From: Cellvibrio sp.
GTDB taxonomy: Bacteria; Pseudomonadota; Gammaproteobacteria; Pseudomonadales; Cellvibrionaceae
DNA length: 64,000 nt
Reading direction: 5' to 3'
Assembly (NCBI RefSeq): GCF_039207905.1
Contig: NZ_JBCECX010000007.1
Location: 62,467 to 126,466, forward strand
In this document: positions 1 through 64,000 of the stretch, piece after piece
Layout of the letters: each line of letters begins with the position of its first letter
Position numbering within the stretch: the stretch's first letter is position 1
The notes under the pieces: generated by a model
What the model was told of the DNA's origin: nothing
The model's input: the letters and a program-made list of their open reading frames with translations, nothing else
Database searches by the model: none
Translations under genes and position numbers: made by a program

Positions 1-1
1 T

Positions 2-2794
2 AATCCTGCCAGCAGCAATAATGTCACCATTAATTTGCCCAGCACTAATACGCGCTATTTACGCTTAAATGTCACCAGCAACAACGGCTGGCCTGCAGCG
101 CAAATTTCCGAGTTGGAAGTTTATGGCGATAATAATCCTGCGCTGCCTGCTGTACCGCAAAATCTTTCATCAACTGGCAAAACCAGCTCCAGTATTTCAC
201 TCACCTGGACGGCAGCAGCCGGTGCCGATGGTTATGAAATTTTGCGCAACGGTACTTTCCTCACCACTAGCCTAGGTACAACATTTACCGATAATGGCTT
301 ATCGGCAAGCACAGCCTACAGCTACAGCGTGCGTGCATTTAATAGTGCCGGTAGCTCAAGCCCGAGCAATAGCATTAATGTGACCACCGATAGCATTAAC
401 CAAAATCCGCAAGTAGTAAAAGTATCCGGAGGTAAGCCAGTCACAGCGAGTTCTGCATTGGGATTTTTACCCGCGACCAATACCGTTGATAACAATGCAG
501 CAACTTATTGGGAGAGCAACAACAATGCGTTTCCGCAAACATTGACGATTGATTTGGGGAGCACCCATCGCGTGAGCAAAGTTGTTTTGAAATTACCCAA
601 TGATCCAGCCTGGGCAACACGCACGCAAAATTTATCGGTATTGGGTAGCAGTAACGGCACTGCATTTAATACCTTGGTAAATACAGCGGGATACGTATTT
701 AATCCAGCATCGGCAAATACGGTAACCATTAATTTTGCAGAAACGGCGACGCGTTTTGTGCGTGTGAATATCACGGGCAATACCGGTTGGACTGCAGCGC
801 AGTTGTCGGAATTTGAAGTACATGGATATCCCGACCCAGTGCCGCCAGCTACACCGCAAAATCTTGTGGTTGCCGGTGGAACTTCATCGTCTTTGTATCT
901 CAGTTGGAATGCCACCGACCTCGCGACAGGCTACAAAGTATTGCGCAACAATGTGGTGGTTGCCGATGTCACAACTAACTCGTATCAAGATACAGGTTTA
1001 ACTGAAAGCACCAGCTACAGTTATACAGTGCGCGCCTATAACAGCTTTGGGAATTCAGCATTAAGCTCTGCAGTTACTGGCACAACACTCGCGAAAAATC
1101 AGGACCCGGGTCCGACTGATAAACGCGGTGCCACTATGCCCTACACAATTTATCAAGCGGAAGATGGTGTAATTGGCGGCGGTGCGCAATTAGTGGGGCC
1201 AAATCGGATTGTGGGTGATCTTGCGGGTGAAGCTTCTGGCCGTCGCGCAGTAACCTTAAACAGCAATGGCAGCTACGTGGAATTCACCACTAACGAAACC
1301 ACCAATACTTTGGTCACACGCTTTTCGATTCCAGATGCAGCAGGTGGCGATGGCATTACTGCCACATTGAATATTTATGTGAATGGCCAGTTTGAAAAAG
1401 CCATCACACTAAATTCAAAACATGCGTGGATGTATGGCTCAGAAACCCAACCAGGCAATAGTCCGAGTGCAGGACATGCACGGCATATTTACGATGAAGC
1501 CAACATCATGTTTGACCGCACTATTCCGATCGGCAGTAAAATTCGTTTGCAAAAAGATGCACAAAACACGTCGCAATACGCCATCGATTTTATTAGCTTG
1601 GAACAAGTAACACCTGTTCCCAATCCAAACCCAAGCGCATTTATTACACCGACTGGTTTCACCCACCAGGCAGTGCAAAATGCATTGGACCAAGCACGTA
1701 TGGGGAATGCACAGGGCGTTTATTTACCTGCGGGGACGTACCAAACGGCGCAAAAATTCCAGATCTATGGCAAGTCAATCAAAGTGATTGGTGCTGGCCC
1801 TTGGTATACCCGTTTTGAAACACCGACCAATCAATCCAATACCGACGCAGGATTTTCCGTTAACAGCACAGCAAACGGTACCAGCTTTGCCAACTTCAGT
1901 TTCTTTGGCAATTACACCAGCCGTATTGATGGCCCTGGAAAAGTATTTGATTTGAATGGTGTATCCAACGTAACTATCGACAATATCTGGACTGAACACA
2001 CAGTGTGTATGTTCTGGGGCGCAAGCGTGCACAACATCACCATTAAAAATTCGCGCATGCGCAATTTATTTGCAGATGGTGTTAACTTCACTAACGGCAG
2101 CAGCGGCAACCATGTAGTCAACAATGAAGCACGCACTACTGGTGATGACAGTTTTGCATTATTTGCAGCAACCGATAACGGCGGCGGCATTGTGCAAAAT
2201 AATTTATTTGAAAACCTCACTGCCATGACACCCTGGCGCGCCGCTGGTTTGGCTTCTTATGGTGGGCAAGGCAATACCTTTAAAAATATCCACGTGGAAG
2301 ATGCCTTGGTATATTCCGGTGTAACCATCAGCTCATTGGATTTTGGTTATCCATTCACAGGCTTCCAGTCGAACCCAACCACTAACTTTGAAGGTATTAC
2401 CATTCTGCGCTCAGGCGGGACATTCTGGAATAACCAGGTATTCCCCGCGCTGTGGATGTTCTCTGCCTCAAAAAGCTTCCAGGGCATTCGCATTCGCGAT
2501 CTGGATATTATTGACCCCACTTTCCACGGCATTATGTTTCAAACCAATTATGTCGGCGGGCAGCGGCAAAATATTTTTCAGGACACTATTTTCACTAACG
2601 TCACTATTTCCGGCGCCCATCCAAATCCCGCTTACCCGAACCGCTCCGGTTACGGCATTTGGGCAAACCCATTACCAGAAGCAGGCCAGGGTTGCGCCGC
2701 AGGACAAGTGGAATTTAATAACCTGACACTGATCAACAACGGCGTGAATATTAAGAATGATTGCCCGAGTGATTTCAGTATTACGGTGAGATAA
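2..2794 (+). CDS. Secreted multidomain glycoside hydrolase, 5'-truncated by the window edge. It has F5/8 type C (discoidin/CBM32-like) and FN3 repeats followed by a beta-sandwich and a right-handed beta-helix catalytic region. GH87-like (alpha-1,3-glucanase/mycodextranase type).
   Basis: The frame is open from nt 2. The first residues (..NNVTINLPSTNTRYLRLNVTSNNGWPAAQISELEVYG) repeat the end of the later discoidin module (..TVTINFAETATRFVRVNITGNTGWTAAQLSEFEVHG), so the TTG at 35 is not the real start. There are two FN3-like modules (SSISLTWTAA..YSYSVRAFN and SSLYLSWNAT..YSYTVRAYN). The C-terminal part (YTIYQAEDGVIGGG..., repeated NVTI/NITI rungs, TTGDDSF) resembles GH87 catalytic regions as recalled from memory. 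Confidence 0.75.
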   Translation, partial: NPASSNNVTINLPSTNTRYLRLNVTSNNGWPAAQISELEVYGDNNPALPAVPQNLSSTGKTSSSISLTWTAAAGADGYEILRNGTFLTTSLGTTFTDNGLSASTAYSYSVRAFNSAGSSSPSNSINVTTDSINQNPQVVKVSGGKPVTASSALGFLPATNTVDNNAATYWESNNNAFPQTLTIDLGSTHRVSKVVLKLPNDPAWATRTQNLSVLGSSNGTAFNTLVNTAGYVFNPASANTVTINFAETATRFVRVNITGNTGWTAAQLSEFEVHGYPDPVPPATPQNLVVAGGTSSSLYLSWNATDLATGYKVLRNNVVVADVTTNSYQDTGLTESTSYSYTVRAYNSFGNSALSSAVTGTTLAKNQDPGPTDKRGATMPYTIYQAEDGVIGGGAQLVGPNRIVGDLAGEASGRRAVTLNSNGSYVEFTTNETTNTLVTRFSIPDAAGGDGITATLNIYVNGQFEKAITLNSKHAWMYGSETQPGNSPSAGHARHIYDEANIMFDRTIPIGSKIRLQKDAQNTSQYAIDFISLEQVTPVPNPNPSAFITPTGFTHQAVQNALDQARMGNAQGVYLPAGTYQTAQKFQIYGKSIKVIGAGPWYTRFETPTNQSNTDAGFSVNSTANGTSFANFSFFGNYTSRIDGPGKVFDLNGVSNVTIDNIWTEHTVCMFWGASVHNITIKNSRMRNLFADGVNFTNGSSGNHVVNNEARTTGDDSFALFAATDNGGGIVQNNLFENLTAMTPWRAAGLASYGGQGNTFKNIHVEDALVYSGVTISSLDFGYPFTGFQSNPTTNFEGITILRSGGTFWNNQVFPALWMFSASKSFQGIRIRDLDIIDPTFHGIMFQTNYVGGQRQNIFQDTIFTNVTISGAHPNPAYPNRSGYGIWANPLPEAGQGCAAGQVEFNNLTLINNGVNIKNDCPSDFSITVR

Positions 2795-2813
2795 TTAAGT
2801 TAACAATAAGAGA

Positions 2814-2849
2814 CAAAAAAACCTGTTGAGTAATCAACAGGTTTTTTTT
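2814..2849. terminator. Bidirectional rho-independent terminator between convergent genes
   Basis: A 9-bp perfect stem (acctgttga / tcaacaggt) with loop gtaa is flanked by an A-run upstream and a T-run downstream. Confidence 0.85.
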
Positions 2850-2913
2850 GTGAGCCAGCTTTTGCAAACAATTCGCCACGATCAAAAACCAGTCACTGCC
2901 GAAAACTTATTCC

Positions 2914-4434
2914 TTAATAAGCCGAGCAGTTATCGCGGATAAATTGATCCTGGCTGGGGAGTTTTTTTACGTAAGCTTCCATCGTCTCTGCATAATCAAG
3001 CATCTTCTTCTTTGCACTTTCGTAATCCATTTCTTCAATCAATGGAGAATACTTACGTGGGCGAACGCCCATTCCTTCGGCAACAGAGCGCCAGTTTACG
3101 GAATGGAATAATGCATCAATCATATCAGGGAGACCGCCTTGGACTTTATAGTAATCCATAGTCTCCTTCAGGGATGGCGGCAGCTCCATATTTTTGCACC
3201 AGCGCCAGAAGGCAGTGTCTTCACGTTCAGTCATGCAATAATGCAGTACGATAAAATCGCGAATTTCTTCGTATTCTACAATCATACGGCGATTGTATTG
3301 ATTGATTAATGCAGGATCGCAATCTTTGTCAGGGAAGTTGCGCAGCAAATGTACCATTCCCCGTACGGTTAAATGAATGGCTGTTGACTCAAGCGGCTCG
3401 ATAAAACCGGAAGCCAAGCCAATCGAAATACAATTCTTCTTCCAGATTTCATCGCGCACACCAGTGCGGAATGGGATAACTTTTGGTTCGAGTAAAATTT
3501 TACCATCAAGCGTACTTTTCAAAGTATTCAATGCTTCGTCGTCACTGCAATACTGGCTCGCGTAAACATAGCCGGTACCTATACGACGCTGCAAAGGAAT
3601 ACGCCAGATCCAGCCATAATCCGCAGCAGTAGCGCGAGTGAAGGGAACTGTCTCATCTACTTTTTCAATCTGTGTTGCGATTGCGCGATCACAAGGCAAG
3701 TAATGGGTCCAGTCGCGATAGGTTGAGCCCAAGGTTTTTTCAATCAACAGTGCGCGAAAGCCGCTGCAATCTACAAAAAAGTCTGCCGCTACCGTTTCGC
3801 CAGAAGCTAACACCACGCTGGCAATGGCGCCATCGTCGCGCTGTATCACTTCAACCACTTTACCTTCAGTGCGCACCACACCGCGCGCCTCTGCATACTG
3901 GCGCAAATATTCCGCCACCAGTTTTGCATCCAGATGCAATGCGTAACGCGCTTCGCTAACAGGTGAATTTTCCAGAAGTTGTGGTAAATAAAAGCGGCGA
4001 TGTTTCGCCATAATGTTGCACGGTGAAAAATCCTGCAGACCAAACTTATCCCCCTGGTGTGCACTCTTCAGCCACATTTGAAAGAAAATCTGCTCATTCA
4101 TTCCTGCGGTAATTGTACCGAAAGGATGAAAATAACTTTCGCCTTTGCGCAGCCAGTTATCAAACTGGATACCCAATTTAAAACTGCCTTGGGTATATTT
4201 AACAAAATCCTGTTGATTAATTCCGAGATTAGTAAGCATCTCCAGAAAAGGCGGAATGGTGGATTCGCCTACACCAACAGTGCCAATTTCTGACGATTCA
4301 ATTAATTCTATTTTGACCGATGAGGGAGAATAGTCAGGCTTTGCCATATGATTAGCCAGCATCGATGCGGCAACCCAACCTGCAGTACCACCCCCAACAA
4401 TGACGATTTTTTCCAAGGGTTTTATCATATACAT
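2914..4434 (-). CDS. Flavin-dependent halogenase-like protein (tryptophan halogenase family), paralog 1
   Basis: Motifs seen: FAD-binding IVGGGTAGW, GVGESTIP, GSFKLGIQFDNW (Lys at the PrnA K79-equivalent position), the WxWxIP motif as GWIWRIPLQ, and GFIEPLESTAI. Confidence 0.85.
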   Translation of the reverse strand: MYMIKPLEKIVIVGGGTAGWVAASMLANHMAKPDYSPSSVKIELIESSEIGTVGVGESTIPPFLEMLTNLGINQQDFVKYTQGSFKLGIQFDNWLRKGESYFHPFGTITAGMNEQIFFQMWLKSAHQGDKFGLQDFSPCNIMAKHRRFYLPQLLENSPVSEARYALHLDAKLVAEYLRQYAEARGVVRTEGKVVEVIQRDDGAIASVVLASGETVAADFFVDCSGFRALLIEKTLGSTYRDWTHYLPCDRAIATQIEKVDETVPFTRATAADYGWIWRIPLQRRIGTGYVYASQYCSDDEALNTLKSTLDGKILLEPKVIPFRTGVRDEIWKKNCISIGLASGFIEPLESTAIHLTVRGMVHLLRNFPDKDCDPALINQYNRRMIVEYEEIRDFIVLHYCMTEREDTAFWRWCKNMELPPSLKETMDYYKVQGGLPDMIDALFHSVNWRSVAEGMGVRPRKYSPLIEEMDYESAKKKMLDYAETMEAYVKKLPSQDQFIRDNCSAY

Positions 4435-4533
4435 GCCCTGCTTTTATTGTTAGAAGGACCTGCTTTTTAGAGGTCCGCTGTGTCTATAAGCAATATTTAA
4501 TTTAGTTAGCCCAATTTAATTAGCCAAATGTAG

Positions 4534-6048
4534 TTACGCCATTTCTTCTGCGGCGCAATACTGTGCAATAAAATCAGCGTGATCCGGCGTGTCTGCAACT
4601 GCCATGCGCAATGATTCGCGCATCCGCTCCAGATTTTGTGCGAGCATTGTTTCATCCAGCTGATCAACCTGGGCATCGTAGACATCAGGCAGATAATCAA
4701 AGCCTTCAAAAATTGCCAGCCAACTGGGGACATGGAACATTTCCCAACGGTAATTCACTACATGACCAGTTGATTTAAACAATTCCATTTTGTGTTGCAG
4801 CGAATCGGGAATACTCATCGCGCGGCAATAGCGCCAGAATTCTGAATCATCGCGACCATTTAATTTGTAATGCAGCACAACAAAATCACGTACACGCTCG
4901 TATTCCAACACGGTGGTTTCGTTAAACTCACGCGCAATAGTGTCGTTGTATTGGCAGGCTGCCAACAGCGAACGGATTCGTTCAATACCGGTTTGGATCA
5001 ATGCAATACTGGTGCTTTCCAAGGGCTCTAAAAAGCCGCCAGCTAAACCCAGTGCGATACAATTTTTATTCCACGCCAGTTTGCGCCGCCCGGGTTTAAA
5101 CATAATTTTGCGCGGTTCATGCAGTGGTTCGCCGGTAATATTATTGAGCAGTATTTCGCGCGCGATTTCGTCACGCATAAACTGACTGGAAAAAACGTGC
5201 CCATTACCCACGCGGTGCTGCAGTGGAATTTTCCACTGCCAGCCAGCAGGGCGAGCAGTAACATCGGTGAATGAATTAGGTGGCGCTACCGATTTGCTTT
5301 GCACCGCATAAGCGCGATCACACAGCAGCCACTGACTCCAATCTTCATAACCGGTTTGCAGTGCTTGTTCACTCAGGATCGCATTAAAGCCAGAGCAATC
5401 AATAAATAAATCCGCCTCACAAGTCAAACCGGAATCGAGTTGTACCGATTCGATATAACCATCGTTATCGCGACGCTTGACGTTAATGATTTTTGCATCG
5501 ATGCGTTTTACACCGTTATTTTCTGCATGTTTCCGCAGCATCTTGGCAAACAGTGCCGCATCAAAATGCAATGCCCAATCAAATACTGAAAGTGATGAAG
5601 GGGGATTTTTTGCAGGGAAAGTAAATTTGCTGTTTTTTGCCAGCATCACACCGAGGGAATAATCACCCAACTCGGCAGCCATATTTTTGCGGCGCATTTT
5701 CAACCAGTAGTGATGAAACTCAGTGCCTTTTAACGATTGCCCGTACACACCGAAGGGATGAACAAAACGAGAGCCGGGTTTGTGCCAATCGTGAAACTGA
5801 ATGCCGAGCTTGCAGGTTCCGCGCGTTGCACGGATTACATCCACATCACTCAGGCCAAGGTTGTAATAGAAATGGCGAATAGCGGGAATAGTTGCTTCAC
5901 CCACACCGATAGTGCCAATTTCAGAGGATTCGATTAGCGTAATATCAATACGCTCTTTGAAGTGGTGCTTGAGGCTAGCTGCGGCCATCCATCCTGCCGT
6001 ACCGCCACCGACGATAATCATGCTTTTTACTGCGCGCATATTCATCAC
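4534..6048 (-). CDS. Flavin-dependent halogenase-like protein (tryptophan halogenase family), paralog 2
   Basis: Motifs seen: IVGGGTAGWMAA, GVGEATIP, GTCKLGIQFHDW, GWQWKIPLQ and GFLEPLESTSI. It lies in tandem with paralog 1, downstream of the TBDR on the same strand. Confidence 0.85.
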   Translation of the reverse strand: MMNMRAVKSMIIVGGGTAGWMAAASLKHHFKERIDITLIESSEIGTIGVGEATIPAIRHFYYNLGLSDVDVIRATRGTCKLGIQFHDWHKPGSRFVHPFGVYGQSLKGTEFHHYWLKMRRKNMAAELGDYSLGVMLAKNSKFTFPAKNPPSSLSVFDWALHFDAALFAKMLRKHAENNGVKRIDAKIINVKRRDNDGYIESVQLDSGLTCEADLFIDCSGFNAILSEQALQTGYEDWSQWLLCDRAYAVQSKSVAPPNSFTDVTARPAGWQWKIPLQHRVGNGHVFSSQFMRDEIAREILLNNITGEPLHEPRKIMFKPGRRKLAWNKNCIALGLAGGFLEPLESTSIALIQTGIERIRSLLAACQYNDTIAREFNETTVLEYERVRDFVVLHYKLNGRDDSEFWRYCRAMSIPDSLQHKMELFKSTGHVVNYRWEMFHVPSWLAIFEGFDYLPDVYDAQVDQLDETMLAQNLERMRESLRMAVADTPDHADFIAQYCAAEEMA

Positions 6049-6097
6049 ATCATTGTTATGTTTTTATCAATGTAACCAGATTCCCTGATTACGCTGG

Positions 6098-6135
6098 AAT
6101 TACTCCGGGCAACTGTGCTGCTGCCCGGAGTAATT
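6098..6135 (-). other. Intercistronic stem-loop between the TBDR and the halogenase-like genes (no U-tract)
   Basis: A 13-14 bp perfect inverted repeat (aattactccgggca / tgcccggagtaatt) with a ~10-nt loop lies 20 nt downstream of the TBDR stop on the minus strand. Confidence 0.6.
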
Positions 6136-6155
6136 TACTCGGTCAAACTTACTGC

Positions 6156-9100
6156 TTAGAACTTGGCGCGGACGCCGATAGAGTAACGCGCTTCGTTGTC
6201 ATACACGAAGGACGCTTGCTCTACACCTTCAGCCAAACGATAGACTTGTTTTTCGTCTTCGCTGGTGAGGTTGGCAACCTGGGCATATACCGTTACATCA
6301 TCCACTACATCGTAGCTGACGTTCAGGTCGACATAAGTAGTGCCCTTGGCAAAAACCGCTTGGTTCAATGGACCGTAATCCTGTACGAAGCGATCGTCGC
6401 GGCCGTTAACTGCAACACGCGCCTGCAACTTGTCCTGTTGATACCACACAATAAAGTTGTAGGTGTTTTCCGAGTTGTTAGCAAACGGATATTTTTCACC
6501 AGTTACGTCAGATGCTAGACCCGGACGCTCACTCGGTGAGTAAGTGTAGTTAACATCCACACCAAAGTTGCTGAGGAAGTTGTCGGTGAGGTCACTGAAT
6601 GCGAGTTTCGCACCCAATTCCAAACCTTTCACTTCACCGCCCTTACCAACTACCGGGCCATCACCTTTGATGTTGTAGGTTTTGCCTCTGGATACCACAT
6701 CGATATAACTTTCTTTTTGCTCAACAAAGGATTCAATCTCGACGAGATAGGCACCCATGTTAAACATACTCGCTTCACCGAAATAATATTCCGCAGAGAT
6801 GTCGTAGTTAGTACTCAACCATGGATCGAGGTTGATATCCGCCTGTGAGTTCCAACCACTCGGGATACGTTGGGTTGAGTCATCCGGATCCGGACCGGTG
6901 AACACGTTCAAACTGGAACCGTAACGGAACAAATCCAATTCCTGTTTGTTTTTCGCTGCGCTCAAACGCAACTTAACGTCCTCAGCAACATCCCACGCAA
7001 GGTTCAAAGATGGCAGCACATCGGTGCGGCTCTTCTTGTTAGTTTCGCGGCCAGTGTAGTAATGCGAACCACCGTAAGCGCGCTGCACGCCGGTACTTTG
7101 ATAAACGTTGGCCGATATCTCGGACTCAATCACTTTCACACCGAGAGTACCCGAGACAGGGCCAGCAACGAAGTTGCCGACGAGGTAACTGCTCAACTCA
7201 TCCAGAGTCACTGTGTAGCTGTTTGCTGGCGCAATGATTTTTTTGATGTCATTGAACGCTTTGCGGTTAAACGCTTCAGGATTATCAAAGGTGGTTGGAT
7301 CAACTGCCCAGAAACCGGGGATACCTTTCGCGTATTTACCCAAGTCAGTTACGAATTGCAGCTTCTCACCGAAATGATCCAGCGGCTGTGGTGGCAATAC
7401 GAAGTATGGAGTGAATGACGCCGGATCACTTCCAACCAAACGCTCACCCGCAGAACATTCAGCACCACTGCCACCGCCATCAAATTTCTGGTCGATTGAA
7501 CGCCACATCGCATAACAACCAGTGATGTTGCTGGCGTTTGGCAAATCAGGGCCAGTGAGACGGTTGTTGGAGTTCACGTAGAATTGTGCCCAGTAGTCAT
7601 AAGCTTCTACATCAACTGAACGGGTGCTGCCACGCAGGCCAACCTCTACATCAGTAATGAATGAATCTTCAAACTTGTAATTCACGTGAGCACTGAAGGC
7701 TCTCATTTTGGCCGAGGTGTCGTTGTCTTGCTCCAACTGCTCACCTTCCATGATCCAACTGTCTTTGTTGGCCATATAAGTGGCGAGTGATTTTTCACCG
7801 CTGGCATCGGTTAAACCACCAGCAATGTTTTGGTCGAAACCACTCCAGTGTGCAGTGTGTCCCTTGTAGTTCAAACCAAGCAGTGGATCTTCGTTATAGC
7901 CTTTAGGGTTAGGCAATACAAAGCGACCACCGTTAACACCTACTTCGCCCAAACGATCCGGATCAAGCACCAAACCATATTGCTCAACCACATCTTTTGG
8001 ATAGAAATGGCCGTACAGGCGTTGCACTGTGTCGCCACGGAAACTGTTGATACCGCCCTGTGCTGTCGCAAACAACACATTGTTATAGGCTTCCGCACTG
8101 ATCGCACGCAAACCACCGGTAAGCGCACCATCATTGTCAAAATTCAATTCAACATTGAAGTTTTTAGAACCCGCATCGATCACGCGGTTACCGCCAATCG
8201 ATTGCAACCACAGTGGCTCTACACTGAATTGGTCGGCAATGATCCACTCGCGGCCATCTTTGCCGGTAATTGAATCAGAGCTGTGAGTTGGTACAGCGAT
8301 TTGCGCACCGGTCCAACCATTTTGATATTGGTCATCCCACATAGCTTTGCGTTCATCGCTGAGCGCGGTCATACCCTGCCAGCGGTTGGAAATGTTCAAG
8401 CCCACTTCGCGTTGGTATTCTTTGGCTTGGGTATAGAAACCTTCTACCACCAATTCCAAACCATTACCGAGGTCCGCTTGCAACGCGGCGTTCACACCAT
8501 CGCGGCTACGCTCGTTCGCGGAGCGGGAGAAACGATAACCGTGGTTTTGGTTAACCGTCCACTTACCTTCAAATGCACTGCCTGGGCCCATTTGATAAGC
8601 ACCCGGATCACCTGCGCGCCCGGCATAATCGTTCGCCAGATTTTTTTCGCCGGTAACACCGGAGACCATCACACCGAGGTTTTCATTGCGCCAGTTAATC
8701 AAGGCGTTGATAGTACTATCCATCTCATCGCTGATTTCACCGTTAGAAAGATCGTAGCCACCGGCTGCGCTGAATCCTTCTTTGAAATCCATCGGACGGA
8801 AGGTTTTGATATCGATAGTACCGGTAATACCGGACACCGAATTGGTTACATCCAAACTTTTGTATACGTCTGCTGCGCGCAATAATTGCGCAGGCACATC
8901 GCCAAAGTCAGGTTGCGCACCAGCCAGATTACCCGCAGCGAGGAATTGCTCGCCGTTCATCATTACTGCAACCTGATCCATACCGCGCACACTCAGGCGC
9001 GAACCTTCACCCGCATTACGCTGGATTTGCACACCGGTAATACGCTGCAAAGAGTCAGTAATCGTAACGTCGGGTAACTTACCCACGTCTTCAGCGGAGA

Positions 9101-9296
9101 TGCCGTCAACGATAGATTTGGCTTCGCGCTTGGTGGCGATCGCGCTTTGTTGCGCGCCCTTCACACCAAGGACAACTACCTCTTCGACTGAATCAGCACC
9201 ATCCTGTGCAAATGCTTGTGTACCTATGCCAAATACCGCATAGGACGCTATCGCACTTGCAATAAGTTTTTTCTTAAAGCCTCGTTTCGTGTTCAT
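6156..9296 (-). CDS. TonB-dependent outer-membrane receptor (large, oligosaccharide-type)
   Basis: Signal peptide ending AFAQD; plug region (SIVDGISAEDVGKLPDVTITDSLQRITGVQIQRNAGEG); 1046 aa; beta-barrel C-terminus ending in Phe (SIGVRAKF). Confidence 0.9.
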   Translation of the reverse strand: MNTKRGFKKKLIASAIASYAVFGIGTQAFAQDGADSVEEVVVLGVKGAQQSAIATKREAKSIVDGISAEDVGKLPDVTITDSLQRITGVQIQRNAGEGSRLSVRGMDQVAVMMNGEQFLAAGNLAGAQPDFGDVPAQLLRAADVYKSLDVTNSVSGITGTIDIKTFRPMDFKEGFSAAGGYDLSNGEISDEMDSTINALINWRNENLGVMVSGVTGEKNLANDYAGRAGDPGAYQMGPGSAFEGKWTVNQNHGYRFSRSANERSRDGVNAALQADLGNGLELVVEGFYTQAKEYQREVGLNISNRWQGMTALSDERKAMWDDQYQNGWTGAQIAVPTHSSDSITGKDGREWIIADQFSVEPLWLQSIGGNRVIDAGSKNFNVELNFDNDGALTGGLRAISAEAYNNVLFATAQGGINSFRGDTVQRLYGHFYPKDVVEQYGLVLDPDRLGEVGVNGGRFVLPNPKGYNEDPLLGLNYKGHTAHWSGFDQNIAGGLTDASGEKSLATYMANKDSWIMEGEQLEQDNDTSAKMRAFSAHVNYKFEDSFITDVEVGLRGSTRSVDVEAYDYWAQFYVNSNNRLTGPDLPNASNITGCYAMWRSIDQKFDGGGSGAECSAGERLVGSDPASFTPYFVLPPQPLDHFGEKLQFVTDLGKYAKGIPGFWAVDPTTFDNPEAFNRKAFNDIKKIIAPANSYTVTLDELSSYLVGNFVAGPVSGTLGVKVIESEISANVYQSTGVQRAYGGSHYYTGRETNKKSRTDVLPSLNLAWDVAEDVKLRLSAAKNKQELDLFRYGSSLNVFTGPDPDDSTQRIPSGWNSQADINLDPWLSTNYDISAEYYFGEASMFNMGAYLVEIESFVEQKESYIDVVSRGKTYNIKGDGPVVGKGGEVKGLELGAKLAFSDLTDNFLSNFGVDVNYTYSPSERPGLASDVTGEKYPFANNSENTYNFIVWYQQDKLQARVAVNGRDDRFVQDYGPLNQAVFAKGTTYVDLNVSYDVVDDVTVYAQVANLTSEDEKQVYRLAEGVEQASFVYDNEARYSIGVRAKF

Positions 9297-9633
9297 GGAC
9301 TTCTCCGTTCACCGATTTATGGAATTATTTTTTACGCGTGTTTCAATAAATCCCCAATGTTGAACTTGCGTACTTGTCTTATAGATCAAACACACAAATC
9401 ACCCCCAAAGGGTAAGGGTGAATTCATCGTTATTCATTATGTAAATAAATTTTGGTAGTTAGCTAAGAGGGCTGCGTCAAGGAATAGCTTTTTATTTTTT
9501 GTCGATTGTAGAAGCGCGCACATAAATTAAAACCTTATTTTTTATCCCTGTGACAACGTGCAACCTTTTAATTTTTATCATCTTAATAACGGCGCCAGAA
9601 GAATGTCCATAGCTAAAAATAGCCTAGACAAAA

Positions 9634-9647
9634 AGAAATCGTTTTCA
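9634..9647. promoter_or_regulatory. LacI-family-type operator, site 1 (AGAAATCGTTTTCA)
   Basis: 14-bp near-palindrome with a central CG, matching the generic LacI/CcpA-type pattern TGnAAnCGnTTnCA. Confidence 0.55.
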
Positions 9648-9653
9648 ATTTTT

Positions 9654-9667
9654 TGAAATCGATTTCA
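9654..9667. promoter_or_regulatory. LacI-family-type operator, site 2 (TGAAATCGATTTCA)
   Basis: Perfect 14-bp palindrome, 20 bp centre-to-centre from site 1. Confidence 0.6.
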
Positions 9668-9715
9668 AGTTAAAAATAATTTTTTATTTAGCAAATAAAT
9701 TTTTTGTGAATTTTC

Positions 9716-9729
9716 TGAAAACGTTTTCA
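9716..9729. promoter_or_regulatory. LacI-family-type operator, site 3 (TGAAAACGTTTTCA)
   Basis: Perfect 14-bp palindrome that extends to a 24-bp palindrome (ttttctgaaaacgttttcagaaaa, 9711-9734). Confidence 0.6.
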
Positions 9730-10113
9730 GAAAATTAATTGAAACGAAAATAGTCACTCGACAGAGAGTGATTTTAATGCGCAGAAAAACAAATCCGGAT
9801 TGCCAATGAAAAAGTGTGAGGATAAAACAACAGGGCAATGACGAAATGACAGCAGACTATTGATTGATCGAAAACAACGCTTTGTTTAAGAGGATGCGCT
9901 TGCAGGGCAAACACCGGCAGCCAAGACCACAATAGCTCCGCACCTGTGATGCGCTTAGCCATCGACCCACTATGGATAAGACGTAATGTGGAACCCCACG
10001 CCGGTGGGCTTTTCGCTATAATCGCCAGCAACTACACGATTGCGCTAATAAATGGCCAACTGCGCCCGCCGCTACTGCCGGTGCAGATAACCTCTAATAA
10101 CCTAGAATTCGCT

Positions 10114-11607
10114 ATGCATAGCAAACCGCAACTCGGTTTCTGGCAGATATGGAACCTCTGCTTTGGCTTTTTCGGCATCCAATTCGGATTTGCCCTACAG
10201 AACGCCAATGTGAGCCGCATCTTTCAGATTCTCGGCGCGCCCATTGAAGAGATCCCCATCCTCTGGGTTGCTGCTCCCATCACCGGCCTGCTGATCCAGC
10301 CGGTTATCGGCTATATGAGCGATAAAACCTGGCATCGCAACGGCCGCCGCCGCCCCTATATTTTGTGCGGTGCGATTGCCGCAACCCTCGCACTGCTGGT
10401 GATGCCCAATTCCCCTGAACTCTGGATCGCCGCGGGCATGCTCTGGGTACTCGATGCCTCGCTCAATATCGCCCTCGCACCATCCATTGCGATGGTGAGC
10501 GATATGCTGCCAGACAAGCAGCGTTCGGCCGGATTTTCCATGCAGAGTTTTTTTATCGGTGTGAGCGCGGTGGTCGCATCGGCATTGCCGTGGATTTTGA
10601 ATAACTGGCTGGACATCGCCAACACCGCCCCGCAGGGCCATGTACCACCATCGGTGACTTATGCATTCTATATAGGCGCAGCAATTTTATTGCTCAGCCT
10701 GTTATGGTCAGCCTACAGCACACCCGAATACAGCCCGGAGCAGATGGCCACCTTCCAGCGCTGGCGCGATGAGCAAAAACTGGATGTGATCGAGCAGCAA
10801 TACACCGGCTTCTCGCGTTGGGGAACGATTTTTTTAGCCGCCGGGATTATCGCCACCGCATTAATCCCGATTGCCTCACTCGACCACAAACTCTATGTGC
10901 TCAGTCTTGGTGTTGTGTTGTTCGGGTTGCTACAACTCGCCGCTGGCACATTGCAAAACGCCGGTCGCACCGACAACGCGCTCTACCAGATTACCCGCGA
11001 TATGGTGCTGATGCCGCGCACCATGCGCCAGCTGGCAATCGTGCAATGCCTGTCCTGGTTTGCGTTATTTTCCATGTGGATTTACACCACTGCAGCGGTA
11101 ACCTCGCATCACTATCACAGCACCGATCCGACCTCCCTCGCCTACAATCAGGGCGCAGATTGGGTCGGTATTTTATTCGCCGCCTACAATGGCTTTGCTG
11201 CACTCGCCGCCGTTGCTATTCCACTACTGGTGCGCAAAACCAATCGCAAGATTACCCATATGATCAACCTGTGTTTCGGCGCGCTCGGCCTGATCTCATT
11301 TTTATTTATCGAAGATCCTCATTGGTTACTGCTGGCAATGGTTGGCGTCGGCTTCGCCTGGGCCTCTATTCTCGCCCTGCCCTTGGCGATGCTTACCAGC
11401 GCATTGCCACCCGCCAAGATGGGTGTGTATGCAGGAATTTATAATTTTTTTATTGTCATACCCCAGATACTCGCCTCCAGTATCCTTGCGCTGGTGGTGA
11501 GCAAATTCTTCGGTGGCCAACCGATTTACGCTATCGTCTGCGCCGGGGGCTTTATGATTCTTGCCGCTATCGCCACCGCATTTGTCGATGACACCAGCAA
11601 TAGCTAA
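10114..11607 (+). CDS. MFS permease of the GPH/SLC45 (sucrose/alpha-glucoside:H+ symporter-like) type
   Basis: Sequence GFWQIWNLCFGFFGIQFGFALQNANVSRIFQ...PITGLLIQPVIGYMSDKTW..GRRRPY, with about 12 predicted TM segments. The start was moved to the ATG at 10114 (MHSKPQLGFW). The ORF-track start at 9946 adds 56 non-membrane residues and is less likely. Confidence 0.8.
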   Translation: MHSKPQLGFWQIWNLCFGFFGIQFGFALQNANVSRIFQILGAPIEEIPILWVAAPITGLLIQPVIGYMSDKTWHRNGRRRPYILCGAIAATLALLVMPNSPELWIAAGMLWVLDASLNIALAPSIAMVSDMLPDKQRSAGFSMQSFFIGVSAVVASALPWILNNWLDIANTAPQGHVPPSVTYAFYIGAAILLLSLLWSAYSTPEYSPEQMATFQRWRDEQKLDVIEQQYTGFSRWGTIFLAAGIIATALIPIASLDHKLYVLSLGVVLFGLLQLAAGTLQNAGRTDNALYQITRDMVLMPRTMRQLAIVQCLSWFALFSMWIYTTAAVTSHHYHSTDPTSLAYNQGADWVGILFAAYNGFAALAAVAIPLLVRKTNRKITHMINLCFGALGLISFLFIEDPHWLLLAMVGVGFAWASILALPLAMLTSALPPAKMGVYAGIYNFFIVIPQILASSILALVVSKFFGGQPIYAIVCAGGFMILAAIATAFVDDTSNS

Positions 11608-11636
11608 ATTTTCTCGCCAGCACACAAGACACACCT

Positions 11637-12881
11637 ATGCCAGCCAGTATTGAAGCATTGATCAACAGTATTTATCGCAGCGAGTCGCGCCGTGTATTGG
11701 CGACCTTGATTCGCCTGCTAAAAGATTTTGATCTCGCCGAAGAAGCATTACAGGACGCATTCGCAGCCGCCATGCAGCAATGGCCACACGAAGGTGTACC
11801 GCAAAACCCGCGCGCCTGGCTGGTATCGACTGGTCGCTTCAAAGCGATTGACCAAATCCGCAAACGCGCGCGCTTTAATACCTCATGGGAAGACGTTGCC
11901 GAGCAATTGGAAGATGAGCTACACAGTGAGGACGCGGATTATTCTGAACTCCACATTGAAGATGACCAGCTGCGCCTGATATTCACCTGCTGCCACCCGA
12001 GCCTTGCGCCTGAAGCGCAAATGGCACTGACCCTGCGCGAAATTTGCGGGCTGACGACTGAGGCCATCGCGCGCGCCTTCCTCACTACGCCCAGCACACT
12101 CGCGCAACGTATAGTGCGCGCTAAAAATAAAATCCGCGATGCAAAAATTCCCTACGAAATTCCCGGCCGCAGCGAGTTACCCGAGCGGCTCGACGCAGTG
12201 CTGCATGTAATTTATTTAGTATTTAACGAAGGATATTCCGCTTCTTCCGGCAGCGAATTAACTCGGCAGGAATTGGCACAAGAGGCAATCCGGTTGGGGC
12301 GATTGCTCGCACAGCTACTACCGGAAGCAGAGGTGCTTGGACTGCTTGCGCTAATGCTGATCCAGGATTCACGCCACCATGCACGCATCGATAGCAACGG
12401 CGATTTGATTCGCTTGGAAGATCAGGATCGTCGTTTATGGAATCATGAACAAATTGCCGAAGGTTCAGCGCTCATCCAGCGCGCACTCAGCAGCAGTGAG
12501 GTTGATGTCTATTGCCTGCAAGCCGCCATAGCGGCGCTCCATGCCGAATCACCCAGTTTTGCCGACACCGATTGGAGTGAGATTTGTGGCTTCTACGATT
12601 TATTATTAGTCCGCAATCCATCGCCGGTGATTGAACTCAATCGCGCTGTAGCCATCGCCATGCGCGATGGTGCAGCAGCAGGCCTGACACTGGTCGATAG
12701 CTTGGTCGCACGCCAACAACTAACTGATTACTACCTGCTCCACGCCGCCCGCGCCGATTTGTTAGCCCAACTTGGGGAACTTGACGCCGCCAGTGCTGCC
12801 TATGCTATGGCGCTGGAATTAACCGATCAAGAACCTGAACGTCGGTTTCTGCGTAAAAAGCTGATGGACGTAAAACCGTAA
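11637..12881 (+). CDS. ECF sigma factor with a ~230-aa C-terminal TPR-like extension (COG4941 / ECF42-like)
   Basis: Sigma region 2 (RVLATLIRLLKDFDLAEEALQDAFAAA..PRAWLVSTGRFKAIDQIRK), region 4 HTH (ALTLREICGLTTEAIARAFLTTPSTLAQRIVRAKNKI) and a long helical C-terminal extension. No adjacent anti-sigma gene. Confidence 0.8.
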   Translation: MPASIEALINSIYRSESRRVLATLIRLLKDFDLAEEALQDAFAAAMQQWPHEGVPQNPRAWLVSTGRFKAIDQIRKRARFNTSWEDVAEQLEDELHSEDADYSELHIEDDQLRLIFTCCHPSLAPEAQMALTLREICGLTTEAIARAFLTTPSTLAQRIVRAKNKIRDAKIPYEIPGRSELPERLDAVLHVIYLVFNEGYSASSGSELTRQELAQEAIRLGRLLAQLLPEAEVLGLLALMLIQDSRHHARIDSNGDLIRLEDQDRRLWNHEQIAEGSALIQRALSSSEVDVYCLQAAIAALHAESPSFADTDWSEICGFYDLLLVRNPSPVIELNRAVAIAMRDGAAAGLTLVDSLVARQQLTDYYLLHAARADLLAQLGELDAASAAYAMALELTDQEPERRFLRKKLMDVKP

Positions 12882-12997
12882 CAACAAACTCGCACAATGT
12901 GATCCCGAGTATGCGGTTTTAAGTTTCATTTAAGTATTGGGCGATACACTCATACGACCAGCAGATTTCAGCATTCATCCTTGTAGGGCGATACATT

Positions 12998-13342
12998 GTG
13001 CACACCTTCAATACCCCCATATTTGAAGTAGCCCCCTATGCCACCTTCGGCATCTTGTTGTTGATGGTGTGCAGTACCGCTTACTTGCGCCGTCTGATAC
13101 TCAACTACACCCAAAAAAAACTCCCGCAGTGTTTTAACGAATTTAAGCTCTACGAAGAAGATCAAGACGAAACCTCCACCCTATCGTTATACCGCTACAT
13201 AACCTCCAATCGATTCCAGCAGACCAATGATCCAGTGTTCATCGGCATGTGCCAGCGTTATATGCGCTGGGGGCAGTTGTTTATTCTGTTTTTTGTAGTC
13301 GCAGCTATTGTTGATATTGGATTTATCTTCCACGTGCTCTGA
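12998..13342 (+). CDS. Hypothetical small membrane protein (two predicted TM helices)
   Basis: Only an ORF with a non-ATG start and two hydrophobic stretches (YATFGILLLMVCSTAYL and LFILFFVVAAIVDIGFIF). No recognisable family. Confidence 0.35.
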   Translation: MHTFNTPIFEVAPYATFGILLLMVCSTAYLRRLILNYTQKKLPQCFNEFKLYEEDQDETSTLSLYRYITSNRFQQTNDPVFIGMCQRYMRWGQLFILFFVVAAIVDIGFIFHVL

Positions 13343-13396
13343 CTGAGCTAGAATAATCAACACCTCAATTTGGTAGCTGTACTGCGGAGCAAATAG

Positions 13397-14062
13397 ATGC
13401 GGATCCTATTGATCGAAGACGATCAAATGATTGGAGAATCAGTTTCCGAAAGCCTGAAAAACTCCGGTTACGCAGTTGACTGGGTAAAGGATGGCAACTC
13501 TGGTCTCAACGCCATTTCTTGCCAACAATACGATCTGCTATTACTCGATTTGGGACTGCCGCAAAAAGATGGCATCGATGTTTTGCGCACAATTCGAAAG
13601 CAGCAATCCCCCCTTCCCGTCATTGTACTCACTGCACGCGATGCACTCGAAGACCGCATTGTCGGGTTGGATGCAGGAGCAGATGACTATCTGGTAAAAC
13701 CCTTCGCGCTAGGCGAGTTAAATGCACGCATGCACGCAGTGCTGCGACGCCAATCAAACAACTCTGGCCCACATCTGGGCAATGGTATTATCTCGCTTGA
13801 TCCCGTCACTCGTGAAGCCTGCCTTACGGGCGCTACGCCGCTCCGGTTATCTGCGCGCGAATTCGCATTGCTGCAAGCGCTGCTGGTTCGCCCTGGCGCA
13901 ATTCTCTCTCGCGCAGACTTAGAAGAAAAAATTTATGCTTGGGGTGATGAAGTGGAAAGTAATGCGATTGAGTTTTTTATCCACTCATTACGTAAAAAAT
14001 TTGGCAGTGACATCATCAAGAATGTTCGGGGGCTGGGGTGGATGGTAGCAAAAGCAAGCTGA
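13397..14062 (+). CDS. OmpR-family response regulator (PmrA/BasR/QseB-like)
   Basis: Receiver domain (MRILLIEDD..LLLLDLGLP..KPF) plus a winged-helix output domain (LSAREFALLQALL..VESNAIEFFIHSLRKK). Confidence 0.9.
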   Translation: MRILLIEDDQMIGESVSESLKNSGYAVDWVKDGNSGLNAISCQQYDLLLLDLGLPQKDGIDVLRTIRKQQSPLPVIVLTARDALEDRIVGLDAGADDYLVKPFALGELNARMHAVLRRQSNNSGPHLGNGIISLDPVTREACLTGATPLRLSAREFALLQALLVRPGAILSRADLEEKIYAWGDEVESNAIEFFIHSLRKKFGSDIIKNVRGLGWMVAKAS

Positions 14063-15387
14063 GCAATTCGTTACAGTTTCGCCTATCGGTAGGTACAGCG
14101 ATTGCCATTTTGGTTGTCGCTCTGATCTCCGGTTTGTTTTCGTATTGGTGGGCATTCGAAGAAGCCATAGAACTGCAAGATGAGCAGCTTATCCGTTTGG
14201 CCGCGCTAGCAAATCGCCAACAAATTGTGCAACCCGCCGCAAATACACCCATTGAAATATCACGCGCAGATCCTGAATCACATTTTGTAGTGCAGTGGCT
14301 TGGCAATGCCAACACAGATGATGCAGTTGAGCTACCTGGCCTGCCTGAAAACTTACAAGACGGTTTACAAACTCATCAAGTGCAAAACACTTATTGGCGC
14401 ATACTGGTAAAAACATTTAATCATGGTGGGCGTGTAGTTGTTGCACAACAAACAGAGGTGCGTGATGAGATAGCGCGCACCAGCGCACTAAATACTCTCG
14501 TCCCACTTATTATTTTAATACCGCTGCTACTGATCTGGGTTGCCTATCTAATCCGCCAAGCTTTTGCGCCATTAAAAAAAATGGCACAACAGCTCGACCA
14601 GAGTAACGACAATAATTTAACCGCATTACCTGACCATAATTTAGCATCTGAAATCGCTCCATTTATAGGTGCAATTAACCACTTGCTTGCACGCGTACGC
14701 GACTCAATTGCACAACAGCGACAATTCGTGCGCGATGCCGCCCATGAACTCAGATCGCCGCTCACCGCTATCTCATTGCAAGCTGAACGCTTGGTGGAGC
14801 TGAGCCCAGACAAAGAAGACCTGCACACCAGACTCATTAATTTACACCGAGCCACTGAACGCACTCGCGTACTTATCGAGCAACTATTGACCATGGCAAG
14901 GGCACAGGATAATCAGATATCCGTGGGAAAAATGCTTTCCATTAAAGCCTTGCTGCGCGAGCTGTTGGAAGATCTTTTACCATTAGCGAATGTTAAAAAA
15001 ATTGATGTAGCAGTGATTGGCAATGACGTCCAGGTTTATAGCCAGCCAATTGATCTGCAAATACTTATTAAAAATTTAATCGAAAATGCCATCCACTACA
15101 CGCCAAAAAATGGGCATATTGAAATCATCTTAACCGACCATGGGGACAGCACAGAACTTTGTATATGTGATTCGGGACCAGGCATTGCACTTGCTGAACA
15201 AGAGCGAGTATTTGATCCCTTTTACCGGGTACTAGGTAATGACCAACCCGGCTCGGGGCTCGGACTATCAATCGTTCGCACAATCGCCACCAGACTAAAC
15301 ATCAAGGTAACACTTAATAATAATGACGCCGCAGAAAAAACCGGGCTATGCGCTCGCGTAATGTTTCCGCACACATCACTGAAATAA
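14038..15387 (+). CDS. Sensor histidine kinase (PmrB/BasS/QseC-like)
   Basis: Two TM segments, H-box AAHELRSPLTAI, N box LIENAIHYTP, and G boxes DSGPGI and GSGLGLSIV. It overlaps the response-regulator stop by 25 nt. The start codon (GTG) is uncertain. Confidence 0.85.
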   Translation: MDGSKSKLSNSLQFRLSVGTAIAILVVALISGLFSYWWAFEEAIELQDEQLIRLAALANRQQIVQPAANTPIEISRADPESHFVVQWLGNANTDDAVELPGLPENLQDGLQTHQVQNTYWRILVKTFNHGGRVVVAQQTEVRDEIARTSALNTLVPLIILIPLLLIWVAYLIRQAFAPLKKMAQQLDQSNDNNLTALPDHNLASEIAPFIGAINHLLARVRDSIAQQRQFVRDAAHELRSPLTAISLQAERLVELSPDKEDLHTRLINLHRATERTRVLIEQLLTMARAQDNQISVGKMLSIKALLRELLEDLLPLANVKKIDVAVIGNDVQVYSQPIDLQILIKNLIENAIHYTPKNGHIEIILTDHGDSTELCICDSGPGIALAEQERVFDPFYRVLGNDQPGSGLGLSIVRTIATRLNIKVTLNNNDAAEKTGLCARVMFPHTSLK

Positions 15388-15394
15388 TAGTTGC

Positions 15395-17050
15395 CTAGGT
15401 TGCTTTCCTGCAGGATCTGACTATATCTAACTCGGGGTTATAAATATCGGTCTGTAAGTTAAGCATGCTTAAAATGGTATGAAAGAAATAATCATGCGAG
15501 TAAGTATTACCAGCACCCACTCTTTCTAAACAAGGCCTATCAATATGATTTTCTGTTTGATAGGCAGCAGAAAGCCACATAAAAAGCGGTATTTGAGTTT
15601 GCTCCTTGGGGGCAATTGAATAGGGCATACCATGCAAATATAATCCCGATTCGCCAAGCGATTCCCCATGGTCAGAAAGATAAATTAATGCCGTATTATA
15701 TTTATCCCCCCGCTCCTTTAACCATTCAATAGTTTTATTGAGAAAATAATCCGTATAGCGGATCGTATTATCATAAGCATTCACAACTTCTTCATGTGTG
15801 CAATTTTGCAATTGATTAGTTGTGCACACCGGACTAAAAAATGTTTTGTCGTGCGGATAACGCTTGTAATAATCGGGACCATGACTCCCTTTCTGGTGCA
15901 GCACAATTACTTGGCTTGCAGCTGAAGAAGCAACCTTATCACCCAATTGATGCAGCAAAATTTCATCGAAACACTCTTCACTATTACACAGTAATGGCAC
16001 TTGTAAATGCTGCACATCTTCATAAGTGACCTGCGCGCAAGTGCCTTTACAGCTTGAATTGTTATCTCGCCACAACACCTCAATACCTGCCCGCTTAATT
16101 ACATCTAAAAGACCTTCTTGCGATTTAGCTTTAGTGTCCGAATAGTTGTCATGCCCCAAAGCAGAAAACATGCACGGCACGGACACAGCCGTTTCGGTAC
16201 CGCAGGATATGACGCTAGGGAAGTTAACAATATGTTGCTGTGCGATAAGCGGGGTTGTGTCGCGCCCATAACCATTAATACCAAAGTGATCAGCACGAGC
16301 TGTCTCACCCACAACCAAAATTAACAAAGTAGGTTTTTCTTGTGCTTTTCCCAGTGGACTCAGCGTCACATCAACACCTATAGGTTTTATCTCCAAAACT
16401 CGATTGTTCGTTGTTGCATATGAAAGTCCGGCATAAATGAAATTCAATGGATTAGCCATCTGGCGAATATTTTTATGGTTACGAAAGAAAGAGGCATAAT
16501 CCATAGACATACTTAAAATCAGTATTAAACAACTGACGAAAGCAACCACTATAAATTTTAACTTACGCCATATCTCCACCTTTAATTTTTCATAGCTTAT
16601 ACGAACGTTAAAGAGTAAGAGAGAGGGGAAAATCCCCAACACCAGAAAATACAGAACAAGACGTAAACTCAGAAGATCCAAAGATTCAGAGAAGTCGGTT
16701 TCTGCCACACTCTGAATCATCATACGATGAATAACCACACCGTAAGTGCCCATAAAATAAGAAACACCTGCTGACGTAATCAGCAGTACCGATAACACAG
16801 GCTTAAACACATAGGGAAATGTTATTAAAGAAATGACTATAAATGTTAGCAGCCACAACACAATGCTAAGGTTAATAATAAAAATTATGCCTCTCAGACT
16901 GCCGTAGTCGATAAGATGAAAAATCGCACCAAAAAACGAAGTATTGTAAAAGGCAATAAAACAGAGCGCAGATATCCATGCAGCCTGGATAGAACTCACA
17001 CCTGTCCCAATCCTTACAGATCGTGCCGACATCAATATACTCAAAGACAT
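15395..17050 (-). CDS. eptA: Lipid A phosphoethanolamine transferase (EptA/PmrC/MCR family)
   Basis: Five N-terminal TM helices plus a sulfatase-fold periplasmic domain carrying LILVVGETARADHF (nucleophile Thr motif) and IYLSDHGESLGE. Size is 551 aa. Confidence 0.85.
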   Translation of the reverse strand: MSLSILMSARSVRIGTGVSSIQAAWISALCFIAFYNTSFFGAIFHLIDYGSLRGIIFIINLSIVLWLLTFIVISLITFPYVFKPVLSVLLITSAGVSYFMGTYGVVIHRMMIQSVAETDFSESLDLLSLRLVLYFLVLGIFPSLLLFNVRISYEKLKVEIWRKLKFIVVAFVSCLILILSMSMDYASFFRNHKNIRQMANPLNFIYAGLSYATTNNRVLEIKPIGVDVTLSPLGKAQEKPTLLILVVGETARADHFGINGYGRDTTPLIAQQHIVNFPSVISCGTETAVSVPCMFSALGHDNYSDTKAKSQEGLLDVIKRAGIEVLWRDNNSSCKGTCAQVTYEDVQHLQVPLLCNSEECFDEILLHQLGDKVASSAASQVIVLHQKGSHGPDYYKRYPHDKTFFSPVCTTNQLQNCTHEEVVNAYDNTIRYTDYFLNKTIEWLKERGDKYNTALIYLSDHGESLGESGLYLHGMPYSIAPKEQTQIPLFMWLSAAYQTENHIDRPCLERVGAGNTYSHDYFFHTILSMLNLQTDIYNPELDIVRSCRKAT

Positions 17051-17757
17051 GGCACCACCTCGCCCACATGTTGTTTAGCAGGCGCACCGAAAAAACAGAA
17101 AAAAAGCGTTAGCGAAAAAAACCAACAAATCGCCGCAGACCATAAATCGTGAGAAATGAAATGCGCTCCGCGGATTTGCTGGGCGAGCCCAAGAACACTT
17201 CCGGCAATCAAGGGAAGCACTAGTCCCAGCCAGCGCCATTTTGAGCAACAGTAAACACCAAAAAAATAACAGGATATCCACGCGTAACCCGCACTTGCCT
17301 GCCCTGCGGGAAAGCATCCACTACCATTACGCTGAAAAAGTTGATCGACAACACCGAGATAGGGAAGATCGCCACCATAGCGATAGAATTCCCATGGGCA
17401 AGATACGGCTAGTAGTGCTTTCAAACAGCTAATGAGTAAGCTGCTGCCAGCAGTAGCCAGAAATAAATAAAATAATGGTTTTTTTAACGATTGAAGAGTG
17501 GAAATGAAATGCGATGCAACCAAAAATACTAATAGAAGTAACAATAGAAAAAGGGAGATGTTACGCCCGCCGCGATGGAAAAACGTTTCAGTAATCCAAT
17601 GGTCTTTCCATGCCCAGCTATTGCCTTGAATACCGTAGAAATAATCTGCCAAGCCTCGATCTACGTCACCAACAGTGATGCAGATTGAAGCCAGACACAA
17701 AGCAAGCAACGGAAATAAAAGATGTGTGATTAGCCATCTATCAATATTAGCGACCAT
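17041..17757 (-). CDS. PAP2-superfamily membrane protein (divergent motifs), translationally coupled to eptA
   Basis: Polytopic membrane protein with PAP2-like motifs (KALLAVSCPW, CFPAGQASAGY, RGAHFISHD). Its stop overlaps the eptA start by 10 nt. Confidence 0.7.
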   Translation of the reverse strand: MVANIDRWLITHLLFPLLALCLASICITVGDVDRGLADYFYGIQGNSWAWKDHWITETFFHRGGRNISLFLLLLLLVFLVASHFISTLQSLKKPLFYLFLATAGSSLLISCLKALLAVSCPWEFYRYGGDLPYLGVVDQLFQRNGSGCFPAGQASAGYAWISCYFFGVYCCSKWRWLGLVLPLIAGSVLGLAQQIRGAHFISHDLWSAAICWFFSLTLFFCFFGAPAKQHVGEVVPCL

Positions 17758-17800
17758 AACTCATACCAATATGTAAGAGTTGGCGAGCTTAAAGTAGAAG

Positions 17801-17817
17801 ACTTAGCTATCACTTAG
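17801..17817 (-). promoter_or_regulatory. Direct hexamer repeat, CTAAGT-N5-CTAAGT on the minus strand: candidate OmpR/PmrA-type response-regulator box upstream of pap2-eptA
   Basis: The plus strand reads acttag-ctatc-acttag. The repeat has 11-bp periodicity and lies 45-60 nt upstream of the pap2 ATG. Confidence 0.4.
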
Positions 17818-17889
17818 GAAATGGTCACAACTTGAATAGCCGTGACCTTGATTAAAATACCCTCTCGTATTACTTAACATTCACTGATT

Positions 17890-19692
17890 CTATAACTGGC
17901 GATCCTTACTAAACAACTCCTTCAACTCCATCCGGCTTTGTTTAACTAACTGCGCTAATTCCTTCGGATCTTTACTCACCGCAATCGCTTGATTGATTAA
18001 GCTCTGATCGTGCTCGCGGAAAATATCAATCGCATTTTGTGATTGTCCTTCGGTATATCCCACTTCGGTAAGCGTACGCATGGCCGCACTCAAGCTGGAT
18101 TCATAAATTTCGCGGATAGGTTTCTCTACTCCTAACTCAACTAATTGGTAGGCATGGGCGCGGTCACGCGCACGCACAATCAAGGTGATATGTGGGAAAT
18201 GTGTTTTAACCAGACGAGTTACTTCTAGCGATGCCTCAATGCTCACCAGTGCGATCACCAGCACTTTTGCATCGCGTATGCCCGCCGCTTCCAATAACTC
18301 AATGCGGGTAGCATCGCCGTAATAACTGCGCACGCCGTAATTTTTTAAGAACTCAATATGATCGGGATTTTTATCCAACGCATTAAACGGGATATTACTG
18401 GCAGTGAGAATACGGCCAATAATTTGACCAAAGCGACCAAAGCCCGCAATGATCACTTCCGCTTTATGCCCATCAGGTTCATTTAATTCTTTGAGGGAGT
18501 TTTCTGCTTGTTGCGCTTCATGCTGCGCGCTTTCCTGCATGGTGCGCTTGCGGGTTGCAAACTCATATAACATCACCAAAGGACTGGTCAGTGCCATAGA
18601 AATGCCCACCACCAACACCACATAGTTACCAATCTCTTTCGGAATAAATGCAGATTGCTCTGCAGTCGCCATCACCACAAAAGCAAATTCACCACCTTGT
18701 GCGAGCATAACGCCCATCAACAATCCTTCCTTCAAAGGAAATTTACGGAGGCGCAGGATCAATGCAACTACCGATACTTTTACCAACATCAATGTAAGTG
18801 CAAGCAACAGAATTAAAAACGGTTCGGCAAACAATAAGCGTAAGTTGAGTGACATTCCCACCGCGATAAAAAACAAACCCAACAGCAAACCTTTGAAAGG
18901 TTCTATATCGGCAGCCAATTGATGGCGAAAGCTGGACTGCGCAAGCAACATGCCTGCGAGGAATGCCCCCATACTCATGGAGAAACCCACCAACTGCATT
19001 AAGTAAGCAACACTCAATACAATTAATAAACCGGCAGCGGTAAGAATCTCACGGCTACCGTACTTAGCAACAATTTGCAGCAGCGGGTTAAAAATTCGCG
19101 CGCCCGCCAATAACAAAAATGCGACAGTGCACAACCCCAACCACCAAGGCACATGATGTTCGGTATCAGCGGAAGGTGCCCAGTTGGCGAGCAATAATAA
19201 GATCGGGATTACCGCGAGATCCTGCAACAGTAGAATCGAAAAACCTTTTCGCCCAATCGGCACACCCATTATTTTGTGCTCTTCCATTAGCGGCACAGCA
19301 AATGCAGTGGATGAGAGCGCCAGCGCAAGGCCAATCATAAAACCCTGTTGCCAGGTCAGATCAAAAAAGATGGCGATTAACGCCATAATTGCGGATGCGG
19401 TCAGCAACATTTGCGCACTGCCCAGCACCCCCACATCCAAACGCATCTTCCACAACTGTTGCGGATTTAATTCCAAGCCAATTACAAACAACAGCAGCAC
19501 CACACCCAATTCGGAAAATTGAAAGGTCGCTTCCGGGCGATAAATCAAACCCAATTCATAAGGCCCAATGATTGCACCGGCAACCAGATAACCGAGAATC
19601 GCCCCCAAACCAAGACGACGGAACAAAGGCACAGCAATAGTAGCGGCCAACAAATAATAAATAGCGTGAAGGAGTGTTTCCTGGTGATGCAT
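17890..19692 (-). CDS. kefB: Glutathione-regulated K+ efflux / CPA2 cation:proton antiporter with a KTN (TrkA-N) domain
   Basis: About 12 TM segments of a Na+/H+ exchanger-type domain, followed by a Rossmann motif (VIIAGFGRFGQIIGRIL). Size is 600 aa. The choice between KefB and KefC is not resolvable from this sequence. Confidence 0.85.
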   Translation of the reverse strand: MHHQETLLHAIYYLLAATIAVPLFRRLGLGAILGYLVAGAIIGPYELGLIYRPEATFQFSELGVVLLLFVIGLELNPQQLWKMRLDVGVLGSAQMLLTASAIMALIAIFFDLTWQQGFMIGLALALSSTAFAVPLMEEHKIMGVPIGRKGFSILLLQDLAVIPILLLLANWAPSADTEHHVPWWLGLCTVAFLLLAGARIFNPLLQIVAKYGSREILTAAGLLIVLSVAYLMQLVGFSMSMGAFLAGMLLAQSSFRHQLAADIEPFKGLLLGLFFIAVGMSLNLRLLFAEPFLILLLALTLMLVKVSVVALILRLRKFPLKEGLLMGVMLAQGGEFAFVVMATAEQSAFIPKEIGNYVVLVVGISMALTSPLVMLYEFATRKRTMQESAQHEAQQAENSLKELNEPDGHKAEVIIAGFGRFGQIIGRILTASNIPFNALDKNPDHIEFLKNYGVRSYYGDATRIELLEAAGIRDAKVLVIALVSIEASLEVTRLVKTHFPHITLIVRARDRAHAYQLVELGVEKPIREIYESSLSAAMRTLTEVGYTEGQSQNAIDIFREHDQSLINQAIAVSKDPKELAQLVKQSRMELKELFSKDRQL

Positions 19693-19728
19693 TGAACTGA
19701 CTCTTGAAAAATAAAATGGGTTGGCGGA

Positions 19729-20418
19729 TTACATCTTCAACAATTCATCGACGGTGACAAAGGTATAACCCTTGGCTTTTAGTCCGCGAATAATAAGGGG
19801 AACTGCATCCATCGACGCTTGACGGGAATCAAACATGACATGCAATAAAATAATAGAACCCGGCTTAACCTGGTCAAGCGCATACTGCGCCATTGCCTGG
19901 CTATCATTCGCGATTGCATCGTCTTTTTCAGGCTCTACATCCCAGGTAATTGTAGTAATTCCCTGTTGCTGCAAATACCAAGGCAAGATAAATAATTTTT
20001 TACCGTAGGGTGGGCGGAAAACAATTTCACCTTCATATCCAACCGAACGTATCAGCTGGTTGGTTTTTTCAACTTCATCTTCAATCGTTTGATAGCTGAG
20101 AAATACCATGCGCTTATGCGAGCAAGAGTGATTTGCAATTTGATGCCCCGCTGCAATCAACTGCCGCGCAGCTTCAGGATGCTGCGCAATGCTCTCTCCG
20201 GTTAAAAAGAAAGTGGCTTTGTTTTCGCCAAGCAAATTGATGATTTTTCCGGTGTGTTTAGTGGGGCCATCATCAAATGTTAATGCGACGACTTTTTCAG
20301 TGGTTTCAACCCGACTAACCAGCTTGCCAAAAACCTGATATTCACGGCTTCGGCTCAACTGGAACAACAAGGCCACAATCACCAGCAAACTTATCACTGC
20401 AACAATAATTTTCTTCAA
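19729..20418 (-). CDS. Membrane-anchored polysaccharide deacetylase (CE4/NodB homology)
   Basis: N-terminal anchor, then VALTFDDGP, ANHSCSH and FRPPYG motifs. Confidence 0.8.
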   Translation of the reverse strand: MKKIIVAVISLLVIVALLFQLSRSREYQVFGKLVSRVETTEKVVALTFDDGPTKHTGKIINLLGENKATFFLTGESIAQHPEAARQLIAAGHQIANHSCSHKRMVFLSYQTIEDEVEKTNQLIRSVGYEGEIVFRPPYGKKLFILPWYLQQQGITTITWDVEPEKDDAIANDSQAMAQYALDQVKPGSIILLHVMFDSRQASMDAVPLIIRGLKAKGYTFVTVDELLKM

Positions 20419-20462
20419 CTGCTATTCCCTACCAAATATACCTGAGCGATAACTATCCGTGA

Positions 20463-20825
20463 TTAATGATCACGCCCATTAAAATGATTGACCGGAATTT
20501 TTTCCAACTCGATATTTTCAATACAGCGAATGTTGAGCGCAATGGTCCGGTTACCTTTGGGATCAGTGCCTTCAGCGTAAGGACTCACGCCGCAAATTTT
20601 GCAAAACTTGTGATGGATTACATGCTTGTTAAAGGTGTAGTCGCCTACATTTTCGCCAGACCCCAACAAGGTAAATTGATCTGCCGGAAAAAACGACAGT
20701 AGAGTCCCCTTGCGCTGGCATATAGAACAATTGCATGACAATGCACTATCAATATTTCCTTCCACTTCAAATTTAATATTGCCGCAATGGCAACTGCCGT
20801 GATAATTCATATAGGCTCCCGTCAT
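20463..20825 (-). CDS. GFA (glutathione-dependent formaldehyde-activating/CENP-V-like) family protein
   Basis: Zinc-binding Cys pattern: CHCGNIKFE, CNCSICQRKG, FCKICG. Confidence 0.8.
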   Translation of the reverse strand: MTGAYMNYHGSCHCGNIKFEVEGNIDSALSCNCSICQRKGTLLSFFPADQFTLLGSGENVGDYTFNKHVIHHKFCKICGVSPYAEGTDPKGNRTIALNIRCIENIELEKIPVNHFNGRDH

Positions 20826-20998
20826 TGATAAAAATTGAAAAGCTGTGGTCTGTTTATTAACGACTGACTATAAATGGATTCCGACGGATAAAGAAGAGGC
20901 ACCTAAGCCCGCACGGATCACCCACCGACTCATTAAAGGTTAGCTCGTAAGGCGCTAAAACCGGCCAAACCAAACACAGAAAATATTTTTCGCTCCCT

Positions 20999-21025
20999 TG
21001 TCGATTTTGAGTTTCGCTGTACGAC
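20999..21025 (+). promoter_or_regulatory. Candidate ECF42-type promoter (TGTCGA-N17-CGAC) upstream of the DUF1428 operon
   Basis: The sequence is ccctTGTCGAttttgagtttcgctgtaCGACtac, about 125 nt upstream of the ATG at 21150. It resembles the TGTCGA(-35)/CG[A/T]C(-10) motif reported for ECF42, as recalled from memory. Confidence 0.45.
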
Positions 21026-21149
21026 TACTCTATGAAAAACGACAAAACTCCACCTGAAGGAGCTTTCACATCGCAAAAAATGACTCAATTTTCAATGATT
21101 TAACGAAAAACATGACCAACCTAACTGGAAATCTGGAAGGAGAATCAAA

Positions 21150-21515
21150 ATGACTCATTATGCCGATTGTTTTTTGCTACCAATAGCACCGGAAAAAATT
21201 CCCGAGTACCAACAAATGGCCAGCAAATCAGGCGCTGTTTGGAAAGAGCATGGCGCAATTGCCTATTGGGAATGCCTGGCTGAAGATCTTGAGCACCACG
21301 ACATGACATCGTTCCGCACCTCCGCGGGCTGCAAAGATAATGAAACCGTTGTCATCGCCTGGATTATCTACCCATCGCGCGAAGAACGTGACCGCATTAA
21401 CGCGCTGGTGATGGCCGACCCGCGCCTGAACGAAATGTGCAACAAAGACAATCCACCGTTTGATTTCAAACGCATGGCCTACGGCGGATTTAAAAGCATA
21501 GTACGTTACGAATAA
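21150..21515 (+). CDS. DUF1428 family protein
   Basis: N-terminus (YADCFLLPIAPEKIPEYQQMASKSGAVWKEHGAI.YWEC) and the ~120-aa size are typical of DUF1428. SD-like ggaaggag lies upstream. Confidence 0.7.
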   Translation: MTHYADCFLLPIAPEKIPEYQQMASKSGAVWKEHGAIAYWECLAEDLEHHDMTSFRTSAGCKDNETVVIAWIIYPSREERDRINALVMADPRLNEMCNKDNPPFDFKRMAYGGFKSIVRYE

Positions 21516-21573
21516 CAACACGCTACGAATAATTTAACTCAACACGCTTATAACATCGACAAAGGACAAGATC

Positions 21574-21981
21574 ATGCCAACCCAAGTATTTGTTAATTTC
21601 CCAGTGAAAGATCTGGAAAAATCCAAAGCATTTTTTTCGCATCTCGGTTACACCTTTAATCCGCAGTTTACCGACGAAAGTGCGGCTTGTATGGTGATTA
21701 GCGATACGATTTATTCCATGCTGGTAACCGAGCCAAAATTTAAAACCTTTACCTCCAAAGAAATTGCCAATGGCCATGCAAGCAAAGAAGTTATTGTTTG
21801 CTTGTCATGTGAAAGCCGCGCAAAAGTAGATGACACCATCAGCAGAGCAGTAGCTGCTGGCGGCAAAGCTTGGCCAACGGAGCCATTGGATTACGGCTTT
21901 ATGTATTACCACGGCTTTGAAGATTTGGATGGTCACCACTGGGAAATTATGTATATGGACCCAGCCCACGTTCAGGCATAA
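21574..21981 (+). CDS. VOC (glyoxalase/bleomycin-resistance/dioxygenase fold) family protein
   Basis: Sequence VFVNFPVKDLEKSKAFFSHLGY...DLDGHHWEIMYMD matches the typical VOC/PhnB-like pattern. Confidence 0.75.
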   Translation: MPTQVFVNFPVKDLEKSKAFFSHLGYTFNPQFTDESAACMVISDTIYSMLVTEPKFKTFTSKEIANGHASKEVIVCLSCESRAKVDDTISRAVAAGGKAWPTEPLDYGFMYYHGFEDLDGHHWEIMYMDPAHVQA

Positions 21982-22041
21982 TCTTTCCACAAAGCGCTGG
22001 CAACACCGGCGCAATTTCCAATAAGTATTTGCGAGGGCAAG

Positions 22042-22428
22042 ATGAAATATTTATGCATGGTTTATTACGATGAAAACATCATCAACAATATGACCTCCAA
22101 TGAGTGGAAAGCGCTGAACAGTGAATGTGAAGCCTGCGGCCAGAATTTACGTGATAGCGGAAAAATGATTGGTGGCAACGCATTGCATCCTTCAACCACC
22201 GCGACCAGCTTACGCATTCGCGACGGCAAACCATTGATTACCGATGGCCCTTTTGCTGAAACCAAAGAGCAATTGGCAGGATTTTATTTACTGGATGCAC
22301 GCGATTTAAATGAGGCCATTCAACTCGCCAGCAAAATTCCACCGGCGCGTCTAGGCACTATAGAAATCCGCCCGATCCGCGAATTGGATTCAACAAAAGA
22401 TGAACGACACCAACAACACTTTGCCTGA
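22042..22428 (+). CDS. YCII-related (DGPF-motif) protein
   Basis: MKYLCMVYYDE... followed by ITDGPFAETKEQLAGFYLLDARDLNEAIQLA. This is the protein family that normally accompanies ECF42 sigma factors. Confidence 0.8.
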   Translation: MKYLCMVYYDENIINNMTSNEWKALNSECEACGQNLRDSGKMIGGNALHPSTTATSLRIRDGKPLITDGPFAETKEQLAGFYLLDARDLNEAIQLASKIPPARLGTIEIRPIRELDSTKDERHQQHFA

Positions 22429-22915
22429 TACATCAAGCAGCGTTGCAGCACCGCGCATCGAACAAGCCGGCCCATTATTGGTAGCAGGCTTGCGCGAGCA
22501 ACTTGACGAACATATGGCAGAAAAAATCCCGCAGTTGTGGAAAACACTCGTTGCTTGCTGGGATGAAATTCCCCAGCGCGTTGGGTCGGCTGATTACGGT
22601 TTATGTATTCGCGTAGATGACTGCGAGTATTACTATATGGCCGCATGCTCTGTGTGGGACTTTACCGGACTGCCTGAAAAATTTAGCCCGTTTATTATCC
22701 CATCGCAAACTTACGCGGTGTTTGTGCATCAAGGGTCAGTGCGACTTCTTTGCAACACCATTGATTATGCATTTGATCAATGGCTGCCCGAATCCGGTTA
22801 TCAACATGCAGCGGCGCTAGATAATCGCTTGCACTTTTTTGAGCGCTATGGCGAGCAATTTAATCCGGAAATCGGCGAAGGCGATATTGAAATTTGGTTG
22901 CCGATTACAAAATAA
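22400..22915 (+). CDS. GyrI-like small-molecule-binding domain protein
   Basis: Pattern LVAGLRE....IPQLW..L.......YGLC......YYMAA... ..VF.H.G ... FERYGE.F......DIEIWLPI. Its start overlaps the YCII gene by 29 nt. Confidence 0.65.
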   Translation: MNDTNNTLPDTSSSVAAPRIEQAGPLLVAGLREQLDEHMAEKIPQLWKTLVACWDEIPQRVGSADYGLCIRVDDCEYYYMAACSVWDFTGLPEKFSPFIIPSQTYAVFVHQGSVRLLCNTIDYAFDQWLPESGYQHAAALDNRLHFFERYGEQFNPEIGEGDIEIWLPITK

Positions 22916-22949
22916 AAAACCTGTCGCATCTTATGCGACAGGTTTTTTA
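22914..22949 (+). terminator. Rho-independent terminator of the DUF1428-VOC-YCII-GyrI operon
   Basis: 10-bp stem (acctgtcgca / tgcgacaggt) followed by TTTTTT. Confidence 0.85.
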
Positions 22950-22982
22950 TCCAGCAGATAACAATAGCGCTTGCGTCTGCAT

Positions 22983-23846
22983 CTACCAATTCATTTCGCC
23001 AGTAGCAACCTTGGCACTAATTACCATACCGTCATCGACGGGCAATTGTGGATAAGCTTTTTTTAATGCATCAACTAATTGAGTCGATGTGGGCTTATTC
23101 ACTAGCAATTTTTCATAAGCTTGCAAATATTCGCGACTGAATAACACGGCAGCATCCCCCTTGGGAACTGTGCCAATGTAGTGACCGGGAATGACAGTCG
23201 CAGGATTAAGCGCAGACAATGTTGTTAGCGCCCTGATCCACTCAGCACGCGCCGCTTTGGATTGTGTATCAGCAGTCCACAAATGAATACCACTACTGAC
23301 CAGCACACCACCCACAACCGCTTTAATTGATGGCACCCACAAATAGGCGTTGTGGGTATTGATCTCGCGCACCTCAATACTGTGGTTTTCAAGCGTCAAT
23401 CTGGTGCGGTCAAATACCTTCGGCACAAACACTTTCTTTGGTGCTTGCTCACCAAGAATTGGCCCCCAGTATTTCAGTTTTGCATCTTTGGTGTGCTCGA
23501 TATGTTCGACCACATTGCGACTCGCAATAATATCGGCATCGGGGAAAGCGGCAACGATAGGCTCTAAACCAAAGTAGTAATCAGGATCGCCAGCACTGAT
23601 ATAAATTTGCGTGAGTTTTTTACCGCTGGCGCGAATAAGATCAACCAATGCCTTTCCATCACCCACACCAAATTGTGCATCAACCAAAATGGCTTCTTTC
23701 TCGCCGGTTATCAGCGTTGATGACACAGGGAAAATACCTTTTTCCTGTGGATTATACGTTGCGATATGCAAATCGGCCGCCTGTGCAATTGATGCTCCCA
23801 ACAACACACTGGCAGCGATAGCCACTGCGCTAAACGTGCGTTTCAT
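22983..23846 (-). CDS. Periplasmic MBL-fold protein with a degenerate HxHxDH motif
   Basis: Signal peptide ending AQAAD. The MBL-like core (ILVDAQ...QIYISAGDPDYYFG) has no His residues where THxHxDH is expected. Later His residues (GIHLW, IPGHY) are retained. Confidence 0.55.
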   Translation of the reverse strand: MKRTFSAVAIAASVLLGASIAQAADLHIATYNPQEKGIFPVSSTLITGEKEAILVDAQFGVGDGKALVDLIRASGKKLTQIYISAGDPDYYFGLEPIVAAFPDADIIASRNVVEHIEHTKDAKLKYWGPILGEQAPKKVFVPKVFDRTRLTLENHSIEVREINTHNAYLWVPSIKAVVGGVLVSSGIHLWTADTQSKAARAEWIRALTTLSALNPATVIPGHYIGTVPKGDAAVLFSREYLQAYEKLLVNKPTSTQLVDALKKAYPQLPVDDGMVISAKVATGEMNW

Positions 23847-23965
23847 ACTCTATACCCTGCGATTAAGTTGTCTTGTTACTGCTTTGATTGCCAGTGTAAT
23901 ATTTCAAAAACAAATCATATATCGCACTTGACGAACAACACTGTTTCAAAAACCGAGCAAATAAC

Positions 23966-24856
23966 ATGGACAAACTGACCGCCATGCGCGTGTTTAGCCA
24001 AATAGCCGTTACCGGCAGCTTTAGCGCAACTGCCGAGCAAATGGCACTATCGCGCGCGATGGTGAGCCGCTACGTGAGCGAACTGGAAGAATGGTTGAAT
24101 CAGCGACTTCTGCAGCGCACCACGCGTAACGTCACCCTCACCGCAGCAGGCGAACAATTTTTACAGCGCTGCGAGCAAATTTTGGCACTGACAGATGAAA
24201 CACTGGAAGCCGCAACAATGCCGGATAGCGAATTGCGTGGCCAGTTACGGCTAGCCTGCAGCGCGACCTTTGCTTATTCCCAATTGGCGAGCGCCATTGC
24301 TGATTTTCAATCGCTACATCCCGGATTGAATATTGATATGAATGTGAGTGATGCCAGCATCAATTTAATTGATGCGCGTATTGATCTCGCCATACGTATT
24401 AGCAACACACCGGACCCGATGCTAATTGCACGACGCCTCGCGAGCTGCGCATCCGTATTGGTTGCGTCACCTGCTTATTTAGAAAAATACGGCATACCGG
24501 AATCGCCTGATTCGCTGGTGAACCACCGCTGTATGTCGCACGCCACTACCGGAAAATATTTATGGCAATTTACCCGCGCAAACCAGGTTTCCAAGGTTGA
24601 AATTCACAGCCATTTTTCCGCTAATGATGCAGCTGTATTGCTGCACGCGGCTCTGGCGGGCGGTGGAATTACCTTACAGCCCAGCTATCTTGCCAATTGT
24701 TATATTGCTGCCGGAACACTGGTGCCATTGTTAACCGAATGGTCGGTACCAAAACTGGAAATCAATGCGCTCTATCCATCGCGCCATCATCTACCAATGC
24801 GCGTGCGCAAGTTCCTTGATTTTTTAGTGGTGCGTTTTGAATCAGAACCCTGGTAA
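23966..24856 (+). CDS. LysR-family transcriptional regulator
   Basis: N-terminal HTH (FSATAEQMALSRAMVSRYVSELEEWLNQRLLQRTTR) plus a substrate-binding domain. Divergent from the MBL-fold gene. Confidence 0.9.
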   Translation: MDKLTAMRVFSQIAVTGSFSATAEQMALSRAMVSRYVSELEEWLNQRLLQRTTRNVTLTAAGEQFLQRCEQILALTDETLEAATMPDSELRGQLRLACSATFAYSQLASAIADFQSLHPGLNIDMNVSDASINLIDARIDLAIRISNTPDPMLIARRLASCASVLVASPAYLEKYGIPESPDSLVNHRCMSHATTGKYLWQFTRANQVSKVEIHSHFSANDAAVLLHAALAGGGITLQPSYLANCYIAAGTLVPLLTEWSVPKLEINALYPSRHHLPMRVRKFLDFLVVRFESEPW

Positions 24857-24865
24857 TTTTTACTA

Positions 24866-25267
24866 TCAAGCATCCCACTCCATATACCCATGAATAGCGG
24901 CATATTCGTAAGTGGTTATTTCAAATGGATTACCATCGGGGTCACGAAAATAGATTGACCACGAAAGATCATGATCGATAGGATTTACCGATATTCCCTT
25001 GTCATTCAAATGTTCGATCCAGGCAAAGAAATTTTCTGCAGTAACACTAAACGCTATTACTGTATTTTGGATGTTCTCTGACTCAAACAGCGCCAGATGG
25101 ATATTCCCCTGAGCATTGCCGATAGTTAACGGCCCCTTATCTGTCGCCCACTTATCAAATTCGGCAACCCGCTCAAAACCCAATACATCTTTGTACCACT
25201 GTTCTGCCAGCTTGCGGTCTTTAACCGACACATGAACATGATCGATTAGCATTAAATTGGGAGCCAT
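24866..25267 (-). CDS. VOC/glyoxalase-fold protein
   Basis: IDHVHVSVKDRKLAEQWYKDVLGF...YFRDPDGNPFEI. Confidence 0.75.
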   Translation of the reverse strand: MAPNLMLIDHVHVSVKDRKLAEQWYKDVLGFERVAEFDKWATDKGPLTIGNAQGNIHLALFESENIQNTVIAFSVTAENFFAWIEHLNDKGISVNPIDHDLSWSIYFRDPDGNPFEITTYEYAAIHGYMEWDA

Positions 25268-25299
25268 ATTAGTTACCTACCTGTATCAATCTCATGACA

Positions 25300-25926
25300 T
25301 TAAATGTCGAATACACAACGTACTGCACACTCTATATCGCTATGCACTGCTGCGGGACTCAATGCACGCTCAAAGAGATAAAAATCATTGGGTGCATTTT
25401 CTTTCATCCAGACAAATGATTTTTTCGGCCCTTGATACCATAACTGCCGCAAGTCGAAATAATCTTCCAATATTGTGGTGAGCAACCAGACACGACGGTA
25501 ATTACCCTCGATGTCATCACGCTGAATACGCGCCAGCATTTTTGCAGCCCATTGTTCGCGCACTGCTATTTCCTGTTCAGTAAGAACAGCAGGGCCAGCA
25601 TCAAACAACTTATCCAAGTCAGCCAAAAAGTCGTCCGCATGATTAGACTTTTGCACAAGAATTTGGCTACTGCGTAACTTCAAATACTCTTTTGTTGGCG
25701 ATGCCAAAAGTGCCTCTGGGTAAACAAACACATCCCAATAAGCATCGTCAATAAATTCGTTATTGCGAATTTCATGTTCTACCGCTGCAAATGCGGCAAC
25801 ATCATAGTCGCTATCGGCTGTTGCTGAACCATCCGCACGCGAGCCATACAGCAAAATAGTATGTGCGCCGTATTGGGCTACCAGATAATCGATAATTTTT
25901 ACCAAAACGGGATCAGTTGAGGGCAT
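25300..25926 (-). CDS. Pol-beta-superfamily nucleotidyltransferase domain protein with a helical C-terminal domain
   Basis: G-S...D-x-D motif (LLYGSRADGSATADSDYDV). The start was chosen at the ATG at 25926; the GTG at 25971 is an alternative. Confidence 0.65.
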   Translation of the reverse strand: MPSTDPVLVKIIDYLVAQYGAHTILLYGSRADGSATADSDYDVAAFAAVEHEIRNNEFIDDAYWDVFVYPEALLASPTKEYLKLRSSQILVQKSNHADDFLADLDKLFDAGPAVLTEQEIAVREQWAAKMLARIQRDDIEGNYRRVWLLTTILEDYFDLRQLWYQGPKKSFVWMKENAPNDFYLFERALSPAAVHSDIECAVRCVFDI

Positions 25927-25984
25927 GTTTTTTGGCCTGATAAAAAACTGATCATACGATAGTAAATTCACTAGTGGTTTACAA

Positions 25985-26017
25985 TAAAAAACGGAGAGGT
26001 ATTCCTCTCCGTTTTTG
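25985..26017 (-). terminator. Rho-independent terminator downstream of the FtsZ/tubulin-like gene
   Basis: 9-bp stem (acggagagg / cctctccgt) with loop tatt. An A-run on the plus strand gives the U-tract on the minus strand. Confidence 0.8.
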
Positions 26018-26039
26018 GGTGGTGTATATCAGCAAACGA

Positions 26040-28235
26040 TTAGGTTTTAGGCTTATCGAGTGATAACGCGGGCGTGGCGTTGAGCGAGACAATACGCGTC
26101 TTGCTGATTTTGTGACGGTAGATCTCGCGCAGGTATTTGATCGCTTTTTTTACGCTGTCACGCGATAGACGAATATCATTGATTGAGCAGAACTTCTCTG
26201 AATCGTTAATCAGCTCGCGATATTTTTTCTCATACATGGGCTTGATCGCGTACCAGTTGGTATCGAGAATCTTGGCAGGGTTTTCATACTCATTGAGCAT
26301 TTTATCCACCAGCTTTTCATCGAATTCGTCGGAGCGGATAAACTCCAGCATAGCGGCATCGAGTTGCTCATCGAAACGGTACGGATCTTTGGCAAAACAA
26401 CGTTTGATGAAGGCTACGATCAGTGTTAAGAAATCGTCACTCAGGCATGGGCTTTTTACAATCAATGTCGTTAACGAAATATTCGCCGAAGCACCTATTA
26501 CCAATGCATAACGCTTGAGCGTGGTATTGGGGAACAGGGAGTTCAAATGGGATTTGAGTTTATTCAAATCCATGTATGACAATTTGTAATCTTTCGGCAG
26601 GGAGATGATAGAAACAATCGACGAACAGTTTTTAAAGAAATGTAGATTTTTCAACTCTTCGGCGTCGTAGCCCTTTTGCAAATAGCGCGCGAGGGATTCG
26701 CGATAGCGACCAGACTCAATCGGCAGCAGACTGATACCTTCAATTGCCTGGGTTACTTTGTTGAAGTGCGGCAAATCAATCGAGCGATAGAATAAATCAT
26801 CAATGTTCAATTCACTCTTTTTCGGGTCCATACCGCGCAACTTATCCACGCCTTGTGGTGGCGTTGCATTCGGAATCACCGACTCGGCATAAGCAACGGC
26901 AACCGGGCCAGCTAAACTCATAAACAAATCGTTGGCATCGAGGCGAATCGTTTCACCTATATCAATGCCTGCGCGCCGGAAATAGTTTTCGTCGTAATCG
27001 GTAGTGACCGCTTGTGCGGTGAGGATGTTAAAAATTTGCTGGGAAATATATTGGTTGGCATATTTCTCCATCGCATTCACATCGATGTGCGGGATGTTGC
27101 CGTCATCAGTTGCTTCGGCGTAGCGCATGATGTCGTTGGAAATCAGCATCATTGCGTTCCACGGGCGAATACGATGCATCACGCTGGCTTCGCTGCTGTC
27201 TTCGTTATCAAAGTTGTAGGAGAAGTCCCACTCTTCAGATAAATACTTACACAGCAGTCGCCCGGCGTTGATGTGCAGCGCCTCCGACATTTCTACACCG
27301 TGGTCAGAAATATTGGGCAGGATACAAATACCGCTGGTGAAAATTGGCTCGAACACAAATGAATGGCCACGGTTCTCTGCATTGGCAGCCTCCGAGCGCA
27401 CATCAAATGTTTTGCTCATGTAAGCATATTGCTGAGCCAAACCAAATTCACTCGCCATACCGGAACCGGTACCACCACCCGCACTGAAAATATAAAAATA
27501 CAGGCGCGATTGGTTGGCTTTAATTCCACAGGAATCGATCAAATAAGAATGCACATGTTTCCAATCAGGATTGGAAAAACGCTGGGTATCTTTGTTGAGA
27601 ATAATTTTAGCGAGGTACTGGCCGAGAATTGGCGCATTACCGGAACCACCCGCATGAACTTCGGACAAGTCCATGATTTTCATCTTGGTGTAATCTTTAA
27701 GGAAACCGGAGCGCTCACCTTTGTGCGAGAAACGGATGCGGCCTTCAATATCTTTATCCAGATCGCCGAGCATCACCAAGGGCTCAATTAAAAACACCGG
27801 CTTGAGGTGATGGCCACCTTTTAAATGCAAGCTGCGTTTGATCCAGCGCATCGGCTTGTCTTGTTCGCGCACTTCTTTCTCTTCGCTGTTGAATTCGTTG
27901 AGGTAAAAGTTGCGCGCGTTATAAACCAGTGATGCCACATCCAACGCAATGTTGGAACCGCAACGCCCCAAACCAATCAAGCAAACCGACGGGAACTGCG
28001 GCTGCTTTTGATTGTTGGGATCTTCGTCTTTAAGAATATGGGGGTAAACACTGCTGCGCAGGGTATCCAGGTTGTAAAGAATCCGATCCAGATCGCGCTC
28101 GGTAAAATACATGTAACTGGAATTTTGCGGCGGCGTGAGCAAGTTAATGACTTCTGCCGCAGGAGGAGCATCCAGCGTAATCAGATCATCCTGGTCCAGC
28201 ACATCGGTAGGGCGAGAAGTTTTCTTGGTAGCCAT
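26040..28235 (-). CDS. Divergent tubulin/FtsZ-superfamily GTPase (731 aa) with N- and C-terminal extensions
   Basis: T1-like VCLIGLGRCGSNIALDV; T3-like HAGGSGNAPILGQYLA; exact tubulin signature FSAGGGTGSGMASEFG (T4); MMLISNDIMRYA (FtsZ IPND-like); T7-like GETIRLDANDLFMSLAGPVAVAY. The C-terminal subdomain pattern is SIVSIISLPKDYKLSYMDLNKLKSHL....RYALVIGASANISLTTLIV. Confidence 0.8.
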   Translation of the reverse strand: MATKKTSRPTDVLDQDDLITLDAPPAAEVINLLTPPQNSSYMYFTERDLDRILYNLDTLRSSVYPHILKDEDPNNQKQPQFPSVCLIGLGRCGSNIALDVASLVYNARNFYLNEFNSEEKEVREQDKPMRWIKRSLHLKGGHHLKPVFLIEPLVMLGDLDKDIEGRIRFSHKGERSGFLKDYTKMKIMDLSEVHAGGSGNAPILGQYLAKIILNKDTQRFSNPDWKHVHSYLIDSCGIKANQSRLYFYIFSAGGGTGSGMASEFGLAQQYAYMSKTFDVRSEAANAENRGHSFVFEPIFTSGICILPNISDHGVEMSEALHINAGRLLCKYLSEEWDFSYNFDNEDSSEASVMHRIRPWNAMMLISNDIMRYAEATDDGNIPHIDVNAMEKYANQYISQQIFNILTAQAVTTDYDENYFRRAGIDIGETIRLDANDLFMSLAGPVAVAYAESVIPNATPPQGVDKLRGMDPKKSELNIDDLFYRSIDLPHFNKVTQAIEGISLLPIESGRYRESLARYLQKGYDAEELKNLHFFKNCSSIVSIISLPKDYKLSYMDLNKLKSHLNSLFPNTTLKRYALVIGASANISLTTLIVKSPCLSDDFLTLIVAFIKRCFAKDPYRFDEQLDAAMLEFIRSDEFDEKLVDKMLNEYENPAKILDTNWYAIKPMYEKKYRELINDSEKFCSINDIRLSRDSVKKAIKYLREIYRHKISKTRIVSLNATPALSLDKPKT

Positions 28236-28372
28236 GTAGATAAATCCTTATTGAGCGACACAGTGTTATTAGTAGGAATGCCTGTACTGCTTACAATCGC
28301 AATCCTATTAACGCTAGTCGCGACTCGGCATAAATACAAACCTGCGCGCCGCTATCGCTCAATAAGTCTTTA

Positions 28373-28395
28373 AAAAAGGCGGTTTTTAACCACCC
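28373..28395 (-). terminator. Weak candidate terminator between the YcbB-like gene and the FtsZ-like gene
   Basis: The minus strand reads ggtggtt-aaa-aaccgcc (7 bp including one G.U pair) followed by TTTTTT. Confidence 0.4.
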
Positions 28396-28401
28396 AAGGG
28401 G

Positions 28402-30270
28402 TTAACTACGCTTGTTAAGTGCTGCCAACACCTGTGCATCGCGCTTGTAGATGTCCGGTTTGAAGGCAACTTGCGTTTCGCTGATTGCATCTACCGTCCA
28501 GTAGGCAAGCAAAATAGGAACACGTTTCGCCAGAGTCACATTGCGTGTTTTGCCATTCGCCAAGGCTTGGTCGATGGCCTCTGAACTCCAGTTGGGTGTT
28601 TCGGATAACAACAACTCAACCAATTCCAATGCACGCTCGACACGGATACAACCCGAACTAAACGCGCGCTGACTTTTGTCGAATAATTTTTGATGCGGCG
28701 TATCGTGCAGGTAAACCGCATAAGGATTTGGGAAACGGATTACGGCTTTGCCAAGCGCAGCATCATCACCTGCATCCTGACGCAGTGTCACATTGCCCGG
28801 GCGATTCCAATCGACGGTAGCGGGGTCCAGTTCTTTGCCGCTGCTATCCAGCACGCGAATATTATGGTCGCGCAGATAGTTAATATCTTTACGCACCTTC
28901 GGTAATACATCTTTGCGCAGAATGGTCGGCGGCACTGTCCAGGTCGGATTAAGAGTGATGTAATTCACTTCGGATTTAAAAATCGGTGTAGTGCGATAAG
29001 CCATACCCACTTGCACGCGCGAACGCCAAATCGGTTGATGCGCTTTAAAGTAAGTGACTTTGAATCCGGCTACATCGACCAACAACATTTCCGCCGGAAT
29101 GTTATGCAACAACCAGCGCGCGCGATCCAGATTTACCCGCAGCTGATCAATGCGCGATTGCACCGATACATTTAATGCTGCGCGCGTCGCCGGGCCAATA
29201 GCACCATCGACTTCCAGATATTGATCGCGCTGAAATTTTTTAACTGCTTCTACCAGATACTCATCAAACACGTTATCCGGATTAATACCGACTTCAACAA
29301 TCGGCTCCGCCGCTGCGCTGGAAGAACTGCTGCTCTCGGGCGTCATCACATCGGCGACAAACATATCGGTCGCTGATGGTGCCGAACTTGCGGCACTACT
29401 GGCAGCCATAAATTTTGCATCAGGCAAACATTTTTGCGCGGGTAGTAATCCCTGTTGGCCTTCGGCAGCAGGTAAAACAGGCGCAACATATTCGCCAGTG
29501 ACGCTCAAGCGCTGACGCAAAATCGCTACCTGTGGATCGACCATGCACGGCTTTAGCGAGGGTCCAGCAGGCAATGCCGGCCAGCCACCCTGCGCCGCCA
29601 ATATCCGGTAACGTTTCAGGCCTTCGCGCATACTGTTATAGATGGGGTGTTGCGGGCGGGTCTTGGCAAAGATTTCAGCAATGGGAGTCAAATCGATTCC
29701 ACCTGCAACATAGACGCCTGCACTGGTGAGGGCGAGATCTTCCAACTCAAAGTTCCACTGGGGATCGAGACCGGCAGGATCGACCTTGCCATTAAATAGA
29801 TGGTAGAGCGCGCGCAGATAAGCATTAGTCGCACGAATATCCTGATCGGCGTGGCGGGCAATGGATTCGGGGGAATTGTCATCAGCCAGCGGCGGAGTCT
29901 GGCTCAGCAGGGAGATTTGGTAATCCTCAGGACTCAAACCATCTTCTATCAGCGAGCCGAGCGCACTGATCAATTCGTCCAAGCGACCGGGTTGATCCCA
30001 CACCGGACGAAATTGCCTTTGGGTATAGAAGGAGCTTACAGCCTGGCTCAGGTCGCGCGAATTATTGCGCGCCGACTCTTGGGCGAGCTGCATGGTCGCG
30101 ACCTTCGCTTCAATTTCCTTTGTTAGCATTTCTTGCGGCGAGAGCGGTGCGGGTTGTGCAGCATCTGCCGCCAAAACAGGGAGGCTCGCGCCACACACTA
30201 TCAACAACACAACACAGGTAAACAAACGATCTGCCTTTGCGGGCAACTTCAACAACCTAAACAACTGCAT
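28402..30270 (-). CDS. YcbB/LdtD-type L,D-transpeptidase with a peptidoglycan-binding domain
   Basis: Signal peptide; PG_binding_1-like VKKFQRDQYLEVDGAIGPATRAALN; YkuD catalytic motif YLHDTPHQKLFDKSQRAFSSGCIRV. Size is 622 aa. Confidence 0.85.
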   Translation of the reverse strand: MQLFRLLKLPAKADRLFTCVVLLIVCGASLPVLAADAAQPAPLSPQEMLTKEIEAKVATMQLAQESARNNSRDLSQAVSSFYTQRQFRPVWDQPGRLDELISALGSLIEDGLSPEDYQISLLSQTPPLADDNSPESIARHADQDIRATNAYLRALYHLFNGKVDPAGLDPQWNFELEDLALTSAGVYVAGGIDLTPIAEIFAKTRPQHPIYNSMREGLKRYRILAAQGGWPALPAGPSLKPCMVDPQVAILRQRLSVTGEYVAPVLPAAEGQQGLLPAQKCLPDAKFMAASSAASSAPSATDMFVADVMTPESSSSSSAAAEPIVEVGINPDNVFDEYLVEAVKKFQRDQYLEVDGAIGPATRAALNVSVQSRIDQLRVNLDRARWLLHNIPAEMLLVDVAGFKVTYFKAHQPIWRSRVQVGMAYRTTPIFKSEVNYITLNPTWTVPPTILRKDVLPKVRKDINYLRDHNIRVLDSSGKELDPATVDWNRPGNVTLRQDAGDDAALGKAVIRFPNPYAVYLHDTPHQKLFDKSQRAFSSGCIRVERALELVELLLSETPNWSSEAIDQALANGKTRNVTLAKRVPILLAYWTVDAISETQVAFKPDIYKRDAQVLAALNKRS

Positions 30271-30481
30271 AAACGCATGCTCCTACGCACTTAACTAAAA
30301 CGTGCTTATTATCAAAGGTAGCAAAGAACATTCAAAAATTTGCTGCATTTTTGATCATTAGTGTTTGCCGCATCGATTTTCAGATGCTAGCATTCGTTCG
30401 TTATCGCACTTTAGTGGTTAAAACATAACCAAAAACAGCAAGGCCGCTGCAACTTTATCACCCAGAACTCCGGGAATATCC

Positions 30482-31231
30482 ATGTTGTACAAAACCTTTA
30501 GGGCCTTGTCTTTTTCGGCCTGCATAAGTCTTTTATTCACTTTTCATGCCACTGCCGGACAAGCGGAAGCAAGCAATCCTTTCCTGCCAGCCTCCCCATT
30601 TATCAATGAAGAGTCGCCGTTAAACCTGCTGAGCAAGTTGAGCAAAGCTGCTCCGGCTGCAAACCCCAAAGTTATTGGCCTGGCGCTGTCTGCACTGGAT
30701 TGTGCGATGCATCAGGGAATCTCCCCGGCACGCAATTTAACCGTAATCGATTACTCACTCGCCTCGACCATTCCGCGCTTGTGGGTCTTTGATTTGGTTA
30801 CCGGCAAGCTGCTATTTAACGAATTAGTCGCCCACGGCAAGAATACCGGTGAAAATTTTGCACGCAATTTTTCCAATACTTACGGAAGCTTGCAAACCAG
30901 TCTCGGTCTTTTCCGCACCAAAGATACCTATAACGGCTCCAATGGTTATTCGCTGCGCATGGATGGACTGGAAAGCGGTTTTAACGACAAAGCCATGGAA
31001 CGCGCGATCGTATTCCACGGTGCCCCTTACGTCGATTCCAAAATGGCCAACAAAACCGGGCGCCTTGGTCGCAGCTGGGGTTGTCCTGCCGTCCGTTTGG
31101 GTATCGCCAAGAAAGTAATCGATACCATCAAAGGCGAGCAATTCCTGTTCTCCTACTATCCCGACAAAAAATGGCTCACCAGCTCCAAATTCCTGAACTG
31201 CCCAAGCAGCCAGCGCTGGGCGAAAAACTAG
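30482..31231 (+). CDS. Secreted YkuD_2-type L,D-transpeptidase catalytic-domain protein
   Basis: Signal peptide; LWVFDL..GKLLF...VAHGKNTG; catalytic motif GRSWGCPAV. Confidence 0.75.
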   Translation: MLYKTFRALSFSACISLLFTFHATAGQAEASNPFLPASPFINEESPLNLLSKLSKAAPAANPKVIGLALSALDCAMHQGISPARNLTVIDYSLASTIPRLWVFDLVTGKLLFNELVAHGKNTGENFARNFSNTYGSLQTSLGLFRTKDTYNGSNGYSLRMDGLESGFNDKAMERAIVFHGAPYVDSKMANKTGRLGRSWGCPAVRLGIAKKVIDTIKGEQFLFSYYPDKKWLTSSKFLNCPSSQRWAKN

Positions 31232-31616
31232 CTCGATAAATCGCTTGCGCAGCCAGCTGTGCAAGTGATCGTGGCTACACCTCAGGCAGTAGTATCCCGC
31301 GTTAAAACAGCGACCATCCGTAAAGCTTTGTTAAAAAAAACACCCGCCTGCCATCAATTTATCAAGCTGTGTAAATAGCATCGCAGCGCCTCGTAACAAA
31401 TAGTATAAATACGCTAATAGTTTAAATGACTTTTACAGTTTTAAACATTCGGCATTCCCCCTTTGTAACTGCTTTCAATTAGAGTAGCCGCGCCGTTATC
31501 CCTGATTTACTCACGGCAAAGAGGATGTTTTTAAAAAATCTGCCAAGCTTAGGATGTACACCAAAAGCTAGCCTGACAAATCCAACCCACTATAAAAAAA
31601 GCCTAGGTCAAACACT

Positions 31617-32402
31617 ATGAAAAAGCTCCACGCATTTAATCCGCTGTTAGCCACAACCACACTCGTACTTTGCGCTGTATCAGTCCCGTTAATGGCTGCT
31701 ACCAAAAAAGAACCTTGGGAACTCGCCCAGGAAACTGAGGTATGGGAGCCAGTTCCACCGGTTATTAGCTCACCAGCTAACGGTGTTCCATCCGATGCTA
31801 CCGTGCTGTTCGATGGCAAAAACCTGAGCCAATGGCAAGCCGTTGAAGGTGGCGGTGCCGCCGAATGGAAAGTTGCCGAGGGCGCATTTACCGTAGTGCC
31901 TAAAAAAGGCGATATCAGAACCAAAGAGTCTTTTTGCGATGTGCAATTGCACATTGAATGGAAAACACCGACCAACTTTATCGGCGAAGATGGCAAACCT
32001 ACCGAAAGCCAGGGCCGCAGCAACAGCGGTGTTTTCTTCCAGGAACGTTATGAAATCCAGGTACTGGATAATTACAACAACAAAACCTACCCCAACGGCC
32101 AGGTTGCTTCGGTTTACAAACAAACTATCCCGTTGGTAAACGCGTCGCGCGCGCCGGGCGAGTGGCAGACTTACGATATTATTTTCACTTCTCCAAAATT
32201 TGATAGCGCCCAAAAACTTACCAAGCCAGGTTATGTGACCGTGTTGCATAACGGTGTGCTCGCACAAAACCATGTTGAAATTCAGGGTGCAACTGAATGG
32301 ATCGGCAAGCCTGTCTACAAAGCTCACGGCTGCGCCCCTTTGCGTCTGCAAGACCATGGCAATTTGGTTAGCTTCCGCAATATCTGGGTACGCAAACTCT
32401 AA
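31617..32402 (+). CDS. Secreted DUF1080 (3-keto-disaccharide hydrolase-like, concanavalin fold) protein
   Basis: Signal peptide; F.DVQLHIEWK..; NSGVFFQERYEIQVLDN; GEWQTYDIIF; LRLQDHGNLVSFRNIWVRKL. Confidence 0.8.
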   Translation: MKKLHAFNPLLATTTLVLCAVSVPLMAATKKEPWELAQETEVWEPVPPVISSPANGVPSDATVLFDGKNLSQWQAVEGGGAAEWKVAEGAFTVVPKKGDIRTKESFCDVQLHIEWKTPTNFIGEDGKPTESQGRSNSGVFFQERYEIQVLDNYNNKTYPNGQVASVYKQTIPLVNASRAPGEWQTYDIIFTSPKFDSAQKLTKPGYVTVLHNGVLAQNHVEIQGATEWIGKPVYKAHGCAPLRLQDHGNLVSFRNIWVRKL

Positions 32403-32511
32403 CTTTTTCCGCTCTATCCGCAGGCAGTTCAGCTAATTGCTTTTACTGTCTTTTGTTCGCGCCGCAGTGTTTCACTGCGGCGCTTTTTTAATTAGATCAC
32501 AGGTATAGATT

Positions 32512-35500
32512 ATGTCTCTCCTGAAAAAAATGGTGCTGGGATCATTATTGATTTGCAGCACACAGGTTTACGCACAAAATCCCGCCGATTATTTCAAAGC
32601 AAACAGTGCTTGGGTTAACGCCAGCAAAGTGAGCGCTGTTGGCAATAAATTGCAAATAACTGCAGCTCAAGACGGCAACATTCTCGCACTCACCGCCAAA
32701 GGCAGCAGTGAGCATTTAAATGCGAATGAGCATATCGGCGACTCAGTACTGGAAACCGAATTTCTGGTTCCCGAGGGCAGCGATGCAAAACTTTATGTAC
32801 AAGGTCGTTACGCAATCGACCTCAAGAACGTCAACAACGAGTGGCAAAAGTTGTACGTCACCTTTCGTGCACCGCGCTACAACGAAGCCAGTGCGAAAGT
32901 AGATTCCGCATTGATTGTAGAAGTGCGCATCAACGGTGAAACCGTTGCGGTAAATGATATCCGCACCGGCATGAGCGAAAACGCCAACATCGGCTGGGAA
33001 AATCCCGCAGGCCAAACCAGCTTTCAGGTAAAAAAAGGCCAGCTCGCCTTGCGCAATTTCACTATAGCGCCAGCGGATTTCTCTTTGATCACTATGCCGA
33101 AAAATTCCGGTGAGACAACCAATCAAAAAGAGTTGGTAGATTTTGTTGCGCTCGGTAAAGAGACCTTTGAATCTGTTGGCTGTAACGCTTGTCACTCAAC
33201 CATTAAAAACGATTCAGGTGTAAGCACTGGCCCAAATCTTTTTGGTTTGTTTAAACGCGAACCGCGCGACCGCGAAATCGTAGAAGGTGGTGAAGGCCAT
33301 AGATTCACCATTAAAGCGGATCGCCAATACCTGCACCGCAGTATTCGTTCCGCCACCGATCAATTAGCCGTTGCTGAAAGCGGCGCGAAAAAAGGTGAAG
33401 CATTTTTACCTATCATGCCAGCGTTTTCCGCGCAGGTATTAAGTGATTTGCAAATCGACGCCATCGGCGATTACCTCGCTACACTCAACGATCTGCGCGA
33501 CCAAGGCCCAACCATTAAATTGCTCGCGCAAACCGGTGCAGAAGAATACGACCCGATTGCTGACCGTTTGCAATTATTGGTTGACGATGAAGTACGCCTT
33601 CAACGTGGTCCGATGGCCGGTGTTTCTGGCCGTGCAATTCACGTAGGTTCACCTTGGGGCGTTAACTATTCATTTGATCCACGTCTGCTTGCCATTACTA
33701 AAATTTGGCAGGGCGGCTTTTTGGACATGACTGGCGAATTTACCAATCGCGGCGGCAAAGGTTTGAAGATGGGTTACGAAAGCCGCGAAATTAATTTTGG
33801 CGGCCAGGAGTTTTTATTTGCGCCACTCAATGCGCAAGGCAAGATAATCGACTTCTCGTTTAAAGATGCAAAATTCGGTGATGTAGAAACCATTAAAGCA
33901 TCGCTTAACAGCAAAGAAGATCACCTGCCCCGCGTTGCGGCGATGGATGCGCAATTTTTAGGTTACACGCGCAACTCCAAGCAAAAAAATGAACTGCCGA
34001 CATTTAATTATCGTGTTGGCAAAAACACCCTGAAAGTCCAAACCTCAATTGCCGCCAATGGCGATGTAAAAATCATATTGAATGGCGATATAAAAACCGC
34101 ACAACAATTTTCACTCAACACACAACTTCTGCAAAACGCAGCAGTTAACAAAGGTGAAATCAGCAACGGCCAATGGACTTTACCAGCAGGCAGCAAAACC
34201 GCAACGCTCACGGCAAAAATGCAAGTTGCCGCGAATGTATGGCATGCGAAAAAATCAGAATTTGATTACCGCAAACAACCAATCAAAATTACTGAAGCCA
34301 AAGCCGATTTGCCTGCGGGTTACAGCATCGAAAGTTACTACCCTCCAAAAGATAATTTTGGTCGCGAGCAATTATTTGAAGCCTTGGGCCTGGCATTAAC
34401 GCAAGACAACACTACAGTGATTGCCACGCGCACCGCGGGAATCTGGCGCATTGTGAAAGGCCAATGGCATTTATTTGCCGAAGGTACTTTTGACAGCTTG
34501 GGCGTATTGGTTGAAGACAAAAAAGGCCTCACCGTTATCGCCGGACAAAAAGCCGAACTCACGCGCATTCGCGACACCAACGGTGACGGCATTGCCGATA
34601 GTTACGAAACCTTGTTCGATGCTCACTCTTATCACGGCAACTATCACTCCTATATGCACGGCCCAACACGTGGTAGCGACGGTGCTTATTACATCAGCAT
34701 CAACCTCGCCGATGGCGGTGATGGCTCTACCTACAAAGCCGGTGGCAAATACATGGGCTCACAAGGTGGATTGGCGGGATGGAATATTCGAGTTGAACCC
34801 AACGGCAAATTCGAGATGTGGGCAAATGGTTTACGCAGCCCTGCCGGCTTGGGTACTGCACCTGATGGTCGCCTCTGGTATTCCGATAACCAAGGTGAAT
34901 ATATGGGAACCTCGAAAATTTTCGACATCAAAAAAGATATGTTCTTTGGTCATCCATCAGCGCTGGTCGATTTACCTGGCATGACTGCTGACTCACCGGA
35001 AATTGCGTGGGATAAAGTACAGAACAAACGTACCAACCCAATTATTCTGCTGCCGCACAACCGTGTCGCCAACTCACCGGGCAATCCGGCGTGGGATACC
35101 ACCAAAGGAAAATTCGGTGCATTTACCGGTCAAATGTTGATGGGCGATCAAACCCAATCGAATTTGTTGCGCATCGCGTTCCAAACAGTTGATGGGGTTG
35201 AGCAAGGCAGTGTGATGCCGTTTATTGATGGTTTGGAATCTGGCGTTATGCGCCCGCTGTTTTTGAAAGACGGCAGTTTGCTGCTTGGCCAAACTGGTCG
35301 TGGCTGGCAGGCAAAAGGTGGGCATGTCGCCAGTTTGCAACGCATAGTGTGGGATGGAAAAACAATTCCAGCTGCCATTACCCAAATGCTTGCGACACCA
35401 ACTGGCTTTGCAATCGAATTCACTCAGCCAGTTGACAGTAAAGTCGCTGCAGATGCATTAAGATCGCTGGTAAGTTTGGAGTCCTGGGTTTATCGCGATG

Positions 35501-35742
35501 CACCGGATTATGGTTCGGACGAATTGGATGTGACGCAAGAGGCGATCAAGGCGGTGTCGATCAGTGCTGATCGTAAAACCGTGAATATCGATTTGCAGTC
35601 ACTGGTACAAAAACAGGTTCATCCACAACAAACTGCCCGTGTTTATCACGCACAGTTAAAAACCCAAACATTGTTTGAAAAAAATGCAGCGGAAAAAATG
35701 GATGCGTACTACACGCTTTATAAATTCCCCGCCGCCAAATAA
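32512..35742 (+). CDS. Large secreted protein: DUF1080-like N-terminus, a mono-haem cytochrome c, and a beta-propeller 'membrane-bound dehydrogenase' domain (PVC-type)
   Basis: Signal peptide; a single CxxCH (GCNACHS) with a downstream Met candidate (LPIMPAF); a propeller-like region (AGIWRI..TRIRDTNGDGIADSYETLFD..YHSYMHGP). Size is 1076 aa. Confidence 0.7.
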   Translation: MSLLKKMVLGSLLICSTQVYAQNPADYFKANSAWVNASKVSAVGNKLQITAAQDGNILALTAKGSSEHLNANEHIGDSVLETEFLVPEGSDAKLYVQGRYAIDLKNVNNEWQKLYVTFRAPRYNEASAKVDSALIVEVRINGETVAVNDIRTGMSENANIGWENPAGQTSFQVKKGQLALRNFTIAPADFSLITMPKNSGETTNQKELVDFVALGKETFESVGCNACHSTIKNDSGVSTGPNLFGLFKREPRDREIVEGGEGHRFTIKADRQYLHRSIRSATDQLAVAESGAKKGEAFLPIMPAFSAQVLSDLQIDAIGDYLATLNDLRDQGPTIKLLAQTGAEEYDPIADRLQLLVDDEVRLQRGPMAGVSGRAIHVGSPWGVNYSFDPRLLAITKIWQGGFLDMTGEFTNRGGKGLKMGYESREINFGGQEFLFAPLNAQGKIIDFSFKDAKFGDVETIKASLNSKEDHLPRVAAMDAQFLGYTRNSKQKNELPTFNYRVGKNTLKVQTSIAANGDVKIILNGDIKTAQQFSLNTQLLQNAAVNKGEISNGQWTLPAGSKTATLTAKMQVAANVWHAKKSEFDYRKQPIKITEAKADLPAGYSIESYYPPKDNFGREQLFEALGLALTQDNTTVIATRTAGIWRIVKGQWHLFAEGTFDSLGVLVEDKKGLTVIAGQKAELTRIRDTNGDGIADSYETLFDAHSYHGNYHSYMHGPTRGSDGAYYISINLADGGDGSTYKAGGKYMGSQGGLAGWNIRVEPNGKFEMWANGLRSPAGLGTAPDGRLWYSDNQGEYMGTSKIFDIKKDMFFGHPSALVDLPGMTADSPEIAWDKVQNKRTNPIILLPHNRVANSPGNPAWDTTKGKFGAFTGQMLMGDQTQSNLLRIAFQTVDGVEQGSVMPFIDGLESGVMRPLFLKDGSLLLGQTGRGWQAKGGHVASLQRIVWDGKTIPAAITQMLATPTGFAIEFTQPVDSKVAADALRSLVSLESWVYRDAPDYGSDELDVTQEAIKAVSISADRKTVNIDLQSLVQKQVHPQQTARVYHAQLKTQTLFEKNAAEKMDAYYTLYKFPAAK

Positions 35743-35774
35743 AACAACCATCGCATCCCTCCAGGTGCGATAAA

Positions 35775-35880
35775 AATGGACTCCGGCGCTAGCTCTGAGA
35801 CCGTGCACAGCATGGATGCTGTGCCCGAGCCTACATGGATGTATTAACGGCGAGTCTCAGAGCTAGTGACGGAGTCCATT
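35775..35880. repeat. Complex ~106-nt imperfect inverted repeat with two internal hairpins (REP/MITE-like element, or a structured terminator/RNA)
   Basis: Outer arms are aatggactccggcgctagctctgagac and gtctcagagctagtgacggagtccatt. Inner hairpins are gcacagcat-gg-atgctgtgc and tacat-gg-atgta, both built on a catggatg core. Confidence 0.6.
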
Positions 35881-35942
35881 GATCCTTCAGAACAACACAT
35901 AGCAGTTAAACAAATCAAGTTAACCATGTCCCAAGGTCCGCA

Positions 35943-37805
35943 ATGAAAAATTTTCGCTTTGCTCCGCTATTCCTCGCTGTAATTACCACATCTACTTTCG
36001 CCGCTACTGAAGAATTGATCGTAACCGGTAGCTACAACCCGGTAACCAATGAGCAACTGTCTTCCTCAGTGTCGGTAATCAACAAAGAAGAATTGCTTCA
36101 ACTCAGCAGCAACAGCGTTGTTGATGCACTACGTCAAGTACCAAGCGTATGGGTAGAAGAGCAAGGTGGCCCTGGCGGCATTACCTCCATCGCATTGCGC
36201 GGTGCAGAAGCAAACCACACGTTGGTATTGCTCGACGGCGTGCAATTGAATGATCCAACGAATACTCGCGGTGGCGCATTTGATTTAAACGCAATTAATA
36301 TCGAATCGATTGAACGCATCGAAATTATTCGCGGTGCACAATCCGCCGTGTATGGTTCCGATGCGCTCGCAGGTGTTATTCACATCATTACCCAACCACC
36401 CGGCAAATCGACTGTTACTGTAAATGCCAGCGTTGGCACTGATGACTACGCCAGCGTGGGTGTAAGCGCTGCAGGAAAAGTGAGCAATATCGGTTACGCA
36501 TTTGGAATCCAAACCAAAGATGCAGGCGAGCCAGTTCCCGGCAGCACTGCAAAAAATACTGAATTCACCAGCCGCTTGAATTGGCAGCAAGAAAATAACT
36601 CCGTAAGTTTTAATTATCGTTATCTGGATGGCGAGCGCACCAGTTTCCCCGAACAAAGCGGCGGCCCTGAATTTGCAGTAGGACGCGATTTGGATAACAG
36701 CGACTACAAAGACCAGAGTGCAGCCTTGAGCTGGGTATCACAAATAAATACTGTCTGGCAAAGCAAAGTGAGCGGCAGTTGGTATCAACGCGATGAAGAC
36801 ACCAGTTCGCCCGGCATCATTCCTTTCGATGCAGTTCCTCCAACTGGATCAGTAATTGATTTTAATCGCACGCAATTCAGCTGGGTCAACACACTGGGCG
36901 ACCAACAAAAATTGTGGGCGAACATCGGGGTAGAAACCAAAAAAGAAGATGGCAACAGCAAAGGCTATTTGTTTGATCCTTCCGTGTATCCAAACAACTT
37001 TGCATTGGATCGCCAAATCGACAGCGCTTTCATTAACCTGAATGCTTACGCAACTGAAGATTGGTTGATACAAGCCAGTATTCGTCGCGACGACGCAGAA
37101 GGTTTTGAAGCCAACGATAGCGGTCAAGTAGGAACCAAATTCGCATTGGATGATAACTGGACTCTGTTCGCCAACTGGGGCGAAGGATTTAAATTACCAA
37201 GCTTCTTCGCATTGGGTCACGCACTCGTCGGTAATACCGAACTGCAACCAGAAACAGTTACCACCCGCGATGCCGGTGTTGAATTCACCAGTGAGAACGT
37301 CAGTGGGCGCATTAGCTATTTCGATAATCACTACCGCAACCTGATCGATTTTGATTCCGAAACCTTTAAAAATGTTAACCGCTCGCGCGTAGAAACCAGC
37401 GGTGTTGAATCCGAAATTAATTGGCAAGCACAAGAGAATCTTAGCTTGCGCGCCCACGCCAGCTACACCGATATCGACATGATTTCATCCGACAACCATT
37501 TGCTCGGCCGCCCGCAATACACCTACGGCACATCCGTTCACTACGCGCTGAATGACCAATGGCAATTCAATGTGAATTACTTGCGTGTGGATGATCGCTT
37601 TGCTGTGACCCGCTATGCAGGTGAGGATGATGAACAGGTACTTGATGCCTACAACCGTATCGATGCAAGCGTGCAGTGGCAAATCAATAAACTTACACAG
37701 ATAGGTTTATCAGTAGAAAATCTGGCAGATGAAAATTACTACACCGATATTGGTTTCCCGGCGGCGGGTGCCAGTGCCAAGTTGAATTTAAAGCTCCAGT
37801 TTTAA
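35943..37805 (+). CDS. TonB-dependent receptor, BtuB-sized (620 aa)
   Basis: Signal peptide; plug region (LIVTGS..SSSVSVINKEEL..ALRGAEANHTLVLLDGVQLND..IERIEIIRGAQSAVYGSDALAGVIHIIT); C-terminal Phe (LNLKLQF). Confidence 0.85.
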   Translation: MKNFRFAPLFLAVITTSTFAATEELIVTGSYNPVTNEQLSSSVSVINKEELLQLSSNSVVDALRQVPSVWVEEQGGPGGITSIALRGAEANHTLVLLDGVQLNDPTNTRGGAFDLNAINIESIERIEIIRGAQSAVYGSDALAGVIHIITQPPGKSTVTVNASVGTDDYASVGVSAAGKVSNIGYAFGIQTKDAGEPVPGSTAKNTEFTSRLNWQQENNSVSFNYRYLDGERTSFPEQSGGPEFAVGRDLDNSDYKDQSAALSWVSQINTVWQSKVSGSWYQRDEDTSSPGIIPFDAVPPTGSVIDFNRTQFSWVNTLGDQQKLWANIGVETKKEDGNSKGYLFDPSVYPNNFALDRQIDSAFINLNAYATEDWLIQASIRRDDAEGFEANDSGQVGTKFALDDNWTLFANWGEGFKLPSFFALGHALVGNTELQPETVTTRDAGVEFTSENVSGRISYFDNHYRNLIDFDSETFKNVNRSRVETSGVESEINWQAQENLSLRAHASYTDIDMISSDNHLLGRPQYTYGTSVHYALNDQWQFNVNYLRVDDRFAVTRYAGEDDEQVLDAYNRIDASVQWQINKLTQIGLSVENLADENYYTDIGFPAAGASAKLNLKLQF

Positions 37806-37822
37806 TAACTATCCCGGTAATC

Positions 37823-37857
37823 AAAAGCCGCACAGGCATAACCTGTGCGGCTTTTTT
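37823..37857 (+). terminator. Rho-independent terminator after the BtuB-like TBDR
   Basis: 11-bp stem (agccgcacagg / cctgtgcggct) followed by TTTTTT. Confidence 0.85.
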
Positions 37858-38134
37858 ATGGAATGAATCATTTAGAACAGACAGCTGAGTGATGCAGGAG
37901 TCAAAATTTAATAATAGATCAGCATCCAAGTTGACTATCTTAAAAATCTCGATCAAGATCGCGCCAGAAAAAATATGAAAGTCTCCTACAGAGACTCACA
38001 CGAGACATCAGCATCCTCTCCTACCCTTCTACAAAAACCTCTAGGCAACTGCTGAAACATTCATTTGTTTGCGTTGGATTCGCTGAACTAATTTTTAGCG
38101 ACTCAATTTATTTCTATTCCAAAGAGGCAGAAAA

Positions 38135-39853
38135 ATGTATAACAAAGTCGCATTAATCTTACTTACGTCCAGCTTATTCACTGCATGTGGTGGAGGCGGA
38201 GGTGGCTCAACAGGCACGCCAACTCCAACAACATCAAGCGCAGCCTTAAGCTCGACTCCCGTAGTAAGCTCCAGTTCCAGCTCAAATAGTAGTTCAAGTG
38301 CAGCGGCAGTGGTTATTCTCCAAGGGCAATTTAAAGATAACAACGTAACTGGCCTTCAGTTTATATCTGGCAACCAATCCGGTGTCACCAACGCTAGTGG
38401 TACATTTACTTACGAACAAGGTAAAACCGTTACTTTTTCAATTGGAGCACTAACGTTGGGTACGGCGCAAGGTAAGGAGTTGATAACTCCTATCGATTTA
38501 ATTACCGATGGTAGTTCGGATGATGTAGCGGTACAGAATCTTGTGCGCTTGCTGATAATGTTGGACGCCGATGGCTACACACCGAACGGCATTCAAATTT
38601 CTTCAGCGGTACAAACAGCCGCAAATAGTTGGGCGCAAGTTGATTTTAGCTCCGTTAATTTCTCTTCCGATGTAATAAATCTTATGGCTGCAGCAACTGC
38701 TGCGGATAGCGGCGCACACAGCCTTCCCGATGCAGCTGCAGCAAAAATGCATTTAGATTCAACACACAGGTGCAGTTATTCAGGGGCGTACAAAGGAATA
38801 TCAAATACCGCAGCTAATGAACACCAAGGTTTTATCGTTGATGCGCTAGAGGGAAATGTATCTGGTGTTTTGTATAGCGATGCGAATAATGGTTTTACTG
38901 AGTTTACCAATATCACCAAGATCCAACCCAAGCAGCAGATATCATTTTCGATTGGTAATAACAGCACTACTTACGCAGGCGAATTTACGTCGTTAAATAC
39001 CATAACTGGAACATGGCAAAAGAATAATGATAAGGGTACATTTACCGCTACACGATTAGCAAGAACAGCCAATGCTATTTATCGTTTCTCCGCCAGTTAC
39101 ACGGGAACAACATCCGGACTATTTACATTCGATATAGATCAGGCGAATAAAATCACTGGCTCACATTACGATGTAAAAACTAACACAGAAGAATCGATCA
39201 ACGGAACTTTGATCGGTACAAAGCTGACTGCAACGACTGCGAAGGGAATTCAAATCCAGGGCATGCTAAGTACCGATACCGGAACACTAAGCGGCACTTG
39301 GTCAGACACCAGCAAAGGTGCATCGGGAAGTTTTTCTGGCAGCGGCTGTCAATTAAACCCTGTTCCACTTTCAATCAACGGTTTTCGCTCATTCAAAACT
39401 GGCCGAGATACAGGCACAGTTCAACTGATTCCCGCATCAGGAACTGATCCACTTATTTTGTTGGATGGCATTCCCGTGGTGAGAGTTCGGATGAATGTAA
39501 ACCCGTGGGGTGAAATGTCATTTCCAATCAGTGGGTTTGATCAAACTGGCGAAGCGGCGCAAGTGAGTTTAGCTAGCTCCCGCTTTATCGACATTACCTA
39601 CCAATCGAATCAAAGCGTTAATCTGCAATTACGCCAATATGCTGTTCACGGTGGCACGCACAATCAAATAACCTTACCAGCAGCAGCTACATTTACCACA
39701 GTGCGGATTCCTTTCAGCGACTTTAAAGGCGGATTATCAACACTGGATTTAACCAAAGTGGCGAAATTTAACTTTGCACTGCTCAGTAACAATCCGAATG
39801 ACGGCTACGCAGAACTGATTGTTAAGAATTTTAAAATCGAAAACTTTAATTAA
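38135..39853 (+). CDS. Lipoprotein with a Gly/Ser-rich linker and a C-terminal CBM-like (CIA30/CBM11-like) beta-sandwich; function unknown
   Basis: Lipobox LFTAC followed by GGGGGGS and a poly-Ser linker. Repeated G(T/S)W...G.F modules are present. The C-terminus (NFALLSNNPNDGYAELIVKNFKIENF) resembles carbohydrate-binding sandwiches. Confidence 0.6.
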   Translation: MYNKVALILLTSSLFTACGGGGGGSTGTPTPTTSSAALSSTPVVSSSSSSNSSSSAAAVVILQGQFKDNNVTGLQFISGNQSGVTNASGTFTYEQGKTVTFSIGALTLGTAQGKELITPIDLITDGSSDDVAVQNLVRLLIMLDADGYTPNGIQISSAVQTAANSWAQVDFSSVNFSSDVINLMAAATAADSGAHSLPDAAAAKMHLDSTHRCSYSGAYKGISNTAANEHQGFIVDALEGNVSGVLYSDANNGFTEFTNITKIQPKQQISFSIGNNSTTYAGEFTSLNTITGTWQKNNDKGTFTATRLARTANAIYRFSASYTGTTSGLFTFDIDQANKITGSHYDVKTNTEESINGTLIGTKLTATTAKGIQIQGMLSTDTGTLSGTWSDTSKGASGSFSGSGCQLNPVPLSINGFRSFKTGRDTGTVQLIPASGTDPLILLDGIPVVRVRMNVNPWGEMSFPISGFDQTGEAAQVSLASSRFIDITYQSNQSVNLQLRQYAVHGGTHNQITLPAAATFTTVRIPFSDFKGGLSTLDLTKVAKFNFALLSNNPNDGYAELIVKNFKIENFN

Positions 39854-39868
39854 TAAAAATCAATAGAT

Positions 39869-39900
39869 AAAAAAAGCGATTCCCTGCATGGGAATCGCTT
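39869..39900. terminator. Hairpin terminator between convergent genes (U-tract only on the minus strand)
   Basis: 11-bp stem (aagcgattccc / gggaatcgctt) preceded by an A-run on the plus strand. Confidence 0.7.
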
Positions 39901-39944
39901 CATTGAAACCATTTAAAACTGAAAATACTACTGCGAGCTCAATA

Positions 39945-41204
39945 TTACTTTTCGTAAAAATCCAAATCTGTCGCAAAGGTTTCACGCACAAAATAGAGTG
40001 TGATAAACGTAATCAGCATAATGCCAGCCCCTACCCACATAAAGCTGGTAATGATGTCGCCGCTATTTGCCGCAACCACGAGGCTGTATACCCAGGCAAT
40101 AGGAACCAAGGAGCCGCGCGCGAAATTAGGTACACTGATCGCAGAGGTTGCACGCAAATTAATGCCAAACTGTTCGGATGCATTGGTCACAAACAGCGCC
40201 CAAAACCCGACAGAAAAACCGAGCAGAAATATCGCGGTGTAGAACACAGTGCTGCTAACATCATTCAAATTCAGATAGACAAAAATCATCAGCGTACAAA
40301 TAGCATAGAACAACCCAAACGCTTTCTTGCGGCTGCGCATTAATTGGCTCGCAGAACCAGACGCAAAATCACCTAGCACCAAACCAGAATAGGCCAACAA
40401 AATACACAGATTTTGTGCAATGCTGCCATTCACATTCAGCGTCTTTGCAATCTCGGGCGCACGCGCAACCAATAATCCGATCACAAACCATGTTGGTAAT
40501 CCGAGCAAAATAGTTTTGAGAAAACGCAAAAAACGCTCGCGCGTGGCGAACATCATGAAGAAATTTCCTTGCCGAATATCCGGCGCATGTTCTTTTTTGA
40601 ACATCGCACTTTCATAAGTGCCGATACGTAATACCAGCAAGCCAAGTCCAAGTACACCGCCAATAATGTAAGAGTTTTGCCAGCTGGTAAATTCCGCGAC
40701 CAACGCGGCAGCAACTGCACCCGCGACACCAACGGAAGCCACAATCATAGTGCCGATTCCGCGCCGGTTTTTATCCATCAACTCTGCCACCAAACAAATT
40801 CCAGCGCCCAATTCGCCTGCGAGTCCGAAGCCAGCAATAAACCGCAATACCGCATAGGTTTGCATATCGGTGACAAAAGCATTGGCGAGATTGGCAAGCG
40901 AATAAAGAATGATGCTACCGAACAGCACCGCGAGACGGCCTTTTTTATCGCCAATAATTCCCCAGGCGATACCGCCGATCAACATGCCCAACATTTGGAT
41001 ATCGAGCAGGTGTTGGAATTGTTGGAGGATAATCGCAGGCTGGTCAGCCCACTGGGGGTTGATGTCCGCGATACTTTGTTTGCCGATTACCAGAAACAAA
41101 ATAAGGTCGTAGACATCTACAAAGTAGCCAAGCGCAGCTACGATAACAGTGGTATTAAGGATTTTTTGAGTCGCCGCGGGCGCGGCAATGCTGGTGGTGT
41201 TCAT
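39945..41204 (-). CDS. MFS transporter (metabolite:H+ symporter-like), substrate unknown
   Basis: Twelve hydrophobic segments; GDKKGRL and RRG loops. The start was re-chosen at ATG 41204 (MNTTSIAAP...). The ORF-track start at 41339 would overlap the upstream gene by 50 nt. Confidence 0.8.
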   Translation of the reverse strand: MNTTSIAAPAATQKILNTTVIVAALGYFVDVYDLILFLVIGKQSIADINPQWADQPAIILQQFQHLLDIQMLGMLIGGIAWGIIGDKKGRLAVLFGSIILYSLANLANAFVTDMQTYAVLRFIAGFGLAGELGAGICLVAELMDKNRRGIGTMIVASVGVAGAVAAALVAEFTSWQNSYIIGGVLGLGLLVLRIGTYESAMFKKEHAPDIRQGNFFMMFATRERFLRFLKTILLGLPTWFVIGLLVARAPEIAKTLNVNGSIAQNLCILLAYSGLVLGDFASGSASQLMRSRKKAFGLFYAICTLMIFVYLNLNDVSSTVFYTAIFLLGFSVGFWALFVTNASEQFGINLRATSAISVPNFARGSLVPIAWVYSLVVAANSGDIITSFMWVGAGIMLITFITLYFVRETFATDLDFYEK

Positions 41205-41289
41205 GGTATTTATCTTTATTGTGAACAAAAAGGAAGCGCATTGTACAAAGACTTTACTGCCGTAGGTAGCCCTCCCTGACATGCACCAT

Positions 41290-42057
41290 TTATGGGCGAC
41301 GCAAATGAAACTCCTGTTGTAAAACAGCGTCCAGCTCACTTGCTTCCACTTCTGTAATTAGCTCCTCACTGCCGCGCAATTGTTTTAGCTGGTTGCCCGA
41401 CAACAGAGTGCGCCCGTCTGGCCGCTGCAGCATTACCAAATAACGCTGTACAAAAACAGCATCAGGGTGCGTTGAGTTGTAGTAATTGGCTAGCGAGAAA
41501 TCAATCATTTCCATGGGATAAAAATCAAAACCAAATTGGTTTGCCCATTCACCTTTAACCAAAGCCTGCAATACAAATTCATCGCGTTCGTTTTTACAAA
41601 GCCTAAAGGTTTCATTATCTTGCTGAACAATTTCACCTAACTGATGCAACCCAAGCGGAGCGCGTAAACCAAAGCTGCCAAAACCGGTATCGCATAACCA
41701 GCGCTGATCACCCATTTTTACTACCAATACCATGTGACTTTTTGGACGGCGATAAGGATAAAACATCGGGCGCGCACCGATAATATCGAACTCAAACCCG
41801 ATGGTGGTCAACGCCATGGAAAATAAACCATTGACTTCATAGCAGTAACCGCCGCGACCGGAATACACAATTTTATTCACTATGTCTTCCGGCACCAGCG
41901 ATACAATTTTTCTGGCTTGCACATCGAGATTTTCAAAAGGCACTGATTGCAATTGGGCACGCATTAATTTCACCAGCACATCTAGACTGGGTTCTACATT
42001 CCCGACAAAACCGATACGGGCAAGGTAGTCATTCAGAACAAAATTGGTAGCCTGCAT
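41290..42057 (-). CDS. Arylamine N-acetyltransferase (NAT/NhoA family)
   Basis: DYLARIGF...PFENLDV...GRGGYCYEVNGLF, including the catalytic Cys motif. Size is 255 aa. Confidence 0.85.
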   Translation of the reverse strand: MQATNFVLNDYLARIGFVGNVEPSLDVLVKLMRAQLQSVPFENLDVQARKIVSLVPEDIVNKIVYSGRGGYCYEVNGLFSMALTTIGFEFDIIGARPMFYPYRRPKSHMVLVVKMGDQRWLCDTGFGSFGLRAPLGLHQLGEIVQQDNETFRLCKNERDEFVLQALVKGEWANQFGFDFYPMEMIDFSLANYYNSTHPDAVFVQRYLVMLQRPDGRTLLSGNQLKQLRGSEELITEVEASELDAVLQQEFHLRRP

Positions 42058-42098
42058 TTTTCTCTCTTACTCAGGTTGGGTGAATCACGCGGGTGAAA

Positions 42099-42124
42099 CA
42101 AAAAAGCCCCGATTAATCGGGGCT
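42099..42124 (-). terminator. Rho-independent terminator of the S41 peptidase gene
   Basis: Stem agccccga / tcggggct with loop ttaa. An A-run on the plus strand gives the U-tract on the minus strand. Confidence 0.8.
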
Positions 42125-42144
42125 CAATTCAATAACTGCATTTA

Positions 42145-43812
42145 TTACTTTGGAAGGTACATTAATTTATTTTTCAATGCTTCCGTTTTAATTAACTGCC
42201 CATCAACTTCTTGCAACGGCGCAGATGTTTTTTGCAGAACGCCAACCGAGGATGCTCCTGCTGGGCAACGATTATTGGTACGATGATAAAGCGCCGCCGC
42301 TAAACGTGTTTCCGCCGGATCGCCCAACTGGTGGGAAAAATCATCAGCAACGGAACAACCCAGTACACGCGCTTTACCGTCGTCAACTGATGCGGGAGAA
42401 AAACCATCGCTGTAATCACCAAAGTTTTTCGCATTCACGCCGCGAAATTGCACAGTGAAATAAGTCGTACCGCAATTGGGCTGCGGATAAAAGCCATAGG
42501 GCTTACCGCAAGTAGTGCGTCCAATTTGAATTACCTGAATACCAACACCGCGCAAACCATTCATCAATGCTTCACTGGCGGAACAAGTATCACTACTGGT
42601 AAGTACATAGACACGTTTTAAATCCAGGCTCGGTAATGCCTGCCCCTGACTCACTGAAAGCCCGATTGATGTCGAATAAAATGGTTCTGGTGCGAGAGTT
42701 TCACCCGTAACAGGATCTCTCACCGTATGCTTATCATTGAATTGTAATTCTTCAAAGGTTTTGCCCACTGTTGGTGAGTAACCCGCAATCATGTAGGCAA
42801 GCTGACTGGCAATGGCAAGATAACCACCGCCGTTGTAACGCAGATCCAACACCAAATCAGTTACACCGGCCGCATCCAATTGATTCACCGCATCAATCAA
42901 ACCTTGCTCTGCAGGTGCAATGTGATCATTAAACGTGAGATAACCCACTTTTCCGGTTGGGGTATCAATAGTTTTTACGTTTTGTACCGGCACATTAGTT
43001 ACGCTGGCAGATTGCAATACCACATCGCGCACTACACCCGACTCGTCGATGGTGAATGTATGTGCCTGACCGATGACAGAAGGAGACAAGCCAGCATTTA
43101 ATTTATCGATATCTGAATTGGTATTACTGTTAATTAAATCTACGCCATCAATTTTTAATAATTTTGCACCACGTTTTATCGATGCCATTGCCGCAGGTGA
43201 ATTGGGTTGAGTGTAGGCAACTATTAATTCCCGTGGAGGTACGGCAGAAATCCAACTCAGCTCCAAGCCATAACCATAGGTGATGCCCGAACCAGACAAA
43301 CGCTCCCACTCATCAGAACTGTAGGTGAAATGGAACTGATCTTTCGGTGTTCCCGAGGTAGTCACTGCCATGGTTTTGAGCAAACCAAAATAGTCGAGTG
43401 TGTCTTTGTAATCAGCGGGATTAAGATCAGGAATTTCCTTGTACCAGAGGTAAGTGTCGTTACTCCAGGAACGTAAAAAATTATTTTCGTCGCGATAACT
43501 ACCTTTAGCATCAGGATAAGCCGAGCCAGTCAGCGGATCTGTCCCCCTGCGCGGGATTGCGCAACGATTGGCATATTCACCTGCGTCTTTGTAAACACCA
43601 GCGGTCCACCCGCCACTGCCTGTGAATGGATTGCCACCGGAATTATTATTGCCGCCAACGCTTCCACTATCCTCATTGGTGCTGCCACCACAAGCAGTCA
43701 GCGTAACCAGAGCGCCCAGTAGCGCCACAGATTTCAGTTTTTGTGTAAAGCAGACAGCAACAGAGGTGGCAACCTGAGCGCCTAAAAGCCGGGGAGAAGA
43801 TGAATCTTTCAC
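42145..43812 (-). CDS. S41-family peptidase lipoprotein with a PDZ-like domain
   Basis: Lipobox LTACGG; IKRGAKLLKIDGVDL; DLRYNGGGY; TCSASEALMNGLRG. The GTG start is uncertain. Confidence 0.8.
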   Translation of the reverse strand: MKDSSSPRLLGAQVATSVAVCFTQKLKSVALLGALVTLTACGGSTNEDSGSVGGNNNSGGNPFTGSGGWTAGVYKDAGEYANRCAIPRRGTDPLTGSAYPDAKGSYRDENNFLRSWSNDTYLWYKEIPDLNPADYKDTLDYFGLLKTMAVTTSGTPKDQFHFTYSSDEWERLSGSGITYGYGLELSWISAVPPRELIVAYTQPNSPAAMASIKRGAKLLKIDGVDLINSNTNSDIDKLNAGLSPSVIGQAHTFTIDESGVVRDVVLQSASVTNVPVQNVKTIDTPTGKVGYLTFNDHIAPAEQGLIDAVNQLDAAGVTDLVLDLRYNGGGYLAIASQLAYMIAGYSPTVGKTFEELQFNDKHTVRDPVTGETLAPEPFYSTSIGLSVSQGQALPSLDLKRVYVLTSSDTCSASEALMNGLRGVGIQVIQIGRTTCGKPYGFYPQPNCGTTYFTVQFRGVNAKNFGDYSDGFSPASVDDGKARVLGCSVADDFSHQLGDPAETRLAAALYHRTNNRCPAGASSVGVLQKTSAPLQEVDGQLIKTEALKNKLMYLPK

Positions 43813-43968
43813 GTGAAATTTCCTTAATATCCTATAAGCCGGGCGCGATCTGCCGGCGGGAACCCGCAGGATAAAAGAAAAATGTGGATAAAACTACCGC
43901 ACCATAAAAGGAGATAGGACTTGTGGGAACCATGCCACAGAGGCATGGGCTCAACAAATCGTGCCAAT

Positions 43969-44017
43969 AAAAAAGCCGCCATGCATCTCGTCTTTAAAGA
44001 GTTGATGATTGGCGGCT
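43969..44017 (-). terminator. Terminator-like hairpin downstream of xylA
   Basis: Imperfect 13-bp stem (gccgccatgcatc / gatgattggcggc). An A-run on the plus strand gives the U-tract on the minus strand. Confidence 0.55.
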
Positions 44018-44070
44018 AAGGCTTTGCTAGAAAAACCGGTTAATACAATTCGTTAATTAAACTGCGTAAA

Positions 44071-45402
44071 TTAACGGATGTAACGGTTGATTACGTTTTC
44101 GTACAGTTCTTGTCTGCCGCTTTGCAGCGTGATTTCGCCGCCGTTATTGCCCAACTCGGCCAATTGTTGCAAGGTCAGTTTGCCTTGCTCGTAAGCGGCG
44201 CCGTTGCCTGCATCGAATGATGAGTAACGCTCTTTGCGCATGCCTTCCAATGGTGATTTTTGCAGCAAGCTGTCAGCGATCAACAATGCGCGCGCAAAAG
44301 TATCCATACCACCGATATGGCCGTAGAACAGGTCGATAAAGTCTGGTGAGTTACGACGCGCTTTCGCATCGAAGTTCACACCGCCACCTTGCAAGCCGCC
44401 GCTGCGCAACAACACCAACATCATCTCAACCGTTTCGTTGATGTTGTAAGGGAACTGGTCGGTATCCCATGCGTTTTGGTAGTCGCCGCGGTTAGCGTCC
44501 AATGAACCCAACATGCCAGCGTTTGCTGCTGCTTGCATATCGTGGCACATGGTGTGACCAGCGAGAGTCGCGTGGTTGGTTTCCAGATTCAATTTAAAAT
44601 CTTTATCCAGACCGTGGTGACGCAAGAAACCAATTACAGTTTCAGCATCAAAATCGTATTGGTGCTTTGATGGCTCCATTGGTTTTGGCTCAATGAAGAA
44701 CACACCTTTAAAGCCCTGGCCGCGCGCGTAATCGCGAGCCATAGTCAGGAAGCGCGCCATGTGCTCTTGTTCGCGTTTCATGTCGGTATTAAGCAAGCTC
44801 ATGTAACCTTCACGGCCACCCCAGAATACGTAGTTCTCGCCACCAAGTGCGATGGTTGCATCCAACGCATCTTTCAATTGCGCACCAGCGTAAGCAACCA
44901 CATTGAAATCAGGGTTGGTAGACGCACCGTTCATATAACGTGGATTAGAGAACAGGTTTGCAGTGCCCCACAGCAATTTCACACCGGATGCAGCTTGTTT
45001 TTGTTTTGCGTATTCAACGATAGTTTGCAAACGCTTGGAAGTTTCAGCGCGAGTTGAACCTTCGTCGATCAAATCGATATCGTGGAAGCAGTAATAAGGA
45101 GTGCCGAGCTTGGTGATGAACTCAAATGCCGCGTCCATTTTTTCGTGTGCGCGCGCAACTGCATCAGCAGTTGAAGACCATGGAAACACTTTGGTGCCCG
45201 GGCCGAAAGGATCATGACCAGCGCCACAAAAGCTGTGCCAGTAGCAGGTGGCAAACTTGAAATGTTCTTTCATAGTTTTGCCGGCAACAACACGATTTTC
45301 GTCGTAGTATTTAAACGCTAAAGGATTGTCAGAATCAGCGCCTTCGTAACCGATTTTGCCAACGCCGGGGAAATATTCTTTACTGCCGAGAACAACGCTC
45401 AT
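44071..45402 (-). CDS. xylA: Xylose isomerase (class II)
   Basis: [43 protein letters not shown]. The start was chosen at the ATG preceded by AAGGTG; the ORF-track GTG at 45411 is an alternative. Confidence 0.95.
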
Positions 45403-45467
45403 AATTTTCACCTTAAGGTTTTTTACTAAACTAATTTAAGTACGCCTATCACTCAGTGGAACATTGT

Positions 45468-46952
45468 TTATTTAGGCAACAATGCAGTCCACGCGTGATA
45501 AGCATCCTGATACTCTGCAAATAGTTGCACCTGTGGCTCCACCACATTCAAACGCGTTAATCCGGTAAATGCTTCCTTCGCCGATGCGTAATAACCGCTT
45601 CCCAATGCCGCCGCGCGCGCTGCGCCTTCTGCACCATCGGTTTCAAACATCTCAACTGCTGCTTGGGTGGTATTGGCAAAAGTTTGCGCAAATACATCAC
45701 TCAAAAACATATTGCCTTTACCGGCACGCACAACCTCGCAACTGCCACCAAGGGATTTCAATACATCAAAGCCTTGGTTCAAGGAAAACACGATTCCCTC
45801 TTGCGCAGCGCGCACCATATGGCCCAAGCCATGACGGTTAAAATCCAGATTGCGCAATTGCGCGCCCAGATTTTTATTTTGGAAAATACGCTCAGCGCCG
45901 TTGCCAAAAGGATGGAACAACAAACCTTCGCTACCGACGGGAACCGACTGCGCCAATTCATTTAATTTTGGATAGGAAGGTGTAGCGCCCGCAGCACTGA
46001 TAGTTTGGCGCAACCAGGAATACAAACGGCCGCAACCATTCACACACACCAACACACCGTTGCGTTTTTTCTCTTCGGTGTTGGTGACATGAAGGAAGGT
46101 ATTTACACGCGATGCAACATCGGCAGCCGGTTGATCAGTCACACCGTAAATCACACCAGAGGTTCCCGCTGTGGCCGCAACTTCGCCCGGCTCCAACACA
46201 TTCAAACTAAATGCGTTGTTAGGTTGGTCGCCCGCGCGGTAGCAAATTTTTACTCCATCGCGCAAACCTAATTCGGCAGCAACGCCCGCACTCACTTGCG
46301 ATTGCACACCGAAGCTCGGTACCACATCAGGAATGACCGCAACATCAATTCCCCAGTGCGCCAACAACTCAGTGGCAACACGATTTTCTTTGAAATCCCA
46401 CAAGGTGCCTTCCGATAAACCGGATGCAGTGGTGTTAATCACACCGGATAATTTCATCGCAATAAAATCACCGGGCAACATAATTTTGTGGATGCGCGCA
46501 AACAACTCCGGTTGGTTTTCTTGCACCCAACGCAATTTAGCGGCGGTGAAATTACCGGGCGAATTTAATAAGTGACCGAAGCAATAATCGTGGCCAAGAT
46601 CAGTCAGTGCTTTATTGCCTAGCGGTACAGCGCGGCTATCGCACCAAATAATTGAAGGGCGCAACACTTGTTGATCTTTATCGACCACAACCAAGCCGTG
46701 CATTTGATAAGAAATACCAATCGCATCAATTTGTTTAGGATCAAAACTGCCGCGCGCAACTAAACGCGAAAACCCCTGACGCACACATTCCCACCAGGTA
46801 TCCGGATGTTGCTCAGCAAAACCTACTGCCGGGCTATCGATAGCCAGCTCTGAATCAGGATAGGAAAGCGCGCCCAGACTTTTACCTGTGTGACCATCCA
46901 ACACCGATAATTTGACCGAAGAACTACCGACATCAATACCGAGAAACAACAT
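45468..46952 (-). CDS. xylB: Xylulokinase (FGGY family)
   Basis: LGIDVGSSSVKL N-terminus, FGGY N- and C-terminal domains, and a position immediately upstream of xylA. Confidence 0.9.
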   Translation of the reverse strand: MLFLGIDVGSSSVKLSVLDGHTGKSLGALSYPDSELAIDSPAVGFAEQHPDTWWECVRQGFSRLVARGSFDPKQIDAIGISYQMHGLVVVDKDQQVLRPSIIWCDSRAVPLGNKALTDLGHDYCFGHLLNSPGNFTAAKLRWVQENQPELFARIHKIMLPGDFIAMKLSGVINTTASGLSEGTLWDFKENRVATELLAHWGIDVAVIPDVVPSFGVQSQVSAGVAAELGLRDGVKICYRAGDQPNNAFSLNVLEPGEVAATAGTSGVIYGVTDQPAADVASRVNTFLHVTNTEEKKRNGVLVCVNGCGRLYSWLRQTISAAGATPSYPKLNELAQSVPVGSEGLLFHPFGNGAERIFQNKNLGAQLRNLDFNRHGLGHMVRAAQEGIVFSLNQGFDVLKSLGGSCEVVRAGKGNMFLSDVFAQTFANTTQAAVEMFETDGAEGAARAAALGSGYYASAKEAFTGLTRLNVVEPQVQLFAEYQDAYHAWTALLPK

Positions 46953-47337
46953 AGAGGCTCGCTAATAAAGAGATTTAATGTGCCCGACCAATCAGCGCGG
47001 GACAAAACATGGGAAACCATTTTTGAAAACCAGTGCACTCTTATGATTAAAAATCATGCAGCGGCATAAACATGGCAATAGAATAGCTTATTGTCCATCT
47101 GACAACAACATAAAGAAGCGTAAATTTTCCTTAAAGTCGCATCAACATCCAAAACTGATATCAGAGTCAGATAATTCGCCACACAAGCGCCATATTGCTT
47201 TGACTTTTAACCACCAGCATTGGTAATAATGCGTGCGCATTAGCCTCTCGACCATTGTTCCACAGGCTTATACAATGCCCGGCAAATGAGCCATCGGTCA
47301 GAGCTCAATCAACCAACAGCAACAACCAGCGAAAGCT

Positions 47338-48084
47338 TTGAGGACATTGCACGTGCCCAATAACCATATTCCCGGCAGCCAACACTCTCCTAACGCCTCA
47401 AGCACCGCTGAAAATGTCATCAAGGCACTCTCCATAGACAACCTTGTCTTCGGGCTGGATGACGATGAATTGAAAATCCTGCTGGTCAAACAAACCGACC
47501 CGCTCCATCAAGGCAAATGGGCACTGCCCGGCGGCTGGATTCGCTACGACGAAAATCTGCGCGATGCCGCTTATCGTTTGCTAGAAGAATTGACCGGTGT
47601 GCGCGATCTGTATCTGGAGCAGCTGAAAACCTTTGGCCGCGTGGATCGTTTCCCAAATGAGCGCGTCGTCACCATTGCCTACTACGCATTGGTAAGCGCG
47701 GATAAGTTTTCGCTAGTAGCGGGCCAGAGTGCCGCCGATGTAAATTGGCAGAGCGTGAATAAACTGCCAGAACTGGTGTATGACCACGCTGAAATTATTG
47801 AACATGGGTTAAAAGTATTGCGCCATCAGGTTTGCCATCAACCAATCGGTTTTAACCTGCTGCCTGAAAAGTTCACCTTGCTGCAATTGCAGGCGCTTTA
47901 TGAGGCGATCCTCAATACCAAACTCGACAAACCCAACTTCCGCCGCAAGATCATGAAAATGAATCTGCTCTCTCCTTGCAATGAAAAGCAGCAAGGCGTT
48001 CCGCACCGCGCCGCCAGCCTCTATCGTTTTGATGCCGAAGCCTACAAACATTTGAGCGAATCCGGCTTTGCTTTTGAGATATAA
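47338..48084 (+). CDS. NrtR-family (Nudix-like domain plus winged helix) transcriptional regulator; candidate xylose/xylan regulator
   Basis: Nudix fold with a degenerate Nudix box (GGWIRYDENLRDAAYRLLEELTGV: RE->RL, EE->EL). C-terminal wHTH (LPEKFTLLQLQALYEAILNTKLDKPNFRRKI). Divergent from xylBA and upstream of the xylE-like gene. The start codon is non-ATG and uncertain. Confidence 0.75.
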   Translation: MRTLHVPNNHIPGSQHSPNASSTAENVIKALSIDNLVFGLDDDELKILLVKQTDPLHQGKWALPGGWIRYDENLRDAAYRLLEELTGVRDLYLEQLKTFGRVDRFPNERVVTIAYYALVSADKFSLVAGQSAADVNWQSVNKLPELVYDHAEIIEHGLKVLRHQVCHQPIGFNLLPEKFTLLQLQALYEAILNTKLDKPNFRRKIMKMNLLSPCNEKQQGVPHRAASLYRFDAEAYKHLSESGFAFEI

Positions 48085-48201
48085 CAAACCTGACAGTGAC
48101 ATATAGTCACAAAAACCATAAATAAGCTAAGATCGACCACTTTTTGTTAGACCCAAGACCTAACCAGCAGCACTTATAATTTCAATAAACAGGTATAAAA
48201 A

Positions 48202-49719
48202 ATGAGCCATGCACCAATAGATTCAGGATCGGCAGGCGTATCCACCGTTGCCGGTGAACGCAATATGACGTCCATCGTCATCATCAGTATTATCGCGACC
48301 CTCGGCGGTTTTTTATTCGGCTTTGACAGCGGCGTAATTAACGGCACCATCGATGGTTTAACCCAATCATTTAAAGCTGACCCCGGTGTTATCGGCACTG
48401 CAGTTGCGTCCATTTTGGCCGGCTGTGCCGTGGGTGCATTTGCGGCAGGAACACTGGCCGACAAGTTTGGCCGTCGCGGCGTACTTATCATCGCCGCCGT
48501 GCTGTTCATCGTATCGGCATGGGGAGCTGGTATCGCCAATAACGCTCCGGAATTTATTATTTACCGCTTGATTGGCGGCTTGGCGATTGGTGCAGCGAGC
48601 ATTATTTGCCCGGCCTACATCAGCGAATTAGTACCGGCGGAATATCGCGGCAAACTCAGCTCCATCCAACAAATTGCCATCATCTCCGGTTTGACTGCAG
48701 CGTTCCTGAGCAATTACTACCTTGCATCAACTGCTGATTACAGCGTTTGTGCTGGTGCGAATATCGCGCAAGAAGCTTGTAAAGAGTATCTGCATAACGA
48801 AGGTATCAAAGGCTCCACCATGCCTCTGTGGATGGAATTTGCAGCTTGGCGCTGGATGTTCTGGGTAGGAGTAATTCCTGCTGCAGTATTCCTGGTTGCA
48901 CTTTTGGTTATCCCGGAAAGCCCACGCTTTTTGGTAGCAAGTGGTAAAAAAGACAAAGCCCTTGCCGTACTAACCAAACTCTACGGAGCAAAAACCGCAG
49001 AACGTACTGTTGCCGACATTTATAACTCACTGGCACACGACCATAAACCGCGCTTCTCCGACTTGATCGATAAAACCAAAAACCGCGTGCGCCCGATTAT
49101 TTGGGTAGGTATCGGCTTGGCGGTGCTGCAACAATTTGTCGGCATCAACGTAGTGTTTTATTACGGCGCGGTACTCTGGCAAGCAGCTGGCTTCTCGGAA
49201 AGCGATGCACTGGCAATTAATATCGGTTCAGGTGTTGCCTCAATCGGTGCCTGTTTTATCACCTTCTTCCTGGTCGATAAGGTTGGCCGTAAGCCGCTGC
49301 TGTTGGTTGGTTCAATCGGTATGACCATCACCTTGGCATTGGTGGTCTATGCATTTATGGGCGCACCGCTGGACGACAAAGGCCACTTGGTACTGAGCGA
49401 TTCAATGGGTTTGACCGCGCTGATCGCAGCCAACTTGTATGTGATTTTCTTCAACATGTCCTGGGGTCCGATTGTGTGGATCATGTTGGGCGAAATGTTC
49501 CCGAACCAAATTCGCGGTACCGGTCTTGCGGTTGCGGGCTTCGCACAATGGGCGGCTAACTACCTGATCACTTGGAGTTTCCCAATCCTGCTGGCATCGT
49601 CACTCGGCCTCGCTGGCGCTTACAGCATCTACGCACTTTTCTCGCTGTTCTCACTCTTCTTCGTAGTTTGGTGGGTACGCGAGACCAAAGGTCTGGAGCT
49701 GGAGCAAATGGAGGGATAA
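48202..49719 (+). CDS. Sugar-porter-family MFS (XylE/GLUT-like pentose/hexose:H+ symporter)
   Basis: GGFLFGFDSGVINGT, GRRGVLI, PESPRFL, VRETKGLELEQME. Confidence 0.9.
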   Translation: MSHAPIDSGSAGVSTVAGERNMTSIVIISIIATLGGFLFGFDSGVINGTIDGLTQSFKADPGVIGTAVASILAGCAVGAFAAGTLADKFGRRGVLIIAAVLFIVSAWGAGIANNAPEFIIYRLIGGLAIGAASIICPAYISELVPAEYRGKLSSIQQIAIISGLTAAFLSNYYLASTADYSVCAGANIAQEACKEYLHNEGIKGSTMPLWMEFAAWRWMFWVGVIPAAVFLVALLVIPESPRFLVASGKKDKALAVLTKLYGAKTAERTVADIYNSLAHDHKPRFSDLIDKTKNRVRPIIWVGIGLAVLQQFVGINVVFYYGAVLWQAAGFSESDALAINIGSGVASIGACFITFFLVDKVGRKPLLLVGSIGMTITLALVVYAFMGAPLDDKGHLVLSDSMGLTALIAANLYVIFFNMSWGPIVWIMLGEMFPNQIRGTGLAVAGFAQWAANYLITWSFPILLASSLGLAGAYSIYALFSLFSLFFVVWWVRETKGLELEQMEG

Positions 49720-49740
49720 TTACCTCTTTGCTTGCAACGA

Positions 49741-49768
49741 AAAAGGCGAACCCAGGTTCGCCTTTTTT
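49741..49768 (+). terminator. Rho-independent terminator
   Basis: Stem ggcgaacc / ggttcgcc followed by TTTTTT. Confidence 0.8.
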
Positions 49769-50075
49769 ATATCTACTCATTTATGAATTCATAAGTGACC
49801 AGAAAGTCGACATTAATTAGATGCCAGCGCCCCAAAGCCACACACTGCGAGTGCAAAATTGCTCTTTTCTGGTCCGTCCTTACAAAATATTTTCACGCAA
49901 AAAACAAAAATACACGCCATATAGGATTGCTTATTTGAACTAATTCAGGCTTCTGACGTGAAAATCGTGCCGCGCAGTAAAATGGACTGAATATTGCTGT
50001 AACACGACTCAGACACTATGTTACCTCTGCAACATATCCCCCCGCAGGCTTGGTATTGAACTACTGGAGTAAGCC

Positions 50076-51158
50076 ATGGAAACCGCCCGTACCACCCCTC
50101 TCCCGCAAGACGCTACACATCAGAATCGGGACAAGATGCCCAATCTGGATGGCATACGCGCACTAGCCTGTTTATTCGTGATTATTTCGCACATGCCCTG
50201 GCCAGGAAATCTGGTGCTAATCGGCCCCGTAGGTGTGGGTGTATTCTTTGTCTTGAGCGGCTTCCTAATGGGCTATCTCTATGCCCAAAGTGAGTGTGAC
50301 TCCACATCGGTAGTCAAATACGGGATAGCACGCTTCTCGCGAATCGCTCCGATTTACTGGTGCGTTATCACCGTTTGTTTTTTACTGACGCAGTTTGAAG
50401 CGAGTGATTTCCCACTGCGAATAGAGGGTGTCACAAGCGTCACCCGCCACTATTTATTTGGCGGCAACGTCAGCATCTTCTGGTCAATTCCCTTAGAGGT
50501 ACAGTATTACGCCTTCTTCATCGCGATCTGGTGGTGTATTGCCAGCAGGCACCAATATCCATTCGCAATGCCACTTGCAATCTTCTTGTGTGCGCTGCTG
50601 GTACTCACCCACGCCTACTGGCCAAACTTGAGCCTGCCAAACAAATTGCATTATTTTCTGGCGGGCACTATTGCCGGCATGTTGCCGCGCAAAAGATGGG
50701 AGGGTGGCAATAATCAACTTGCGTTAAACCTGTTACAAATTGCAGCGCTAATTACTATTTTCCTGCCACTGAAATTATTCGATTCAACACCCGCGCTCTA
50801 CGATTCCGTAGAAATGGCTATCGCTTTTGCAATCGCTATCTATCTGCTGTCGATCACGTCAAATTGGACTGCACTGTTATTCGCATCTCCTTTTATGCGG
50901 AAAATTGGCCAAGCCAGCTTCTCCATCTATCTTATACACACATTAATTTTCTACTACGGATGCAAACTGCTTGGGCTAGAACACCGGGTGTATGAACCTC
51001 TCTGGCTGGTGTTGGGACTCGCAGGCTTGCTAATCCCAATGGTGATTTCGCATTACATCGAAATGCCGATGCAGCGCATGACACGCAAGCGCCTGGAAAC
51101 ACTTTTACTTCGAAAAGATAATGTACGAGCCGTGCCACAAACAAGCCAAGCCCTTTAA
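50076..51158 (+). CDS. Acyltransferase family 3 (OafA/NolL-like integral membrane O-acyltransferase)
   Basis: LDGIRALACLFVIISH motif and about 10 TM segments. Size is 360 aa. Confidence 0.8.
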   Translation: METARTTPLPQDATHQNRDKMPNLDGIRALACLFVIISHMPWPGNLVLIGPVGVGVFFVLSGFLMGYLYAQSECDSTSVVKYGIARFSRIAPIYWCVITVCFLLTQFEASDFPLRIEGVTSVTRHYLFGGNVSIFWSIPLEVQYYAFFIAIWWCIASRHQYPFAMPLAIFLCALLVLTHAYWPNLSLPNKLHYFLAGTIAGMLPRKRWEGGNNQLALNLLQIAALITIFLPLKLFDSTPALYDSVEMAIAFAIAIYLLSITSNWTALLFASPFMRKIGQASFSIYLIHTLIFYYGCKLLGLEHRVYEPLWLVLGLAGLLIPMVISHYIEMPMQRMTRKRLETLLLRKDNVRAVPQTSQAL

Positions 51159-51285
51159 CTCAAACCTACTAGTAACCGTCAAGGACGACGCTTACAATTC
51201 TAAATAATGCAACTGGTATACAAGCTCTCATGACTTATGGTGTAATTGACAACAACAATAACACCATAAATAAGAGCACATCACC

Positions 51286-53115
51286 ATGCCGCACTATTAT
51301 TCGCGCGTTTTACTCATTTCCCTTATTACAATTGGCCTCAGTGCTTGCGGCGGCGGAGGTAAAAGCAGTGGATCAAAATCCTCTCTAGCACCGTCAAGCT
51401 CAAGCACTCCCGTATCATCCACCGCTATTTCTACTCCATCATCTGAAGCGGCGTCAGCAACAACTTCTGTTAGCTCGTCAATTGAAGCCAGCTCCATGGC
51501 GGCCAGTTCTATTCCGGCCAGTAGCAGCTCTATATCCTCGGCTGCACTAACAGTTCTCACTCTGGATATGACCTCTGGCTGGCGAGGTAACGGTACCGGC
51601 AATACTGGGATTAATTACAACAGTGACGGCATAAGTTTCGCACCCAATGGCGATAATATCGGCGCAGTTACCGATCTTGCCAAACCAGTATTGCTAGAAG
51701 GGGCGGTTATCGAAATGATCGTTAACGTCAGCGACGAGTTCAAATCCAGCGGCACAAATCTTCAGATATTTGCGCAAATTAAAGGTGGAAGCTGGGCGGG
51801 AGAATGGAACTGTTGGTCAGCTAATAGTGAGCTGGCGGCCAATGCAGACTCCAAGGTTAGCTGCACCATTGAAGAAGCAGATAAAAAATTCAATCAGACC
51901 GATTACGATGTGCAAGTAGGCATTCAGGCCAAAGGTACACCTGCGAGTACAGTAACAATCAAAAGCGCTAAAGTGACCTTGGCAACCCAGGCGAACTCGT
52001 CCTCATCAAACACTACCTCCAGCGCAACCAGCACCTATTCTGCGAATGTGAATAGTCTGCGTGAGCTTGCAAGTTTTCCTATTGGCGTATCGGTATCGAA
52101 TAACGATTCACCAACCTACAACATATTGATGAATGCATCTGAAAAATCAGTTGTGGAAAAACATTTTAATCAGATGACGGCAGGCAACATCATGAAAATG
52201 AGTTACCTCCAGCCAACACAAGGCAGTTTCACCTTCACCAATGCCGATGCATTTGTCGATTATGCAAAAAGCAAAAATATTAATATCCATGGGCACGGAT
52301 TGGTATGGCACTCTGATTATCAGGTGCCCGGGTTTATGAAAAATTGGGGCGGCTCATCGAATGATTTTTTAACGGCGCTCGATGCCCATATCACCACTAT
52401 TGTGGATCACTACGAAACGAAAGATAACCTGGTTAGTTGGGACGTAGTCAATGAGGCACTGACTGACGGCACGCCTTCGACTTTCCGCACAACAGACTCC
52501 ACCTTTTATATTAAAAGCGGCAATAGTTCAGTGTATATCGAGCGTGCATTCCAAGCGGCACGCAACGCAAATGCCAACGTAAAACTCTATTACAACGATT
52601 ACAACATTGAGCAAAACAATAGCAAGACAACCAAACTGATTGACATGCTGACTGATTTCCAAGCACGCAATATCCCCATTGATGGAGTCGGTTTCCAGAT
52701 GCATGTTTGCCTCAACTACCCATCAGCTGCGAACATTGCAGCAGCGATGAAAAAAGTCGCTGATAAAGGCTTAATGGTTAAAATTACCGAGCTGGATGTT
52801 GCCATTAACCAACCTTACTGCGACAACTACCCCACTAATAAAATCAGCAGCTTCACCCAATCAGTAGCACTCAATCAGAAAAAACGTTACTGCGAGATTA
52901 TTAAAGCTTATTTGGATGCAGTACCGGAAGCACAGCGCGGCGGCATTACCGTCTGGGGCACCACTGACGCCAACACCTGGTTAAATGATCTGTACAAAAC
53001 TCAATTCAACAACGAGCAAATTGCCTGGCCGCTGCTATTCGACAATAACTATAACGATAAACCAGCGTTACGCGGATTTGCGGATGCATTGCAAGGTACA
53101 GTCTGCAGCAGCTAA
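51286..53115 (+). CDS. GH10 endo-1,4-beta-xylanase lipoprotein with a Ser-rich linker and an N-terminal CBM-like module
   Basis: Lipobox LSACGG; poly-Ser linkers; GH10 motifs GHGLVWH, WDVVNEAL (acid/base) and KITELDV (nucleophile). The architecture recalls C. japonicus Xyn10C (CBM15-GH10); this is from memory, so no symbol is assigned. Confidence 0.9.
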   Translation: MPHYYSRVLLISLITIGLSACGGGGKSSGSKSSLAPSSSSTPVSSTAISTPSSEAASATTSVSSSIEASSMAASSIPASSSSISSAALTVLTLDMTSGWRGNGTGNTGINYNSDGISFAPNGDNIGAVTDLAKPVLLEGAVIEMIVNVSDEFKSSGTNLQIFAQIKGGSWAGEWNCWSANSELAANADSKVSCTIEEADKKFNQTDYDVQVGIQAKGTPASTVTIKSAKVTLATQANSSSSNTTSSATSTYSANVNSLRELASFPIGVSVSNNDSPTYNILMNASEKSVVEKHFNQMTAGNIMKMSYLQPTQGSFTFTNADAFVDYAKSKNINIHGHGLVWHSDYQVPGFMKNWGGSSNDFLTALDAHITTIVDHYETKDNLVSWDVVNEALTDGTPSTFRTTDSTFYIKSGNSSVYIERAFQAARNANANVKLYYNDYNIEQNNSKTTKLIDMLTDFQARNIPIDGVGFQMHVCLNYPSAANIAAAMKKVADKGLMVKITELDVAINQPYCDNYPTNKISSFTQSVALNQKKRYCEIIKAYLDAVPEAQRGGITVWGTTDANTWLNDLYKTQFNNEQIAWPLLFDNNYNDKPALRGFADALQGTVCSS

Positions 53116-53212
53116 TAAATATTTATTGTGCAGGCTCATAGCAGCTAAAAATTTCTCCCTTTGGGTAGCTACGAAAGTAGTTGCCCATTTTTATTTTAAT
53201 ACGGTGAATGTC

Positions 53213-54880
53213 ATGAATATCAAAAGAACACTTCGGCTATTGTTTACCAGCAGCCTATTGCTCGTAGCGAACAATAGTTTTTCAAATAGTGTCAACTTTT
53301 ATCAATTCACCTATGAAGGGAAAGATTCTGTCTTTGCTCATAAACCGGCTGCAGGCCAATTTCAAAACCCAATCATCGCCGGATTTTATCCCGACCCCAG
53401 TATTACCCGTGCCGGCGATGATTATTACTTGGTTACCTCATCTTTTTCCTATTCACCCGGGGTACCTATTTTTCACAGCAAGGATTTGGTTAACTGGAAA
53501 TCACTCGGCCATGTGTTAGTTACCCCCAAACAATTACCACTCTACAAGCAGCAAACATCACGCGGAATTTATGCACCAACCATCCGCTATCACGATGGAA
53601 CTTTTTACCTGATCACCACCTTGGTTGATGTGCGCGGAAACTTTATTGTTACCGCTAAAAATCCCGAGGGCCCCTGGTCCGATCCGATCTTATTACCTGA
53701 AGTTGGCGGCATAGATCCCGACATTTTTTTCGACGATGATGGCCGCGTTTACATAGCGCACAATGATGCACCCATCGGCGAACCACTTTATGATGGTCAC
53801 CGTGCGATTTGGTTGTGGGAATTCGATCTCAAGAATAAAAAGGTCATTAAAGAATCCCGCCGTTTGATTGTTAACGGCGGTACTGATTTGGCAAAAAAAC
53901 CAGTGTGGATCGAAGCACCACATATCTACAAAATCAATGGTTGGTACTATTTACTCTGCGCCGAAGGTGGAACGGGATACGACCACTCGCAGGTTGTATT
54001 CCGCACTAAAGATTTAACCAAATCCTTTGAACCTTATGCAGGCAATCCGATATTAACCCAACGCGATCTTGATATTAATCGCCCCAATCCAATCACTACC
54101 GCCGGCCATGCCGACTTGGTTAAAACCAAAGAAGGTGAATGGTGGGCAGTATTTTTAGCTACTCGCGCCTATGACAAAACTGCCTATAACACCGGCCGAG
54201 AAACCTTTTTGTTACCCGTCAGCTGGAAGAATGAATGGCCAGTCATTTTAGAAAAAGGAAAAACAATTCCCTACCAACTCACCGCGCCCAAAACGGTAGC
54301 CAAAACAAAAAATACCGTGCCAACAACCGGCAATTTTGTTTGGCGGGATAATTTTTCCAGCGCTGAACTTTTGCACCCTTGGGTCAGCTTACGCACGGCC
54401 GATTCGCCTTTTTATCAGCTGCAAAAAAATCGCATCCAAATACAAGCACTAGATATTCGCCTCGATGAGTTAGAGCAACCTGCATTCCTTGGTCGTCGAC
54501 AACAACACACTCGCTTTAGTGCCAGTACTCAACTGGATCTACCAACAGAAAACACGTCAGCCGGTATAGTCGCACTACAAAGTGAAACGGCTCATTATTA
54601 CTTTGGTGCGCGTTCACTGAAGGGAAAACTGCAACTGTTTATTGAGCAAGCCAATAAAGGCGCACCCAAAATAATCCACACCATCACACCGAAGAATATT
54701 GGATCACGCTTAACACTAGCCATTGAAGGCGATGCAGGGAAGATTAGCTTTTACTACCAGACTAACGATGGCCGCAAAATAGCCGTTTTAGAAAATGCAG
54801 ATGCAAAAATACTTAGCACAGAGGTGGCCGGTGGGTTTGTCGGCACCTTGCTCGGCATTCACGCCAGGACAGAAAAATAA
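53213..54880 (+). CDS. GH43 beta-xylosidase/alpha-L-arabinofuranosidase with a C-terminal concanavalin-like (GH43_C2) domain
   Basis: Signal peptide MNIKRTLRLLFTSSLLLVANNSFS; NPIIAGFYPDPSITRAGDDYYLVTSSF. The start was re-chosen at ATG 53213; the ORF-track start at 52985 overlaps the GH10 gene. Confidence 0.85.
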   Translation: MNIKRTLRLLFTSSLLLVANNSFSNSVNFYQFTYEGKDSVFAHKPAAGQFQNPIIAGFYPDPSITRAGDDYYLVTSSFSYSPGVPIFHSKDLVNWKSLGHVLVTPKQLPLYKQQTSRGIYAPTIRYHDGTFYLITTLVDVRGNFIVTAKNPEGPWSDPILLPEVGGIDPDIFFDDDGRVYIAHNDAPIGEPLYDGHRAIWLWEFDLKNKKVIKESRRLIVNGGTDLAKKPVWIEAPHIYKINGWYYLLCAEGGTGYDHSQVVFRTKDLTKSFEPYAGNPILTQRDLDINRPNPITTAGHADLVKTKEGEWWAVFLATRAYDKTAYNTGRETFLLPVSWKNEWPVILEKGKTIPYQLTAPKTVAKTKNTVPTTGNFVWRDNFSSAELLHPWVSLRTADSPFYQLQKNRIQIQALDIRLDELEQPAFLGRRQQHTRFSASTQLDLPTENTSAGIVALQSETAHYYFGARSLKGKLQLFIEQANKGAPKIIHTITPKNIGSRLTLAIEGDAGKISFYYQTNDGRKIAVLENADAKILSTEVAGGFVGTLLGIHARTEK

Positions 54881-54895
54881 TACCGGGAGCGACTT

Positions 54896-57784
54896 ATGTT
54901 GTGCATGCGAACAAAAAATAAATGGAGCCACCGAGCCTATCCGTTATGGTTATTAGTAGCATTCTTAATCAGCGCACCTTGTTGGTCGCTGGGTGAAAAA
55001 TCCTGGCTCGCAGCGTCAAGTAAAAACAATTTAGTCCTGATTGATAATAACAACAGTGCGGAATTAATTATTGATGCTGATGAATTTCCGGGCGTCATAC
55101 GCGCCGCTAAAAACCTGCAAAGCGATATCGAAAAAGTCACCAATAAAAAGCCGCCACTCAACAATCTCATTAGTGATAAAAGTGGTGACATTGTTGTGAT
55201 TGGCACTCTGGGAAAGAGCAAATTCATCGATCAACTGGCTGCCAATCACAAGTTGGATGTGAGTAAAATCCGCGACCAGTGGGATGCCTACCAGATACAA
55301 GTCATTGAAAACCCATTTCCACAGGTAAAACGTGCACTGGTAATTGTAGGAGCAAACAAGCGCGGCACCATGTATGGCATTTATAGTTTAAGCGAGCAAA
55401 TAGGTGTATCACCCTGGTACTGGTGGGCCGATGTACCGGCAAAAAAGAAAACGCAGTTATATATCGATAAAAAAAACCAAGTGATAGAAATACCCAAAGT
55501 AAAATATCGCGGAATTTTTTTAAATGATGAGGCACCTGCACTCACCAACTGGGTGACTGAAAAATACGGCAATTACAATGCACAATTTTATGAAAAGGTG
55601 TTCGAGTTATTGTTACGATTGAAAGCGAATTTTCTCTGGCCGGCAATGTGGAATAACGCATTCTCCGATGATGACCCACACAATATGATCCTCGCTGATG
55701 AGTACGGGATTGTGATGAGCACCTCGCACCATGAGCCAATGATGCGTGCAGACAAAGAATGGAATCGCTACGGTAAAGGGCCATGGGAATATTCCAAAAA
55801 TCCGGAAAACTTATATAACTTTTGGGTCGATGGCGCAAAGCGCAATAAACCTTACGAAAGCATCTACACCTTGGGTATGCGCGGCCAGCAAGATGAGCCT
55901 ATGAGTGAGGGCGATAATATCGAGCTGCTGGAAAAAATTGTCAGCGATCAACGCAACATTATTAGCGACGTTTTCGGTAAAGAAAAATTAAGCAGGGTTC
56001 CGCAAGTCTGGGCACTTTATAAAGAGGTGCAAGGATTTTATGAACGAGGCATGCGCGTCCCCGACGATGTAATTTTGCTCTGGTGTGACGATAACTGGGG
56101 CAACATCCGCCGATTACCCACACCGGAAGAGCGCAAACGTGTCGGTGGCGCCGGTGTTTATTATCATTTTGATTATGTCGGTGGGCCGCGCTCCTATCGC
56201 TGGATTAACACCGTTTCTATCGCCAAGATTTGGGAGCAAATGCATCTCGCTTATACCTATGAGGCGAACCAAATCTGGATCGTGAATGTGGGCGATTTAA
56301 AACCCATGGAATATCCGATTGAATTTTTTCTCAATATGGCCTGGAACCCCGAAGCCTGGCCGAAAGAGCGGATTCCGGAATTTGCCACACTCTGGGCGGA
56401 GCGCGAGTTTGGCAAAAAACATGCGCAAGAAATTGCAGACATTATGACGGGTTACACGCGCCACAATTTACAGCGCAAACCGGAATTGCAAGATGCGACG
56501 ATTTATAGCCAATTAAATTACGCTGAAGCTGATCGTGTAACGGCAAAAATAAAATCTTATGCGACACGCGCCGAGAAAATTTACACACAAATCGCTCCAG
56601 AGCAGCGTGATGCTTTTTATCAACTGGTGTTATTTCCCACCAAGGCGAGCGCGATTGTGACCGAGCTTTATGATGCGCAAGCCAAAAACCATTTGCACGC
56701 GCAGCAAAGTCGAGCCACGACCAATATCTACGGCGACAAAGTAAAAGCGTTATTTGCGGCTGACGCTGCGCTAGAACAGGAATTTCACCAATTGAACGGC
56801 GGCAAGTGGAATCACTTTATGTCGCAGCCGCATATTGGCTACAGCAATTGGAATAATCCGCCGGAAGATACCCAACCGGTTATCCATCTGTACGAGCCAC
56901 ATAACTCAGCGGAAATGGGTATTGCAGTTGAGGGGATTGCCAGCGCTTGGCCAAGTCCGGGCGACTATCGATTGGCCACTTTTGACCCGCTGGGTAAGCA
57001 GCACAGAATCATCGAAGTCTTTAATAAAGGTAAAGAATCGTTCACAGCTACTGCCCAAGTGAGTGCACCTTGGATTACAATAAGTCATACTAGTGTACAA
57101 GTTTTGACGAATGCACAAATTCAGGTATCCATCGACTGGAGCAAAGCCCCCAAAGGTGAGGCCACCGGCACAGTACAGATAACCGGCACCGGTTGGGGTG
57201 GAGCGACCATCTCAGTCAAAGCGATTAATACCGGGATGACCAAGTCGTCATTAAAAAGGAAAGGTTTTGCAGAGGCCGATGGCTATATCGCGATTGAGGC
57301 GGAGCACTACCAACGCAAAGGCGATAGCGGCGAATTGCGCTGGGAAAAAATCCCTGAACACGGACGCGGCTTATCCTCCATGTCGGTCTACCCGATTACC
57401 GACCGGAGCTTTAATCAAGTTCAGGATGCACCTTACCTTGAGTACGATCTATTCAGCCAAAGCGCTGGCGAATTCAAAGTGGAGGGATTATTCGCACCCA
57501 GCTGGCCGCTGATGCCGGAGCGAGGTTTGCGCTATGCGATTGCATTTGATAATCAGCCGCCGCAAGTAGTGGATTTAACGGCTGATATGAGCAACGCGAC
57601 TTGGGAAGAAACTGTGCGCAGCGATCTGCGCAGAAGTGTGACCACACACCGGATTGATAAACCCGGTGCACACAAATTGCGAATCTACAGCCTTGACCCG
57701 GGTGTGGTTTTGCAAAAAATCATAATTGATACCGGCCGACTTTTGCCCAGTTATCTGGGTCCAGAGGAGAGCCAACGATATTAA
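54896..57784 (+). CDS. GH115 xylan alpha-(4-O-methyl)glucuronidase
   Basis: 962 aa. ALVIVGANKRGTMYGIYSLSEQIGVSPWYWWADVP and YRGIFLNDEAPAL are typical of GH115 (family recognised from memory). Confidence 0.8.
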   Translation: MLCMRTKNKWSHRAYPLWLLVAFLISAPCWSLGEKSWLAASSKNNLVLIDNNNSAELIIDADEFPGVIRAAKNLQSDIEKVTNKKPPLNNLISDKSGDIVVIGTLGKSKFIDQLAANHKLDVSKIRDQWDAYQIQVIENPFPQVKRALVIVGANKRGTMYGIYSLSEQIGVSPWYWWADVPAKKKTQLYIDKKNQVIEIPKVKYRGIFLNDEAPALTNWVTEKYGNYNAQFYEKVFELLLRLKANFLWPAMWNNAFSDDDPHNMILADEYGIVMSTSHHEPMMRADKEWNRYGKGPWEYSKNPENLYNFWVDGAKRNKPYESIYTLGMRGQQDEPMSEGDNIELLEKIVSDQRNIISDVFGKEKLSRVPQVWALYKEVQGFYERGMRVPDDVILLWCDDNWGNIRRLPTPEERKRVGGAGVYYHFDYVGGPRSYRWINTVSIAKIWEQMHLAYTYEANQIWIVNVGDLKPMEYPIEFFLNMAWNPEAWPKERIPEFATLWAEREFGKKHAQEIADIMTGYTRHNLQRKPELQDATIYSQLNYAEADRVTAKIKSYATRAEKIYTQIAPEQRDAFYQLVLFPTKASAIVTELYDAQAKNHLHAQQSRATTNIYGDKVKALFAADAALEQEFHQLNGGKWNHFMSQPHIGYSNWNNPPEDTQPVIHLYEPHNSAEMGIAVEGIASAWPSPGDYRLATFDPLGKQHRIIEVFNKGKESFTATAQVSAPWITISHTSVQVLTNAQIQVSIDWSKAPKGEATGTVQITGTGWGGATISVKAINTGMTKSSLKRKGFAEADGYIAIEAEHYQRKGDSGELRWEKIPEHGRGLSSMSVYPITDRSFNQVQDAPYLEYDLFSQSAGEFKVEGLFAPSWPLMPERGLRYAIAFDNQPPQVVDLTADMSNATWEETVRSDLRRSVTTHRIDKPGAHKLRIYSLDPGVVLQKIIIDTGRLLPSYLGPEESQRY

Positions 57785-57823
57785 CAACCTGTTAACACAA
57801 CCTAGCTGTAGAGACGTCGTTGA

Positions 57824-59032
57824 ATGAAAATTGTTGATGCGAAAGTGATTGTCACCTGCCCCGGCAGGAATTTTGTCACCTTGAAGATTACAACTGACCA
57901 GGGAATTTATGGCATCGGCGATGCGACACTCAACGGCCGCGAAAAAGCAGTCGTCTCTTATCTGGAAGATTATTTAGTCCCGGCACTTATTGGCCGCGAC
58001 CCGCAACAGATTGAAGACATCTGGCAATTTTTTTATCGCGGTGCTTACTGGCGTCGCGGGCCGGTGGGCATGACTGCATTGGCGGCGATTGATGTTGCGC
58101 TCTGGGATATCAAAGCCAAAATGGCGAATATGCCGCTCTACCAATTACTCGGTGGCAAGAGCCGCGAACGCATCCTCACTTACACTCACGCTAACGGCAA
58201 AGATCTGGATTCCACATTGGATGCCGTGCGCAAAGCGAAAGAAAAAGGTTATCAGGCGATTCGCGTGCAGTGCGGTATTCCCGGCATCGAAAAAACCTAC
58301 GGTGTTGCGAAAGGCGAAAAAAGTTACGAGCCGGCCGATTCCGATTTGCCTTCAACGGAAATGTGGTCGACTGAAAAATACCTCAATTTCATCCCTGAAG
58401 TATTTGCTGCCGTACGCAAAGAGTTTGGCCGCGATATTCACTTGCTGCACGATGTCCATCATCGCCTGACTCCAATTGAAGCAGCGCGGCTCGGCAAAGA
58501 GCTGGAGCCATTTCATTTGTTTTGGATGGAAGATGCAGTACCGGCTGAAAATCAGGAATCCTTTAAATTAATTCGCCAGCACACCACCACTCCACTTGCT
58601 GTAGGCGAAGTATTTAACTCCATTCACGATTGCCGCGAATTAATCCAAAACCAATTGATCGATTATATTCGTACTACCATTGTGCACGCCGGTGGTATCA
58701 GCCACGTGCGTCGTATTGCGGATTTTGCCAGTCTGTTTAATGTGCGCACCGGCTTTCACGGCGCAACAGATTTATCGCCTGTGTGCATGGGTGCCGCATT
58801 GCATTTTGATTACTGGGTGCCTAACTTCGGCATTCAGGAGCACATGGCACACAGCGCACAAATGGATGAAGTATTTCCGCATGCTTATCAATTTGAGCGC
58901 GGCTTTTTCACTCCGGGCGAAACACCCGGCCACGGTGTCGATATCGATGAAAAGCTCGCGGCAAAATATCCGTACAAACGCGCGAGCCTACCTGTGAACC
59001 GTTTGGAAGACGGCACACTCTGGCATTGGTAA
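57824..59032 (+). CDS. manD: Enolase-superfamily D-mannonate dehydratase (ManD subgroup)
   Basis: [40 protein letters not shown]...[12 protein letters not shown]. Size is 402 aa. Confidence 0.8.
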
Positions 59033-59081
59033 TATCGCGCTGGCATTATAAAAATACACAACCCAAAACGAGATAATAACG

Positions 59082-60203
59082 ATGAAAAACCAGCGCACGC
59101 TTTTGTTCGCCAGCCTTATCGCTGGCGGCATCCTGATAACTGGCTGTCAGGATAAATCCGCTACCGAAACCAGCACTGCGACTTCGACAGCAGCAGTATC
59201 CAAACCCGCAAAAACACCGGCAGATCCGGCATTATTTATTGGGCAACCACTGGTAACGCACATGTATACGGCTGATCCATCAGCACATGTGTTTAACGAC
59301 AAACTCTACATCTATCCATCACACGATATTGAAACCGGCGTTACCACCACTGGCGAAGGCGACAAGTTCGATATGAAAGATTTCCATGTGTTATCCATGG
59401 ATGCCGTCGGTGGTGAAGTGGTTGATCACGGTGAAGCACTGAATCTCAAAGATGTACCCTGGGCCAGTCGCCAATTGTGGGCACCCGATGCAGCAGAAAA
59501 AAATGGCAAATATTTTTTGTATTTCCCGGCAAAAGATAAAACCGATATTTTCCGCATCGGTGTCGCCACCAGTGATTCACCCACCGGCCCATTTAAAGCA
59601 GAAGCCGAACCTATCAAAGGTAGCTTCAGTATCGACCCGGCAGTATTCAAAGACGACGATGGCAGCCACTACATGTACTTCGGTGGCATTTGGGGTGGAC
59701 AATTACAACGTTGGGCTACGGGCACATATCAAACTGAGGATGTTTATCCTGCAAGCAATGAACCGGCACTCAGTCCAAAAATCGCGCGCCTGAGCGATGA
59801 CATGTTGCAATTTGCTGAAGCACCGCGCGATGTAAAAATTATTGATGGCGGTGGAGTACCACTATTGGGTACTGATACTAATCGACGTTTTTTTGAGGCT
59901 GCGTGGATACATAAGTACAACGGCAAATATTATTTATCCTATTCCACCGGTGATACTCACTATATCGCCTATGCCATAGGTGATAATCCTTACGGCCCAT
60001 TCACCTATAAAGGCATTGTGCTGACGCCAGTGCTTGGCTGGACCAGCCACCACTCAATCGTACAACATCAGGCCAAGTGGTATTTGTTTTATCACGACTC
60101 ATCGCTCTCTGGCGGCGACACACATTTGCGCAGCGTGAAAGTGACCGAGCTAACCCACAACGACGACGGCACTATCAACACCATTGATTCCTATCTCGAT
60201 TAA
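59082..60203 (+). CDS. GH43 family glycoside hydrolase lipoprotein (single five-bladed propeller)
   Basis: Lipobox ITGCQD; MYTADPSAHVFNDKLYIYPSHD; LWAPDAAEKNGKYFLYF; FFEAAWIHKYNGKYYLSYS. Confidence 0.8.
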   Translation: MKNQRTLLFASLIAGGILITGCQDKSATETSTATSTAAVSKPAKTPADPALFIGQPLVTHMYTADPSAHVFNDKLYIYPSHDIETGVTTTGEGDKFDMKDFHVLSMDAVGGEVVDHGEALNLKDVPWASRQLWAPDAAEKNGKYFLYFPAKDKTDIFRIGVATSDSPTGPFKAEAEPIKGSFSIDPAVFKDDDGSHYMYFGGIWGGQLQRWATGTYQTEDVYPASNEPALSPKIARLSDDMLQFAEAPRDVKIIDGGGVPLLGTDTNRRFFEAAWIHKYNGKYYLSYSTGDTHYIAYAIGDNPYGPFTYKGIVLTPVLGWTSHHSIVQHQAKWYLFYHDSSLSGGDTHLRSVKVTELTHNDDGTINTIDSYLD

Positions 60204-60217
60204 TGAGAATGCAATCT

Positions 60218-60257
60218 AAAAAAGCCCCGGCCAGCAAAGCTCGCCGGGGCTTTTTTA
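60218..60257 (+). terminator. Rho-independent terminator ending the xyn10-GH43-GH115-manD-GH43 gene string
   Basis: Stem agccccggc / gccggggct followed by TTTTTT. Confidence 0.85.
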
Positions 60258-60393
60258 TTTGTGCGCGCAAATTGACTTTTTCCAGGCTGGATGAATATTA
60301 TTTGAGCGCCACCTATCAAGGGAGGATAGGAGTAAGTGCACATCGATAACAAATAACCAAGCCAATAATAAACAACCAAGAGAGTATCCGCCC

Positions 60394-61044
60394 ATGCAAA
60401 ATCGCCTGACCACATTATCCAAACTATTATTTTCTGCTGCTTGCATCAGTTTATTTGCACCGATTATCTGTAACGCCCAAACGCCCAACCCAACGTATTT
60501 TTATTTAGTAAAAGGAGAGCTGAATGGACGCGGTATTTCAGTGGGTGACCCAAGCAACTGGTCAACCAATATTGAGGGACGCGAAGGAAAATCAGCGGGA
60601 GGAAAAATTTCAGTAGCGCCGACCAGCTACAAAGATAAAGGTGATGCCATCCAACTTACGTGGGCAGCACGCAAAAAAGTGGTAGGAAGTTTTGGTCTCT
60701 ACGGCGAAGCGATCGATCTATCCAAATTTAAAGATGCTGCTGCATTGACTATCGACATGCGCATCGATGTAAAGCCGGATAAAGATGTAAGAGTCGCGCT
60801 GGGTTGCGGCTACCCTTGCTTGGCAGATCTGTCCATTAATTCGATGATCAAACAAATGCCAAAAGGCGAATGGTTTTCCCTGCCCCTTCCTCTTAATTGC
60901 TTCAAAAGCGATAATTTTGACTTAACTAAAATTATTGCCCCCTTCTCAATTAGCACCGATGGTAAGTTTACGGTCAGCATTGCCAATATCCGCTTGGAAA
61001 AATTAGGGGAAGGCGAAAAGGGTTGCACGGCTCAACCAGAATAA
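60394..61044 (+). CDS. Small secreted stand-alone CBM-like / galactose-binding-like domain protein
   Basis: Signal peptide. The pattern ALTIDMRIDVKP..VRVALGCGYPCLADL....MPKGEWFSLPLPLNCF...FDLTKIIAPFSISTDGKFTVSIANIRL resembles C-terminal glycan-binding domains of ExoP-type glucosidases (from memory). Confidence 0.5.
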   Translation: MQNRLTTLSKLLFSAACISLFAPIICNAQTPNPTYFYLVKGELNGRGISVGDPSNWSTNIEGREGKSAGGKISVAPTSYKDKGDAIQLTWAARKKVVGSFGLYGEAIDLSKFKDAAALTIDMRIDVKPDKDVRVALGCGYPCLADLSINSMIKQMPKGEWFSLPLPLNCFKSDNFDLTKIIAPFSISTDGKFTVSIANIRLEKLGEGEKGCTAQPE

Positions 61045-61287
61045 GTGTTTCTATAAACAGAACAGTAAGCAGAACAGAAAACCTCTCACACCGGGCTTGG
61101 GCAGCCCCAAGTCCGGTGCACTAAAAATAATCAATTTCAAATATATTCCCGCCAATTTCGCTTGAAAGTGCAGCACAGCATTTTGCAAGATGTGCAATAC
61201 GCCGCCATAAGTACAACAGCTAATATTTCCAAAAATAATTTAAACGCCAAAACTGTCGAGTTAATTTACAAAAAACCCCTCAAAAAC

Positions 61288-61305
61288 TTGTGATGCACAT
61301 CACAA
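61288..61305. promoter_or_regulatory. Consensus CRP/FNR-family site TGTGA-N6-TCACA
   Basis: The sequence is cTTGTGATGCACATCACAAa, with perfect half-sites, about 110 nt upstream of the PEP-CTERM gene ATG. Confidence 0.55.
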
Positions 61306-61414
61306 ACCAAATTATCTCCCCATATTTGTCGTATGGCACGACTAATGCTTAGTTTGTAATCGAATTGTGCGTTAAAAAATCACTCTATTTAGCTTCAAAC
61401 AAAGGATGACGTTC

Positions 61415-62035
61415 ATGAAACTGATTAAATTTACAGCCGCAGCCATACTCGCCGCTAGCTCAATTACTGCCCATGCAGGTTTACTTAAAATTGATGGCGG
61501 TACCGATGTTACCATTCCCTCCAACAACGATTTTCGCGGATACGTAGGAACCACCCAATACAACTTTGGTGGCAATCTGCAGGCCAACCAAACCGGGGAG
61601 CTGACTTTAACCTTCAACTTCCTCGCGGAAGAAGCTGGTGCGGTGAATACCTTTACGTCTGGAGGTAGCTCTATCAACAATACCACTCAAAAAGCACCGT
61701 TCACCTACACAGGGAACTACGCGGATGGCAGCTTGATTGACTTTGGCTTTTCTACCGACCGTTTAAGCGCAGCGTTTAACACTGTACTCAATGGGTCAAA
61801 TGTTATTGGAGAAGGCGTTGTGTCTTTCGCAATCGCATTGAATACCACCTACAAAGGCGTTGCGTATGACGCAATTCTATTCTTTGATGATGTGGGTGGA
61901 ATTAACGATGACGACAACCATGACGACCTCTTGATCGGTGTTAAAGCCGTTCAAGTACCAGAGTCATCTGCATTTATCCTGATGATGCTTGGTATTGCAG
62001 GTCTTGTAGGTGCGCGTCGCCGTAAACTCAATTAA
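61415..62035 (+). CDS. PEP-CTERM sorting-signal protein (exosortase substrate)
   Basis: Signal peptide MKLIKFTAAAILAASSITAHA. The C-terminus (VPESSAFILMMLGIAGLVGARRRK) has VPE, a TM helix and a basic tail. The start was chosen at the ATG preceded by AAAGGA. Confidence 0.8.
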   Translation: MKLIKFTAAAILAASSITAHAGLLKIDGGTDVTIPSNNDFRGYVGTTQYNFGGNLQANQTGELTLTFNFLAEEAGAVNTFTSGGSSINNTTQKAPFTYTGNYADGSLIDFGFSTDRLSAAFNTVLNGSNVIGEGVVSFAIALNTTYKGVAYDAILFFDDVGGINDDDNHDDLLIGVKAVQVPESSAFILMMLGIAGLVGARRRKLN

Positions 62036-62049
62036 GAGTTATCGATGTG

Positions 62050-62078
62050 AAAAAAACCCGGCAATAGCCGGGTTTTTT
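62050..62078. terminator. Bidirectional rho-independent terminator between convergent genes
   Basis: Stem acccggc / gccgggt with loop aata, flanked by an A-run and a T-run. Confidence 0.85.
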
Positions 62079-62096
62079 ATTTCCACAACCGCATGT

Positions 62097-63608
62097 TTAT
62101 CTTCTACCAGCTTTGCAATTTTCCGCGATGAACTGCGCGTGTGTTGGCATGTAGTCGACCGACTGATCAATGACTCGCTTGATGCCTACAAGCCGCTGAC
62201 TAATCGCATCCACCGACATGCGATCAACCAAGGGATGATAAGCTCGTGGCCGAATTCCCTGGCCATGCATCACCTCAAGCCAACTCAAATCATTAAACAT
62301 TTCCGACGAGTTGCGGTAGATGCGACCATTCTTTTTAAATTGTTCAATCTTTTGGGTTAGTGCATCAGGGATGCTCATAGTTCGACAATAATTCCAGAAT
62401 TCAGAATCATCCCGCTCAGTAACATGATAATGAAGAATCAAAAAGTCGCGAATTTTTTCTACTTCAAAATCAGCTTGGCGATTAAACTCATCAATATCTT
62501 CCTGATCAAAATTCTTATTGGGGAAGAAACTCATCAAGCGTGCTATTGACGATTGAATTAAATGGATGCTGGTGGATTCCAAAGGCTCCATAAATCCACT
62601 GGACAAACCAATTGATAGACAGTTTTTATTCCAGATTTTTTTCCGTTTACCAGTGACAAAACGCAACAGCTTTGGCTCAGCCAATGCTTTTCCATCCAGA
62701 TTATTCAACAAGATTGAGCGCGCCTCATCCTCACTCATAAATTTGCTGGAAAATACATGTCCATTGCCGATGCGATGCTGCAATGGGATTCGCCATTGCC
62801 AACCAGCTGGGCGTGCAATAGATTGAGTGTAAGGAGTTAATGGCTCAACACTTTCACAAGGCACTGCCCATGCACGGTCGCAGGGTAGCCAATGAGTCCA
62901 ATCTTCATATCCTGTTTTTAACGCACCTTCAATCAAAAGCCCGCGAAACCCGGAGCAATCAATAAAAAAATCTGCCTCAATAACTTGCCCGGACTCAAGC
63001 GTAACAGCCTCAATAAAACCGTTATCATTATTCAACCGAACATCAACAACCTTTCCTTCTGTTCTTTTTACACCGCGTGATTCTGCGTATTCACGTAAAA
63101 AACGAGCGTATAAGCCCGCATCAAAATGAAAGGCATAGGCAATACCGGAAAGCGGGGAATTGCCGGCATCGAATGGGCGAATGAATTTATTTTGGCGCGA
63201 TGCAGCACCACTGATGGTGTAGCTCTCAAGATCATCTATATCGCTCATTTGCGACATCTTTAGCCAGTAGTGATAAAACTGGATAGCATCCATATCCTTG
63301 CCGACATCACCAAATGCATGCAGATATTTATGGCCAATACGCGTCCAGTTAACAAATTGGATTCCCAATTTGAATGTACCCTGGGTCTTACGCATGAACT
63401 CATCTTCATCTAAATCCAGCAATCGATTGAATAGCTGGATTTGCGGGATTGTGGCCTCACCAACTCCTACAGTACTGATCTCTTCCGACTCAACCAGATC
63501 TACATCGCAATAATTTGCCCCCAACACTTTGGCAATAGCAGCAGCAGTCATCCAACCGGCAGTTCCACCACCCACAATAACTATTTTTTTTATGCGATTA
63601 TCAGTCAT
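62097..63608 (-). CDS. Flavin-dependent halogenase-like protein (tryptophan halogenase family), paralog 3
   Basis: IVGGGTAGWMTAAA, GVGEATIP, GTFKLGIQFVNW, GWQWRIPLQ, GFMEPLESTSI. Confidence 0.85.
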   Translation of the reverse strand: MTDNRIKKIVIVGGGTAGWMTAAAIAKVLGANYCDVDLVESEEISTVGVGEATIPQIQLFNRLLDLDEDEFMRKTQGTFKLGIQFVNWTRIGHKYLHAFGDVGKDMDAIQFYHYWLKMSQMSDIDDLESYTISGAASRQNKFIRPFDAGNSPLSGIAYAFHFDAGLYARFLREYAESRGVKRTEGKVVDVRLNNDNGFIEAVTLESGQVIEADFFIDCSGFRGLLIEGALKTGYEDWTHWLPCDRAWAVPCESVEPLTPYTQSIARPAGWQWRIPLQHRIGNGHVFSSKFMSEDEARSILLNNLDGKALAEPKLLRFVTGKRKKIWNKNCLSIGLSSGFMEPLESTSIHLIQSSIARLMSFFPNKNFDQEDIDEFNRQADFEVEKIRDFLILHYHVTERDDSEFWNYCRTMSIPDALTQKIEQFKKNGRIYRNSSEMFNDLSWLEVMHGQGIRPRAYHPLVDRMSVDAISQRLVGIKRVIDQSVDYMPTHAQFIAENCKAGRR

Positions 63609-63641
63609 GATTCACCTGTTATTTTTTGTTATAAAACTGTT

Positions 63642-64000
63642 TTACAAAATGTATTCTTGTGGTGGCAAAGCCGAAACCACCTGCCGGATGCGTTCAATTA
63701 GCAGTTCACTTGTTTGGTGCAACTGTGCAGATGAAAGATTCCCGATAATGGGATCATAACGTTCAGGCCACACATTCATTCCAAGTAATAACGATTGCCA
63801 TTGGGATGATTCAACATTATCACTTTCATATTTGACAAGCCGACCTGAAGCTCTAAAAACATCCAGTTTGTGCCTCAGCTCGGGCGTCAATAATTTTTCT
63901 TCCTTTATTGCGAGCGGATGCGCGTTATCCAGCAACCAATAATGCAAACAATGGTAATCGTAGATTCGGTCAGTCTCACTGTGAGCAATGCGGTTATATT
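63642..64000 (-). CDS. Flavin-dependent halogenase-like protein, paralog 4; only the C-terminal part lies inside the window
   Basis: The minus-strand frame stays open to nt 64000 (..RIYDYHCLHYWLLDNAHPLA..). The C-terminal region aligns by eye with the other paralogs (RDFxxLHY, LxxKLxxF, W..V..G). Confidence 0.7.
   Translation of the reverse strand, partial: YNRIAHSETDRIYDYHCLHYWLLDNAHPLAIKEEKLLTPELRHKLDVFRASGRLVKYESDNVESSQWQSLLLGMNVWPERYDPIIGNLSSAQLHQTSELLIERIRQVVSALPPQEYIL

Follow-up and report, generated by a model that had tools for sequence, protein, structure and literature searches.

Organization of the locus

The window, that is the whole stretch of 64,000 nucleotides of Cellvibrio sp. 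DNA analysed here, carries two tandem halogenase-type ORFs on the minus strand, downstream of a TonB-dependent receptor gene and at the coordinates given in the preliminary description. The features of this region are:

2..2794, plus strand: GH87 alpha-1,3-glucanase, copy 2 of two tandem copies (Pfam CatAgl_D1 254 bits, CatAgl_D2 341 bits)
2815..2848, no strand: bidirectional intrinsic terminator (15-bp stem, A-run on one side and T-run on the other)
2914..4434, minus strand: HalB, flavin-dependent halogenase, 506 aa (PF04820, 568 bits)
4534..6048, minus strand: HalA, flavin-dependent halogenase, 504 aa (PF04820, 594 bits)
6098..6135, minus strand: 16-bp GC-rich hairpin (fold z = -5.35; compensatory changes)
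6156..9296, minus strand: TonB-dependent receptor of the Xanthomonas/Caulobacter oligosaccharide type, 1046 aa (TIGR01782, 407.5 bits)
9580..9609, minus strand: promoter-like site of the receptor operon (TGGACA-18-TAAGAT, 9/12; consensus match only)
9634..9729, no strand: three putative LacI-type operator palindromes, TGAAAWCGWTTTCA, in the divergent receptor/MFS intergenic region
9946..11607, plus strand: MFS/GPH sugar symporter (MFS_1 90.7 bits, GPH_sucrose 86 bits)

The GH87 gene starts 383 nt ahead of the window (complete ORF C7:62084-65260) and encodes a protein with a signal peptide and F5/8-type-C and Fn3 modules; the terminator at 2815..2848 separates it from the convergent HalB gene. 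The symporter, likely the inner-membrane transport step, is syntenic in L030, L033, L037 and L071, and a LacI-type regulator gene also lies within the locus (C7:54200-55216). Two GH87 genes, a GH97 gene, the MFS transporter and the regulator together make the locus an alpha-1,3-glucan system. The earlier reading of the surroundings as a glycan-uptake locus rather than a biosynthetic cluster is thus borne out by these genes and their common putative operators, and the locus is devoid of NRPS, PKS and other scaffold-building genes. SapC and JmjC/2OG oxygenase genes are absent between positions 2794 and 9946, and Rfam returned no known RNA or riboswitch of note in 2700-10000. A search for a precursor-peptide ORF in the 650-nt receptor/MFS spacer yielded just unconvincing ORFs of 20-85 aa, and none of the small ORFs of the locus proved conserved.

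The receptor scores well above the TIGR01782 cut-off of 310 bits and also matches the Plug (43.7 bits) and barrel (77 bits) profiles. Its N-terminus, by sequence reading, carries a signal peptide and the TonB box VEEVVVLGV.

HalA and HalB belong to the group C halogenase clade

Both proteins match PF04820 (cut-off 21 bits) over nearly the full profile, at positions 1-457 of 458 in HalB and 2-457 of 458 in HalA. The catalytic motifs expected from the preliminary description are all present in the translations: GGGTAGW, GVGESTIP, FKLGIQF, WIWRIP and EPLEST in HalB, and GGGTAGW, GVGEATIP, CKLGIQF, WQWKIP and EPLEST in HalA. The proposed equivalence of the catalytic Lys and Glu also held, with Lys80/Glu344 of HalA and Lys86/Glu349 of HalB sharing alignment columns with K83/E349 of BrvH and with the Lys/Glu pairs of PyrH and SttH. 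The K83A variant of BrvH is inactive (PMC5945002). The AlphaFold model of HalB (pLDDT 93.1) superimposes on Xcc4156 (6Y1W) with a TM score of 0.94 and an rmsd of 1.7 Å, the second-best structural match being 9LUQ (TM 0.92). As judged from the translations and this predicted structure, an intact catalytic apparatus is combined with a BrvH/Xcc4156-like fold.

The affiliation of the two proteins was resolved by sequence comparison and phylogeny. HalA matches BrvH (6FRL) with 646.6 bits (E = 3e-193), while the best solved relatives of HalB are 9LUQ (424 bits), Xcc4156 and BrvH; tryptophan halogenases score only about 260-286 bits, against 646 and 424 bits for these group C relatives. In the tree against characterised halogenases, HalA and HalB group with BrvH, Xcc4156 and 9LUQ, apart from the tryptophan halogenases. 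HalA falls in the BrvH clade with 100/99 support, and HalB belongs to a separate subclade shared with C40_40907 and C32_9439. By sequence, both are therefore members of the BrvH/Xcc4156 "group C" clade, which refines the earlier assignment: they are not free-tryptophan halogenases. The PrnA/RebH/PyrH type is ruled out, as the substrate-closing loops that bind the amino and carboxyl groups of tryptophan are missing. Region 1 comprises 27 residues in HalA and HalB versus 42-47 in PyrH and SttH, and region 2 is devoid of the YYHG...YS stretch. Neither protein has a signal peptide, and since their N-termini run directly into GxGxxG, no export signal is predicted.

Strong purifying selection acts on the module. 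Relative to L030, dN/dS is about 0.07 for HalA and 0.06 for the receptor, while HalB gives a pN of 0.157 and a pS of 0.80, the latter being saturated. Each of 42 HalB-type orthologs retains the Lys, the Glu, WxWxIP and GxGxxG unchanged, as do 23 of the 25 paralogs of the genome, the catalytic residues having been lost in two paralogs elsewhere in it. The F443/S447 indole subsite is nearly invariant among the 23 intact paralogs, the remainder being divergent.

The receptor–halogenase module across genomes and glycan contexts

The genome contains 13 receptor–halogenase loci and about 25 halogenase paralogs, roughly 0.7% of the genome, and 21 of the 27 places with a PF04820 match lie ≤3.3 kb from a TIGR01782 receptor gene on the same strand. 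The order receptor–HalA–HalB is kept in Cellvibrio, Teredinibacter, Microbulbifer, Gilvimarinus and Thalassotalea, as well as in Pseudoalteromonas, Caulobacter, Phenylobacterium, Niveispirillum and Hydrogenophaga. The module therefore spans three proteobacterial classes with its same-strand order retained, the hairpin between receptor and HalA included, and with a median HalA–HalB gap of 16 nt. A class-wide multi-genome search, considering the best ≤10 candidates per genome, gave a patchy distribution, with 6 of 151 families positive.

Three paralogous triads are present in the genome, one by GH87/GH97, one by GH81/GH16/GH3 and one by GH9. Between triads, identity is 38-42% for the receptors, 57-65% for HalA and 47-61% for HalB. 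In other genomes, triads lie beside a GH20 chitobiase or, in Caulobacter and Pseudoalteromonas, in CAZyme-free surroundings. The beta-1,3-glucan, GH9, chitobiase and CAZyme-free contexts rule out that this HalA type is specific to alpha-glucan loci. Because the triad recurs in unrelated glycan contexts, the halogenases track the receptor, not the glycan. Recent receptor paralogs also exist without halogenases, so receptor function does not strictly require the enzymes. Whether for Trp or for another residue, no conservation specific to the 13 halogenase-linked receptors emerged in comparison with the 20 others, and a halogenation site borne by the receptor was rejected on this ground. SapC and/or Cupin_8/JmjC genes are found elsewhere in the genome, at four loci (contigs C28, C8, C3 and C2).

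Regulatory elements

The palindrome TGAAAWCGWTTTCA occurs only four times without mismatch in the 5.13-Mb genome; three of these sites belong to the alpha-1,3-glucan locus. Two precede the receptor (9654-9667 and 9716-9729, accompanied by a copy with one mismatch at 9634-9647), the third lies between GH97 and GH87a (C7:57754), and the fourth stands beside unrelated-looking genes (C49:24783). Putative operators thus lie in front of both promoter pairs, receptor/MFS and GH97/GH87, and there is none ahead of the halogenase genes. The common palindrome upstream of these genes, together with the repressor gene in the locus, is what would be expected of a LacI-family regulon, with alpha-1,3-gluco-oligosaccharides as the probable inducer class.

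The hairpin reported at 6098-6135 is real. It begins 21 nt past the stop codon of the receptor gene, has a 16-bp stem, and its 126-nt region folds with -41.8 kcal/mol (z = -5.35); none of 200 shuffled sequences folded as well. It is conserved through compensatory changes in comparison with Cellvibrio sp. UBA7661, and the window holds no second copy. Its tail, CCAGCGUA, contains no U-run, and the terminator scan did not list it; as a GC-rich stem lacking a U-run, it was rejected as an intrinsic (Rho-independent) terminator. A strong hairpin is found at all receptor–HalA junctions compared (42 of 42), and of 19 receptors of the same type without halogenase, 17 are followed by a similar one, which in most cases has a U-run and is a full terminator. 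The hairpin is, thus, a terminator-like element common after nearly all such receptor genes, with or without halogenases. The proposal that it sets differential expression within one transcript is weakened by this result, as the same hairpin type follows halogenase-less receptors.

Proposed role of the module and alternative explanations

We consider it probable that HalA and HalB are cytoplasmic FADH2-dependent group C halogenases which, together with the receptor, form an old three-gene module that has been copied as a unit. Alpha-1,3-gluco-oligosaccharides would release the LacI-type repressor, allowing transcription of the receptor gene. Part of the transcripts would pass the U-less hairpin, so that HalA and HalB would be co-expressed at a lower level. 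Each enzyme would then convert FADH2, O2 and halide into hypohalous acid, which Lys80 or Lys86 may deliver to an indole-type ring. The open site, the missing loops for the tryptophan backbone and the conserved F443/S447 suggest such a ring on a substrate larger than free tryptophan. The imported glycan is probably not this substrate, because the same type of HalA/HalB pair serves receptors for chemically different cargo. Counting against this explanation are the very low in vitro rates of the relatives, the scarcity of bromide in soil and freshwater, where Cellvibrio lives, the recent receptor paralogs devoid of halogenases, and the generic nature of the hairpin type, which occurs at receptor genes with and without halogenases.

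The alternative to which we give most weight, while still doubting it, concerns transcription: the hairpin would be a full stop, HalA–HalB would form their own transcription unit with an unrecognised promoter, and their position would reflect inheritance as a gene block rather than co-expression. Canonical terminators with U-runs at most receptor–halogenase junctions, equivalent ones after halogenase-less receptors, and GATAAAAAYATAACAATGA just upstream of HalA, conserved between the window and L030, are compatible with such a unit. However, the spacer from the hairpin to the HalA start is only about 50 nt long and yielded no sigma-70-like promoter, the hairpin here lacks the U-tract that efficient intrinsic termination needs, and same-strand order has been kept across three proteobacterial classes. 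The idea that HalA and HalB are no longer halogenases, acting instead as flavin monooxygenases or taking part in sugar uptake as partners or sensors without catalytic activity, is the least probable we weighed. It could draw on the two paralogs devoid of catalytic residues and on the fact that the clade has no member with a known native halogenated product, but the motifs invariant in 42 orthologs and 23 of 25 paralogs, as well as the loss of activity in BrvH K83A, speak against it. So does WxWxIP, an established family mark of halogenation as opposed to monooxygenation.

The remaining alternatives differ in the substrate. A modification of tryptophans within a peptide or protein, such as the precursor of the co-encoded receptor or another envelope protein, in a MibH-like manner and with HalA and HalB acting at different sites or as a heteromer, is unlikely. 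It would suit the open active site and solvent-exposed lysine of BrvH and Xcc4156, whose authors proposed peptide substrates, the nearly invariant F443/S447 amid otherwise divergent paralogs, the joint duplication of receptor and halogenase clades, and the sister loci carrying SapC and Cupin_8/JmjC, a protein-hydroxylase type. The genome also lacks a tryptophanase (best Beta_elim_lyase match 35 bits), hence free indole would not arise by that route. In contrast, the absence of a residue specific to halogenase-linked receptors, the close receptor paralogs without halogenases and the lack of a conserved small ORF in the locus weigh against it, and halogenated outer-membrane proteins have no experimental precedent. 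Slightly less likely still is the broader form, a receptor-coupled system, perhaps heteromeric, that halogenates Trp side chains of an envelope or uptake-related protein, the receptor precursor itself being one candidate, or of a peptide that is taken up or exported. If true, it would account for some 25 paralogs with one indole subsite and divergence elsewhere, for their co-duplication with receptors, for the company of a JmjC-type protein hydroxylase and for the sluggish activity on small molecules.

Quite unlikely, in our estimation, is a diffusible halogenated indole-type deterrent made upon polysaccharide sensing, directed at competitors or at the fungus being eaten, with a purely regulatory link to the receptor. 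In vitro, bromination of indole and indole derivatives is known from relatives (PMC5945002, PMC7754283), alpha-1,3-glucan, beta-1,3-glucan and chitin are fungal-wall polymers, and the halogenases do not depend on cargo chemistry. Nevertheless, the missing tryptophanase, the very low in vitro turnover of indole, the GH9 and CAZyme-free contexts, and about 25 paralogs in fixed subfamily pairs, hard to reconcile with one simple product, all count against it. We regard as very unlikely that the product of the module is a small halogenated secondary metabolite, siderophore-like or other, which the same receptor imports, as predicted by Iyer et al. in 2010 for the neighbourhood of receptor, SapC, JmjC and halogenase genes (PMC2938197). 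Halogenases do work in natural-product pathways elsewhere, but here the receptor is of the TIGR01782 oligosaccharide type and has putative LacI operators in common with GH87, GH97 and the sugar symporter, scaffold-building genes are missing, and the 13 such loci of the genome differ in their CAZymes.

Comparison with known systems

The pairing of receptor and halogenases is real, widespread and has been reported since 2010, so the present locus adds a member to a known module. The preliminary description was right that the association had been noticed before (Iyer et al., PMC2938197) and that substrate and role are unexplained, the native substrate still being called unknown (PMC7336383, PMC7754283). 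Our literature search, in part loosely framed, found no paper in which a native function is assigned. What makes the module worth pursuing is that about 25 halogenase genes are kept under strong purifying selection next to sugar-uptake receptors, and that it occurs in three proteobacterial classes. The locus described here is compact and well delimited, with one repressor, a near-unique putative operator, two halogenase genes and no SapC or oxygenase, and thus lends itself to clean experiments by induction, knock-out and halogen-targeted mass spectrometry.

PrnA, RebH, PyrH, SttH and Thal share with HalA and HalB the Pfam family, the fold (TM 0.87-0.90) and the FAD, halide, Lys and Glu apparatus. 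Identity is only about 30%, however, and these enzymes hold the tryptophan backbone by a 15-20-residue insert in region 1 and a YYHG-type loop in region 2; HalA and HalB, in turn, have no biosynthetic cluster beside them. BrvH (Brevundimonas sp. BAL3, PDB 6FRL) resembles HalA in its identical M/F/S pocket residues and in having both substrate loops short, and a second halogenase gene, 42.7% identical, lies alongside its own. BrvH and Xcc4156 halogenate indoles but not tryptophan in vitro (PMC5945002, PMC7336383), BrvH, characterised in vitro only, brominating indole at C3 at a low rate; the BrvH paper does not discuss the receptor link. Xcc4156 (Xanthomonas campestris, 6Y1W) and the enzyme of Pseudoalteromonas sp. 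L11 (9LUQ) have an open substrate site like that of HalB, with which they share about 40% identity, HalB forming a separate subclade.

CUT loci (Blanvillain et al. 2007, PMC1790865) of the sux type likewise combine a receptor, an inner-membrane transporter, glycoside hydrolases and a repressor, but their definition leaves no place for halogenases, on which the main text of that paper is silent. The neighbourhood described by Iyer, Abhiman, de Souza and Aravind (2010), consisting of a TonB receptor, SapC, a JmjC/2OG oxygenase and one to three tryptophan halogenases (PMC2938197), occurs in alpha- and gamma-proteobacteria and has, like the present locus, halogenase genes behind the receptor gene. 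Here, in contrast, neither SapC nor the oxygenase is present, and the receptor is an oligosaccharide type predicted to be under LacI control amid CAZymes, at odds with the siderophore prediction. A sugar substrate and this published siderophore idea are both disfavoured by the evidence that the halogenases go with the receptor and not with the glycan.

Genomic context of the halogenase pair

Three co-oriented genes encode a TonB-dependent receptor and two flavin-dependent halogenases, HalA and HalB, in that order. Window positions are given plainly, and those on the contig NZ_JBCECX010000007.1 (C7) with its prefix.

6156-9296, minus strand: TonB-dependent receptor, 1046 aa (TIGR01782)
4534-6048, minus strand: HalA halogenase, 504 aa (PF04820)
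2914-4434, minus strand: HalB halogenase, 506 aa (PF04820)
2-2794 (last 2794 nt): GH87b, second tandem secreted alpha-1,3-glucanase
Before the window: GH87a, first tandem secreted alpha-1,3-glucanase
C7:55462-57318: GH97 alpha-glucosidase
C7:57734-57887, some 4.6-4.7 kb ahead of the window: three putative TGAAAWCGWTTTCA operators in the spacer of the divergent GH97 and GH87a genes
Near the halogenase genes: LacI-family regulator
Divergent: MFS sugar symporter
6098-6135, receptor-HalA junction: hairpin with a strong fold

Both halogenase translations contain GGGTAGW, GVGE(A/S)TIP, (C/F)KLGIQF, WxWxIP and EPLEST. The Pfam Trp_halogenase profile scored 594 bits for HalA and 568 bits for HalB (cut-off 21), the two being 39% identical, and the receptor scored 407.5 bits (cut-off 310) on TIGR01782, the Xanthomonas/Caulobacter oligosaccharide-type receptor subfamily. 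Coordinates, motifs and profile scores all agree with the preliminary description of tandem paralogs with intact motifs behind such a receptor. In both sequences the flavin-binding glycines begin at residues 14-15, leaving no room for an export signal ahead of them, and both products are therefore predicted to be cytoplasmic.

The pair had also been placed in a glycan-uptake locus, not a secondary-metabolite cluster, a view upheld by the two GH87 genes, GH97, the LacI regulator, the MFS symporter and their common palindromes. Exact copies of the palindrome TGAAAWCGWTTTCA number only four in the 5.13-Mb draft genome (window, C7:62467-126466): those at 9654-9667 and 9716-9729 are in the receptor/MFS spacer, and a third is between GH97 and GH87a. 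With one mismatch allowed, each spacer holds three sites. The candidate operators of both spacers define a small putative LacI regulon for alpha-1,3-glucan use, and, as read from sequence, the locus is an alpha-1,3-glucan utilisation regulon with predicted LacI control and not a biosynthetic cluster. No TGAAAWCGWTTTCA site was found in the receptor-HalA or HalA-HalB gaps; the former had no promoter-like match, and the only one in the latter (4453-4424) overlaps the HalB start codon.

The closest named relative, Cellvibrio sp. UBA7661, has a syntenic locus (74-86% amino-acid identity; ECF sigma, MFS, receptor, HalA, HalB, GH87), and syntenic loci with MFS and/or GH87 were found in Microbulbifer, Teredinibacter and two gammaproteobacterial MAGs. 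Against UBA7661, dN/dS was about 0.07 for HalA and 0.06 for the receptor, while HalB had a pN of 0.157 with saturated pS; both halogenase genes are clearly maintained.

Several neighbouring features were also recorded. The GH97_N profile matched the GH97 ORF only from position 30, and no signal peptide was seen at its first in-frame start, which could mean a miscalled start or a cytoplasmic enzyme. Directly behind the MFS gene, as in UBA7661, comes an ECF-type sigma factor (11637-12881) carrying DUF6596 at its C-terminus, with no anti-sigma gene evident beside it. A terminator-like hairpin on the minus strand (9399-9421; TCACCCTTACCCTTTGGGGGTGA then TTTGTGTGTT) sits within the leader of roughly 280 nt that separates the receptor start codon from the predicted promoter; it matched no Rfam family and could be a leader attenuator. 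The genes at 13397-17050, an OmpR-type response regulator, a histidine kinase and a convergent membrane protein resembling, by eye, a phosphoethanolamine transferase, appear unrelated to the glycan locus.

The hairpin behind the receptor

The strong hairpin reported at 6098-6135 between the receptor and halogenase genes is real, and in UBA7661 two pair changes, both compensated (ACTCC/GGAGT vs ATCCC/GGGAT), leave it intact. Of the directly adjacent receptor-halogenase junctions of this genome, 11 were folded and every one had a strong hairpin, as did 42 of 42 related loci (median -27 kcal/mol). HalA and HalB genes follow each other closely (median gap 16 nt), with a hairpin at only 2 of 19 such junctions. 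A halogenase-specific device was nevertheless rejected, since comparable terminator-like hairpins lie behind 17 of the 19 receptors without a halogenase, against 7 of 33 control coding-sequence windows, which makes the hairpin a normal end-of-receptor element. Unusually among such copies, this one has no U-run, and only about 50 nt, with no promoter-like site, separate it from HalA. Together these features would favour a hairpin that transcription partly reads through, or one that stabilises the 3' end of the receptor message.

Halogenase clade and substrate site

Searched against all solved structures, HalA scored 646.6 bits with BrvH (6FRL) and only about 230-265 bits with true tryptophan halogenases. 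HalB scored 424 bits with PDB entry 9LUQ, 390 with Xcc4156 and 388 with BrvH, compared with up to 286 for tryptophan halogenases. The proposed phylogeny against characterised halogenases, built from all paralogs of the genome and five solved enzymes, grouped HalA with BrvH (support 100/99) and placed HalB in a separate subclade (100/99).

BrvH K83 is essential, as K83A is inactive, and its glutamate is E349 (PMC5945002). HalA K80/E344 and HalB K86/E349 align with these two residues, as do the catalytic Lys/Glu of PyrH and SttH. Modelled by AlphaFold with 41 orthologs, HalB (pLDDT 93.1, pTM 0.91) superposed on Xcc4156 (TM 0.94, rmsd 1.7 A), BrvH (TM 0.92-0.93) and PrnA, RebH and PyrH (TM 0.87-0.90). 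Because the columns match and the model superposes on solved halogenases, the Lys/Glu pair described as intact is not misaligned.

Region 1 comprises 27 residues in HalA and HalB, compared with 42-47 in PyrH and SttH, whose long loops clamp the tryptophan backbone; HalA and HalB lack these loops, as do BrvH and Xcc4156. The latter two brominate indoles, not tryptophan, and their native substrates have been called unknown (PMC5945002, PMC7336383, PMC7754283). Equivalents of the indole-contacting BrvH F443 and S447 are kept in HalA, nearly kept in HalB and almost invariant among the 23 intact full-length paralogs of the genome. On these sequence and model comparisons, HalA and HalB are assigned as genuine flavin-dependent halogenases of group C, the BrvH/Xcc4156 clade. 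No tryptophanase was found in the genome, and therefore no free indole would be made by that route.

Halogenases and receptors across the genome

The pairing of halogenases with receptors is both genome-wide and old. PF04820 matched 27 places; two contig-end fragments belong to a single gene, which brings the total to about 25 genes. Among these places, 21 lie within 3.3 kb of a same-strand TIGR01782 receptor, usually directly downstream with a gap of 110-210 nt, and one to four halogenase genes lie close to 13 of the 33 such receptors. Behind another TIGR01782 receptor (C7:129314-132523) is a second cassette, made up of three halogenase-family genes (62217-64000 and beyond; C7:124683-129103). 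Catalytic residues are lost in two paralogs of the genome; in the cassette, GxGxxG, WxWxIP and the catalytic Glu are gone from the middle copy (C7:126207-127556).

C2:13370, C2:55055, C3:77399, C8:125924 and C34:7482: five divergent paralogs with variant motifs

These five (GVGEG[ST][TW], EPLEA[TS], and WIWDIG in three) fall on the SttH/PyrH, true tryptophan halogenase side of the tree, not the BrvH/Xcc4156 side. SapC and Cupin_8/JmjC genes occur at other receptor-halogenase loci of the genome. The receptor-halogenase association had been said to be noticed before, and indeed the receptor/SapC/JmjC/halogenase neighbourhood was described in 2010 and read as synthesising a halogenated siderophore-like compound (Iyer et al., PMC2938197).

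Block duplication and independence from cargo

The genome has three copies of the ordered triad: a receptor, a BrvH-type HalA and a HalB-type enzyme.

Triad 1: this window, beside GH87/GH97
Triad 2: beside GH81 + CBM56, GH16 and GH3, a beta-1,3-glucan set
Triad 3: beside a GH9 enzyme

Contig-end fragments C12:157596-158402 and C40:42423-42962 match HalA residues 1-277 and 284-501. They evidently represent a single gene interrupted by an assembly gap, linking the two contigs into one beta-1,3-glucan locus (GH81, receptor, HalA-type, HalB-type, GH3, GH16). The triad duplicates as a block, since the three receptors form one clade that the halogenase trees largely mirror. Between triads, identity was 38-42% for receptors, 57-65% for HalA and 47-61% for HalB.

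The same ordered triad is widespread in other genera. In Thalassotalea a GH20 chitobiase lies beside it, and in Caulobacter segnis and Pseudoalteromonas prydzensis there are no CAZymes around it; in the latter, a large SpvB/TcdB-N/FG-GAP protein is encoded upstream of the triad (L073:2-3931, in the P. prydzensis stretch). Caulobacter HalA is 58-62% identical to the HalA of the window, whereas its receptor is only about 40% identical. This is evidence that the halogenases go with the receptor and not with the glycan, independently of cargo chemistry.

On the receptor tree, linkage to halogenases shows no more than moderate clustering (7 changes vs 10.5 in shuffles; 11-12 of 500 shuffles as low), and close receptor paralogs without halogenases exist. 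No residue setting halogenase-linked receptors apart from the others was found. The evidence speaks against both the siderophore reading of the module and a conserved receptor site for halogenation.

Relation to known systems

Modules of this kind were already known in 2010. To that picture the present analysis adds a regulon definition, the block duplication of the triad and evidence that the enzymes do not depend on cargo chemistry, together with evidence against both the siderophore reading and a conserved receptor halogenation site, and it shows the accompanying hairpin to be generic.

Follow-up and report, generated by a model that had tools for sequence, protein, structure and literature searches.

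A stand-alone FtsZl2-family gene of the tubulin/FtsZ superfamily in Cellvibrio, whose product is likely to form GTP-dependent filaments

The gene studied here lies on the minus strand of a 64-kb stretch of Cellvibrio DNA (the window, that is, the whole 64,000 nucleotides analysed), and its features are collected in table 1. A 731-aa ORF at this position had been reported in a preliminary description that left the strand unstated. The ORF was borne out and the strand is minus: the plus-strand translation across the same positions was riddled with stops, and the 731-aa protein was 100% identical to a hypothetical protein of a Cellvibrio sp. MAG. The ORF is genuine, and its product is a cytoplasmic protein. 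The host, Cellvibrio, is a proteobacterium, and the GC content of the gene is that of the window. The protein had been called an orphan, which was wrong. A database search returned 641 relatives, and relatives were present in at least 591 species genomes according to a genome survey made with a 10-sequence alignment.

Table 1. Position of the FtsZl2-family gene, of its neighbours and of the parts of its product in the window.
Feature	Position	Strand	Remarks
FtsZl2-family tubulin/FtsZ-superfamily gene	26040..28235	-	731 aa; ATG at 28235, stop codon 26040-26042
Promoter-like element TTGTATT-N15-CTAGCGT	28311..28339	-	Starts 104 nt upstream of the ATG
Terminator-like hairpin and T-run	28377..28395	-	After the upstream L,D-transpeptidase gene, parting it from the FtsZl2 gene
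Intrinsic terminator CGGAGAGG-AATA-CCTCTCCG followed by U6	25986..26011	-	After the FtsZl2 stop codon
YcbB-like L,D-transpeptidase	28402-30270	-	Immediately upstream of the FtsZl2 gene
YkuD_2 L,D-transpeptidase	30482-31231		Adjoins the YcbB-like gene
N-terminal basic peptide MATKKTSR, then variable disordered acidic/Pro-rich linker (aa 1-40)	28116..28235	-	pLDDT <50; conservation 0.28-0.41
Conserved segment YMYFTERDLDRILYNLDTLRSSV (aa 41-63) with N-terminal helix H0	28047..28115	-	Ahead of the GTPase core
T1 loop GLGRCGSN (aa 88-95)	27951..27974	-	Invariant Cys, cf. beta/gamma-tubulin GQCGNQ
Long flexible H1-S2 loop (aa 113-151)	27783..27899	-	pLDDT <50 for aa 117-147
Basic amphipathic segment PMRWIKRSL (aa 128-136)	27828-27854	-	In the H1-S2 loop
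T3 loop AGGSGNAPILG (aa 195-205)	27621..27653	-	G197 and G199 invariant
T4 signature GGGTGSG (aa 253-259)	27459..27479	-	G254, G255, G257 and G259 invariant
S6/T6 LISND, H6 and H7 (ANQYISQQIFNILTAQ) (aa 364-406)	27018..27146	-	S366, N367 and N394 invariant
T7 loop and H8, IRLDANDLFMSLAG (aa 430-443)	26907..26948	-	Putative catalytic D433 and D436
C-terminal (activation) domain with canonical beta-sheet S7-S10 (aa 443-595)	26451..26909	-	Secondary structure from the model
Family-specific C-terminal helical bundle (aa 596-731)	26043..26450	-	Helices to ~aa 707; variable tail aa 721-731

The intrinsic terminator behind the gene folded at -19.4 kcal/mol (z -6.7), and none of 200 shuffles folded equally well. 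Upstream, the pattern TTGTA[TA]T-N13-15-CTAnnnT recurred: 40 of 70 orthologues, several genera being represented, had it ahead of the gene, compared with a mean of 0.05 in shuffles, and the element is a putative promoter judged by its sequence. An Rfam scan of positions 24000-31500 for a leader RNA found none, and inspection by eye of the region upstream of the gene gave no convincing match to a LexA box or a sigma-54 promoter. The survey of the neighbourhood that had been proposed at the outset covered 76 orthologous loci, among which there was no neighbour cluster common to genera and no conserved operon partner. Two distant family members were also solitary and without operon partners. Because terminators lie on both sides of the gene and no neighbour is common to genera, the FtsZl2 gene is a stand-alone unit.

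The AlphaFold2 model of the 731-aa protein (pTM 0.83, pLDDT 79.9) gave 799 matches at E<1e-3 when compared with the PDB by Foldseek. The top matches of this search, which the preliminary description had suggested, comprised CetZ2 (4b45; E 1.3e-12, target-normalised TM-score, TMt, 0.67) and S. aureus FtsZ (TMt 0.70), besides gamma-tubulin, beta-tubulin and BtubA. Those to CetZ, tubulins and FtsZ had a probability of 1.0 and TMt values of 0.55-0.70 across whole chains, and the structural matches in BFVD were phage FtsZ/tubulin-like proteins only. The model and its Foldseek matches therefore confirmed the predicted tubulin/FtsZ fold, complete with both domains, together with the GTP-binding loops and the T7 loop. 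Membership of the tubulin/FtsZ superfamily of GTPases, as claimed previously, is supported by this structural match, by an hhalign alignment to beta-tubulin across T1-T4 (E 3e-5) and by weak matches of 23 of the 39 family members to Pfam Tubulin (best E 2.4e-7). Hence the expected Pfam relationship was seen in family members, but not in the 731-aa protein itself, which stayed below the gathering threshold of PF00091 (E 0.0032, a score of 18.2 bits where 33 are required, T4 region only) because the family is too divergent for the Pfam model, and which had no match to Tubulin_2 (PF13809) at E<=0.01. Sequence searches of solved structures, with the single protein and with the 39-sequence profile, gave no significant tubulin/FtsZ match, and NCBIfam gave no match for the 731-aa protein. 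It was only structure prediction and Foldseek that settled the fold.

All the motifs quoted in the preliminary description were found, in the order given there. The T1 motif GLGRCGSNIA occupies aa 88-97, and its GRCG was paired by hhalign with the GQCG of beta-tubulin. The T3 loop aligned with GAGNN of tubulin and GAGANP of FtsZ, LISND (aa 364-368) with TIPND of FtsZ, ANQYI with ANDVL, and RLDANDL of T7 with NVDFADV of FtsZ, the FtsZ profile alignment pairing the T7 loops with a probability of only 12%. In that alignment T1, T3, T4, T6, H7 and T7 followed the FtsZ order. H7 (aa 386-406), the loop, H8 (434-440) and S7 (443-452) also succeeded each other as expected in the model, and the C-terminal subdomain pattern IISLP...YALVIGASANISLTTLIV corresponded to aa 543-593. 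We examined active-site conservation in the 39-sequence family alignment, where identity goes down to 20%. The T1 residues G88, G90, C92 and G93 were invariant or near-invariant, and G90, C92, G93, G197, G199, G254, G255, G257, G259, N367, N394 and D436 were invariant throughout; D433 was kept in at least 90% of family members. The GTP pocket is intact (T1 GxGRCG, T3 GGxGN, T4 GGGTGSG, T6 SN and the H7 Asn), and the presence of a conserved T7 loop with an invariant Asp, claimed earlier, was confirmed.

The 731-aa protein was 87% identical over 98% of its length to C. japonicus ACE83858.1 (P0021; 735 aa), which, from its strain, length and uniqueness, should be CJA_3030. The latter protein (Cellvibrio japonicus, 735 aa) is listed under FtsZl2, a family with PFL_1302 as its type, which was placed alone on a long branch of the 2010 tree and said to retain all elements needed for filaments (Makarova and Koonin 2010, Biol Direct 5:33). 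The 731-aa protein is a member of FtsZl2, because it is an orthologue of CJA_3030 and CJA_3030 is listed in the very paper that the preliminary description had cited. It belongs to a family known since 2010 by computer analysis and not to a new class, so that "undescribed" does not hold for this kind of protein. The family was defined by GGGTG(S/T)G, conserved T1, T4, T6, T7 and H7, inserts between T1 and T4, a mixed alpha/beta C-terminal region of ~300 aa without a coiled coil, a proteobacterial host and the lack of a conserved gene association (Makarova and Koonin 2010, Biol Direct 5:33). The 731-aa protein agrees in homology, motifs, inserts, C-terminal region, host and solitary gene, and nothing sets it apart from the family: the inserts are its H1-S2 loop and elaborations of H2/H3, after T7 it has ~290 aa of mixed alpha/beta structure (aa 443-731, 289 aa) with strands S7-S10 and helices, and a long coiled coil is absent. 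Pseudomonas orthologues were 75-82% identical. Distant relatives occurred within Alphaproteobacteria (Methylobacterium, Geminicoccaceae) and, beyond Proteobacteria, in a Prochloraceae cyanobacterium, and the distribution of the family among genera was patchy. The earlier remark that no function has been established agrees with the literature examined on FtsZl2, where we found no functional study and no report of GTP binding, hydrolysis or filament formation.

Several parts of the protein are specific to the family. All orthologues had an "M.TKK"-type start followed by a linker of variable length, and the segment of aa 41-63 was near-invariant between genera, with a helix at 49-63 (pLDDT 83-94). 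The N-terminal extension of ~85 aa and the helical tail of ~130 aa noted before agree with the model. The supposed insertion of ~100 aa between T1 and T3 was an overestimate. From T1 to T3 there are ~104 aa in the 731-aa protein, whereas FtsZ has roughly 50 and tubulin roughly 88, so that only ~15-50 aa are extra, mostly a long H1 and the disordered H1-S2 loop. The hydrophobic moment of PMRWIKRSL in this loop (muH 0.82) was close to the maximum for the whole protein; 30 of the 39 family members had a segment that exceeded 0.60, the 95th percentile for the reference protein, and most of these 30 were net basic. Speculatively, it could act as a membrane anchor or a lateral contact, an idea drawn from the amphipathicity of a 9-11 residue segment within a low-confidence loop. 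Whole two-domain chains of FtsZ and CetZ aligned to the model (TMt 0.67-0.70). According to the model, the C-terminal region of FtsZl2 that had been "unassigned" begins with ~150 aa that are the canonical FtsZ/tubulin C-terminal domain, inside which the S7-H9 loop (aa 453-477) is variable and disordered, and the novel helical bundle is only the last ~110 aa. The C-terminal helical domain modelled alone had a pLDDT of 90.2, the conservation of the bundle was 0.78-0.95 (0.21 in the tail), and comparison with PDB structures gave no match (best E 4.7). Its identification as a tubulin H11-H12-like or a DNA-binding element was unsupported for want of such a match.

The FtsZl2 protein is under very strong purifying selection. 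Among 75 orthologues from eight genera, 65% of positions were at least 95% identical. Compared with other Cellvibrio, dN was 0.04-0.08 at saturated dS, while that of the neighbours was 0.09-0.32, and in the same genome pairs the protein was better conserved than nearly all syntenic neighbours. Its conservation equalled that of ETF-beta and surpassed that of two other such neighbours, ETF-alpha and ETF-ubiquinone oxidoreductase. This selection, the H1-S2 amphipathic segment, the N-terminal peptide with its linker and the PDB-unmatched C-terminal helical domain are what the present analysis adds to the 2010 paper.

Considering the other branches of the superfamily, FtsZl1 (Tubulin_2, PF13809) is likewise a divergent prokaryotic branch with GGGTG(S/T)G and T1-T4 inserts, and weak Tubulin_2 matches were obtained for 11 of the 39 FtsZl2-type sequences. 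However, FtsZl1 has no recognizable T6-H7-T7, has a long coiled coil and shares operons with genes for vWA, GTPase and OmpA proteins, whereas the 731-aa protein has T6, H7 and T7, lacks the coiled coil and has no vWA, GTPase or OmpA neighbours. With bacterial FtsZ it shares the two-domain fold (S. aureus FtsZ, TMt 0.70), a T6 "SND" similar to "PND", the H7 "ANxx(I/L)" and a T7 "LDxxDL" similar to "VDFADV", but identity is about 10-16%, the protein is twice as long, and its T1 Cys and T4 Ser are tubulin-like. It is not the housekeeping FtsZ, as had been stated: no dcw genes were found within the 64-kb window, there was no match to FtsZ_C, and the C-terminus (...IVSLNATPALSLDKPKT) is unlike the FtsA/ZipA-binding peptide of FtsZ. 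The best structural matches were CetZ2, gamma-tubulin, beta-tubulin and BtubA (E 1e-12 to 1e-11), tubulin ranking above FtsZ on small E-value differences only. Tubulin-like features include T1 GxCGxN, the exact GGGTGSG, the H7 Asn, the long H1-S2 loop and the long S7-H9 loop at the M-loop position. In contrast, identity to tubulins and CetZ is about 10-13%, there is one gene instead of an A/B pair, the host is not archaeal, and a distinct C-terminal bundle without a PDB match replaces tubulin H11-H12. TubZ and PhuZ, likewise divergent GTPases of the tubulin fold, need no FtsZ partners to form filaments, and their terminal extensions help assembly; they are plasmid- or phage-borne with adaptor genes, whereas FtsZl2 is chromosomal only and has no adaptor gene. 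A plasmid or phage origin was rejected, since tblastn of 72,556 plasmids and 50,697 phage genomes found no homologue and PHROG gave no match.

We consider it probable that this cytoplasmic FtsZl2 member, whose branch of the superfamily is chromosomal and stand-alone, forms a GTP-dependent, self-activating filament. The protein would most likely bind GTP and polymerise head-to-tail like FtsZ and tubulin, the T7 aspartates D433 and D436 of one subunit completing the GTPase site of the next and giving dynamic filaments. More speculatively, the N-terminal basic peptide and linker, the N-terminal helix, the H1-S2 amphipathic segment and the C-terminal helical bundle may place the filament and recruit partners. 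The gene would be transcribed alone from its conserved promoter-like element, and the protein would have no action in division, plasmid segregation or the phage cycle.

The protein might instead be a GTPase that does not polymerise, working as a switch or an enzyme in monomeric or dimeric form, with extra domains that block filaments. The large N- and C-terminal additions and the long loops would fit this, a 2011 review noted of the FtsZl families that they may not form tubulin-like filaments, and no FtsZl2 polymer is reported in the literature examined. We regard it as unlikely. Conservation is essentially 100% along the H7-T7-H8 segment, with D436 invariant and D433 nearly so, which counts against this explanation because such conservation would serve no evident purpose unless the active site is shared between subunits. 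Moreover, the filament elements are all kept in FtsZl2 according to Makarova and Koonin, and the near-total conservation of the surface is as in polymer-forming proteins.

The suggestion of a role in cell-wall remodelling fares less well. The protein would then be a scaffold that works with the YcbB-like and YkuD_2 L,D-transpeptidases and directs the cross-linking of peptidoglycan, in the way that FtsZ and MreB direct synthases. A same-strand YcbB-like gene does lie directly upstream, with the second L,D-transpeptidase beside it, and 15 Cellvibrio loci and C. japonicus retain the arrangement. However, this synteny is confined to Cellvibrio, and between the genes there are 167 nt with a terminator. 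The link is absent in Rheinheimera, Alkalimonas, Alishewanella, Paraglaciecola and Pseudomonas, where the gene lies beside ETF/ETF-QO, RluF-like, MFS, HD-GYP and similar genes. In Cellvibrio itself the L,D-transpeptidase is much the faster-evolving of the two (69% versus 92% identity). The hint is therefore weak and the scaffold very unlikely.

A filament that segregates DNA or associates with the nucleoid, as a chromosomal analogue of TubZ/PhuZ moving or organizing DNA, is highly improbable. The structural relatives do include TubZ and PhuZ, and one distant member, P0122 (895 aa), starts with a helix-turn-helix domain of the XRE type; this fusion occurs in a single cluster of about 40, a TubR-like adaptor gene and a repeat "centromere" are absent beside the gene, and the plasmid and phage searches were empty. 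The least credible explanation is a component of an NTP-dependent conflict or defence system, as proposed for FtsZl1-type tubulin-domain proteins. In its favour, tubulin homologues are known in GTPase/vWA conflict systems (from a paper that covers FtsZl1-type tubulins only), the distribution of the family is patchy, and a candidate defence-type nucleotidyltransferase lies downstream in the window. Against it, there was no PADLOC match and no vWA, GTPase or effector neighbour in any lineage surveyed, the nucleotidyltransferase was not found at the matching position elsewhere (a same-cluster relative occurs in some loci), the GC content equals the window's, and conservation is extreme with low dN, where conflict genes would be expected to show the reverse.

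The self-activating filament remains our preferred reading. A bolder extension of it, which we think rather doubtful, is that Gram-negatives may have in FtsZl2 a third cytoskeleton of the tubulin class, independent in its function, bound to the membrane by a MinD-like internal amphipathic helix, with partners recruited by its peptide and with a dedicated promoter. The tubulin-like features in question would be the T1 Cys, GGGTGSG and the long loops at H1-S2 and at the M-loop position, and this chromosomal filament would bind the inner membrane directly. The N-terminal peptide on its flexible linker would mirror the C-terminal linker and peptide of FtsZ, and the conserved promoter would possibly be under stress or stationary-phase control.

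FtsZl2 is among the few branches of the tubulin/FtsZ superfamily without experimental data, yet it is among the most constrained proteins of the genomes that carry it, and it occurs in the tractable Pseudomonas fluorescens/protegens and Cellvibrio japonicus. It could inform the origin of tubulin-specific features such as the lateral-contact loops and the T1 Cys. A role for a second, non-division tubulin homologue in ordinary gammaproteobacteria would widen the known bacterial cytoskeleton.

The FtsZl2 gene is a real gene: its reading frame starts with ATG, the plus strand of the same interval is full of stops, and an identical annotated protein occurs in a Cellvibrio MAG. A protein database search recovered 641 relatives, and at least 591 species genomes encode one. 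Against other Cellvibrio, dN was 0.04-0.08 with dS saturated, and the GC content of the gene (0.469) equalled that of the window (0.468). All motifs quoted in the preliminary description were found in this ORF in the order claimed.

Two families, FtsZl1 and FtsZl2, were defined by Makarova and Koonin (2010; PMC2875224). FtsZl1 is widespread, contains a coiled coil and lies within vWA/GTPase/OmpA operons. FtsZl2 (type member PFL_1302) is proteobacterial, with hosts listed from the gamma- and beta-proteobacteria; it keeps T1, T4, T6, T7 and H7, has inserts separating T1 from T4 and no coiled coil, and ends in a mixed alpha/beta C-terminal region of ~300 aa. The window protein shows every one of these features. 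Additional file 1 of that paper includes CJA_3030 (735 aa) of Cellvibrio japonicus Ueda107, in the same arrangement as in the window, and the homologue from this strain (P0021, ACE83858.1, 735 aa), which we take as CJA_3030, was 87% identical to the window protein. The window protein is thus a classic FtsZl2 protein and, the family having been published, of an already known kind; the preliminary description, which cited the same paper, was wrong to call it an orphan and undescribed. Its statement that no function is established was right. A literature search found no paper characterizing FtsZl2 experimentally, a 2011 review gave the function as unknown, and a 2023 phylogenetic study mentioned only Tubulin_2-type 'FtsZ-like' sequences, which it put aside, and did not treat FtsZl2. 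Among 1.84 billion cluster representatives there were just 159 matches, by count ~40 full-length clusters. FtsZl2-type proteins (P0125, P0127, P0273) also came from Methylobacterium, Geminicoccaceae and a Prochloraceae cyanobacterium, all beyond the 2010 range; therefore, the family is confined neither to gamma/beta-proteobacteria nor to Proteobacteria.

Sequence methods by themselves barely detected the kinship with tubulin and FtsZ. The Pfam search that had been recommended gave a weak Tubulin match at T4 only (E 0.0032), which fell below the family cut-off. NCBIfam, PADLOC and PHROGs returned no match, and a PDB sequence search with the protein or the family profile gave no significant one. 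Pfam Tubulin matched 23 of 39 family members (best E 2.4e-7) and Tubulin_2 matched 11. With hhalign, the family aligned with beta-tubulin from T1 to T4 (E 3e-5), GRCG standing opposite GQCG. A greedy alignment with FtsZ, of low overall probability, paired T1, T3 and T4 in order and further LISND/TIPND, ANQYI/ANDVL and RLDANDL/NVDFADV. Errors in the FtsZ and tubulin reference sequences could only make these matches weaker.

The predicted structure settles the fold. An AlphaFold2 model built from the 39-sequence family alignment (A1) reached pTM 0.83 and mean pLDDT 79.9, and its Foldseek search, a check also recommended earlier, found 799 PDB matches at E<1e-3, the best 50 of which were all tubulin-superfamily. 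The matches included CetZ2 (4b45; E 1.3e-12, target-normalised TM-score 0.67), S. aureus FtsZ (7ojd; 0.70), gamma-tubulin (3cb2), BtubA (2bto) and many beta-tubulins, bearing out the superfamily membership claimed at first. Foldseek aligned complete two-domain chains; on this model, therefore, the protein has a GTPase domain and a C-terminal domain, and its predicted secondary structure fits the canonical topology. In a viral structure library, phage FtsZ/tubulin-like proteins were the sole matches. CetZ and tubulins ranked slightly above FtsZ by a small gap; T1 (GxCGxN), T4 and the H7 Asn are tubulin-like, whereas T6 and T7 (SND, LDxxDL) are FtsZ-like.

Features of the window (nucleotide positions), of the window protein and its AlphaFold2 model (aa), and of two loci holding relatives
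Feature	Position	Strand	Remark
FtsZl2 ORF	26040-28235	-	731 codons
Promoter-like element	28311-28339	-	upstream of FtsZl2 start
Terminator-like hairpin	28395-28377	-	3' of upstream L,D-transpeptidase gene
Intrinsic terminator, strong	26011-25986	-	3' of FtsZl2 stop codon; -19.4 kcal/mol, z -6.7
L,D-transpeptidase genes, divergent	28402-31231		YcbB-like (622 aa; Scaffold + PG_binding_1 + YkuD), YkuD_2 (249 aa)
Four-gene block	22983-25971		nucleotidyltransferase, glyoxalase, LysR regulator, metallo-beta-lactamase-fold protein
Tandem tryptophan-halogenase-family genes	2914-9296		506, 504 aa; beside TonB-dependent receptor, 1046 aa
1076-aa ORF	32512-35742		3-keto-disaccharide-hydrolase-like domain, DUF7133, weak cytochrome c signals; adjoins separate 3-keto-disaccharide hydrolase gene (261 aa)
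572-aa ORF	38135-39853		no match in Pfam search at E<=1e-5
Xylan-degradation cluster	51286-57784		GH10 + CBM15, GH43 + beta-xylosidase C-terminal domain, GH115
GLGRCGSNIA	aa 88-97
AGGSGNAPILG	aa 195-205
GGGTGSG	aa 253-259
LISND	aa 364-368
IRLDANDLFMSLAG	aa 430-443
IISLP...YALVIGASANISLTTLIV block	aa 543-593
S1	aa 84-89		model
T1 + long H1	aa 90-117		model
H1-S2 loop	aa 117-147		model; disordered
S2	aa 153-158		model
S3	aa 185-189		model
S4	aa 245-251		model
T4 + H4	aa 255-282		model
S5	aa 299-306		model
H5	aa 318-340		model
S6	aa 361-366		model
H7	aa 386-406		model
T7 + H8	aa 434-440		model
S7	aa 443-452		model
Disordered loop	aa 453-477		model; tubulin M-loop position
S8-S10 + helices	up to aa 595		model
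Helical bundle	aa 600-706		model
P0136 gene	L081 6001-7992		distant relative
Block between rplK and rplA	L081 203-12135		~12 kb
P0122 gene	L082 3686-6373		metagenomic relative, 895 aa

Beyond the 2010 description, we add the constraint, the C-terminal split, the H1-S2 segment, the N-terminus, the motif mix, the breadth and the promoter. Purifying selection is strong. Across the eight genera sampled (75 orthologues), identity reached at least 95% at 65% of positions, and variation was limited to the termini and the loops predicted to be disordered. Compared over identical genome pairs, the FtsZl2 protein was conserved above ETF-alpha, ETF-QO and the L,D-transpeptidases, ETF-beta being the only syntenic neighbour that it did not exceed. 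The entire folded surface is under constraint, C-terminal bundle included, as expected for a polymer with many contacts; the nucleotide pocket is intact and the T7 Asp invariant. A GTPase acting without polymerisation accordingly scored low.

The 'unassigned' C-terminal region has two parts: aa 443-595 are the canonical FtsZ/tubulin C-terminal domain, and a helical bundle of ~110 aa makes up the other. The bundle modelled by itself at pLDDT 90.2, and searching the PDB with it gave no structural relative (best E 4.7). In the H1-S2 loop most members, divergent ones too, carry a short amphipathic segment, usually net basic and often aromatic (PMRWIKRSL in the window protein, with a hydrophobic moment of 0.82, the protein's own 95th percentile being 0.60; elsewhere SFARRIFGRAGG, SYLGRIFSRRG or RSFWERLFGARPG). 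These segments resemble the membrane-targeting sequence of MinD; alternatively, they may make lateral contacts as the tubulin H1-S2 loop does. The N-terminus of every orthologue is a short basic peptide (MATKK..., MKTKK...); a variable linker of 30-50 aa comes next and then an invariant YMYFTERDLxxILxNLDxLR segment, a layout mirroring the C-terminal linker and peptide of FtsZ.

The FtsZl2 gene is a stand-alone, monocistronic transcription unit. Among the upstream regions scored, the promoter-like element TTGTA[TA]T-N13-15-CTAnnnT occurred in 40 of 70 loci, 70-155 nt 5' of the start codon (mean 0.05 in shuffled sequences). The motif recurs in upstream regions of L001-L051 and was kept in Cellvibrio, Rheinheimera, Arsukibacterium, Alkalimonas and Alishewanella despite different flanking genes. 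Upstream of the Pseudomonas loci, TTTTTCATGCTACAAAC or CTCGAACA...GCTGTATATAGTGC was shared instead. The C at -13 beside 'TA' is like that of sigma-S-type -10 elements and, speculatively, might point to stress or stationary-phase control.

As to neighbours, the L,D-transpeptidase pair adjoins the gene in 15 of 15 syntenic Cellvibrio loci, which could suggest a cell-wall scaffold tied to these enzymes. However, the pair evolves far faster than the FtsZl2 protein (69-77% versus 92% identity), and among 76 clustered orthologous loci (Cellvibrio, Rheinheimera, Arsukibacterium, Alkalimonas, Alishewanella, Paraglaciecola, Pseudomonas, Aquipseudomonas) no neighbour was common to different lineages. 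Cellvibrio loci hold the YcbB-like and YkuD_2 enzymes and 3-keto-disaccharide hydrolase; the Rheinheimera group holds ETF alpha/beta, ETF-QO, an RluF-like synthase and a DASS transporter; Pseudomonas holds MFS, HD-GYP and hydroxypyruvate isomerase genes. Two distant homologues were likewise solitary. These lineage-specific neighbours and solitary homologues reproduce the 2010 conclusion and undercut the earlier suggestion of cell-wall remodelling, and this scaffold scored low. As first described, the 64-kb window annotation contains no dcw genes.

A DNA-segregating filament also scored low. The XRE-family helix-turn-helix domain at the N-terminus of P0122 (42-48% identical), the sole domain fusion observed in the family, hints at a possible DNA-linked role, but the gene is chromosomal, and searches of 72,556 plasmids and 50,697 phage genomes turned up no homologue. 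A defence component likewise scored low, with specific evidence against it. The nucleotidyltransferase of the four-gene block matched MntA antitoxin and PADLOC PDC-S09 weakly; in C. japonicus the GyrI-like/YCII genes, which lie beyond this block in the window, come directly after the FtsZl2 gene, so that the block looks like a lineage-specific insertion. The P0136 block, with GerE, DUF885, amidohydrolase, DUF4062 (weak) and Peptidase_C1 genes, looks like an island within a normally contiguous ribosomal operon.

Elsewhere the window looks like any Cellvibrio chromosome and carries xylanase, GH43, GH115, alpha-1,3-glucanase and TonB receptor genes and an EptA two-component locus. The halogenase and TonB arrangement is typical of polysaccharide-utilisation loci of this group, not of halogenated-metabolite synthesis. 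Genes for a NUDIX-NrtR/AraR-type regulator and a sugar transporter lie upstream of the xylan cluster, whose GH10 and GH43 ORFs overlap by ~130 nt as called, and therefore one start codon is probably mis-assigned.

We infer that the FtsZl2 protein would polymerise head to tail with GTP, T7 (D433/D436) completing the active site of its neighbour as in FtsZ and tubulin. It is probably cytoplasmic, because inspection of the sequence showed neither an obvious signal peptide at the N-terminus nor any long hydrophobic stretch. More speculatively, the H1-S2 segment might attach it to the membrane, and the N-terminal peptide and C-terminal bundle might recruit partners. As an uncharacterised family under unusual constraint, FtsZl2 is a reasonable target for experiments.
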